From assembly GCF_001194135.2 (NCBI RefSeq), contig NC_068985.1, positions 103,912,823 through 103,954,879 of the forward strand: a DNA stretch of 42,057 nt. Reading direction: 5' to 3'. The stretch comes from Octopus bimaculoides (taxonomy: Eukaryota). Made by a program: the position numbers and the translations under genes. Within the stretch, counting starts at the first letter, position 1. Every line of letters begins with the position of its first letter. The notes beneath the pieces are model-generated. The model was not told where the DNA came from. It worked only from the letters and a program-made list of their open reading frames with translations, and made no database searches. This document shows, piece by piece, positions 1 through 42,057 of the stretch.

Positions 1-96
1 TATATATATATGTGTGTGTGTGGGTGGGTGTATCTTTCGTTTTTCACTTGTTTCTGTCATTTGACTGCGGCCATGTGTGTGTGTGTGTGTGTCTAT

Positions 97-410
97 AGGC
101 GCCGGCGTAGCTGTGTGGTAAGAAGCTTGCTTCCTAACCACATGGTTCTGGTTCAGTTCCACGGCGTGGCACCTTAGGTAATAAGTATATATTTGTGTGT
201 TTGTGTCTGTATTTGTCCCGCCACCATCGTTTGACATCCAATGTTGGTGTGTTTACGTCCAAGTAACTTAGTGGTTCGGCAAAAGAGACCAATAGAACAA
301 GTACCAGGCTTACAAAGAATAAGTCTAGGGGCCGATTACTTCGAGTAAAAGGCGGTGTTCCGGCATGGCCACCGTCAAAATGACTGAAAAAAATAAAGAA
401 TAAAAGAATA
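97..410 (+). mobile_element. tRNA-derived SINE, family 1 (internal TA/TG microsatellite region)
   Basis: Head GGCGTAGCTGTGTGGTAAGAAGC...GGTTCAGTTCC; 3' CATGGCC..GTCAAATGACTGAAA..AAAGAATA; homologous copies elsewhere in the window. Confidence 0.8.
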
Positions 411-889
411 TATATATATAGGTCCCCGTAACTTAGCGGTTCGGCGAAAGCGGGTTGTTGTAAGAATTGATATAACTGTCATTGGTTAATGGTGGTGGTG
501 CTGGTATTGACAACATTGGTGATAGTGATGGATGTGATGGAAGATGTGTTGATTATGATGGTGGTGGTGGTGGTAAGGACAAAGTTGGAAGTGGGACATT
601 AAAACATGGCAATGGTATTGAACGTGTGTCCAAGGTGTTGGTTGTGGGTCCTGCACGTTGCTGCTGCAATTGTGAAGGGGCCGCTTTTGGTGACTTCACC
701 ACACCCACACTCCTCACAACAGAGTTTTCTCCCACGCTCTTTCTTCTTGTTTCCTCTTCATATTTCTTAGTTTTCAATGCAATAATTCTCTGCCTGTCTT
801 GTAGTTTTTGCCGTGTCTCGGCCAGTTTCATATTCAGGGCCATAACACACGTGAAGGAAACCACCAAAAACAAAAAAAAAGGGACAAAT

Positions 890-1030
890 CATCCATCTTC
901 CGCTTGATGATACTCATTTACAGTTGAGTATACTGGAGCATTGTAAAATGAAGTGCCTTGCTCAAGGCTACAACGCATCACTCGGGCCAGGAATTGAACC
1001 TATGACATTTTGATCGTGAACCAATAGCAA
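890..1030 (-). mobile_element. SINE fragment with CORE-like domain
   Basis: AAGTGCCTTGCTCAAGG (reverse of the CORE-type CCTTGAGCAAGGCACTT) followed by reverse B-box GGAATTGAACC. Confidence 0.6.
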
Positions 1031-1079
1031 TGTACTTTCCACACTGTCTCAATAACAAGAGCGTTGTTCTTAAGCCCTT

Positions 1080-1470
1080 GGTCAATCTATATTTTACTCA
1101 GATACTAAGCAATCTCAAATATAGAGCGAACCCCATCTTTTGTAGTTAATAATCGTTCATATAATTTATTCTCTCATACAATGCGATCTTCCATTACAAC
1201 CACAGTTTTTCTTTCTATATTTTTACGAAACCAACAAATTTTAAAACATAAAACACAAAAATACTAAAACACAAACACAGAAGCTCTTACGTCTTTTGCT
1301 TTTGTTCATTAATTCTTGCTAAAATGCTACTGAGATTTGTTCTTCTTCTTCCATATAACTTAACGATGCTCTCAGTGACATCAAATTTCCTTGAGGCTGC
1401 ACAGACGTTCTTTTCAGCAAATTGTGTGACAAAATTTAAAAGTTTTTTTTTTGCACTGTAAACACGTCAC
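1080..1470 (-). mobile_element. Pogo-family DNA transposon remnant (Brinker-type HTH N-terminus)
   Basis: Minus frame ~1466-1340 reads RVYSAKKKLLNFVTQFAEKNVCAASRKFDVTESIVKLYGRRR, matching the pogo N-terminal HTH pattern (FKLxVVxFAExxGxxAAxRxFxVxExxVRxW); pogo-like terminal sequence near 1085-1115. Confidence 0.55.
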
Positions 1471-2078
1471 TTTTCACATCCATACTTTTACATTCAGGCT
1501 GTATGCTGAGAATATTTCTCCACTACAAAGAAATGTATTGTAACGGTCACGTTTTAAATTGCAATCTTTCAAATTAAATAATCATTTTTAAAAGAATAGA
1601 TTGTTTAACTAACAGAATTAACAATTGCCATTGGATGTACACTACTTATATGGAGGTAACGAAATGTATACATTAGTCGTTTGATATCTCGAGGCTACCG
1701 CTTTCAGTATTTTCGTTTTTCTCAGAATTGTTCATGGAAATTTTCTAATGTTTCTAATGTTAATTTTGACCCAATTTTTACTGAGGTATTTTTATTCTAT
1801 CATGTCTTAAGAATATATAGGACTGCGACGTGATTTGATGCATGTAAGACTGGTATGTGAATAAGCTGTTGTTCCTAGTAATTTGAGTGATCAGATGAAG
1901 GTTCGTTTATTTGGATCGTCATTGAATAATGCTTTGGGTCGATTCAGCGAATCCATTTTGAGAAGTTGGCATAGAGGTTTAAAGAATCCCAAATGACATT
2001 CTCGATCGACAAATTAGTGTTAAAAAATTATTCTATACCAGAAAGAGTCAAATAAAAGATGTTGATTCTGTAATAGAT

Positions 2079-2453
2079 ATATTGTTTGATTTTTGTTGGT
2101 ACTCCGTCGGTTACGACGATGAGGGTTCCAGTTGATCCGATCAGCGGAACAGCCTGCTCGAGAAATTAACGTGCAACTGGTTGAGCACTCCACAGACACG
2201 TATACCCTTAACGTGACACAGAGTGTGACAAGGCTGGCCCTTTGAATTACAGGCACAACAGAAACAGGAAGTAAGAGTGAGAGAAAGTTGTGGTGAAAGA
2301 GTACAGCAGGGTTCGCCACCATCCCCTGCCGGAGCCACGTGGAGCTTTAGGTGTTTTCGCTCAATAAACATTCACAACGCCCGGTCTGGGAATCGAAACT
2401 GCGATCCTACGACCGCGAGTCCGCTGCCCTAACCACTGGGCCATTGCGCCTCC
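2079..2453 (-). mobile_element. Young full-length tRNA(Arg-like)-derived SINE, family 2
   Basis: Minus-strand head GGAGGCGCAATGGCCCAGTGGTTAGGGCAGCGGACTCGCGG...GTTTCGATTCCCAG; CpG-rich body; A-rich tail; candidate 7-bp TSD AATAGAT at 2072-2078 and 2454-2460. Confidence 0.85.
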
Positions 2454-2554
2454 AATAGATGTAACATAAGTAAGAATAACAGAATCTCGTGGTAAGAAAT
2501 GAGGGTGGGTGAGAATTGCGTTTGAGGTGGAATCTGGAAATATTTTTCCGTGAA

Positions 2555-2825
2555 GGTGTGTGGATTAATGGTTTAGGGTGTTGCACTCGCGATTGTAAAA
2601 TCGTAGTTTCGATTCCCGGACCGCGTAGTGCGTTATGTTCTTAAGTAAAACGCTTCAGTTCACGTTCAGCTCAGCTATAAATGAGTTCCAGCAATAACTG
2701 GGAAGATAACCCTGCGACGGACTGACGTCCCGTTCAGTGGGGGTGGAGTATTGCAATCTCTATCACTATGGAAACAGGGTTAAGCTTCTGGTTTATGAGT
2801 CATGGAGTTCATGACAGACCTAAGA
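2555..2825 (+). mobile_element. Old CORE-type SINE
   Basis: B-box GTTTCGATTCCC then decayed CORE (GTTCTTAAGTAAAACGCTT) and CCCTGCGACGGACTGACGTCCCGTTCAG. Confidence 0.6.
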
Positions 2826-2879
2826 AATACTTTACTGTTAAAACAGTCCCAAACCACAGGACAAAGAAATATGTTATTG

Positions 2880-3070
2880 CTTTAGGTCAGCTCTGATCCA
2901 GTGTATTTATTATCAACGATGTTCGAGCCATAAACATGCCTTAGTTTTGTGTGTATCAGGGATTACATTATCCAATATTTCTTTCTTAAAAACGGTAGGA
3001 TGTAATTTGAAGAGAACGAGCCTATGATATTTAGCAGATCAAGCAAACGTGTAGCAGCTTCCTCGTTCGT
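2880..3070 (+). repeat. Abundant dispersed non-SINE repeat (GGTCAGCYCTGATC...TTTGGCTGCTATTTCTAGC)
   Basis: Related segments at ~14770-14830, 15160-15275, 16330-16510 (minus), 22305-22510, 22670-22745, 39265-39345. Confidence 0.6.
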
Positions 3071-3383
3071 TCGTAAAAATACTATGAATGAGACCGTATG
3101 ATTATGAATAAAATAACCCTTTTCAATTACACTGCACGACACTAAGACAAATGTCTACAGTCATAGCTTCATGTCAACTCAAGCTTTGGGAGTAGATTTG
3201 GGACAGACGAAAATATTATGGAAGGCCGTCAGATGAAATGTGTCCGTTTTCGAGTGGTAGACTTGATATCTGGGCTGGATTCTGATCTGGAGATAACCCT
3301 CAAATAATAGTGTCCTTACTCCTCCCAACCAGTTGCAGATACCATGCAAAAGAAAAACAAACTCGAAGGCCATTATCGATCTT

Positions 3384-4981
3384 TGTTGTAACGCCCTCTT
3401 CAGTATACAGCATTCTTAGTAAACCAGTAAGGACACAACTATCTCTGACCGCCTACTTTCTTTATTTTGGCACTATGGCCATCACACAGACGGGAAAGCA
3501 CAAGGACAGACGGAACACTACAGCGGGGACAAAAAGACAAAACGATTGAAAATGAGTAAGATGTTATATAATAATGAAAATGAAATGGCTGCATGAGCCC
3601 CACTCTCATGCTATACCATTTGAACGTTTAAATGCACAGTTTACAATCGTTCTTTTTTCTTTGTTTTGTTTCCATTATCATCGTTTTTTTTTTTTAATAA
3701 AACGATTTTAGTTACTTTTTTAATATCTCAAAGGTTTCAAGTTCTTTTTAAACAACCACTAGCAGCAAATCATCAAATTCCACAACTCCTGGCGGATCAA
3801 TGCCACATCCACACATGTCTTGCAGCCTATTATATATCTCTCCTTACCGAATAGATATCTGCCTTTTTTAAATGGATAATTTTTCCTCAGGTGTATACTT
3901 CCACATGCAAAGCAAGGGTTTATTTCCTGATTTTTGTCGTGTGTTTTACAAAACACTTTATCTCAATTCTGATTATTTCGCACTTGCTTTGCTTGGAAAC
4001 AATCTTTACGTTCAATTTCCTTTGTGTCGTGTCTTAATTTGACTATCCTTTCACATTCTTCAGACACTTGCTGTAGTGCTACATCCTGTGTAAAAATCAG
4101 GCATTTGATCATATCTGGCGTTTATTCGTCCAGCTTAAACTTCTCGCATTCCCTGTTTACTCAACCAGCATATGTCATGTAGTCCTCGTCGTTGTTTTTC
4201 TCTATGTTCAGACACTTCCAACGTGTGTTGAACAATGAACTTTTTTCACTGAAAATTTTACACAACATATCTATTGTATCATTAAAGCTTATGTCAGAAG
4301 GTCTTCTTGGGAGTACATAATTACTGTATCGTTCTTGTTCTGTTGCCGCCAGTTTTCTTAAGATTAAGCGCGTTTTCATCTCGTCGTCCCAATCTTTACA
4401 TTCTTTATCGAAGGTTTGCTCATATCTCATATCTTGAAGGTAACTCCTTCGTCAGGTTCATATTTGAACTCTGTTATGGAGTTCGCGACATAGTCTGGCA
4501 GGAACACTTTATCTGAATTTCCTGACGACTTCATTAATTGCAGTATTTGTTGCTGTAATAGTAATTGTTATTGTTCTTCTTTCAGTTATTGTTGTTGCTG
4601 TTTTTGCAACTCAAGCAAACAGAACAACAAATTTTCTATAACTTTTACGATTTTTCGTAAATTTCGTACACCACCTTTGTGAGTTTAACTCCTCTTCGAA
4701 TTTTTATTAACTCCACGTGAATTGCTTTATCCTCGTCGAATTTATCAATTCCTCGTGGATTGTTTAAATCCTCGTCGTTACTGTTATAATCCTTAAATGT
4801 TGGATTGTTATAACGCCCACTTCGGTATACATTATGCTTAGTAAACCAGTTAAGACACAACTATCTCTGACCACTTAATACGTACTCTAGTACTTCACGT
4901 ACTTCTCTTTACTCATAGCAACTATGTTATTTCATTCGTCACGTGGGAGGGGCGTACCATTATTACTAATTCCCTACAACA
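3384..4981 (-). mobile_element. Degenerate Ty3/Gypsy (Mag-like) LTR retrotransposon remnant with gag only
   Basis: LTR-like 4806-4981 (TGTTGTA...TATAACA on minus) shares ~75 bp with a second copy starting at 3384. PBS-like CGACGAGGAT at 4768-4781 (decayed TGGCGACGAGGAT, complementary to the tRNA-Ser(GCU) 3' end). Gag pseudogene lies between the copies. Confidence 0.75.
3845..4640 (-). pseudogene. Gypsy gag pseudogene with decayed CCHC zinc knuckle
   Basis: Frames read ANSITEFKYEPDEGVTF/RYEQTFDKECKDWDDEMKTRLILRKLAATEQERYSNYVLP...SLFNTRWKCLNIEKNNDEDYMTYAG*VNRECEKFKL and CFACGSIHLRKNYPFK; stops and frameshifts present. Confidence 0.85.
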
Positions 4982-5459
4982 GTTTTCTTCTCAATAAACT
5001 AGATATAAAACTTAATACATAACATACCAAATAAGTCAATAGAAATCGAAAAGAAAACTACCAAAGATCTCAAGGTAACTAATACTTAAATACAATACTA
5101 AAATTGTTTAGCACGTAATGACATTTTAAAGGGTAAAATATTTAACTAGTAAATATTCTGAGTTTAAATTTCACTAGGAACCAATTTACCTGTGGAGCCG
5201 ATATAATAAGTACTAGACGAGGGTTGATTAAATAAGCTATTTCTTTATCTACAATTCAAAGGACGAGCAGGGTCTTTAGAATGAAGCCGTTCTGCTGGTT
5301 TCCATCTGTCTCTCTCATAAGGATATGCAGTGTGGTTGAGAATTTCGCTTAACAACTACACGGTTTCAAGTTCAATCGCACTTCATGGCATCTTAGATAA
5401 GTGCCTTCTGCTATAGCACCGAGATAGAAGTTCATCGTGGTGTATAAATACATAAACAC

Positions 5460-5590
5460 ATGTTTTCTCTCCTCGTACATTTCTGTACATGTGCATAGGC
5501 TTGAAACGTGAAAGATACTTCCATTCTTCTTGATCGTTAAACTAATACAATTTGTTTGGTTGATCCCTCACCTGTCTCTGTCTTTTGGTG
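5460..5590 (-). repeat. Dispersed repeat, homologous in inverted orientation to 11372-11490
   Basis: Shared ACAGAGACAGGTGAGGG...TGTATTA...CGTTTC(G/A)AGCCTATGC; resembles Penelope-type ends (tentative). Confidence 0.6.
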
Positions 5591-6024
5591 TTTGCTTTCG
5601 ATCATACTTAACGTAGATACACTGTAAAAACCAAACAACAGCAGTATTCGCCTCGAGAAAGCACTTCATATAGACATATAGTACTAAAAATCACAGAAGC
5701 ATATCAAAAGCAGATAAAAAGCGTCCAAGAGCGATAGTGGAATTACTAAATCTAGATTCCCGCTTCTTAAGAGCGTTATCAGCTGCAAGTATCCAACAGC
5801 ATGCTTAGACAAATTTTGCAGCTACTGATATAGAAAAAAGAGGTATTAACAAATTACTGGTGTCGCAAATCGCCGACATGTTGGGTAAAAACTTTTTATT
5901 GGCGACGGGAGCAAGACTAGTTCAAAATAACAAAATGATATTATGTAGTTCTTACATAATGTAAATGTACTGTAAAAGGTCAGAAAACTGCGAGAAATTA
6001 TATGGTATAGACGTAGAGAGTGCA

Positions 6025-6057
<33 letters not shown>

Positions 6058-6924
6058 TTGAGTCTGCGTTTTTACATTGCATGCTAACTGCAATCACAGT
6101 CCATGAAGACGTGTAGATTAGAGAAAAACATTATCTTGTGAAGAGGTGAATGCTGGCAACGAAACGGCCGTAGAAAAAAATCTGTCATGACGATTTTCTA
6201 CCCGACACATAAGCATAGAAAAGTAGATGTTAAAATGATGATGATGATAGTAAAATGCTTTTATTAAANNNNNNNNNNNNNNNNNNNNNNNNNNNNNNNN
6301 NNNNNNNNNNNNNNNNNNNNNNNNNNNNNNNNNNNNNNNNNNNNNNNNNNNNNNNNNNNNNNNNNNNNNNNNNNNNNNNNNNNNNNNNNNNNNNNNNNNN
6401 NNNNNNNNNNNNNNNNNNNNNNNNNNNNNNNNNNNNNNNNNNNNNNNNNNNNNNNNNNNNNNNNNNNNNNNNNNNNNNNNNAAAAACACTCCAATGAATT
6501 TTATTACTTTTTTATTCTTTATTGCTTATTTATTCTTTAAAGAAGGTTTTTCTATAATAATTTTGATTGTTCTGGGATTTTCTTCTTTATACAATGATTT
6601 ATATACAAAAATATTTTATAATTTTCCCCAAGTATTGATTTTTTTTCAATCCATTTTTTATAATTTATCCATTTCAAATGAAAGGAAAATATTTTTGACA
6701 TCACATGATACAAAAAATGGAAATATATAAAATACAATGGTATTTTTATACAAAATCAAATTTCCCAAAATGGTTGTTTTTTTTTTTTTTTTGCTGTTCA
6801 TTTAAAATAGTTATTTTTGTTGCTGATTTTTTTCTTTTCTCACAGTTGTCTTTTCCAGCATGTTGAATGTTTAGCCGAGATCAAATGTAGGAAGACGATT
6901 GAATAACATGCAGGCACAGAGAAG

Positions 6925-7104
6925 AAATGTGTGTGTGTATGTATGTGTGCATAATGAATATATACTGTGCGTGTGTGTGTGTATGTGTATATATATATAT
7001 ATATAGACACACATATGTATACATATATACAGATGTATATATAAATATATATACATATACACAAATGTACATATACATATATACTTATGTATATACATAT
7101 GTAT

Positions 7105-7147
<43 letters not shown>

Positions 7148-7283
7148 CACACGCACATATATACATGTATGTATGTATGTGTGTGTGTGTATATACATGT
7201 ATATATAGATACATATATGTATATATACACACACACACAGATATATATATACTTACATATGTATGCATATATGTATACATATA

Positions 7284-7325
<42 letters not shown>

Positions 7326-7415
7326 TACATATATATACACACAGAGACACATATACATATATATATGTATATGCATGGACATATATGTGTGTGTGTGAGT
7401 GTGTACACATGCATG
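6925..7415. repeat. Compound (TA)n/(CA)n/(TG)n microsatellite
   Basis: Directly visible. Confidence 0.95.
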
Positions 7416-7474
7416 TGAGAGAGCAGATTAAAAGTTATTTGTATTATTCTTTTTTTTATGTTCACTCAAGCTGA

Positions 7475-9231
7475 AGCTGTATAAGAAACAATGAAATCAG
7501 CAGAGATATCACAATTGCAGAACATCACAATTGTTGGTCAATCACAGCTTCAGAATAACAAGATACTAATGTTTAACAGTAACTGCAAGACTTGCTGTTA
7601 GAACATTGCTCAAATACAGAGTGAAAAAAAGAAAAGATTATAAATTAAACGATATTGGATAAACCTAACATTCTTTGCAATTAAGGATGCAACAAATGTT
7701 ATATCCAAATATAACAAGATAATTTGATCTGGACATGATAAATATTAAGGTCAGTATAAATATAGATTGTTATAAATATCTGGTAAGTTGTTTTCATTTG
7801 TGGAATTAAAGAAATCAACTCAGCTGCTAGCATGATCGTCCAGCAATCTAACAGTTTCTATTTAATTGCTTACCATCGTCAAATAATGTATCTACATTTT
7901 TGACTGCAATTAAAGCAGGAATTAATTAACCTACAGCTGGCATAAACAATCCAACATGGACAACATTTAATTAAAAAAATAATAAAAATGACTCATATTT
8001 TTTTTTTTTTCAATTTTACTTTCTTTAAATAAATCGGAATTTGTTGAAACTTTCAACAGTTAATTATTATTTTATCATGAAAATATAAAAACATTAACCA
8101 ATAATCTTTTTTTCTTGACACAGATACAATCTTATAAGAGAATAAACATTAGACATACAACGGTATAAAAAAATAAATGCATATAAATACACTTAACCAT
8201 AAAAAAAACACAAATATACAAATAGACGCATTCATACACACATATATAAACACCCATATAGTCATATATACATAACTGTCAGCTTCAAATTTTCAGTAAG
8301 TGGCATGTAGTGAAACAGAAAAACAACTGGTTTATCTTCGATAGAATATGTGCTCATGAAAGCATGGATATTATATCTCAGAACACATAGCACTGCCATC
8401 TGGCTCAACATTTGTTTGACAAAAGGCACAATTTGTTGGAAAAATAGGTGTTACTCTTTGGGGTTTCCGCCCCATCTCCTCTATCTCAGATAACATACAA
8501 AAATCAAGTGAGCAATTTCCTAGTAAATATAGAAAACGGCAGCAAAATATGTTGGTGTTGGATAAAAAAGTAAGTTTGCTTAGTCTTCAGGATAGAATAA
8601 ACGTATAATGCTTATCACAAGTCCAGAGTCATTCAAATTGATATTTTCAAATTGTATATGAACTTTCTGAACATAAATACACTTATACAATGATACTCAG
8701 CAGTGTATGCTTATCTTCCTTAAGTAAACAATTTTTAGGTTATCTAAAAATAGTTTACATGGTTTCCTTTTTTTTTTTTTTTTTTAAATTCTTTCCTCCC
8801 AATAAATCATTTTATAACAACCATTTTTCTATTGGTTTACAAACAAACTCTTTTACAAGAAAAATGTATGGCAGTGTTTGAACTTACAACATTGATATAA
8901 TAGTACTCTTCGAAATGTCCAACAAAAGTCAGATGCTTTTTTAACTCACCAAGCTTATTTCATTAATGACTTGATGAAAATCAGAAATGAAATAAGAGGT
9001 TTTCATTGAGCAAAGTAAATAGCATATACTTTATACTATTCACAGCTGGATATCAGGAAAAGTTCTACTTTCTTGCATACATCACAATTCCTTTCTTCAT
9101 ATTTTTGTTTTCACCATAGCTGGCTATAACCTCCAGCCCTTTAAACCAGTATTCCATATCAAAAAGACATACTGGTAGTGAGTTACAAGTTTCCAGAATT
9201 CATTAGCCAAAGTTCATTTTCAGGTTCCCAG
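7475..9231 (-). other. Probable 3' UTR of the ETS gene (distal end undefined)
   Basis: About 1.7 kb directly downstream of the stop, with no recognisable SINE or long microsatellite, unlike the flanks; several ATTTA pentamers on the minus strand. Confidence 0.45.
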
Positions 9232-9884
9232 TCAATAGTATGTTTGTGTATTCTCTTCATTGAAAAGGCTTGATACATCTAGATAGGAAGCATTCTGATT
9301 GAAGTGTTGCTCCAGGCTGTAACAAGGCTGCGACATACTTGGAATATAGGATAATTTTTGTTTCTTACTGGTCTGCAGAGGTGGTGAATACTCAGGTAGC
9401 TCAGAGCCATAGGGAGAGGATGTATTCAGTGGTCTTTTACTATTGAAAACTATACCTGATGAAGTGCTTTGCATCGATGAAGAAGGAGACGATGAAGAGG
9501 CTGGTGTTACAGGCATCGTGGCAGGGTAACCCGAAATATCATACGGCTGAACCATGGCTGTTGATTCATCAGTTTCCTTATTCTTTGACTGATGGTTTGA
9601 ACGGCTCGATGATTTCAGCAACTCATCAAAATTGAATTTGTAAGTTGCTTTCTTTCCATGGATTTTATGTACATAGTTTTTATCGTAATAATACCGAATT
9701 GCGCGGGAGAGCTTCTCATAAGTCATCTGTTTGCGTCGCTTACGTTCACCCCATCGCTTAGCTAACTCTTCTTGGTTCAGAATAGTGAAATGGCCTTCAT
9801 CTCCTTCCCAACGAATGCAATTACTGTTTGTTTTGTCACACAGAAGCTTAATTAGGAATTGCCACAACTGAATATGTCCAGACT
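9232..9884 (-). CDS. ETS-domain transcription factor, terminal coding exon (ETS domain ~9628-9882 plus Ser/Pro-rich C-terminal tail)
   Basis: Translation SGHIQLWQFLIKLLCD...WGERKRRKQMTYEKLSRAIRYYYDKN...YKFNF has the three conserved Trp and the KLSRxxRYY recognition helix of ETS domains. Pyrimidine tract and acceptor ttttcttttcaataatag|AG at 9885; stop at 9232-9234. Confidence 0.97.
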
Positions 9885-10721
9885 CTATTATTGAAAAGAA
9901 AAAAGAAAAAAGGAAAAATAACATAAATATTATTTAAAATATAAACATTAGAGAATTAAATTAAAAAAAAGAAAACAACAGATTATGACTTCATAAATAG
10001 CATTAATCTCACATTAAATAAATGGAAGGGGTTGGAAAGCTGGCAAATCTAATTAAATGTTGATCTAAATGTTCTACAATATTTAGTTTTGTCTCTCTAT
10101 AGAGTGTGTTTAACTCCCTCATGCATCTAAATTTTCATCCCTTTGGGAATAAATGAGAAATAAAAACCAATAATATATAGGATTACTCCATTTGATTACA
10201 CCCACCTTTTTCTATGAAATTCAATGAGTGCCAGACTTAAACAAAAGTCAATATTTAGTAAATGATACAAAGTATGAAAACTAAGATTGAGTTACTAACA
10301 AATGAATGGGACATTTTGCTGTCTTAATGCATGGAACAAGTATTTTACAAGGATATCCCTTCTCAGTAGCAATGAACCTTTCAGTAATTTTATTCACTGA
10401 AACAATTACTTTCTTATTTTCATAATGGGCCTGTATACCAATTCATTCTCATATTAGATATGAAGAAGTCTTAAAAAGAGCATCTTAATGAATGCCCCGA
10501 AATACAGTTACAGAATGAAGAATGTAGATTATCAGCCATGTTCTGGAGCAGCTAAATAACTGATATGCAAAAACCATCCATTTGATGGATACCTTTAGTA
10601 GGAAGGAAAAGAGAGAAACGACCAAGGCCATCATCTTTTTTCTAATTAAAAGGAACAGTGTTCTAGAGACTAAACAAAATTGATCTTTAATAATCACTGG
10701 TGATATAGAATATTCCCTTAC

Positions 10722-10781
10722 CTGGAATATGTGACATCAATTGTTGGAACGTCATGCCACAGATCTTGTCAGGACTTTCTT
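10722..10781 (-). CDS. ETS gene exon, 60 nt, phase 1-1 (E)ESPDKICGMTFQQLMSHIP
   Basis: Acceptor ttttttaatttcag|, donor CCAG|gtaagg; G+AG junction gives Glu in frame with the ETS exon; resembles the ERG/FLI pre-ETS motif DPYQILGPTSSRL. Confidence 0.9.
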
Positions 10782-10872
10782 CTGAAATTAAAAAAAAAAA
10801 AGTAATCATGTTAATTAATAAAAGCAAGTGCAAAATTATTAAATTGTTTTTGAATTTTAATTTATGTATTAA

Positions 10873-11093
10873 CCCTTTAGTATTTAAACTGGCCATATCC
10901 GGCCAAAAGTATTCTGCTTGTTTTATGTTCAAACTGGCCAAATCTGGTCTCTCACACCAACCCTACAATATCGTTTTAAAAATTAACAGCTACCTCATCA
11001 AAATCTCATAGCTACAAGATAATGCATGATTAGTTCAAAACAATGTGGATGAAAAAACATTAATTTTGGCAGAATAATGCAAACACTAAAGGG
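10873..11093. mobile_element. piggyBac-type MITE
   Basis: 13-bp TIR CCCTTTAGTATTT / AAACACTAAAGGG (1 mismatch) flanked by TTAA at 10869-10872 and 11094-11097. Confidence 0.85.
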
Positions 11094-11164
11094 TTAAATA
11101 ATAATCTATATAGTTTTTTCCTCTTTTGAAAATACAGTATTGTACATAATTCATGGAAGCAGTT

Positions 11165-11330
11165 TTTTTTTTGTATGCAGCTGTGACTGTGTGGTTATAA
11201 GAAGCTTGCTTTCCAGCCATGTGGTCTTAGACTTGGTCCCACTGTCTTCTACAATACCCCTAGGCCAACCAAAGCTTTGTGAGTGAATTTGTAAGACAGA
11301 AACTAAAAGAAGCCTGTTATACATTATATA
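11165..11330 (+). mobile_element. SINE family 1, 5' part
   Basis: CTGTGTGGTTATAAGAAGCTTGCTTTCC...GGCCAACCAAAGCTTTGTGAGTGAATTTG similar to 17071 and 23362 copies. Confidence 0.7.
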
Positions 11331-11371
11331 TATAGGGTTCAAATTGTACAAAAAAAAAAAAACAGAAGACA

Positions 11372-11490
11372 GAGACAGGTGAGGGGACAACGAACAAGGT
11401 GTATTAATTCGATGCTCAGGAAAAATAGAAGAGACTTCGACATTTCGAGCCTATGCTCTTCTACAGAAAGGAATGAGGAAAGAAAACCGA
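11372..11490 (+). repeat. Dispersed repeat, homologous to 5460-5590
   Basis: Direct sequence similarity to the reverse complement of 5460-5590. Confidence 0.6.
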
Positions 11491-13212
11491 GAGAAAATAC
11501 ATCTTGTCTTGTCATCACTTTGCAGCTGTAAATGAGCATCACCATCAGACAAGCGAGGTTGTTTATTTCCACTCTTCCATGGAGAAAATATCTGACCACG
11601 AGAGATAACCTTGCTTCAAAACAGATTAATGTTGGCAAGAGGAAGGGCATCCAATCATAGAAAATCTGCCTGAACAAATTCTGTCAGACAGAATTTGTAG
11701 TGGTGGTGGTGGTGAGGATGATGATGTTGATGATTGATGCATGTGTGAATGTATAAATTTTGGGAGACAATAATATTTTACAGTACTTTTAGAATTGTTT
11801 CTGAGACTGTGTAAGCTATTGTGTTGATAATTTCATAATCATAGCTTCAGGAAAAAGATGACAATAGCTACTCAAGTTTATATCTAAATTATTTATGAAA
11901 CACACAAGTAGATACTTGTCTACAATTATCATTAAAGAGTATCATAGCAAAGGGCAGCAGAACCAGTAGAGTAGCCAAAAAATAAAACCCCACTAAAACA
12001 TCTTTCCTACAAACTTGTCAGTGAAGTACTCAATACCAAGTCAATTAAAATCTTGATGAATTTAACAATTGCCAGATTTTTGTACCATTGCAATTTCTCA
12101 TAATAATCACATATATCTGCCAAATGTAAAAAGTGTATCTCCTAAGATAGACTTTCTCTTCAAAACCAGTAACTATTTTAGCTGAGAACTGCTACGACTC
12201 TTTTATAAAACATAAGTGAATCATACACAACTCTACAACTAACCTATCAGGGATGTAGCAGATCTTACTTATACAAACATCCAACTCTGACTGGTTAGCA
12301 AACCTACACTCCCTTAACACATTAACCTAATCACTCCCACATAAGTAATTCTGTATAAGCTCTTTGTCATTTCTATAATTGATACAACAGTTCCTGCTCC
12401 CTAGAGCTAGCAAATCCTATAAGCTATTAAATTCTTAGCTTCATTCTTTTAATATTGTCTGTACAGTGCCTTCATCTAAAACACTAAAAAACTTCAACTA
12501 AAACTGTTAATGATTTAAAATTGAAGTTTACAGTAAGCTTTTTCTTTATTTTCTTACTTTTGTTTTTGCCAGAATATGAAGATATTAGGAATGAAGAAAT
12601 ATCAGTCTTCTCAAGATTCCACTTTATAAATGTTTTCTCTATTCTAGCATGGGTTAGATAAATATATTATCGAGGCATTGTTTACAGCTAGATGCTTTTC
12701 CTGCTGCTAACCATAAACAACTATATTATCAAGGTGTTGTTTTGTAACCTGATGTCTTTCCAGCCCCAAAGTAAGAGATGCCTTAATCCATGCATCTTTG
12801 AAAGCTCTTAGCAAATAGATAATTTAGTGACAAGGCAATAACAACAAGGTCATAACTAATTTATTATATATCTCTCAAATTTATATTTGTATATATCTGA
12901 GCAACAAATTGACAGGCAGTGCATTCAATCAATGAAGTAACATCCTATTAAACTAATGACTCAGAAAAAAAATCGGAAGCCAGTTTGAAGTTAGAAGTGG
13001 CTACTATATGACAATTATGTCCTGTTACATCAATAAAACTGAAAGGATGGTATTCAGTGTCAGATGACTCAGTTCAAATTAACTTTTACAGAACTCTGTT
13101 CAATACTTTGCTCTAGTAAGCTGCAGAGATCAGATAGAAATGCATACCAAAAGGACAGTTACTTCCACTACAGCTACTACTACTACTACTACTTATTATT
13201 ATTATTATTATT

Positions 13213-13420
13213 GAAAGTGGCTAGCTGGCAGTATTGTTAGCACACCAGGCAAAATGCTTAGCGGTATTTCATCTGAGTTCAAATTCCGCTGAGGTTGACC
13301 TTGCCTTTCATCTTTTCGGGGTTGATTAAATAAGTACCAGTTATGCACTGGGACCGATGTAATCAACGTACTCCCTTCCCCAAAATTTGAGACCTTGTGC
13401 TTCCAGTAGAAAGGATTATT
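13213..13420 (+). mobile_element. SINE family 3 (GCCTTTCATCCTTTCGGGGTCGATAAAATAAGTACCAG central domain)
   Basis: GCTGGCAG..GTTAGCAC..GGCAAAATGCTTAGCGGTATTTC..GAGTTCAAATTCC head, central domain and TTA tail; related copies at ~13715-13905, 24296-24410, 24560-24700, 32035-32190, 34095-34260, 34735-34820, 39920-40140. Confidence 0.75.
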
Positions 13421-15449
13421 TTTATTATTATCCTTTCATGATCAAGTACAAGGATCAATATAATCGACTGGCACCCTCATACAAAATTGTAAGCTTTGTG
13501 CCTGTAGTAGAAAGGATTATTATTATCATGATAATAATAATAATAATAATAATAATTATTATTATTATTATTATAAACAGATCTAAAGCCCAAAGAATTG
13601 AACTAGGACCAGCCATACTGATATTTAGAAGATATAATTAAAAAAAAAAAAACATGTGGAAAACCAAATGAAAAACCAAAAAAAGCAAAGAAGCAGATTA
13701 ATATTAGAAAATGACCAATAAGGTGGTGAGTTGACAGAGTTGGTCGCATGTTGGGCAAAATGCTTGCTAGCATTTCGTTCATCTTTACGTTGTGAGTTCA
13801 TACTTTTGAGGTCGTTAAAATAAATACCAGTTGAGTACTGGAATTGATTTGATTTACTTTTCCTGTCCACCACAACTGCTGGGTTTTTTTTGCCAAAATT
13901 TGAAACCAACAGGAAAAACTGAGCTTAATGCTAGCCATAAGATAGCAAGGTATAAGTACACAAGCCACCCCAATTCCAAACTACAGTTTCGATGTTTCGT
14001 TAGGAAAACAAATGGAAGAGAACTCAATTGCAGAATTGAGAAAGAGGAATGTCAAAAAGAGGTAGCAACCAAAAGCCCATCAATATGTTACATTGTCACA
14101 AAGAAAATATATAATCAGCTTTCAGTATATTAGGGATACACATTTTCTCTGTTCCTGATGGACGGAATACAATGAAATCCTAGTAGGATTTGATCTTAGG
14201 CATTCAAGGTATATACGGCAATATGTAATATCTATCACAATTCTGTGGTAGCCAAATTACAAGCTGAATTAATAAGGGCCATTATCGTGTAAGTTATAGT
14301 ACGCTAGTAAGAACAGAGTGACGTCCCTTGGTTATGACATACCAACCATCATTTGATGAGTCAAATTGTAACCACAGTTTCGTGTTTCTTCCGTTTTTTT
14401 CTTTTTATTATTATTATTATTATTATTTATTTATTTAACATCTCTCTTTCTTCTCTTTTCATTCTCACACTCCCTTATCAGTGACAACACGGTGGCTTTT
14501 GTTCCATCTACACCCACGATGTCAGCAAAGAAATATTTTTACTTTTATTTTTATTCTTTTTTTTTCCCTCCAACAGATACAGTTGTTTTTAAAAAATCTA
14601 TTTACTCAATTCACTGTGTGTGTGTGTGTATCAGAATGTCTAAATACTGAAAATATTTTTTGTGTACCAGAGAAATAAATAAGTGAAGTGTACGTGAATG
14701 CTTGTACGTCTGTGTGTGTATCTGTATATTTACATGTATGTGGGCGCGGGTGATTAAGTACACTTGTTTAGTCTCGGGTCAGCCCTGATCGAGTAGACAG
14801 ACCTGTGATAAAAAGCTTTTCAGCCGTGACCATCCTGTTTATATATATATATAAATACAACGGGGTTAGCGCCCGATAGAGGGTAAAGTAAAGACATCTC
14901 TGACAGCTCCCACAACAAAAATGTCTTAATTATTTGTTTCATGACTCACTGCGCACTTATTGACAATAACTTAATGACAATAACAAAGGATTATCGCCTT
15001 ACACAAGCCTAAATTAAAATCGCAATGTAACAAAATCTTATAATGTCACATTAGTAAACCCGGAACCAATTCGGAAATGCTGTGCCCTTTTACACATTAA
15101 ATCCAACGTGGGTAGCGAACGCCTTCCCATTCATCCATTATTTACTATGGTCCTGTTTGCCGAGGACTACATTGTCCAATGTTCCCTATCTTATTTAAAA
15201 TAGGTGTGATCTGAGAGAAGTTTGGCTGCTATTTTTAGCTGGTTGGGTGAGTATGTAGAAGCCCTGTCGTTGACAGGAAGACAATATAGAAACTACCACA
15301 CACCTACATATGTACGTGCGGACACACACACGAACACGTGCTTATAGAAACAATCTATTGATGCCTATCAAGTTGATAGACTCAAATTTTAGAGAGTAAC
15401 AGGCAAAAATTATCGATACAATTATTGCACAAACACATACACATATGTT

Positions 15450-15502
<53 letters not shown>

Positions 15503-15929
15503 TTGTATGTATGTAAATAAATAAATATATAAATATATATATATACATACATGTACACATACATGCAACTAAACACACACGTTGCTAATTGATATTAAAG
15601 AGATAAACAGGTGTTTCAGAATGTCTATTGTACAGACATTGTCCATAGACGTTGACAGTCTAATCTATGTGATTAAGCTACCTTCAACCTATATTTAGAC
15701 ACACCTACATATTGGCAGAACAATGGATTTCAACTACACAGACCGGAACAACATACAATTCTATTTCATCATAAAAAAAAGGAGAGGACAAGTTGAAATA
15801 ATGTAGCTTCCTACCGTAACACTATTCTTGGAAAAAAAAGACAGATGATTGTGTTTGATCATAGGTTTGTTTGATATCAGAGACAACTCGGGGTTAAACA
15901 ATAACAATGCACACACACACACATATATA

Positions 15930-16110
15930 TATCATCATCATTTGATATCTATTTTCCATGCTGGCATGGGTTGGACGGTTTAAAAGTGCTGCCAGGTCAG
16001 AAGACTGCACCAAGTGCAACTGTCTGCTTTGGCATGTTTTCAATAGCTGGATGCCCTTCCTGATACCAACCATTTTACAGTGTACTGGGTGCTTTTAACA
16101 TAGCATCACT
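15930..16110 (-). mobile_element. SINE/LINE 3' end with (ATG)n tail
   Basis: CATCATCAT..TTTTCCATGCTGGCATGGGTTGGACGG...GCTGGATGCCCTTCC; related copies at ~6125-6250, 11530-11690, 18290-18370, 21840-22030, 27960-28060. Confidence 0.7.
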
Positions 16111-16852
16111 ACCATATATATATATATATATCATGTGTGTGTGTGTAGAAATAATACATATATATATATATTTGTGGGAGAGGGGGTTCCTCTACCCATC
16201 GTTATCACGACGCAGTGAAGAGAGCAAAATGTAGTTTTACAGAAGATGAAGTGGAAACAGTTCCAGCAAGCCAGATATACTCATGTTCACAGACTTCAAC
16301 AACACCAGTCACAAGAATAGACACTTTGTGGTCACAATGTCTGCTAGAAATAGCAGCTAAATCACCCTCAAATCACATCTTACATTATTAAGAAAGGAGA
16401 GGAGACATTGGATTGTGTAACCCTGGACAAATTTCTAGAGAGATGGACAAGGATGGAATGCCACCTTGGTCATATGCCAGATCAATCAGAGGTGATATGA
16501 GACTAAACATCATGGATATTACACAAAGCAATAAGTTGTTGGTTTGTGTGGTGTCCACATGCTAAATATAGCACCCAAATTACCTCCAAACCACACTTTA
16601 CCACCAGGCACTTTGGATCTTTGGATAAAGACATCTTCAGTACATCATTTAAAAATAATAAGAGATCATAAGCCCGTGAGGTCAGAGTTCTGCTCTTAGA
16701 GATAACTAATTAAGCATTCTGAGGTGTGAAAATACATTCTAATTGAAATCATTTGATGATGACAATGATGATGATATCACTATGGCAACAACATCATTCA
16801 TCATGATGATAAATATTAACAATCAATGCGGAAGATTGATGAGTGAACTTAC

Positions 16853-17026
16853 CAGAAATTTTCTTACACGATCTTTGTTTCTTGTTTATTACTGTGTTGT
16901 TGGTTTGGCTGCAGTTGTTGCTGCCGCTGAGAATGTTGTTGGTATGGTTGCTGTTGTGGTTGTTGTTGACATTGCTTACATTGTTATTTTCGTAAGATGG
17001 TGATGGAGTACATCTTGATGTGCTAG
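16853..17026 (-). CDS. ETS gene exon, 174 nt, phase 1-1, Asn-rich with basic patch
   Basis: Acceptor tttttgttttttgttacag|, donor TCTG|gtaagt; open frame (T)STSRCTPSPSYENNNVSNVNNNHNSNHTNNILSGSNNCSQTNNTVINKKQRSCKKIS; both junctions in frame. Confidence 0.85.
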
Positions 17027-17070
17027 CTGTAACAAAAAACAAAAAAAAGATATATATATGTATATATATA

Positions 17071-17202
17071 GGCGCGGGAGTGGCTGTGTGGTAAGTAGCT
17101 TGCTTACCAGCCACATGGTTCTAGGTTCAGTTCTACTATAGCCTCAGGCCAACCAAAGACTTGTGAGTGGATTTGGTAGACAGAAAATGAAAGAAGCCCA
17201 TC

Positions 17203-17240
<38 letters not shown>

Positions 17241-17363
17241 GTGTGTGTATGTATATGTTTGTGTGTCTGTCCCCCCAACATCACTTGACAACCGATGCCG
17301 GTGTGTTTACATCCCCGTAACTCAGTGGTTCGGCAAAAGAGACCGATAGAATAAGTACAAGGG
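17071..17363 (+). mobile_element. SINE family 1 with internal (TA)n(TG)n
   Basis: Head GGCGCGGGAGTGGCTGTGTGGTAAGTAGC; body shared with 97-410. Confidence 0.8.
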
Positions 17364-17747
17364 TTGAGATTATATGTATGTGTATATGTATGTGTGTATG
17401 TATGTGTGTACATATATTCATTCGTTCGTTCCTTCCTTTGATTTTTGCATGCTAGCTTGGATTAAACGAATTGCTTTGAAAAGGAGTTTTCATTCCATTT
17501 GTCTTCAGAAGCACAACATTAAGGGACAGGTTGTTGCTGAGGAAATGATAACAAGCATTACTGCCCATAGCTTAGCTAAGCCCAGAATGTAAGTGTTCAT
17601 ACAAACACACAGGTACATGTACACTAGAGGATATTTCAGATATTGTTCTAGCAAGGAGATGATGAAGGCTGAAGAAACTAAATACAATAACAAACCATAA
17701 AGAAATATGTGGGGCAGGGGTGATAAGAGTGATACGAAGACACTTAC

Positions 17748-17801
17748 TGGGGTCAAAGAAGCTCGGGTTAGATGCCATCGAAGGTGGGTAACTGTTGTAA
17801 G
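17748..17801 (-). CDS. ETS gene exon, 54 nt, phase 1-1 (T)YNSYPPSMASNPSFFDP
   Basis: Acceptor ttgttctatctttttcag|, donor CCCA|gtaagt; multiple of 3, in frame. Confidence 0.85.
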
Positions 17802-18796
17802 CTGAAAAAGATAGAACAAGACAGTAAATATCATGTAATACTTATAATAATTTGGCTGCAAGCATGGGCGTGTGGCTAAGAAGCTTGCCTTCCTAATTTT
17901 GTGGTTTCTGGTTCAATCCCACTGAGCAGCATCTTGGACAAATGTCTAGGCTGTGAGTGGATTTTGTAGATGGAAACTGCAAGAAATCTACCACAGCCTG
18001 TCATGTGTGTGTGTGTGAGTCCCCTTTACTTGACATCACATGACAATTGTTAATGAACAAGTGATGCTGTTTATTTCTATCTAGTCTTTCATGAGAAACA
18101 CGCAAAAATATGCTAGGAAACAGAAGAGTATCATAGGCTTAAGAACAAGGGATGCAAGTGCTCCCCTAAAATTTGGTTGAGGGGAATGAAAACACTTTGA
18201 ATATCCTCTTGAAAAATTAGGTTTGCTCCTGCTAGGAATTTTGTTCTCAAACTTAGGGGAACTTAGTATTGATGACATGAAGGGTATATGGCTGCAGAGA
18301 ATCTGTCTAAAAGTACTCCATCTGACTCATGCAAGCATGGAAATATGGATGTTAAAACTATGATGATGATCATGATTTCAGGATATCATCTCACCCACTT
18401 AGTAGCAGTAAATTCAAATTTGTATCACAGAATGATGACTTTTGTAGCAAAGGAAGTACAGTGATGTCATGGAAAAGTACGTACTTGGAGAAATCAGTTA
18501 AACTAAAATTATTGAGAGTCGTGGAGTCAACAAGGAAACCTCTAAACATCATGCCTCTATTTTACCTTCTTAATATTTTTGTTACCATTTGTCACTTTGT
18601 GGATTTAAGTCTCACACACACACACATACACACACATTCAATCACTCTCTCTCTCTCTCACACACGTAAATACGTGTCCACACACCCATATATAGACCCG
18701 CATACTCACTTCCTTCATTCATTACGAGTGCAGACAATTACACACTTATATTCCATGCATACACAAATATTTAAAAAAAAAAACGTAAATACTTAC

Positions 18797-18850
18797 TTGG
18801 TGCAAAAGAACCCGTTGTGGATGCAGGCGAAGAATTGGTGCTTCTTGCTG
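18797..18850 (-). CDS. ETS gene exon, 54 nt, phase 1-1 (S)ARSTNSSPASTTGSFAP
   Basis: Acceptor tttatgtttctcttctacag| (tandem CAGCAG), donor CCAA|gtaagt; in frame. Confidence 0.85.
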
Positions 18851-19669
18851 CTGTAGAAGAGAAACATAAAAGGCATTGTAAACCAAACTGCATCCTTCAA
18901 ATACATTGAAGTTACATATCAGATATAAAGGACATTTGTGAGGAAGCAATAGGTTACTTTACTGTCGATTCAAATGCTATGCTATCTCATATTTCACACA
19001 CAAACACAGCTGTGTGTTTGGTGGTCTGCACCAGAAAGATGTGTATTATTTTTTTCTTTTAAAAAGTGACGGAAAGAATACATTGGAGAGTGGGGAATCA
19101 ACGTTTCAGACAGCCTTTCTTCAGATTGCATATGACAGGAAGGAGATAATAGAAAGGCAGCGGAGTTTTATATTATCTATGTTTGAGAAACTGGCTGCAG
19201 TTGATGGGGAACACGAGGTGTAAGTTTGGATATATGGACAGGAAGAAGTGGGAGAGAGAAACTGGGTGAGAGAAGGAGAAGGAAAGAGAAATGAAATGAA
19301 AGGAAGTGGGTGATGGTGAGGTGAAGAGAAAAAGTGAGGTGGGAAGCGAGATGAATGATGAGAACGAGATGAATGAACTAAGAAGAAATGGAGGAGAAAG
19401 AAAATCCTCATTTAAACCAGTCAGGGACATAGTTCCAAGTTTGAATATGAAACATTGTTCCTTCTGTTTCTTTGAGTGCGTATGGATCTATGGATGCGCA
19501 TGGAATGGCTGGCTGGATTTTATAAGGTGTTATTGAAGAGAAATTTGTTCCCCACCCCAAAGTCCACCCCATGTCATCTAAGTCACTCACTCCGCACAGT
19601 GTATCACGATTGAGATGCACATGTCATAGGTTTGCCACCAGTGACCTAGGTTTCATTATATCTTTTATT

Positions 19670-20071
19670 TTTTATTTATTTCAGTCTTTATACTGTGGCC
19701 ATGCTGCAGCAAATGCCTTGAAGGGTTTAATCAAATAAACTGACCCCAGTGCTTATATTCTCAAGCCTGATACTTATCCTATCATCTCTTGCTCTTGAAC
19801 TGCTATGCTATGGGGATGTAAACAAACCGACACTGGTGGTCAAACGGTGGTAGGAGACAGACACAAGCACAAAGACACGCACATTTAGATACGAACACAC
19901 ACGTGTACGTATATATATGTGTATATGACAGGCTCCTTTCAGCTTACATCTAACAAATCCACTGTGGCTACCATGGAAGACATTTCCCCAAAGTGCAACA
20001 CAGTGAGATTGAACCCAGAACCATGTGGTTGGGAAGCATAATTCGTACTACACATCCATGCTTACACCTAT
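19670..20071 (-). mobile_element. SINE family 1, old copy
   Basis: Reverse complement of the family-1 head and 3' end with internal microsatellite. Confidence 0.7.
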
Positions 20072-20654
20072 ACATACAAGTATTTTAGTTTTAGATGAAT
20101 GTTTACAGATGCATGCTTTTCAAAACATGATGTAGGAAGATTGTTATTTTTATTTTCCTTCAAAGTCTTTTACATGTTACCTTATCCACCCGCTCTGCAC
20201 AGTGTGTCATGTAACATACAATGTCATTGGTTTATCACCAGTGACCCAATTTTAAGTAGGTTTCATTGTTTTAAAGACCTTTTGCAAAGTTTGAATCCTA
20301 AGATAAAGTTTAACAGAGCAAATTACCCAAAGAAAAAAATATGACTGAGTCATGTTATACATGCACATGCACACACATACACACGTGCGCGCACATACTG
20401 TCCCACCACCATTGATGGATTATATTTGTGTTGAGATGAAATAAATATTGATTCTATTGATGTCCCTTACAAAAGGACATCAAAATGATATGTGAGGTGA
20501 GATGAAAAGATTACAGTAAAAGAGAAAAGAGAAATGTAAAATAGAAAAAAAAAATTCAAAAAGAAAAGACTAAAATAGGAAAAGGAAAATGTTTAAAAAA
20601 AAGAGAATGTGACAAAAGAACATAAAAAAAAGAAAAAGACACAGCTGTACTTAC

Positions 20655-20693
20655 ATGGCATGATAGATTCCAGTGACATGTAGCAGACTGTCT
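20655..20693 (-). CDS. ETS gene exon, 39 nt, phase 1-1 (E)TVCYMSLESIMP
   Basis: Acceptor ttgtttttctcacaacag|, donor CCAT|gtaagt; in frame. Confidence 0.8.
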
Positions 20694-21232
20694 CTGTTGT
20701 GAGAAAAACAAGAGACAGAGATATATTAGAAAACGTAAGTAAGAGAGAGAGAAAGAGGAGATTGTTGTTGGTTGCTCACCTTATAACTATGTCTATGTGA
20801 GACCATCCCAAACAATGTGCTTACACTATAGGTCAGTGTTTAGGAAATCTTGAGAGACACAAACACACACACTCACACATAATCACAAATAATAGATTCA
20901 TATTCACACCTACATATATCATACTTGTATATTCTCACACAAGCTCATCTATACTCATTAGTTCACAAACACTCACACATATATATATGCATACACACAC
21001 ACACAACAAAAGTCACACAATGCTTAATTCACTCACACAAACATATACAAACGCAAAATCTCATACGCTACACATATGCACACTTACATACGTAGCTAAT
21101 TGCATCATAGACTGCATTAGATTAACAATAATAACAAAGAACAACAACAAAAATAAATGTCTGGTAAACGATGACATCACTGCATTGATTTAAGTCTATT
21201 TTCATTTCATTTATGCTTATCTCTTCCTTTTG

Positions 21233-21716
21233 NNNNNNNNNNNNNNNNNNNNNNNNNNNNNNNNNNNNNNNNNNNNNNNNNNNNNNNNNNNNNNNNNNNN
21301 NNNNNNNNNNNNNNNNNNNNNNNNNNNNNNNNNNNNNNNNNNNNNNNNNNNNNNNNNNNNNNNNNNNNNNNNNNNNNNNNNNNNNNNNNNNNNNNNNNNN
21401 NNNNNNNNNNNNNNNNNNNNNNNNNNNNNNNNNNNNNNNNNNNNNNNNNNNNNNNNNNNNNNNNNNNNNNNNNNNNNNNNNNNNNNNNNNNNNNNNNNNN
21501 NNNNNNNNNNNNNNNNNNNNNNNNNNNNNNNNNNNNNNNNNNNNNNNNNNNNNNNNNNNNNNNNNNNNNNNNNNNNNNNNNNNNNNNNNNNNNNNNNNNN
21601 NNNNNNNNNNNNNNNNNNNNNNNNNNNNNNNNNNNNNNNNNNNNNNNNNNNNNNNNNNNNNNNNNNNNNNNNNNNNNNNNNNNNNNNNNNNNNNNNNNNN
21701 NNNNNNNNNNNNNNNN
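21233..21716. other. Assembly gap inside an ETS intron (other gaps: 6269-6481, 28607-28869, 29824-30097, 33670-33679, 37296-37503, 38554-38692)
   Basis: Runs of N, mostly flanked by microsatellites or a palindrome. Confidence 0.99.
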
Positions 21717-21766
<50 letters not shown>

Positions 21767-23039
21767 ATGTATACATATATATTATATACACATAAGCACA
21801 CACTCCTGTACATATATAATATGCATGTGTGTATAAACATCATCGTCGTCATCTTTTAACATCAATCTTCCATGTTGGTATGGGTTGCACAGTTTGACAG
21901 GAGCCAAATGGCCTGGAGACTGCATCATGTTCCAGTCTCCACTTTGCTGTGGTTTCTACAGTTGGATACCCTTCCTAATGCCAACCACTATACAAATTGT
22001 ACTGAATTCTTTTTCAGGGCACCAGTGCAAGCAAACAAATCGTTTGCTTTTGTTTTTGTTTTATTAATTAATCAACTTATTCAATTCACGGTTTTCAATT
22101 AAGAGTTGTTTCAAGCTTTTATTACATCTTTAATTACTTTAATAGTTTTTTAATTCTTCCTCGTCTTTATACTAATTACAACAATGGCTTGTATTTTCCT
22201 AACGAGTATATTGGATGTCAATTGGGCCAAAGCTGTTTCTTCATGATGCAAATTGCTGTCAAATGTGGAATAAATGAGCAATGCTTATCATCCTGTTAAT
22301 TAGATCAGTCCTACTTGAGCAGACCTCTGATCAAAGGCATTTAAAGCTTATCCATCCAGTTTTGCGGGGAGGCTTATCTTTTCAAACATTGAATATTTGA
22401 AAATATTTTCTAATGTGTCATTTCTTTTGTTACAACAGTAGTACATGATGTGAGTGAAATTTGGCTGCTGTTTCTAACTGTTCCACTGACTGTAATGAGG
22501 TTTCTTTCTTTAAGCGATCAGACTTACTGAAGAGTGAAATACAACAGGGGTTTGTCCATGTCTAAATCGTTGTTTTATGACAATTAAAATAGCACATAAA
22601 CTGAACATATAAGAAGTACTTGCTGAGCGAGTTCATTCTTTCTTCAGGTTTTTATCTAAGACTATATAGTCTACGGTAGTGATTTGATGGAGATTTAGAT
22701 GCTATTTTCAGCAGGACAAGTAACTTAAGTTGAGGCTCCTTTGTTATGTCATCAAATGAGATTTGGTCACTCAACTTGATAGAGTGATCCGATGGCCTAT
22801 TACTCTAGAGTTTCCACAATTTGTTACTGGTTCCTCAAACAAGAATACACTGGATCAAGTTTCCAATTTATTCTGGGGTGATAACTGAGAATACTTTGGA
22901 GATTCTACAGAGCAACAGACCATTTATGCATGCACATGTGTGTGTGTGTAAGAGAGAGAGAAAGAGGTACACAGCTGAACAAAATTGCACTCTTATCTAC
23001 ACAAAACATAGAGGATATATATATATAAAGGTATAGTAC

Positions 23040-23093
23040 CTTGTACACTGTTTGAATACCATTCTGGTGTCTGAGCAATACTGCAGTTGGAAC
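23040..23093 (-). CDS. ETS gene exon, 54 nt, phase 1-1 (G)SNCSIAQTPEWYSNSVQ
   Basis: Acceptor ttcttcttttgtcattctag|, donor CAAG|gtacta; in frame. Confidence 0.8.
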
Positions 23094-23361
23094 CTAGAAT
23101 GACAAAAGAAGAAGTGTAAGTATTTTACCTGATACTGAAATAGTTTTAGAAATGAGGCAATTAAAACCTAAACTTATGAAACAAAGGTTTCAGAAAACTA
23201 CAAAACCACCATGTTTCCAGATGTTCAAATACATACAGACAAGGAAATAAAAGTTAATTGGTTAGGTAATGCCATTCAGAACCACAAGGAAAGAAAGTAT
23301 TTCCTCGTCAAGTTATCAATTCCAACAAATGTGTGTGCATACATACACATCTCTTCTTCTT

Positions 23362-23645
23362 TTTTTACTCTTTTTACTTGTTTCAGGACTTATTCTTTGT
23401 AAGCCTAGTACTTATTCTATCAATGTTGGAGGGGGGGGGGGGACAAACACAGACACACAAACACATATATACATATATACGATGGGCTTCTTTCAGTTTC
23501 CGTCTACCAAATCCACTCACAAGGCTTTGGTCGGCCCGAGGCTATAGTGGAAGACACTTGCCCAAGGTGTCACGCAGTGGGACTTAACCCGGAACCATGT
23601 GGTTGGTAAGCAAGCTACTTACCACACAGCCACTCCTGCACCTAT
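23362..23645 (-). mobile_element. SINE family 1, well-preserved copy
   Basis: CAGTTTCCGTCTACCAAATCCACTCACAAGGCTTTGG...GAACCATGTGGTTGGTAAGCAAGCTACTTACCACACAGCCACTCC. Confidence 0.8.
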
Positions 23646-23836
23646 ACACACATATATTATATTAACTTGAAAAATAGGTAAAGGTTAACATCAGGAAAGG
23701 CATCTGGTCGTAAAAGAATGCCTCAAAAGTATATTCAAATAATCCATGTTACCATCGAAAAACAAATATAAAAGGAACAGATACAAGAATGTATGTGTGT
23801 GTGTGTGTGTGTGCGTGTGTATAAAGTTATATTTAC

Positions 23837-23881
23837 CTGAATTGCTTGGTACTTCTGGCACTGATTGTCCACTTGACCAGG
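23837..23881 (-). CDS. ETS gene exon, 45 nt, phase 1-1 (S)WSSGQSVPEVPSNS
   Basis: Acceptor tcttgttgtttcccttgtag|, donor TCAG|gtaaat; in frame. Confidence 0.82.
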
Positions 23882-24059
23882 CTACAAGGGAAACAACAAG
23901 AGACTAATGAGTGTCAATGCTCTTTCTCCAACATTAATCATCATACTATTGGTATGATGATTAATCTCCTCCTCTCTATCACAAGTGAATAATAACATCA
24001 ACACCATCATCAACAGCATCACCATCATCATTTCCATTCTTTTTGTCATCATCATTATT

Positions 24060-24088
24060 TACTACTACTACTTCTACTACTACTACTT

Positions 24089-24158
<70 letters not shown>

Positions 24159-24247
24159 AAAAAGGGAATGTTGTATAATCTCAGATTTCCATATATGGAT
24201 AAAAGATAGGCTGGAATGTTTTACATTATAAGATGATGATAATAATA

Positions 24248-24297
<50 letters not shown>
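24060..24297. repeat. (TAC)n and (TAA)n microsatellites
   Basis: Directly visible at 24060-24157 and 24240-24297. Confidence 0.95.
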
Positions 24298-25034
24298 CCT
24301 TTCTGCTCTGGGCCTGAAATTTTGTTAGGAGAGTCTTGTCAATTACATTGATGTCAGGGGTCAACCCTGAAAGGATGAAAGGTGAAGTTAATCTCAATGG
24401 CTTTTGACCTCTTCAAGATGAAATGTTGTGAAACTTTTTGTGTAGTGTAGTAATGAATCTGCCAGAAGGACAAGACTTATGAGGACAATACAAAGACAAA
24501 TTGCTGACATAAAAGCAATGGTCATAAATTTGTGGGGGGGAAATGTTAGTTAAGTCAACTGGATTGTTTGACTGGGAGTTTAATTAACTCACAAAATATT
24601 AAAAGCTAAGTTGACTTCAGTGGGATTTGAACTCAGAATGTAAGGAGCAATAACTAAATGCTGCAAAGGCATTTTGTCTGATGATGTAACTATCTTCCAA
24701 TCCATGATAAAAGTCTGATTGTAGAAAGTATTGTTTTTATGATGCTGAATTATATAAGCAAACAAATACAATTACAGACAGAAGAGGAAGTAGAATATAA
24801 CGGATTATGATGAAATAACAACAAAAATTAATAAAGGGGACAAATAGCTATTCTAAATGTGGCCACTAGGACGAAAATAAAATCAAAATTAATGGAGGGA
24901 ATAAACAAACAAAATAACAAAAAAAGCAAAACTTATTAACCAAATAAACAAGCACAGAGCAAAAGAGAAAAGATAGGGAGAGGAGAGAAGAGAGAGTAAA
25001 GACAGAGAGAGTAAAGACAGAGAGAGATAGAATT

Positions 25035-25087
<53 letters not shown>

Positions 25088-25216
25088 AAAAAAACAAAAG
25101 AGAACAAAACTACGAAACAACCAAAATATTTCTGCTCTAAACACAGAAATTTAGTTCATACCTGACCCATGAGAAAAGACCAAAGTTCACGACAGCAAAC
25201 CTGTTCTTTGCCTAAC

Positions 25217-25270
25217 TCGTTGGACAGGTGTGTAGAAATGGAACGCTTTGCCCGGAGGCTTGTGGACTGT
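25217..25270 (-). CDS. Candidate cryptic/alternative 54-nt phase 1-1 exon (Y)SPQASGQSVPFLHTCPT
   Basis: CTAAC branch-point motif ~40 nt upstream with no intervening AG, acceptor tacag|, weak donor A|gttagg; 93-nt intron from the 25364 donor; in frame. Confidence 0.3.
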
Positions 25271-25363
25271 CTGTATACATATGTGGCCAGAATGGTATGA
25301 AGTGGTTGTTAGGTAGAGCGTTGGTCAGAGGCTAGTTTTGGAACGAGTGCTGGAAGTACTTAC

Positions 25364-25450
25364 ACTGGATTTGGCAGTCCAGACCGGGTCTATTCTCGCT
25401 TTTAACAGACGAGGAAAAAGAAGACACCGAACTTAAAGTTGTCAAGGTGG
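25364..25450 (-). CDS. ETS gene exon, 87 nt, phase 1-1 (S)TLTTLSSVSSFSSSVKSENRPGLDCQIQ
   Basis: Acceptor tctcttttaatttatattgcag|, donor CAGT|gtaagt; read-through past the donor hits TAG at 25334-25332. Confidence 0.82.
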
Positions 25451-27390
25451 CTGCAATATAAATTAAAAGAGAAAGAGGAATTAAAATCATGACAATGTTA
25501 AGGAGACTTCAATTTCAAATTACCATATATGCTAGAACATAAGGTGATTGGGTGTATCAGATTGCTCTGTCCCCAAGTCTTTATTTATAATGTAGGTTTT
25601 CAATTATATTCACTGTATAAAATTAACTAACATTATTTCACAATGGGTTACAAGTGTTAATTTTGGTTCAATGTATGAGAAATTTTCACAAAGTGTTGAG
25701 ACACGTGAGAAGGTGTCACCTTGAACCTTTTCAAGAAATCATGTATTTAAATATTCAAAAGTACCGGTAACTTCAAAGGTTAATGTGATTGGCTTGATTA
25801 ACACACATAACTGACCAATCATATTGGGCTATTGTCTGTAAACAGCTCACAAACTCTTGGTATGTTAATTATGTTAATTAAATGCTACTAATGTACAGCT
25901 GCCCTGAAAGAAACAGGATAAACAGAATGTAACATAGGATCCCAGGTTACTATATACCAATCACTGTAAACAGTGATTGGTGTACAGTGGCCAGGTTTGC
26001 AGTATTGTTGTTTTAAGGTGTTAAACAGCTTACAATTCTTGCATATCTTTTAAACATAACCTTACAATTAATCCAGCTTATGAGACATGCAAAATATTGA
26101 GTAGTAGAATTACAAGTACTATGCGGATGTCTTATGCTGTTCTCCATCACGAATGGCAAAATTTTAAAGCACAGGATGTCAAGATACAGATTATATAATT
26201 TGCGTTTAACTCTTGATACAAACCCACCTGAGACCACCCCCTCGGAGCTATGGAAACATATGTCTTGTGTTAAAGGGAATGAAATTAAAACTTTCATCAA
26301 AATTTTATTATTATTAAGCTGGTTTTTGGAACATGAATATAAAAATAATTTTACTAAATTCATCCTGATTTTCAAAATTAATTTCTACCATACAGAATTG
26401 AATTTCAACATAATCATGAGAACAAAAAGGTCAAGAAAAGCTCTTTTTTTTTTGTGGGGACGAGTAAGGTTCAAATTTCTTATCTATATACAGATGTATT
26501 TCATTAACTATTATTCTTGAGAAGTTTGGTAACAAAGGGACAAAGAGCTCAGGATGAGACGGTAAAAATCTCAGTTCTTATGATTCAGTCATTGTATTAC
26601 TACAATAAAGGAGGTCAGATGATACTCAGAAAGTAGAAATAGGATCAAAATACCAAAAGTTTATAAATGAAATGTTATCAAACAGGGCTTTTACAATGAA
26701 TTCTTGTGTAAGCGTTACCTGCTTTGGAAATGTTAGTTACACTTCCTGCTGTGTAAAGTGAGATGTGAAACTTGTCCTAGTTGTGACAGTATTGCACAAT
26801 AGAAAAATGACAGGCATTTCAATGGCTGACCTAGGGCACCAGTTTATCAAATGTTTTTTAACCCTTGGCAGGATATCAGCTCAGCACTGCAAGTTAACGA
26901 AACAATTTGTCAGTCATATACAGCAACACTACCAAAAACAATGGCTTAACCTCCTCATCATCATGTGACCTACTGAGCAGGAGTACTCATTTTACTGTGT
27001 TCACACTGAGTGAAAATAGACAAATTTTCTGAATGTGATCTCATGCCACAGTATTTGGACAGCATGATCAACAATAAAAACGAGGCTGCCCATGGCTAGA
27101 ATAATGCCAACCAGATCATCTTTTAATCCATTATCATCTCCTTATCACATGGTTTTACATTTTACACACAACAGAGCTGACTAAAAATACTCAAACATCA
27201 CCACCTCCATCACTACAACGCTCCCATTGCTTATATTTTATATTGCTTTCTTTGTGTCCTTTTCAGTAAATACCAGCTTCAAGAAACCTCTTACTTAACT
27301 TACATGGCAGTGGCAAATACAGACAGCATATGATTAAATAAAGTAAATAAAATTTAATTAAATAAACGAGTAAATTAATTATTAACTCAC

Positions 27391-27711
27391 ATGATTCCCT
27401 TCTAATTATATCTTGAATATCTTCCCAGCGTGCTGCCTGATCTTCATGAGAAAGTTCTTGGTGATGAAATTTAGAAATGATTTTATGTTCCTCATAGCTG
27501 GGAGGTGGAGCCCGAGGTAGATCTAGGCAGTGGTCAGCAGTTTCTATATGAAAAGCACTGCCCGGAGAAGCCATCAGAGAGAACGGAAGATCAGTCAGTT
27601 TAGAAGGAACTGTTTGGTCATCTTCTAAATGATGCAGGTCCATGGATTCTAATCCAGCCTCATCACTTATACTGCTGCGAAGGCCAAGGACTTTGTCAAA
27701 GAATTTTTTCT
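27391..27711 (-). CDS. ETS gene N-terminal exon, 321 nt, phase 1-1 (ATG at 27643 may be the start, or the frame continues upstream)
   Basis: Acceptor ttttttcatgaatttccag|, donor TCAT|gtgagt; open frame KKFFDKVLGLRSSISDEAGLESMDLHHLEDD...APPPSYEEH...RWEDIQDIIRRES. Confidence 0.88.
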
Positions 27712-28493
27712 CTGGAAATTCATGAAAAAATAAAAGTTAAAAAGATAAAAATATATATATAAACAACAAATAAATACATTTAGTAATAAAGAGAAATTAT
27801 ATATTTGTTGAGAATAGAATAATCACTGCCACCATCACTATTAACATCAGTATCATCACCACATCTGATTCCCCCACTGGCAGGGATTGGAGGAGCCATC
27901 AAAGTCTTAGTCACCTCCTATTGAGTGTGGCTACTCTCATAAACTGATGGTCATGTGACCTTTGACATGGTTTCTATGGTTATCAGCAAGATGCTCCTAA
28001 CTATCATCAACCAGTTTACAGAATGTATTGGCTACATTTTTCATGGCACCAACACAAGAGAGACTGAATAATGGGATTTCAGAAACCAGTGTATTCTCTA
28101 CTGAGCTTGCCAACTATTTAACAGCATAAACTTATTTTTGTTTCATTGTATGATTAGACAAACACACGGATCTTCATTGCATGTGATATATACAATATTC
28201 TCCTTACCTATATGTAAGTTAGCCAGGATAAGAACCAGGATGTGGTCAGTGTTATATAACAGATGGACTAATGACCAAAATGTATGAGTGGATTAGATTT
28301 TGTGAATGCTGTTGAAACATTTAAGTCTGTGGATAAGAAAGAATACTTCTTGTAACTCAGAGAAAATGAGAAGAGCGAATAGATTGACAGTAATTCTATT
28401 GTTATGAATATATGAATATGGTATGAACTATACAATATATAATATATAAAATAATATATTATTTGTTACTATTATTATTATTACTATTATTAA

Positions 28494-28606
28494 TCAGGTT
28501 GCTGCCGTGAATCGAACTCGGAACCTTGGGGTTAGTAGCCCGCGCTCTTAACCACTACGCCATATGCCCACGGGCATATGGCGTAGTGGTTAAGAGCGTG
28601 GGCTAC
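28494..28606. repeat. Head-to-head palindromic dimer of a tRNA-like (Pol III A/B-box) unit, right arm cut by an N gap
   Basis: Left arm 28494-28569 is the reverse complement of GGGCATATGGCGTAGTGGTTAAGAGCGCGGGCTACTAACCCC...GAGTTCGATTC; right arm 28572-28606 matches 34/35 nt; 2-nt spacer. Confidence 0.85.
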
Positions 28607-29455
28607 NNNNNNNNNNNNNNNNNNNNNNNNNNNNNNNNNNNNNNNNNNNNNNNNNNNNNNNNNNNNNNNNNNNNNNNNNNNNNNNNNNNNNNNNNNNNNN
28701 NNNNNNNNNNNNNNNNNNNNNNNNNNNNNNNNNNNNNNNNNNNNNNNNNNNNNNNNNNNNNNNNNNNNNNNNNNNNNNNNNNNNNNNNNNNNNNNNNNNN
28801 NNNNNNNNNNNNNNNNNNNNNNNNNNNNNNNNNNNNNNNNNNNNNNNNNNNNNNNNNNNNNNNNNNNNNTATATATATATATATATATATATATATGCAT
28901 GTATGTATTCTTTTGATCATTATATGCACGAATATATAAACATATAATCCTTTATCCTTTATAAACATGCATATAAACACACATTCATATATGCATATAT
29001 ACTACATACATACGTGACTATGTGATTCAAATACTGCAGTATAACACACACACACACACACATACACACACACATTATGTGATGTTTGGAAAAGTTGAAT
29101 GTTTAACCAGTCAGTGATGGTTAGAAAGAAATTAATAGCAAGAAGAGGAAAAGGAAAAGATGAAACAAAAGAGGGTGGGAGTGAACTTGCTTATTTTTCT
29201 TCCTTTTTTTTAAATTTCATTTTTATTTATTTATTTATTTTTGTACTTTTTGTCTCTCTGCTATCAGAATCTCTACTGTTTGCTGACTTTCAAACATTTG
29301 TCTTCGCATCAGCTGAGGTTAGAGATCAGAACTGGTTCTATTTACATTTTTTAGTTTAACTTCAGTTTCGAGACTCTGTGAGACTCTGTGGTGGTGGGGT
29401 GGGGTTATTTAAGAAAAGAAAAAAATATTTAGAAAAACATGAACAAGGAATAGAG

Positions 29456-29457
<2 letters not shown>

Positions 29458-29533
<76 letters not shown>

Positions 29534-29697
29534 AAGTAAGATAGTGTGTGATGGAGACAGAGTTAATGTATTTAGGCAAATCTAGAACAGAAAAGAAAGA
29601 AGAGTTGATAGCGAAGGCAGAGATGACAAGAGCGATGATGATGATGATGATGATGACGATGATGATGATGATGATGATGATGATGACGATGATGATA
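29458..29697. repeat. (GA)n and (GAT)n microsatellites
   Basis: Directly visible at 29458-29531 and 29633-29697. Confidence 0.95.
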
Positions 29698-30097
29698 GAG
29701 TCGTTGTGATGGTGGTGGAGGTAACTATGATGGTGTGGTGGTGGTGATAGCATTGACGGTCATGGTGGTGGGAGGAATGTGAGCTAGATATGTAGAATGA
29801 ATGAAATACAATATGAATGAAATNNNNNNNNNNNNNNNNNNNNNNNNNNNNNNNNNNNNNNNNNNNNNNNNNNNNNNNNNNNNNNNNNNNNNNNNNNNNN
29901 NNNNNNNNNNNNNNNNNNNNNNNNNNNNNNNNNNNNNNNNNNNNNNNNNNNNNNNNNNNNNNNNNNNNNNNNNNNNNNNNNNNNNNNNNNNNNNNNNNNN
30001 NNNNNNNNNNNNNNNNNNNNNNNNNNNNNNNNNNNNNNNNNNNNNNNNNNNNNNNNNNNNNNNNNNNNNNNNNNNNNNNNNNNNNNNNNNNNNNNNN

Positions 30098-30152
<55 letters not shown>

Positions 30153-30162
30153 TGGACAGACG

Positions 30163-30198
<36 letters not shown>

Positions 30199-30505
30199 TT
30201 GTGCGATATTGAGCATTTGAATGCCCAGTACTCAATATTAATCATCTGAACGATCAGATATTTCTTTTGAATATGCGAAACTTCAAGCAACGCAACTATT
30301 GATTCAACCTGTTAATACAAGTGCTTATATAGGTGTGTGACTATTCATATCAGCAGCGCATACACATTAATAGACACGCACACACACACCGCATACATAT
30401 ACATAGAGTGGCTTTGTATTGTGTTGTGTACGAAGTTATAACACATCTGTATGAAGTTAAGACAAATATGAGTGTTTCGTATAAAACATACAAGAGAAGA
30501 AAAGT

Positions 30506-30545
<40 letters not shown>

Positions 30546-31580
30546 CTAGACAAACAGAGAGAAGGGGGAGAGAATGAGAGAGGGTTGTAGTATGGAGAAA
30601 GTTACTGTGTGGAGGTATTTAAAAAAAAACAGTATGACAGAGGAAGGGGGAAGGTAAAGAATGAGAAAGAATCAAGAGGGAGGGCAGAAGATGCTGTTAC
30701 AAGTGTCTGGCAGATGTTAACAAAGCATAGTAGTGGAAAGCATTGCTAATTGGACTGAAAGATAGGGCATCGTGAATGAAGGTGACAACCAGTTGAATTT
30801 GGCATACAAATATAAACACACACAAACGGGCACGTACGTACACACACACGGGCACGTACGTACATATACATTGGCCAGACGTAAAGACAATTTATCTCGC
30901 TTTTTTCTTCCTATTGTACCGACTACAAGCACAAACGACGATCTACTTTGCATCCAAGTTTACAGACAGGATTGGAGGGAAATATTGGAAAAACAACTGC
31001 ATGTGTTCACAGCGCACATTACAAATACATGTACACATGGTATGACAAAGAAGAAAAAAAAATAATAATAATGGCAATGGAATGGCCACAAATGAAACGC
31101 TTTGATCATAATTTTAAGTTAAACCCGATCAAGGCCGACCTGGCGCCTAAACATTACCGGTTTTTCTCTTTTTTTATCACTACTGAGAAAATGAACACAA
31201 TAATTACACACACAAAACAGGAGATAGAAAAAGCAATAATATCTGTTAATGTGTGTGTGAGAGAGAGAGTGAGAGAGAGAGAGAGAGAGAGTGAGAGAGA
31301 GAGAGAGAGCATCTAGTCTCAAATACGTCGCTGAAAATTAACCAGAAAAGCAAATTGCTATCAATGTTGTGAGTTTATACAATGGCAGGTCTGTTTGTTG
31401 CTTGATGCTGGGTTTTAAGGGTAGATTTTCACCCTAATTCTGGCGATAACTAAGCCCCTTGCCATCGTGAATGACTGTATGCATATATGTGTATGTGTGT
31501 GTGTGCATTTATATGTGTGCGTTACCCGCACAAATTGTATATCTAAGAATGTCAAAAATAACATTCGCCATATCACTCAC

Positions 31581-31607
31581 CAATTCTGACCCCAACCGAA
31601 CAAATTA
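31581..31607 (-). CDS. Candidate upstream 27-nt phase 1-1 micro-exon of the ETS gene (x)ICSVGVRI
   Basis: Long pyrimidine tract tttttcttttttaatctcattcaag|, donor ATTG|gtgagt; G+AG joins in frame to the 27711 exon. No homology support. Confidence 0.4.
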
Positions 31608-32735
31608 CTTGAATGAGATTAAAAAAGAAAAAGGAGAAAAAAACAAACACGGGTCGTCTTTGTGTTATTTTATTGTATTTCTGTCTTCACCATCCAAAGG
31701 AATTGGAAGAAGTGGCGGGTGGAGGAAACAGGTTTCACCCACCAAACCCTACAAAGAACTACTGCCAAAACGCCCCCACACAGCTCCCTCCCCGACTCAA
31801 AGGCAGAAAGGAAAGAGAAGAAAGGAAACGGGTACACCATTATCATCATAATTGGTAACACCAACCTCACCATCACAAGTTGTAAAATAAAACTTCGCCT
31901 TCCCACCGTGTTACTATTGCTACTAATCAATGGTAAGTACAAGCCCGCCACCCCGCTCCACTTATGCCATTCATTCATCGACCCTGCGGTTATCGTTTTT
32001 TTGGGGGTTTTTTTTTTAATGATTAACATTAATATCGGTTTCTAATTTTGGCACAAAACCAGCAATTTCAGGGACGAGTCGATTACATCGACCCCAAATT
32101 TTATCGACCCTGAAAAGATGCAAGTCGACTTCGGCGGAATTTGAACTCAGAACGTAAAGACGGACGAAATGGCGACGCATTAGTGACAAAGGTGATGATG
32201 ATGATGATGATGATGATGATGGTGATGGTGATGGTGATGATATCAGTCCCTGTCTCCTATCATAAATCCCATTCGCATCAAGGATGCTTTACATAAAATA
32301 CTTTCTCGACCCTTAAAGGATTGGAAGTCAAAGTTGATTCCCGGCGGGGGTTTGAACTTAGAACGTGAAAGGGTGGGATCGCAACGAAACACCACAAGAT
32401 ATTTTCTCCGAATGCTCTCATTATTCTGATAATGCACCCGTAATGAAGTAATGACGGTGGTGTGAGTCGGGTGGGAAGGACAACTAAAAATAGCAGGCGA
32501 AATAATAAACGAAAGTGGGGAGGTTGCACTGGGTTACAAGACGCTATGATCATTGACGGAATGTCTGATCACAAATCTGCTCAGTCAGGATCCGTGTCCT
32601 AGGGTTAATCAACAATGACAATGTTGATGGTGGTGATGTGATAGTGAAGATGATTGTGACGATATCTGGAAATGAAGCCAATGGAAATGGTGGTGATGAC
32701 GTTAGAAGAATAAAAGAATATATATATATATATAT

Positions 32736-33177
32736 CCTTTTACTTGTTTCAAGTCATTTGACTGCGGCCATGCTGGAGCACCGCCTTTAGTCGAACAAAT
32801 CGACCCCAAAACTTATTCTTTGTAAGCCTAGTATTTATTCTATCGGTCTCTTTTGCCAATATATATATATATATATATATATAAATATATATTGCCAATT
32901 ATCTTGGGCAAGTGTCTTCTACTATAGCCTCGGGCCGACCAAAGCCTTGTGAGTGGATTTGGTAGACGGAAACTGAAAGAAGCCCGTCGTATATATGTAT
33001 ATATATATATGTGTGTGTATGTGTTTGTGTGTCTGTGTTTGTGCCCCCAACATCGTTTGACAACCGATGCAGACCGATAGAATAAGTACTAGGCTTCTAA
33101 AGAATGAATCCTGTTGTCGATTTGCTCGACTAAAGGCAGTGCTCCAGCATGGCTACAGTCAAAAGACTGAAACAAGT
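32736..33177. mobile_element. Two family-1 SINE pieces in inverted orientation (minus 32736-32859; plus 32903-33177)
   Basis: The 3' halves are reverse complements of one another (e.g. ACTTGTTTCAAGTCATTTGACTGCGGCCATGCTGGAGCAC vs GTGCTCCAGCATGGCTACAGTCAAAAGACTGAAACAAGT). Confidence 0.8.
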
Positions 33178-34989
33178 GATAGAGGACACAGATATCAGTG
33201 AATAATTTCACTTTTTATATATATAAAACTTTGGTGAAAGTTTTGAGTTCCCAACCAATCAAATCTAGAGATTACCAAAAAAATAAACGAAAATCATATT
33301 CGTTTTTATTTCCACCATCATCATCTCACTTCTTTCACAGACCTCACCACTCCGTCCGGCCCTTTTTTTTCTTTATCTTTTCTTTTTCTTTTGGCATCCT
33401 TACTTAAAAAATAAATCCCATACCCACCGCATCACCTACTATCACGCTACTACCAACTGCCATCGCCGTCACCGCACTCATAACACTCATTTTCGTGCTA
33501 ACTCCATCACCATCATATAATACCGCCCGTACCACATATAGCATCAACGACTAGCACCCAGAAACAGCCGCGACACCCACCTGCCACCATTACCAGCACC
33601 ACGGCCATCATCCACCTCACTGTCATTTATTCCTGTGCCCCTAAAAATCTTCACACACACACGCATCCCNNNNNNNNNNTAGATAGATACATAGTAGATA
33701 GATATCAGTAAGTAAGCCAAAGTATCAACTCAAACCAGCAGACAGACAGACAGACGGACACACAGATAGCTCAGCAGGCAAGCAGGCAGACAGGCCAGCA
33801 GCAGGCATGCAGGCAGACAGGCAAGCAGGCTGACAGACCAGCAACAGGCATGCATGCAGACAGGCAGACAGACAGCGACTACTTTCACTTCTGACATCTA
33901 ATAGCGTGATAGTGCCGCAGCAGTAGTAGTAGTAGTAGTAGTAGGGTCTCTCTGAGAATTCTTTTGGCTTTTTAAATCTTATTTATTCTTCGCTGTTTTT
34001 CGTCTTGCAAAGCGGAGCCAATATATTAAATAGAAGGGAAGAGCGGAAGAAGTAGAGAGAGCATAACAACAACAGCAATAATAATAATAATAATAATCCT
34101 TTCAACTGAAGAAGGCACAAGGCCCGAAATGTTGGGGGAGAGGACTAGTCGATTACATTCGAAAGAATGAAAGACAGAGTCGACCTCGATGAAATTTGAA
34201 TTCAGAATGATGCTAAACTGTTCGTCCAATACATTAATGTTTCTGCCAGCGCGCCGCAATTTTTTTAACATCATTTCTTTTATTGCCAACAAGGGTCCAA
34301 GACTTTGAGGACAATAATTAAAGGACAATATATTAATACATAAAGCAGGCTTACAGTAATGAAAAGCAAATCATCTAAAATAAAAGTTACATAACAAACA
34401 AAATTATCAAAAGACTTCAGTGATTTTAGAAAGTTAAAGAAACCGTAGTGTGAATGTCGAGGTTGTTACTGTAATTTAACCCCAGGTCATTATGAGAAAA
34501 TTCAATCAAACTGTGACCATCACGTCTTTCATTTCTTTTGTCTGTCTGCAAGGAATTTAACGTGTCCCTTTTTATTTTTCTGGCAGAACGGATTCATAAA
34601 CTCTGGGTAAGCTTAGACGACAGCCTTTATGTAATCGCTTGACCAACAAGATTCAGCAGCTAGATATCCTTCAATTCATACCGTATCGTCTAAAAATGGT
34701 TGCATATACGAGATGGCTCAGTTTTGGATATATTCTTTTCTACTCTAGGCACAAGGCCCGAAATTTTGGGGGAGTGGAGCCAGTTGATTAGATCGACCCA
34801 GTACGCAACTGGTACTTATTAGTTTCTCTTAAGGCCGTCGTATTATTGTTTCTCAAAAGTACAAAAAACTTGATTTTTGTCGGGGGAAAGAGAGCATCAC
34901 CAAAAACCACAACGAAATGCCTCTACAAGCGAGATATAGCAGCTAAACTTCCCATAAATCACAGTCTACAGGTTTTAAGGAATGGAAGA

Positions 34990-35374
34990 GGCGATCTTAC
35001 GGTACGAATCCAAAATATCGGCCTTTTCCGTAAAAAGTGTCTTCGGCGATCTTTACCAAAGATCGGCCTTTTCCGTAAAAAGTGTTGGAGAGAAACAGGG
35101 AAACGACGTCATGACAGCGAAAGACTTACAGAGAGCGCGATTTCTTTTCAAGGGTTTACGGTAAGGGTTACGGTTACGGTTAGGGTTTGGGAATTCCGTC
35201 CCTAACCGTAACACTAACCATAACCCTAAAACCCTGACACTAAAACCCTAACCCTAACACCGTAGTGAAGATCGTGTGGGTGTTACGGAAAAGGCCGATC
35301 TTTGGTAAAGATCGTCGAAGACACTTTTTTACGGAAAAGGCCGATATTTTGGACTCGTACGGCGTAAGATCGCC
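34990..35374. mobile_element. Merlin-like MITE with ~90-bp TIRs and internal telomere-like repeats
   Basis: TIRs 34990-35078 and 35283-35374 begin GGCGATC; exact 8-bp TSD ATGGAAGA at 34982-34989 and 35375-35382; each TIR has a duplicated ATCGGCCTTTTCCGTAA unit. Superfamily inferred from GG termini plus 8-bp TSD. Confidence 0.8.
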
Positions 35375-35622
35375 ATGGAAGAATAATCTTTCATACATTA
35401 ATGCCGTTAATCATTTTATGTCCTTCATCTTATATAACGAAACTCTCAGGTTTGTTTCCTTTCTGATTGTCACTTCTCCCTCTCTCTGTTACTTGTCTTA
35501 CTGGCAACTCCTTACTATTGACAGTACCCACTCAACAAACTCACGCAGTCACTCGTCCAATGAATCACTCACCTATCCAGCCATGCACTCAAACTGTGGC
35601 TCACCCAAATGCTTTCGCACTT

Positions 35623-35623
<1 letters not shown>

Positions 35624-35680
<57 letters not shown>
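35624..35680. repeat. (CA)n microsatellite
   Basis: Directly visible. Confidence 0.95.
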
Positions 35681-35682
<2 letters not shown>

Positions 35683-36423
35683 CATAACTCTTGAACGCAA
35701 TGACCGACTACAACACCCTCTAAAAATACAGTCCCCCCACCCAACTAATTTCGCTCAAAACCACCTACTTTCTTCACCTCGACTCAATTAGGTCGCTTAA
35801 AGTATCAGAGAAAGGAACTAATCTTATTCAAACCGTACTCTAACTGTGTGAACAATAAGGATACATTACATAATTTCTTCCTCGATACAGTAAGTGTGGA
35901 TAGTCATGACTGGAATGCATTTAAACACAGGTTTTTAAAATAAGGGCTGGTCTGGATTTTAACTGCAGCTTCACCAACTCAAAATTTCTCCTTTACTCAT
36001 CTACACAACTTTTAAATCACACTTTTTTGAGTCACTCACTACACACACAGACACACAAACTATTTAATTACTGAACCGATCATTCATTTCTTACGTCTCT
36101 TGTTAATCTCTTCCACTCATTCACTAACTAAAAATGTTTCATCATCCAAGTTGCAATTCTGCTTGTTTTAACTGACTCCCAACTGATTCGCTCCTTAAAC
36201 CTCTACTCACACTCACTCAGACTTAATCGTTCAGCCATATACTCGCCCCATAAACCTCCAGTTTCATTCAATAAGTCACTCATTAATTTACCATCACCAA
36301 CTCGCTCACCTATCCCACCACTCTCAGATTTCTGTTTTCTCTCTTTTCGTAATTATTTTCAGATGTCACTCAGCATGTTGTATGTAAGTCTGTTTGGAAG
36401 TTCGTCGTCACACACACACACAC

Positions 36424-36492
36424 AGCTACCGCAACAAACTGTTGCTCTCTCGTTTAGAGTGAGAGCGAGAGCAACAGTTTGCTGCGATGGTT
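36424..36492 (-). ncRNA. Candidate pre-miRNA-like hairpin
   Basis: 20-bp stem CGCAGCAAACTGTTGCTCTC / GAGAGCAACAGTTTGTTGCG, fully paired on the minus strand (one G-U), ~17-nt loop, imperfect basal extension. Confidence 0.3.
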
Positions 36493-39400
36493 TTTGAGAG
36501 ACGTGGTCACACACACGCACGCACGCACATAATTCGCGTTGAAATTTCGCTTGAGAACTAAGTCAATTTTGGTCGAAGGCGAAGCTTAAAATTCCAGTCA
36601 ACATAAATTTTATAATAAATTTGGTTCGATTCTCAGCATTGACTTCCCCTATCAATATATGTTCTGTAATTATTAATGCTGTGTGAGCGCCTATCTATCT
36701 ATCATATCCGTTTGTATATATATAACCCTATCGTTTCATGATAGCGGACGGAATTAAATATGTTCATTCATAAGAGCCACAATCCGAACGGCAAAATTGT
36801 CGTACACTGAGCTCATCCATTTCCATTTAAATTGTCTCGGACAACTATGGATACGTTTCCGCCCACCTGACCTCATCAGCATTGTCAGTGAATAGGGTTT
36901 TTTTTTTGCATAATACTTTTGAGCAAGACATGATTTCCATAAATGATTTTAAAATTATGTAAACTCATGCCAATGATTCTTTGAGTTACTTCCCTTAATT
37001 CTATGCTTTTTTTATTATTATTACGCAAATTATTCTTGAACAAAACTAGATGTGCATATGTGAGCATGTATATATATATATATATAGTCAAGTATGCTGA
37101 TCTCTCTCTCTCTCTCTCTTCTTTTTAGTCAATGTGTATATTTCCTACCTTTTATTTCCCTCTCCAAGCCACCTTATACATTACTCACTCGCTCTCGTTC
37201 AACTACCTCCCTCTAACATAATTATCGTTCTCACATCCTCTCCCTTCTCCCTCAATCAACGCTGTCATTTTCGTGTATATATATATATATATAGTNNNNN
37301 NNNNNNNNNNNNNNNNNNNNNNNNNNNNNNNNNNNNNNNNNNNNNNNNNNNNNNNNNNNNNNNNNNNNNNNNNNNNNNNNNNNNNNNNNNNNNNNNNNNN
37401 NNNNNNNNNNNNNNNNNNNNNNNNNNNNNNNNNNNNNNNNNNNNNNNNNNNNNNNNNNNNNNNNNNNNNNNNNNNNNNNNNNNNNNNNNNNNNNNNNNNN
37501 NNNCTGTATCCTCTGAGAGCCCACTTCCATTCATACGGGTGACCTTCACACACTTTCAGACCCTATATTTCGTCTTCGTTCCAAGTCATACAATAAAACG
37601 GTTTGTTTTTTGGCAAAAAAAAAAAGAATATAAAAAAGAAGAAAAAAAAAATTATTCTCAAAAACAAACTTACATGAATGCAACAAAAACAAAAAGAAAC
37701 GAAAAAGTTGTAACGAACTTCTTTTTGCAACAATTAAAATTTGAAGAGACAAATTTAAAACGAAAAATTTTTTAATTATTCATTAATTTTTTTTTTTCAT
37801 CTTAAATGACAACTTGAAAAGAAATAACATTTAACTTGTTGCATGCGTGTTTTTATTTGGGTGGGGGGGTGCATTTATTGTTTATTTATATTTATACCCA
37901 CACACACACAGAGTACATACACGTACACAGACTATGTACGTATGTATCTATAATTTCTGGTTGTTTAGCTAGTTTATGAACTTATTAACCCATTTATATT
38001 TAATATAACTGGCTTTATCTCTCTCTATCTCCCATTCTCTTTCTCATCACACACACACACATGCGTACATATATATTACGTGTATGCATGAATGTCTTTG
38101 TACAGAGGAATATATATATATACACACACACCAGATGCACACACTCAAACACATAGACACATTCATGCATATAGACACATTTTATCCTGTTTTTCTCACT
38201 GTCAGATTTAGTTAAATAATATATAAGCCAGCTGTCTATGTTTTCATTCATAGCTGTTCAGTTTTATTCTGTTGCGGCGATAAATAAATAAATAAAATAA
38301 ATAAACAAAAGCTTCCAAAACAACAAAATAATGTTACCAATAGACAGAAGCATGAAAAATAAACAAAAACAAAATCTAAAAACACATACAGACAGACAGA
38401 CAGACTGACTGAAGGAAATGTAAGAGACGAATTGACAGAGAGAGAAGCTAGTGTAAGAGTTAGTTTTGATTCGTTTTCCACTTTCACAGTATTAGTTTTA
38501 GACTAACCTAAATTTAATTACATTTTACATATGCGTATGTGTGCATTAATGATNNNNNNNNNNNNNNNNNNNNNNNNNNNNNNNNNNNNNNNNNNNNNNN
38601 NNNNNNNNNNNNNNNNNNNNNNNNNNNNNNNNNNNNNNNNNNNNNNNNNNNNNNNNNNNNNNNNNNNNNNNNNNNNNNNNNNNNNNNNNNNNTATATATA
38701 TATATTATATGAATGTAGATATTTAAAACACTTTTAACCATTTGTTGGTGTTCATGTTTCTGCCGGTCGTTTCCGCTTTTTTCTGTGAGCTGCTGTCATT
38801 TCATTTGTATCAGGTTTTTTGACAAGGGGACCCCCATATAATTAAACAAATAAATACGATTATGTTTTTATTCAAACTGCTACCATCACCAGCATTCACT
38901 ATCGCAACCGACGTCATGGGTTACGTATGCGGATGTATATATACATCACCGTTTATCTCACCGTCCCAGACAAAAATGTATGGGACGATGATATAAACGA
39001 GACAGTCTTAAGGTTCTCAATGGCCAGGGCCCGATATTGAAGAGATAAGCCCTCTACCAGGGTGGGGTCCACCTATTTTAAGATGCACCGGACATAAGTT
39101 GTTGTTATTGCTGTTGCTGTTAGGCCCTGCTGAGGCAGACTTGCGCTCCAAACGTTCTGTGACCGTCTTTTTTTAAATCTATAAGGGACTAGATTCTACA
39201 CTGTCTTATGATTTAAAGGACCAACGAACAACCATACAGACACTCCCTCATTAACTTTGTTGTTGTTGTTTAGCCTCAGGTCAGCTCTGGTAGAGCTGAC
39301 ATAATCAAAAGCAATCCAGTCATGATGAACCTGTCTTTTTTCGTGTGAGAAAAGAACCCAAGAACATACATCCTTTGGGGATTTTTTTTAATGGGGTTTG

Positions 39401-39919
39401 TTTTTGTTTTTGACATAATATGAAGAAGATTCGGGGGCACAATCGACGTTTTTGTAACAATTATTTCCTTTGGTGCCTCTCCCGTCATCATAAATGTACA
39501 AAGCAAACCACTGGAAAAAGGGCGGTGGATGACACACAATCGGTGGATTGTTGGACGAGCTGCAGCCTGGAAGTATTACTTGACTTCCATACTCATTCTG
39601 AGTTCAAATCCCAGCACATTTGAATATACTTTCCCTCATTCCCCCTGTCAGTAAAATAAAGTATCAACAAATCAGTAACGTAAGTAGGAACGCTTTTGAG
39701 ATAGGGGCACATTTGAGTCGAATGTATAAGCCTGTATGGGATATATTCTTTGTGGGGGCCTGGAAAGGGCGCAGTAGTAAACATAAGGGCTGCGGTGGCA
39801 CACACTGATACCACACCACTGCCAACTATGCAACCAGAGTCAATATAATCAATTATATCCCAATCCCTTTTCCTTTAGCCAATATTTCTGCAGTTGGAAT
39901 CATTATTATCATTACCAAA

Positions 39920-40140
39920 AGCAGCAAGCTGGTAGAATCATTAAGCACGCCGGACAAAATTCTTAGCGGTATTTCGTCCGTCTCTACGTTCTGAGTTCAA
40001 ATTCCATCGAGGTCAATTTTGCTTTTCATCTTTTCGGGATTGATAAAAAATAAAAAAAATACTAGTTGAGCACAGGGGTCGATGTAGCCAACGAGCTCCC
40101 CACCTCTTCATATTTCAGGCCTTGTTGAGAGCATTATTAC
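39920..40140 (+). mobile_element. SINE family 3 copy
   Basis: Near full-length similarity to 13213-13420. Confidence 0.75.
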
Positions 40141-40978
40141 CAGTATAAACCAACAAGTGTGCACTGCAAAATCGGTAGAACAAAAATACCTCGAAGTATT
40201 TATTCAGACCCTTAACGTTCCTGGTCGATGATAAAAAATAACCCTCTAGGGTCGTCGATGACAAAAATAAAGTAGCATTCAAGTACTGGAGTCGTTTTAA
40301 TCGACGAACCACCCCTTTCTAAATTTCTGGCCTTCTGTCAATATATTAGAAGCAAGTTTACTTGTATACTAAATGACCGCCTGGTTCGCGAGGAATCATT
40401 AATTTTAGGTAGTGATATCATAAGTATAGCTCCGGGTGGAGAAGGTGTCAGCAGTCGTGACATTAATCGGGTGGACCCGTCATTAATTGAAATGAATATC
40501 GAGAGATAAAATACAAAATCCTATATTAAAAGTAGTGTGTGTGTGTGTAAGAGAGAGAGATTGATAGATAGAGAGAGAGAGAGAGAGAAAGAGAGCGAGC
40601 GTAAATTATCTAACACAACATAACAAAGATAACAACATTCTACGTTCAGTGAGTTTTGTGATGCATAATGAACGATTCTGAAATACTTATAAGTATATTA
40701 AAACAGGTGCCGACTAGTCTACACAAACACACACACACACACACACACACAAGGTGCTAATTAGAAAGTGTGTGAAGGTTATATGTCGTTAAGATTATAA
40801 TACACGAAGGAAACCGAACCTCGAATCGAGTTGACTGTTCATGCCAGTCAATAAGGACTCTAAACAAGCGATGCTTTATTTGTTTAGGTTATCAATTTAA
40901 CACCCACAGTGAGTAATTCAAACTCTTCTCCGGATCTCTGTTCAATGAATGGAACTATTTTGCTTTAGTTGTTCTCGT

Positions 40979-41164
40979 GGTGACCTGTAATAAAGTCAGT
41001 TTCGGCTAGGAGAAAAAGCCACAATTAATTTATGGTGACCGGTAATAAAGTCACAGGAAAAAAAAAAGTCCCAATAAATTTATGGGATCCAGACAAAACT
41101 CCCCTCGGACAACCCACCCGCCCCCGGACAAAACCCCTGCGACTTTTTTTTTTTTTTTACCTGG
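40979..41164. repeat. Foldback/MITE-like remnant with short direct and inverted units
   Basis: GGTGACC(T/G)GTAATAAAGTCA twice, GGAAAAAAAAAAGTC vs GACTTTTTTTT inverted, repeated (C)GGACAA units. Confidence 0.45.
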
Positions 41165-41973
41165 ATTCGTTCTCATTATCCAAGACTTGAAGACAATCGT
41201 GAGTAAATTGTAAAGGGTTAATTTAGTCAAATAAATGTGGCATTGGGCTATAGCGATGCAATACGATAAATCTGATCCGTTATTATGGTTGTTGTAAATA
41301 AATATGTAATGTTAAACATACAATTTTACAGTTTAATCATGTCACAACTGCTGAATACGGTGACCTTTCAGTACAAAACGCACGATATAGCTTGAGTTTG
41401 TTATGAATAAAGGATACATTGTGCAGAGAAGGGTCTTAAAACGAAGCAGTATGAGAGGTGGGGGGGGGATGAAACTGTTAGACAGAAAGAGATGCAAATC
41501 AAAAGAGATAGATAGATAGATTAGACAGGCAGACAGGAAGCATTAGTAAAACGGCAAAGGAAACTGCCTAACACAGGATCATTAAAGCGAATCAACATGT
41601 TCGGGTTTTTAAAGCTAAGAGAAACACTGCTCTGTAGAGTTGGTTTTCTTTTCGTCAATGGGTTTCCATACATTACACTGACCTCAACGAGATGACCTGT
41701 GTCATAGATCCTTTCTGAGAAGGGGTTAGACAATATGGGTTCTGTGTGAGTGTTTGTTTGGCTCCTCTCTTTCGATCCCCTCCCTCACTCATTCACTCTG
41801 TCTCCAGAAATACATGCACGAACATTGATTCGAATAAATAGAAGCCAAGTATTAGAATCGAACTTGACCGTCTTCCAGTTGATTTCCCCTGCATCCACTT
41901 GTTCCAGACACACACACACCGGATTATCCATTCTGCCGGACCACGTAATAATAATAATAGTAAACTACTATTG

Positions 41974-42057
41974 TGGAGGCGCGTGGCTTAGTGTTTAGGG
42001 AGTGTTGGACTCATGATCGTACGATTGTGGTTTCGATTCTTAGACCGGACGACGCGT
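41974..42057 (+). mobile_element. tRNA-derived SINE head, truncated by window end
   Basis: GGAGGCGCGTGGCTTAGTGTTTAGGG...GTTTCGATTC, similar to the 2453 head. Confidence 0.7.

Follow-up and report, generated by a model that had tools for sequence, protein, structure and literature searches.

A strongly diverged ERG-like ETS gene of Octopus bimaculoides, probably a cephalopod paralogue within the PNT-less PPSYEEH group

The vertebrate proteins ERG, FLI1 and FEV and the insect protein D-ETS-6 (Ets21C) have in common an ETS domain of very high conservation, canonical members being mutually 85-90% identical in this region, with 89-90% identity between human ERG and insect D-ETS-6. ERG, FLI1 and D-ETS-6 also have a PNT domain and lack the motif PPSYEEH; FEV has no PNT domain. 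A group of PNT-less ERG-like genes is found in lophotrochozoans and includes XP_014780443.1 of octopus, Patella 'protein FEV', sequences from Gigantopelta, Aplysia, Lymnaea and Biomphalaria, and Watersipora 'ast-1-like': these proteins carry PPSYEEH N-terminal to an ETS domain which ends in TYKFNF and is about 70-73% identical to that of human ERG. In a published survey of mollusc ETS genes (PMC10664356) no PNT-type ERG or Fli1 is listed for Octopus, and the gene described here appears as Ob-ETS-7/8 (isoform X1 as Ob-ETS-7, X2 as Ob-ETS-8), assigned to the ERG subfamily, "FEV" type.

The whole stretch of DNA analysed, called the window below, is 42,057 nucleotides long (O. bimaculoides, contig NC_068985.1, positions 103,912,823 to 103,954,879) and is 100% identical to CM046605.1 (GCA_001194135.2). 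The original prediction described in it a "hidden" ETS gene of ten exons. The proposed structure is exact to the base: ten minus-strand exons form a single open frame of 490 aa from ATG 27643, separated by introns which are all of the GT...AG type, with donors mostly gtaagt/gtgagt and pyrimidine-rich acceptors. The spliced product corresponds, residue for residue, to RefSeq XP_014780457.1 (P0224, 100% identity), named "Friend leukemia integration 1 transcription factor-like" isoform X2. The gene is therefore not hidden, being already recorded in RefSeq (two isoforms), in UniProt and in the survey. Isoform X1, XP_014780456.1, has 537 aa and wholly contains the 490-aa model (P0222), while an older UniProt model, A0A0L8GJP9, has 339 aa and begins at a Met in exon 5. 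The exons had also been called mostly invisible among the open reading frames; six of the ten lie within ORFs of at least 50 aa, although as fragments only. We are confident that this is the annotated gene for XP_014780456.1/XP_014780457.1, and that it is a strongly diverged cephalopod paralogue, probably within the PNT-less PPSYEEH ERG-like group. Its exons, with the evidence for each, are:

27391..27711, minus strand: exon 1, equal to coding exon 2 of X1 (splice sites and frame; tblastn with P0073 and P0074)
25364..25450, minus strand: exon 2, 87 nt (acceptor ttgcag/, donor CAGT/gtaagt)
23837..23881, minus strand: exon 3, 45 nt (junctions in agreement with cDNA L001; frame)
23040..23093, minus strand: exon 4, 54 nt (cDNA L001 junctions, frame)
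20655..20693, minus strand: exon 5, 39 nt (cDNA L001 junctions, frame)
18797..18850, minus strand: exon 6, 54 nt (cDNA L001 junctions, frame)
17748..17801, minus strand: exon 7, 54 nt (cDNA L001 junctions, frame)
16853..17026, minus strand: exon 8, 174 nt, Asn/Ser-rich low-complexity region (cDNA L001 junctions, frame)
10722..10781, minus strand: exon 9, 60 nt, encoding ICGMTFQQLMSHIP (cDNA L001 junctions, frame)
9232..9884, minus strand: exon 10, entire ETS domain and C-terminal tail (ORF, splice site)
9026..9231, minus strand: 3' UTR, minimum extent (cDNA L001 alignment reaches 9026)

The splice sites were compared with transcript data, and an octopus RNA-seq contig (L001) was found to be spliced at eight of the nine predicted junctions. 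In O. sinensis, protein P0073 can be aligned with the species' own genome one exon at a time, and two transcript-derived proteins, P0074 and P0256, align over the whole length of the product. The window contains 10 of the 11 coding exons; the first coding exon of X1 lies about 6.1 kb past coordinate 42057, outside the window, and is present both in X1 and in the orthologues. Because X1 has this additional upstream coding exon, ATG 27643, which starts isoform X2 within exon 1 (27643-27641), is probably an internal start and not the main one. Upstream of it the frame remains open and conserved (EKKFFDKVLGLR) as far as the acceptor directly before 27711, and an in-frame stop is located 8 codons upstream of that acceptor. 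The donor of exon 1, CAT/gtgagt, follows position 27391, and tblastn over 27712-27392 gives 94% identity to P0073 and 57% to P0074. Exon 2 is kept in the proteins of Octopus and Argonauta and in P0256, and is missing in frame from P0074. In comparison with L001, indels within exon 8 are multiples of 3, and substitutions in exon 10, which ends with a TGA at 9234-9232, are distributed as 16/12/39 over the codon positions, with an excess at the third. According to the AF2 model, the exon 9 product forms a short helix immediately N-terminal to the ETS domain.

Two further features interrupt the simple exon-intron pattern:

25162..25363, minus strand: alternative exon 2 extension, 202 nt (transcript L001; second donor CAG/gtatga)
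21233..21716, no strand: assembly gap (N run), non-coding, in intron 4 (colinearity of the flanks with O. sinensis)

The transcript L001 is colinear with the genome through the extension and is then spliced from 25162 to exon 3; the added sequence introduces a stop codon 10 codons past exon 2. This alternative isoform is known from one contig of one metatranscriptome. The region formed by the 3' end of exon 2 and the extension (25399-25150) is 100% identical to O. sinensis and 97% to L001, while the flanking intron is mostly 84-98% identical to O. sinensis, two bins directly downstream of the extension falling to 68%. A search of the extension for a stable RNA fold found none (z = +1.9). The alternative donor would plausibly generate a regulated unproductive or truncating isoform. 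As for the gap, the sequence on either side follows the O. sinensis locus L003 in both order and direction, window 22398-21717 corresponding to 38297-38969 and 21232-19694 to 39276-40839. L003 is free of Ns, and in it the counterpart of the gap is about 306 bp long and repeat-rich, with (AT)n/(GA)n tracts and unique A-rich sequence. The passage from exon 4 to exon 5 loses zero residues in cDNA and proteins. A newer O. bimaculoides assembly retains the identical gap.

The only folded module of the protein is encoded by the last exon:

9628..9873, minus strand: ETS DNA-binding domain, IQLWQF...YKFNF (PF00178, phmmer against PDB, AF2, Foldseek)
9714-9676, minus strand: recognition helix KLSRAIRYYYDKN, within the ETS domain

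P0001 and P0073 both carry a PF00178 annotation, and phmmer matches the ETS domains of PDB with E = 4e-34. In the AF2 model the domain has block-mean pLDDT values of about 74-92 and the element order a1-b1-b2-a2-a3-b3-b4 of a winged helix-turn-helix, which Foldseek superimposes on the FEV, ERG and FLI1 crystal structures with TM 0.89-0.94 and rmsd 0.8-1.7 A. In a 12-sequence alignment the DNA-contact residues S380, R381, A382, R384 and Y385-387 are invariant, and KLSRAIRYYYDKN keeps the LSRAxRYYY signature. Since the recognition-helix residues SRAxRYYY are kept, GGA(A/T)-core sites are the most likely target of the module, as of other ETS factors. The product would be a nuclear, sequence-specific transcription factor, with the C-terminal-half winged helix-turn-helix as its sole folded part.

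The assignment to the ERG/FLI/FEV type was borne out by both sequence and structure searches. Against PDB, ERG, FLI1 and FEV score 118-120 bits, as compared to 99.7 for ETS1, 98.9 for GABPA and 95.6 for ERF (ETS1, GABPA, ERF, ETV and ELK all being at or below 99.7 bits), and the best 21 Foldseek matches are FEV, ERG or FLI1 without exception. It could still be argued that the gene is a member of a different ETS subfamily, such as an ERF- or ETS1-like one, and that its resemblance to ERG is due to chance: identity to ETS1, ERF and GABPA is 50-52%, little under the value for ERG, the TYKFNF signature is found in human ERF too, and the domain scores against ERG-type HMMs no higher than human ETS1 or ERF do. 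The near equidistance of these identities makes long-branch effects possible. We nevertheless regard this explanation as very improbable, given the 20-bit lead of ERG/FLI1/FEV over all other PDB domains and the composition of the structural matches; the best database matches outside the clade of orthologues are likewise all ERG, FLI1 or D-ETS-6, and in a neighbor-joining (NJ) tree of 88 ETS columns the clade falls among the ERG-like sequences, ETS1 and GABPA branching outside them, internal support being low.

A hand alignment had given about 51/85 ungapped identities to human ERG. Tool-based values are close to it: 49/82 from IQLW to YKFNF, with the PDB 4irg sequence as the human reference, and 57% over 88 columns, ungapped; the corresponding figures are 56% for FEV and 59% for insect D-ETS-6. 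The high conservation typical of canonical ERG orthologues, about 85-90% across bilaterians, is thus not seen, and the domain is, as predicted, far more diverged than usual. A second ERG-type gene was also found in the same genome, as anticipated. This gene, P0125 (XP_014780443.1, 'Fli-1 homolog'), is separated from the first by about 242 kb and shares its chromosome and strand; its ETS domain is less diverged, with 70% identity to human ERG, its intron before the ETS domain occupies the same position, and PPSYEEH is in its first exon. The leading PDB and Foldseek matches, together with the FLI1-like RefSeq name, would fit an ordinary single octopus ERG orthologue, the low identity of which was an artefact of hand alignment. 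This reading is contradicted by the tool-based identity, set against the 89-90% of insect orthologues, by the second gene, which is nearer to ERG, and by the absence of a PNT domain, and can be considered highly improbable.

The N-terminal part of the protein contains the motif shared with the lophotrochozoan group:

27485..27505, minus strand: PPSYEEH motif, PPxY-type (coordinates and presence in all orthologues)

Besides P0125, PNT-less ERG-like proteins from gastropods and one bryozoan also have the motif, which is seen in exact form in P0125, P0117, P0142, P0145, P0187 and P0229 and as variants in P0099 and P0205; it was found in 0 of 31 PNT-bearing ERG proteins. Other short conserved motifs are EKKFFDKVLGLR, EDQAARWEDIQDII and a C-terminal FNEEN..YY, and the protein outside the ETS domain is predicted to be disordered. 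PPSY(EEH), being of PPxY type, could recruit WW-domain proteins. A PNT/SAM domain was sought and not found: tblastn of three PNT-bearing ERG proteins matches only the ETS exon within the window, Pfam gives PF00178 alone on full-length orthologues, the protein is not matched by a PNT HMM, and the AF2 model has no folded N-terminal domain.

On these grounds the gene would belong with the PNT-less PPSYEEH ERG-like ('FEV/ast-1-like') lophotrochozoan genes, with P0125 as its sister copy, a placement for which a single short motif is the main basis. In the ETS-domain NJ tree the PNT-less PPxY group (molluscs and bryozoan) comes out as the sister of the clade, but this grouping has a bootstrap of 43% only; canonical ERGs are in the sister group in 15% of the bootstraps. 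Subfamily HMM scores are 134.7 for the PNT-less group and 131.4 for canonical ERG, a 3-bit gap, and out of ten diagnostic columns three are common with the PNT-less group, two with canonical ERG and five are unique. An origin from a canonical, PNT-bearing ERG which lost this domain and diverged in cephalopods, rather than from duplication of a PPSYEEH gene, would agree with the weak tree and the nearly tied scores; moreover, as a PNT-type ERG or Fli1 of Octopus is absent from the survey, the canonical gene could be the changed one. We judge it unlikely, because of the exact PPSYEEH common to P0125 and to gastropod and bryozoan PNT-less proteins and lacking from all PNT-bearing ERGs examined, the pairing with the PNT-less group in the NJ point tree, and the same-chromosome linkage and common exon logic with P0125.

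When 1.84 billion representatives were scanned exhaustively with HMMER, no more than two clusters exceeded 50% identity. Outside Octopus and Argonauta, orthologues were detected in just two lineages, both known from transcripts (P0074, P0256); named ones are XP_029636101.1 (O. sinensis), CAI9723259.1 'FEV' (O. vulgaris) and an Argonauta hians FLI1-like protein. The proposal of a cephalopod- or mollusc-specific paralogue is thus supported, close relatives being found only in cephalopods and a second ERG-type gene being present in the genome. Its description as fast-evolving did not hold: the divergence is old and common to all orthologues, and strong purifying selection acts on the ETS domain among octopods. 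In the comparison with O. sinensis, dN/dS is 0.023 for the ETS domain and 0.30 for the rest of the protein; with L001 the values are 0.07 and 0.29. Derived ETS residues are kept in Octopus, Argonauta and the two more distant lineages, and the domain probably underwent strong change on the stem lineage and then stayed almost constant. A decaying duplicate, either a pseudogene or a non-functional copy, could account for the unusual divergence and for the premature stop introduced in L001 by the alternative donor. The probability of this is negligible in our opinion. Selection and conservation both contradict it, with the ETS dN/dS of 0.02-0.07 and the derived residues kept in all these lineages; the frame is intact across 10 exons, and full-length spliced transcripts (behind P0074) are seen in several RNA-seq runs. 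The gene is probably an old, constrained cephalopod paralogue, likely coleoid-wide.

As a separate observation, a possible third ERG-type gene is represented by O. sinensis XP_029655685.2 and Sepia CAE1235152.1.

In relation to the known systems, the RefSeq X1/X2 annotation describes the same gene with zero sequence differences, the window being without the first coding exon of X1. Vertebrate ERG/FLI1/FEV and insect D-ETS-6 provide the best sequence and structure matches, have identical recognition-helix residues and, like the octopus gene, contain ETS domain and tail within one terminal exon; the octopus gene differs in the wing (GKKATY instead of GKRYAY) and in an ETS identity of only 56-59%. 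As regards domain content, it resembles FEV in being PNT-less, and is the reverse of ERG, FLI1 and D-ETS-6 in carrying PPSYEEH and no PNT. With the lophotrochozoan PNT-less group it shares PPSYEEH, the missing PNT and TYKFNF, while its ETS domain is 52-58% identical to those of the group and more distant from human ERG than they are. It is also longer than P0125 (537 aa and 11 coding exons, against 4 coding exons), and its conserved N- and C-terminal motifs go beyond those of the group.

The window sequence is eukaryotic, AT-rich and contains many microsatellites. Within range of the gene originally predicted, the sole long ORF (9232-9924, minus strand) encodes an ETS domain. A protein search with the last exon as query retrieved P0001, a 384 aa protein, 86% identical to the query, carried by the 1.6-kb contig L001 of the octopus metatranscriptome SRR3401912 (PMC11662614). 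L001 aligns with the window in colinear blocks with GT-AG boundaries, from which exons 3 to 10 were recovered. An exhaustive HMMER scan with P0001 led to P0073, the O. sinensis orthologue (536 aa, 84% identity), and to P0074 (493 aa, 54%), an orthologue known only from transcripts of the runs SRR27666067, SRR27666074 and SRR24189505. Each of the two features about 155 additional N-terminal residues, which were mapped by tblastn to window 27712-27392 (94% and 57% identity, respectively) and 25454-25365. The true exon 2 spans 25450-25364, and its donor is a perfect gtaagt. A model in which exon 1 could be joined only by using a weak donor at 25167, with no 490 aa product, was overturned by this exon and its donor at 25364. 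The exons are the following:

27711-27391, minus strand, exon 1
25450-25364, minus strand, exon 2
23881-23837, minus strand, exon 3
23093-23040, minus strand, exon 4
20693-20655, minus strand, exon 5
18850-18797, minus strand, exon 6
17801-17748, minus strand, exon 7
17026-16853, minus strand, exon 8
10781-10722, minus strand, exon 9
9884-9232, minus strand, exon 10

The ten-exon splice, GT-AG throughout, encodes exactly 490 aa from ATG 27643. The product is identical to XP_014780457.1 (isoform X2) and is also contained in XP_014780456.1 (isoform X1), while the window is 100% identical, gaps included, to CM046605.1 (GCA_001194135.2). The predicted ten-exon, 490 aa model is therefore exact, but the gene, described as hidden, is already annotated: it is found in RefSeq, under two accessions, in UniProt and in a published survey of mollusc ETS genes. 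Members of the P0073 protein cluster are:

XP_029636101.1, O. sinensis, 'Friend leukemia integration 1 transcription factor'
CAI9723259.1, O. vulgaris, 'FEV'
XP_014780456.1 (537 aa, X1) and XP_014780457.1 (490 aa, X2), O. bimaculoides
UniProt A0A0L8GJP9, 339 aa

A0A0L8GJP9 starts at the Met of exon 5, and for this reason lacks the N-terminal third. In CAI9723259.1 (510 aa) an unrelated hydrophobic tail, probably a mis-called 3' end, follows ...MQSTSS. All nine introns share the same phase, the codon being split after its first base. The lengths of the internal exons (87, 45, 54, 39, 54, 54, 174 and 60 nt) are all divisible by three (8/8), so that any internal exon may be skipped in frame; in P0074 exon 2 is missing and the frame is kept.

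A run of Ns at 21233-21716 falls within intron 4. Both flanks are colinear, in the same orientation, with L003, the O. sinensis locus, which contains no Ns and whose sequence at this position, about 306 bp long, consists of (AT)n, (GA)n and unique A-rich stretches. Since the flanks are colinear, and since cDNA and all proteins pass from exon 4 to exon 5 with no residues missing, the gap is harmless to coding continuity and frame. Six more gaps are present in the window (6269-6481, 28607-28869, 29824-30097, 33670-33679, 37296-37503 and 38554-38692); those visible in ORF translations are bordered by (TA)n or (CA)n microsatellites. Four gaps within the region 28607-38692 (L010) remain in the chromosome-level assembly; 6269-6481 lies outside this region.

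ATG 27643, proposed as the start codon, serves only isoform X2, the shorter of the two. Three observations lead to this conclusion: exon 1 keeps an open, conserved frame (EKKFFDKVLGLRSS) between the acceptor at 27711 and the ATG, the corresponding Met is replaced by Lys in P0074, and isoform X1 and the orthologues begin one exon further upstream, with a first coding exon encoding MTLDYHISDF...TRE. This exon is missing from the window: neither tblastn with PAM30 nor blastn with the corresponding exon region of O. sinensis detected it there. The same assembly places the X1 coding start about 6.1 kb past window position 42057, behind two more gaps; in O. sinensis the upstream coding exon lies at a distance of 23.2 kb from exon 1.

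L001 represents an isoform made with an alternative donor. It contains a 202 nt extension of exon 2 (25162-25363, minus strand), ending at a second donor, CAG|gtatga, at 25162. The 5' end of the contig is colinear with the genome up to this donor, with the frame closed 8 codons upstream, and the extension introduces a stop 10 codons past exon 2. Over 25399-25150, O. bimaculoides matches O. sinensis at every position (100%) and the species of L001 at 97%; the surrounding intron is mostly 84-98% identical to O. sinensis, with two bins at 68% just downstream. The RNA fold of the extension showed no excess structure (z = +1.9), scanning the window for Rfam families and for tRNAs gave no matches, the extension being included in the former scan, and the extension was not found in the P0074 transcripts. 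As seen in the one contig carrying it, the extension resembles an ultraconserved 'poison' variant of splicing.

Other non-coding features of the window comprise short interspersed repeats of three families, all of them present several times in the window and abundant, at 67-92% identity, in the O. sinensis locus, together with three conserved blocks, 94-95% identical to O. sinensis against roughly 80-90% around them. The latter are possible regulatory elements.

39899-40108 and 13195-13419, first repeat family
32903-33184, 17059-17365 and 181-402, second repeat family
23443-23646, 19661-20086 and 32737-32859, third repeat family
34819-34989 and 41506-41822, conserved blocks, upstream intron
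10179-10527, conserved block, intron 9

Assignment of the protein to the ERG group, as predicted, was borne out at both sequence and structure level. The best PDB matches of the ETS domain are FEV, ERG and FLI1, at 118-120 bits, followed by ETS1 (99.7), GABPA (98.9), ERF (95.6) and the ETV and ELK families (88 bits or less). In an AlphaFold2 model, built on a 12-sequence alignment, only residues from about 305 to 415 are confidently folded (block-mean pLDDT of about 74-92), in the predicted order a1-b1-b2-a2-a3-b3-b4, with one short helix flanking each side; elsewhere disorder is predicted, except for two short helices (23-32 and 113-131). The modelled domain superimposes on the crystal structures of FEV, ERG and FLI1 (TM of 0.89-0.94, rmsd of 0.8-1.7 A), and the first 21 structure matches are all ERG-group members. 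The SRAxRYYY residues of the recognition helix, which read the GGA core in ETS-DNA complexes, are invariant. No PNT (PNT/SAM) domain was found in the window, in the full-length proteins or in the AlphaFold2 model.

The domain is strongly diverged, as originally proposed, and the reported count of about 51/85 identities to human ERG was confirmed.

Identity between ETS domains (88 columns, unless otherwise indicated)
Window gene and human ERG: 57% (49/82 over IQLW..YKFNF)
Window gene and FEV: 56%
Window gene and insect D-ETS-6: 59%
Window gene and ETS1, ERF, GABPA: 50-52%
Human ERG and D-ETS-6: 89-90%
Human ERG and ETS1: 66%

The gene was also thought to be fast-evolving, which does not hold at present. 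The derived ETS residues are common to Octopus, to the Argonauta hians orthologue (P0257), to P0074 and to P0256, a further orthologue known from transcripts; the latter two are 44-46% identical overall to the octopod proteins and 61% identical to each other. Comparison with O. sinensis and with L001 gave dN/dS values of 0.023 and 0.07, respectively, within the ETS domain; outside it the values were 0.29-0.30. Derived residues shared by all lineages, together with the low dN/dS, argue for an old divergence followed by strong present constraint, and the same data rule out a pseudogene.

The search for a separate, more conserved ERG-type gene in the same genome revealed P0125 (XP_014780443.1, 361 aa, 'Fli-1 homolog'), with an ETS domain sharing 70% identity with that of human ERG. 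Its locus (L009), with four coding exons, lies at 103,675,366-103,680,059 of CM046605.1, about 242 kb from the window gene (103,922,054-103,961,022) and on the same strand, so that the two form a linked pair of paralogues. A PPxY-type motif, PPSYEEH, encoded at 27485-27505 (minus strand), is identical in P0125 and in PNT-less ERG-like proteins of gastropods and a bryozoan; the motif, or a close variant of it, is found in the Patella 'protein FEV', in Gigantopelta, Aplysia and Lymnaea proteins, and in a bryozoan 'ast-1-like' protein. It is contained in none of the 31 PNT-bearing ERG proteins of the set, and no mention of it was found in the literature searched.

A neighbor-joining tree of 157 distinct ETS domains was evaluated by 200 bootstraps. 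The window clade is monophyletic in 199/200 replicates and, in the point tree, is sister to exactly the PNT-less PPSYEEH group, with a bootstrap of 43%. Canonical ERGs fall in its sister group in 15% of the replicates, and subfamily HMM scores for canonical ERG and for the PPSYEEH group are nearly tied. Given the weak bootstrap and the near tie, the best-supported placement, not a proven one, is that of a cephalopod paralogue belonging to the PNT-less group with PPSYEEH. The exhaustive scan with P0001 detected no further cluster above 50% identity, consistent with a cephalopod-restricted gene. The original suspicion of a cephalopod paralogue is supported. The third-best match in the scan, P0075, is a 764 aa protein of unusual architecture, combining two ETS domains with several zinc fingers of the C2H2 type.

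These data may be combined in a tentative reading, which we regard as possible and somewhat doubtful, in which the gene is a coleoid innovation. It would have arisen as a duplicate of a PNT-less ERG-like gene and undergone, on the cephalopod stem, a burst of change in the DNA-binding domain (LLELL to LIKLL in helix 1, the b1-b2 region, the loop before helix 3, and GKRYAY to GKKATY in the wing), after which the domain would have been frozen. A burst followed by a freeze would suggest that a new binding specificity or set of partners was acquired. Output would be controlled through the second, ultraconserved 5' splice site that follows exon 2 and leads to the stop-containing isoform.

In the mollusc ETS survey (PMC10664356, Additional file 5), XP_014780456.1 and XP_014780457.1 are named Ob-ETS-7 and Ob-ETS-8, XP_014780443.1 is Ob-ETS-6 and XP_029636101.1 is Os-ETS-2, all assigned to the ERG subfamily, 'FEV' type; a 198 aa O. 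sinensis protein and a 191 aa 'FEV'-type protein from Sepia are also reported. XP_029655685.2 (O. sinensis) and CAE1235152.1 (Sepia) are candidates for a third ERG-type gene. Expression of the window gene is given neither in the octopus brain atlas nor in a preprint on monoaminergic neurons, so that a role in blood or vessels stays pure speculation. The name 'FLI1-like' masks what is, most probably, not a canonical ERG/FLI1 orthologue, but an old, strongly diverged, now tightly constrained, PNT-less cephalopod paralogue. Two leads can be tested, the PPSY motif and the conserved second donor that follows exon 2.

Octopus thus possesses a linked set of at least two ERG-type genes that differ greatly in their divergence, which matters wherever 'ERG/FLI1' or 'FEV' is used as a marker of haemocytes, endothelium or monoaminergic neurons in cephalopod single-cell or evo-devo work. 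The first exon of P0125 encodes its PPSYEEH motif, and in P0125, as in the window gene, the whole ETS domain and the tail are contained in the last exon, which in P0125 starts just before SGQVQLW.

Follow-up and report, generated by a model that had tools for sequence, protein, structure and literature searches.

The eight short exons ahead of the ETS exon in the analysed stretch of Octopus bimaculoides DNA are real, already-annotated coding exons, numbers 3-10 of a known RefSeq gene model, and are not new. We consider it probable that the gene is an ERG-class gene without a PNT domain, that it has inherited a linker with phase-1 introns throughout, that the linker exons are constitutive on the present record, and that the stop codons formed when several exons are skipped together are incidental. 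A sequence-only reading of the same DNA had described a combinatorial cassette; its exons, their symmetric 1-1 phases and their likeness to vertebrate genes stand, but combinatorial use and an off switch built on multiple skips are not supported. The result chiefly re-derives the existing RefSeq model and attests to the accuracy of that reading, and the all-phase-1 layout is common to vertebrate FLI1 and ERG genes.

Linker exons of an annotated gene

Coordinates are positions in the window, that is, the whole 42,057-nt stretch of contig NC_068985.1, which is 100% identical to CM046605.1 of assembly GCA_001194135.2; all exons of the gene lie on the minus strand. The exon coordinates, lengths (87, 45, 54, 39, 54, 54, 174 and 60 nt), phases and junction bases given by the sequence-only reading were all reproduced to the base. 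In the order of transcription, the exons are as follows.

27391-27711, minus strand: E0, coding exon 2, 321 nt, phase 1-1, with the start codon of isoform X2 at 27643
25364-25450, minus strand: E1, 87 nt, phase 1-1, last base T
23837-23881, minus strand: E2, 45 nt, phase 1-1
23040-23093, minus strand: E3, 54 nt, phase 1-1, donor GTACTA
20655-20693, minus strand: E4, 39 nt, phase 1-1, first dinucleotide AG, last base T
18797-18850, minus strand: E5, 54 nt, phase 1-1
17748-17801, minus strand: E6, 54 nt, phase 1-1
16853-17026, minus strand: E7, Asn/Ser-rich, 174 nt, phase 1-1
10722-10781, minus strand: E8, ETS N-terminal flank PDKICGMTFQQLMSHIP, 60 nt, phase 1-1
9232-9884, minus strand: terminal coding exon (from the list of open reading frames and Pfam) with the ETS domain, the C-terminal region up to the final ...TYY and the stop codon

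Every linker exon has canonical splice sites, with a pyrimidine tract and AG at the acceptor and GT at the donor; the donors are mostly GTAAGT-like, and the weak GTACTA donor of E3 is kept in three octopods. From E0 (27391) through E8 the last bases are T, T, G, G, T, A, A, G and G, and from E1 through the ETS exon (9884) the first dinucleotides are CC, CC, GT, AG, CA, CT, CT, AA and AG. The spliced coding sequence is open over 1473 nt (490 aa) and equals RefSeq XP_014780457.1, "FLI1-like" isoform X2, exactly; the sole difference between isoforms X1 and X2 of O. bimaculoides is the 5' exon. All ten coding introns are in phase 1. The acceptor of E0 reads ...TTTCCAG/AG (a slash marks a splice junction), a tblastn match of isoform X1 spans 27712-27383, and the exon encodes a conserved PPxY-like motif, APPPSYEEH, which is common to a bryozoan ast-1-like protein.

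By exact spliced mapping, O. sinensis and Argonauta hians both have these 11 exons with all introns in phase 1, and where exon lengths differ they do so by multiples of 3 only; E0, for instance, has 321 nt in O. sinensis as well and 324 nt in Argonauta. An octopus transcript contig (L014) runs from E2 through E8 into the ETS exon with joins at the predicted boundaries, and an unspliced squid contig has the E0 donor in the same position and phase as in octopus. In decapodiform transcripts the length of E7 is reduced.

Exons of 39-60 nt read by eye carry an a-priori risk of being chance open reading frames beside chance splice sites, and this risk is the sole argument for regarding them as prediction artefacts. 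Against it stand the exact match to a RefSeq protein and the orthologous exons found both in transcripts and in the genomes of three other octopods; the exons go far beyond chance because they belong to a real gene. A variant of the same explanation, a gene broken by a gap, concerns the following feature.

21233-21716, no strand: assembly gap of 484 N inside the E3/E4 intron

This gap, unchanged in the public chromosome-level assembly GCA_001194135.2, lies 1324 nt past E3 and 540 nt ahead of E4. It is intronic, and both of its flanks are colinear with the ungapped intron of O. sinensis, where the missing piece comprises about 306 nt with (TA)n and (GA)n runs. The colinear flanks and these repeat runs rule out an exon hidden in the gap, as does the direct joining of E3 to E4 in orthologous proteins and in the octopus transcript. 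The chance that the short exons are artefacts, or that the gene is broken, is negligible.

Membership in the ERG class

The Pfam Ets domain (PF00178) was found with E = 6.7e-30 and 103.7 bits over model positions 1-80 of 81, and likewise in the 537-aa isoform. The best PDB matches of the ETS domain are ERG, FLI1 and FEV (118-128 bits), as against 103 bits for ERF and ETS1, about 85-90 for ETV1/4/5 and about 87 for ELK, and E8 aligns to the pre-ETS segment of ERG, PYQILGPTSSRLANPG, in PDB 4irh. A phase-1 intron lies right before SGHIQLW (G/AG) and is preceded by the 60-nt E8, which is the arrangement that marks the ERG subfamily. By its sequence, the gene is thus a PNT-less ERG/FLI1/FEV-class ("ast-1-like") ETS transcription factor. 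It differs from ERG and FLI1 in the PNT (SAM) domain (PF02198), which Pfam did not find in either isoform but which fish, insect and sponge relatives carry, and this absence is why we do not assign the gene to FLI1 proper but class it as an ERG-class orthologue or paralogue of the PNT-less, FEV/ast-1-like kind; vertebrate FEV is not known to carry PNT either. A further difference is that, among the BLASTP matches, the octopus ETS domain is only about 40-50% identical to non-cephalopod members of the family, which is low for an ERG orthologue.

In its architecture the gene resembles ERG, FLI1 and FEV in three respects: a run of short phase 1-1 exons lies ahead of the terminal ETS exon, the last intron, in phase 1, falls within the codon that directly precedes SG(Q/H)IQLW, and a short penultimate exon encodes a flank of the PYQ.LG...L..P type. 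The last six introns of a teleost fli1-related gene are in phase 1, the final one at the identical position before SGQIQLW (G/GT), and a 48-nt phase 1-1 exon encoding PYQTLGLISSRLANP is the counterpart of E8. The proposal that the phase-1 run is ERG/FLI1-like and ancestral is therefore supported: vertebrate genes of the ERG family share both the run and the place of the last intron, so the all-phase-1 layout was inherited from that family. Two aromatic residues end the protein in both groups, YY in the cephalopods and FY in the fish fli1-related protein; human FLI1 and ERG likewise end in YY.

The same reading had called the run expanded in octopus, and this is plausible, given nine symmetric internal exons as against five in the fish fli1-related gene. 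Further support comes from a protein comparison with Watersipora subatra ast-1-like isoform X2 (P0016), a bryozoan protein that also lacks PNT, has APPPSYEEH upstream of the ETS domain and shares with octopus K..MTY(D/E)KLSRA in place of the usual MNYDKLSRA; the distance from PPPSYEEH to the ETS domain is about 60 aa there, whereas it is about 230 aa in octopus. We propose that the eight short exons encode a Ser/Thr/Asn/Pro-rich linker (52% S+T+N+P) between a PPxY-like N-terminal region and the ETS domain, with E8 as the N-terminal flank of the latter. We infer that this linker is probably disordered, and its function likewise. The all-phase-1 property would have come down from the ERG family and been retained while the cephalopod linker grew, a growth that may have been aided by exon duplication: E5 and E6 have 27 of 54 ungapped identities (P = 3.5e-4).

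Stop codons at skip junctions

As all of the exons are symmetric (phase 1-1), any skip preserves the frame of the ETS domain. This symmetry is a permissive property only and does not demonstrate a combinatorial programme. The sequence-only reading correctly held that single skips give sense codons alone (none of the eight makes a stop) and that joining E1 to E4, or E4 to E8, makes one (T+AG and T+AA, respectively). Six further multi-skip junctions do the same, for a total of 8 of 28. When the order of the junction codons was shuffled, zero single-skip stops were obtained in 24% of trials (17% with exon1/E0 included), and eight or more multi-skip stops in 5-18%; the shuffles give no support to a non-random placement of stop junctions, the pattern being within their range (P ~0.2 and 0.05-0.18). 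The junction bases differ in squid, where E0 ends in A, E4/E5 reads C/CT and E5/E6 reads T/CT, so that the stop-forming pairs move, tracking amino-acid identity at the junctions. A "built-in off switch" is accordingly not upheld, the pattern being at chance level and its positions not conserved in squid. The multi-skip stops are an incidental product of split Ser (T/CN) and Glu (G/AR) codons.

Exon use in transcripts

All linker exons are present in every annotated protein and in nearly every assembled transcript. A decapodiform transcript with all of them (P0004) is listed in 58 Logan collection blocks, and P0049 is found on 8 more contigs. The exception is a decapodiform group (P0005; 6 contigs from at least 4 runs) in which E1 is absent from every contig; E1 can thus be dispensed with and may be alternatively spliced in some setting. 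Among annotated isoforms and assembled transcripts, covering four octopod genomes, one octopus contig and about 70 decapodiform contigs, we found no within-species loss of a linker exon, and RefSeq, ENA and clustered Logan sequences gave, with limited power, no pair of transcripts with and without an exon from one species. The protein collection contains no transcriptome-derived copy of the gene from O. bimaculoides, O. sinensis or O. vulgaris, and minor or tissue-specific isoforms are beyond its reach. A profile search with the linker alone returned no skipped isoforms, matching only P0003 and an unspliced squid fragment; as it missed known orthologues, this is weak negative evidence. In the transcripts on record, the linker exons are included together and constitutively, and we infer constitutive use in O. 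bimaculoides tissues.

All eight exon lengths are divisible by 3. Intron-flank conservation was assessed by blastn and exact-match analysis. Long conservation adjoins only E1 (downstream) and E4 (upstream), the flanks of the other exons extending over 6-56 nt; in other animals, strongly conserved intronic flanks often mark regulated exons. The block beside E4 is the following.

20694-20853, minus strand: conserved intronic block adjoining E4 upstream, an exact match to O. sinensis

With the first 2 nt of E4, it makes up an exact match of 162 nt (20853-20692), and against Argonauta its identity is 75% over 171 nt.

These observations bear on a model in which the eight symmetric exons are used combinatorially, with the E1-to-E4 and E4-to-E8 skips serving as a designed off switch through their junction stops, which we regard as very unlikely. 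It accords with the phases, under which every skip is in frame, with the identity of the T and AG/AA junction bases across three octopods, with the lack of E1 in one decapodiform lineage, and with the position of the two most conserved intronic blocks, one directly after E1 and the other directly before E4, the two exons that the T+AG skip joins. It can also appeal to human ERG, which has two in-frame cassette exons in the homologous region, exons 7 (27 aa) and 7b (24 aa) (PMC6174920). Human ERG, however, skips exons there (PMC6174920), whereas in the octopus gene no skipped isoform was seen. The many linker isoforms that had been envisaged are thus missing from annotated proteins and assembled transcripts alike, the two RefSeq isoforms differ at the 5' end only, the stops follow chance expectation, and the stop-forming pairs are shifted in squid. 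Base pairing between the block downstream of E1 and the one upstream of E4, which would loop out E2 and E3, is ruled out: the two lack complementarity, their duplex at -50.6 kcal/mol being no stronger than those of shuffled sequences (mean -51.6, z = 0.18), whereas real intronic control duplexes reach -55.4 kcal/mol. If combinatorial splicing were true, it would make the linker of an ETS factor with a neural or developmental role tunable; no support for it emerged here.

A conserved stop-containing extension of E1

Conservation downstream of E1 involves two overlapping features.

25162-25363, minus strand: E1 extension, 202 nt, from the annotated E1 donor to a downstream donor CATGGGTCAG/GTATGA, seen in L014
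25101-25431, minus strand: 331-nt perfect block, comprising the last 68 nt of E1, the whole extension and a further 61 nt past the downstream donor

The octopus contig L014, from a total-RNA meta-transcriptome, contains E1 and the extension spliced to E2. In Octopus as in Argonauta, stops interrupt each of the three reading frames of the extension, which rules it out as coding sequence. The first in-frame TAG comes 10 codons past E1 (10-13 codons in four species, Argonauta among them) and lies seven exon junctions upstream of the last junction, beyond the 50 nt by which a stop counts as premature. The GT of the downstream donor (25162) is kept in O. bimaculoides, O. sinensis and Argonauta. Over its 202 nt the extension is 100% identical to O. 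sinensis; against L014 the figure is 98.5%, compared with only 94.7% for the ETS-domain coding sequence of that contig. Exact matches between the window and the O. sinensis locus, whose mean identity is 89.7% over 29.4 kb aligned, are longest at the 331-nt block, which ends in a pyrimidine tract and CAG. Rfam gave no match at gathering score anywhere in the window and none with E ≤ 1 over 24900-25500, and the fold z-score of the E1 block, -0.59, shows no significant RNA structure.

On this evidence the extension is a candidate conserved unproductive-splicing switch. In a regulated event of the poison-exon type, the donor at 25162 would replace the annotated one, and the stop-containing extension would yield an NMD-prone or truncated mRNA without the ETS domain. 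We view such an event as possible, if somewhat unlikely. Its case lies in the L014 junction, exactly at the conserved GT donor, in the stops, of which the in-frame TAG persists across four species, and in a conservation that exceeds that of the ETS coding sequence and peaks in the perfect block. Yet the transcript support consists of one contig from one library, of total RNA rich in splicing intermediates, and RefSeq models do not contain the extension. The pyrimidine tract and CAG at the end of the block would allow the remainder to be removed as a short intron after the downstream splice, so L014 could have been caught halfway through two-step (nested) splicing rather than being a final product. 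Perfect intronic blocks of 120-160 nt also occur elsewhere, away from exons, so that an intronic enhancer is possible too. The blocks beside E1 and E4 might instead have nothing to do with splicing and serve as transcriptional enhancers, or as conserved non-coding elements of some other kind, in a developmental transcription-factor locus. This is suggested by further exact matches, 100-153 nt long, that lie in introns or flanks well away from exons (13163-13011, 41780-41643 and 7787-7665 among them) and by the lack of an Rfam match and of significant RNA structure; we nevertheless consider it unlikely, as the E1 block has twice the length of any other, begins within an exon, spans two functional-looking donors and occurs in a spliced transcript.

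A wider scheme, which we regard as possible but rather unlikely, is that an ultraconserved choice of E1 donor sets the full-length factor against a stop-containing mRNA that is ETS-less or targeted to NMD. Alternatively within this scheme, the intron would always be taken out in two steps; the CU-rich E1 and E4 blocks might, in addition, coordinate a skip of E2 and E3, with its TAG.

Implications

Ultraconserved poison exons and other unproductive splicing are known systems, as is nested splicing ("intrasplicing"); we know of no reports of such switches in cephalopods. Within this gene, the likeness to these systems is confined to the E1 extension, which is more conserved in nucleotide sequence than the coding sequence, has a premature stop far upstream of the last junction, is included in a spliced transcript and shows a pyrimidine tract and CAG abutting a GT donor. 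The extension differs from poison exons in being an alternative 5' splice-site form and no separate cassette, and the host gene encodes a transcription factor, not a splicing factor. If the switch at E1 is real, conserved unproductive splicing would control a developmental transcription factor in a mollusc. In cephalopods, the 331-nt element with its transcript-supported extension offers a concrete and cheaply testable candidate for regulated splicing, whether unproductive or nested.

Gene model and identity

When the reverse complement was read at the anchor points of the sequence-only reading, each proposed exon of the minus-strand gene proved to have a GT donor and an AG acceptor with a pyrimidine tract; the 39-nt exon, E4, which that reading had left without a coordinate, lies at 20693-20655 and is the sole candidate within its interval. 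Positions 27643-27391 (in coding exon 2, here E0), the eight linker exons (E1-E8) and the terminal ETS exon (9884-9232) together form an open coding sequence of 1473 nt encoding 490 aa. Given the canonical splice signals, the open frame and the matching exon lengths, last bases and first dinucleotides, the earlier observation of eight symmetric phase-1 exons is correct in every detail.

The 490-aa product and XP_014780457.1, annotated in Octopus bimaculoides as "FLI1-like" isoform X2, are identical, and the window matches chromosome CM046605.1 of GCA_001194135.2 at 100% identity, with the same N gaps. Isoform X1 (XP_014780456.1, 537 aa), the C-terminal part of which is the whole of X2, has an extra 5' coding exon about 6 kb past the window's right end and uses the full 321-nt E0, with its acceptor at 27711. 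The intron before E0 is likewise phase 1; phase 1 thus holds for each of the ten coding introns, and every one of the nine internal coding exons is symmetric. An ETS domain is the only Pfam match in both isoforms; a PNT domain is detected in neither. The sequence-only reading correctly rebuilt, by eye, an already known gene model, and the phase-1 layout is a family trait.

An assembly gap at 21233-21716 sits within the E3/E4 intron. On either side of it the intron is colinear with the ungapped O. sinensis intron, in which the counterpart of the missing stretch is about 306 nt with (TA)n and (GA)n repeat runs. Orthologous proteins pass from E3 to E4 without additional residues, and an octopus transcript contig (L014) joins the two exons directly. 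A hidden exon is therefore ruled out, and the frame is secure.

Conservation of exon structure in cephalopods

The O. sinensis and Argonauta hians proteins, each placed on its own locus by exact spliced mapping, gave the same 11 coding exons. In all three octopods every linker exon is phase 1-1 and the last bases are identical.

Linker exon lengths (nt) in O. bimaculoides / O. sinensis / A. hians; one value where all agree
E1: 87 / 87 / 78
E2: 45 / 45 / 54
E3: 54
E4: 39 / 39 / 36
E5: 54
E6: 54
E7: 174
E8: 60

L014, which derives from octopus meta-transcriptome SRR3401912 (described in PMC11662614), contains E2-E8 followed by the ETS exon, with boundaries as predicted. Homologues of all eight exons are present in decapodiform transcripts (P0004 is listed in 58 Logan collection blocks and P0049 on 8 contigs), and in an unspliced squid contig the position and phase of the E0 donor are unchanged. 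A truncated ORF ending ...TVQGE* would be the product expected from read-through of the E3 donor. In a second decapodiform lineage, the P0005 group, the E1 homologue is absent from six of six contigs from at least four runs (L010-L013 among them), and RES is joined straight to E2-like sequence; this may reflect exon loss or dominant skipping, which look alike in transcripts.

Two squid cluster members, P0053 and P0057, have ORFs that end inside the ETS domain (...WEGTVLTIC* and ...HGKKSNLCF*), which may indicate that decapodiforms have additional introns or alternative 3' ends; at these sites the octopod gene is uninterrupted by an intron. The O. vulgaris protein CAI9723259.1, named FEV, has all linker exons and a divergent C-terminal 50 aa, probably because its last exon is wrongly annotated.

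Ancestry and expansion of the linker

The highest scores of the ETS domain are those against ERG, FLI1 and FEV (128 bits, versus 103 for ERF and ETS1), and the E8 peptide aligns with the ERG segment PYQILGPTSSRLANPG, immediately N-terminal of the ETS domain. A teleost fli1-related protein, mapped onto its own locus, has exons of 18, 206, 167, 204, 123, 69, 48, 87 and 524 nt; its last six introns are all phase 1. The last intron (G|GT directly before SGQIQLW) agrees with the octopus intron (G|AG before SGHIQLW) in both position and phase. In human ERG this region includes two cassette exons, 7 and 7b, both in frame (PMC6174920). The proposal that the architecture is ancestral is thus borne out.

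That it is also expanded here is plausible, because octopus has nine symmetric internal exons versus five in the fish gene, its linker is longer than that of a bryozoan relative, and E5 resembles E6. The ast-1-like protein of Watersipora subatra (P0016) shares an APPPSYEEH motif and an MTY(D/E)KLSRA signature with octopus, and the distance from motif to ETS domain is about 60 aa in the bryozoan versus about 230 aa in octopus. E5 (18797-18850) and E6 (17748-17801), both 54 nt and phase 1-1, share 27/54 ungapped identities (P = 3.5e-4) and encode similar peptides (..AS..GSFAP and ..ASNPSFFDP), which suggests an old tandem exon duplication before the octopod-decapodiform split. The linker's composition (S+T+N+P = 52%) is consistent with a disordered spacer.

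The PPxY-like APPPSYEEH motif, a possible WW-domain ligand, is encoded in E0 (about 27480-27510) and is common to cephalopod and bryozoan ast-1-like proteins (P0015/P0016). All cephalopod and bryozoan proteins bearing it lack a PNT domain; together these features suggest a lophotrochozoan PNT-less ERG-class orthology group.

Combinatorial splicing and junction stops

Among annotated proteins and assembled transcripts, we found no case of a linker exon both present and absent within one species, and the annotated isoforms differ solely at the 5' end. The data at hand therefore give no support to the proposal of combinatorial linker isoforms; this negative evidence is moderately strong, as the collection has no transcriptome-derived contig for the gene from O. 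bimaculoides, O. sinensis or O. vulgaris.

The sequence-only reading also saw an off switch in the pattern of safe single skips and stop-forming multi-skips. When the order of junction codons was shuffled, 17-24% of shuffles had zero single-skip stops and 5-18% had at least eight multi-skip stops. The junction T is the first base of a Ser TCN codon, and the AG and AA dinucleotides are part of Glu GAR codons. Squid junctions (Ser after E0, A|GT; E4|E5, C|CT; E5|E6, T|CT; E7|E8, G|GA) also include stop-forming pairs, at other positions than in octopus, as expected if such pairs are incidental. Both the shuffle statistics and the squid comparison argue against design, and the data at hand do not support the off switch.

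Conserved non-coding blocks and the E1 extension

Locus identity to O. sinensis is 89.7% across 29.4 kb. The comparison with Argonauta reveals long conserved non-coding flanks only 3' of E1 (about 380 nt) and 5' of E4 (about 140 nt).

Conserved blocks, repeats and a neighbouring ORF
25431-25101, minus strand: longest exact O. sinensis match, 331 nt (68 nt at the 3' end of E1, a 202-nt "intron" stretch and a further 61 nt)
14456-14527, intron E7/E8: conserved non-coding block, 72 nt, 85% identity to Argonauta
13011-13163, intron E7/E8: conserved non-coding block, 153-nt exact O. sinensis match
29082-29170, upstream of E0: conserved non-coding block
17059-17365, 23465-23661, 32917-33113 and 13329-13419, in introns: interspersed SINE-like repeat copies
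4161-4430, minus strand, downstream of the gene: 89-aa ORF, Pfam DUF7083 (E = 7.8e-13)

E4 with its flanks (20592-20853, minus strand) differs from O. sinensis at a single position over 262 nt. About 100 nt upstream of E4 is a sub-block (ATTGTTTGGGATGGTC...AAG|GTGAGCAA) that is kept in Argonauta too and looks like a putative decoy donor. The block upstream of E0 could be an enhancer or the alternative 5' exon belonging to isoform X2. The DUF7083 ORF is probably a transposon remnant. One SINE-like copy stops about 30 nt short of the E7 acceptor, on its upstream side.

In L014, E1 is followed by exactly the 202 nt between the annotated E1 donor and a downstream donor at 25162 (25162-25363, the E1 extension), and then by E2. 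The extension-E2 junction comes after ...CATGGGTCAG; at that point a GT (GTATGA) is present in each of the three genomes. The extension is 100% identical in O. sinensis and 98.5% identical in L014, versus 94.7% for the ETS-coding part of that contig. The Octopus extension, at 202 nt, is not divisible by 3; its Argonauta counterpart is 246 nt long. All reading frames of the extension contain stops, and in four species an in-frame TAG lies 10-13 codons past E1.

These features fit a conserved unproductive isoform made through an alternative 5' splice site, a candidate poison extension. They also fit an intermediate in which the intron is removed by nested splicing in two steps: the E1 block ends in a pyrimidine tract and CAG, so splicing out the downstream part would turn it into a complete short intron. 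An enhancer overlapping E1 is a third possibility, because introns contain other perfectly conserved blocks, of 120-160 nt. Within the E1 block we found no match to Rfam families, no significant fold and no complementarity to the block upstream of E4. The conserved E1 extension is the sole element here that deserves experiment.
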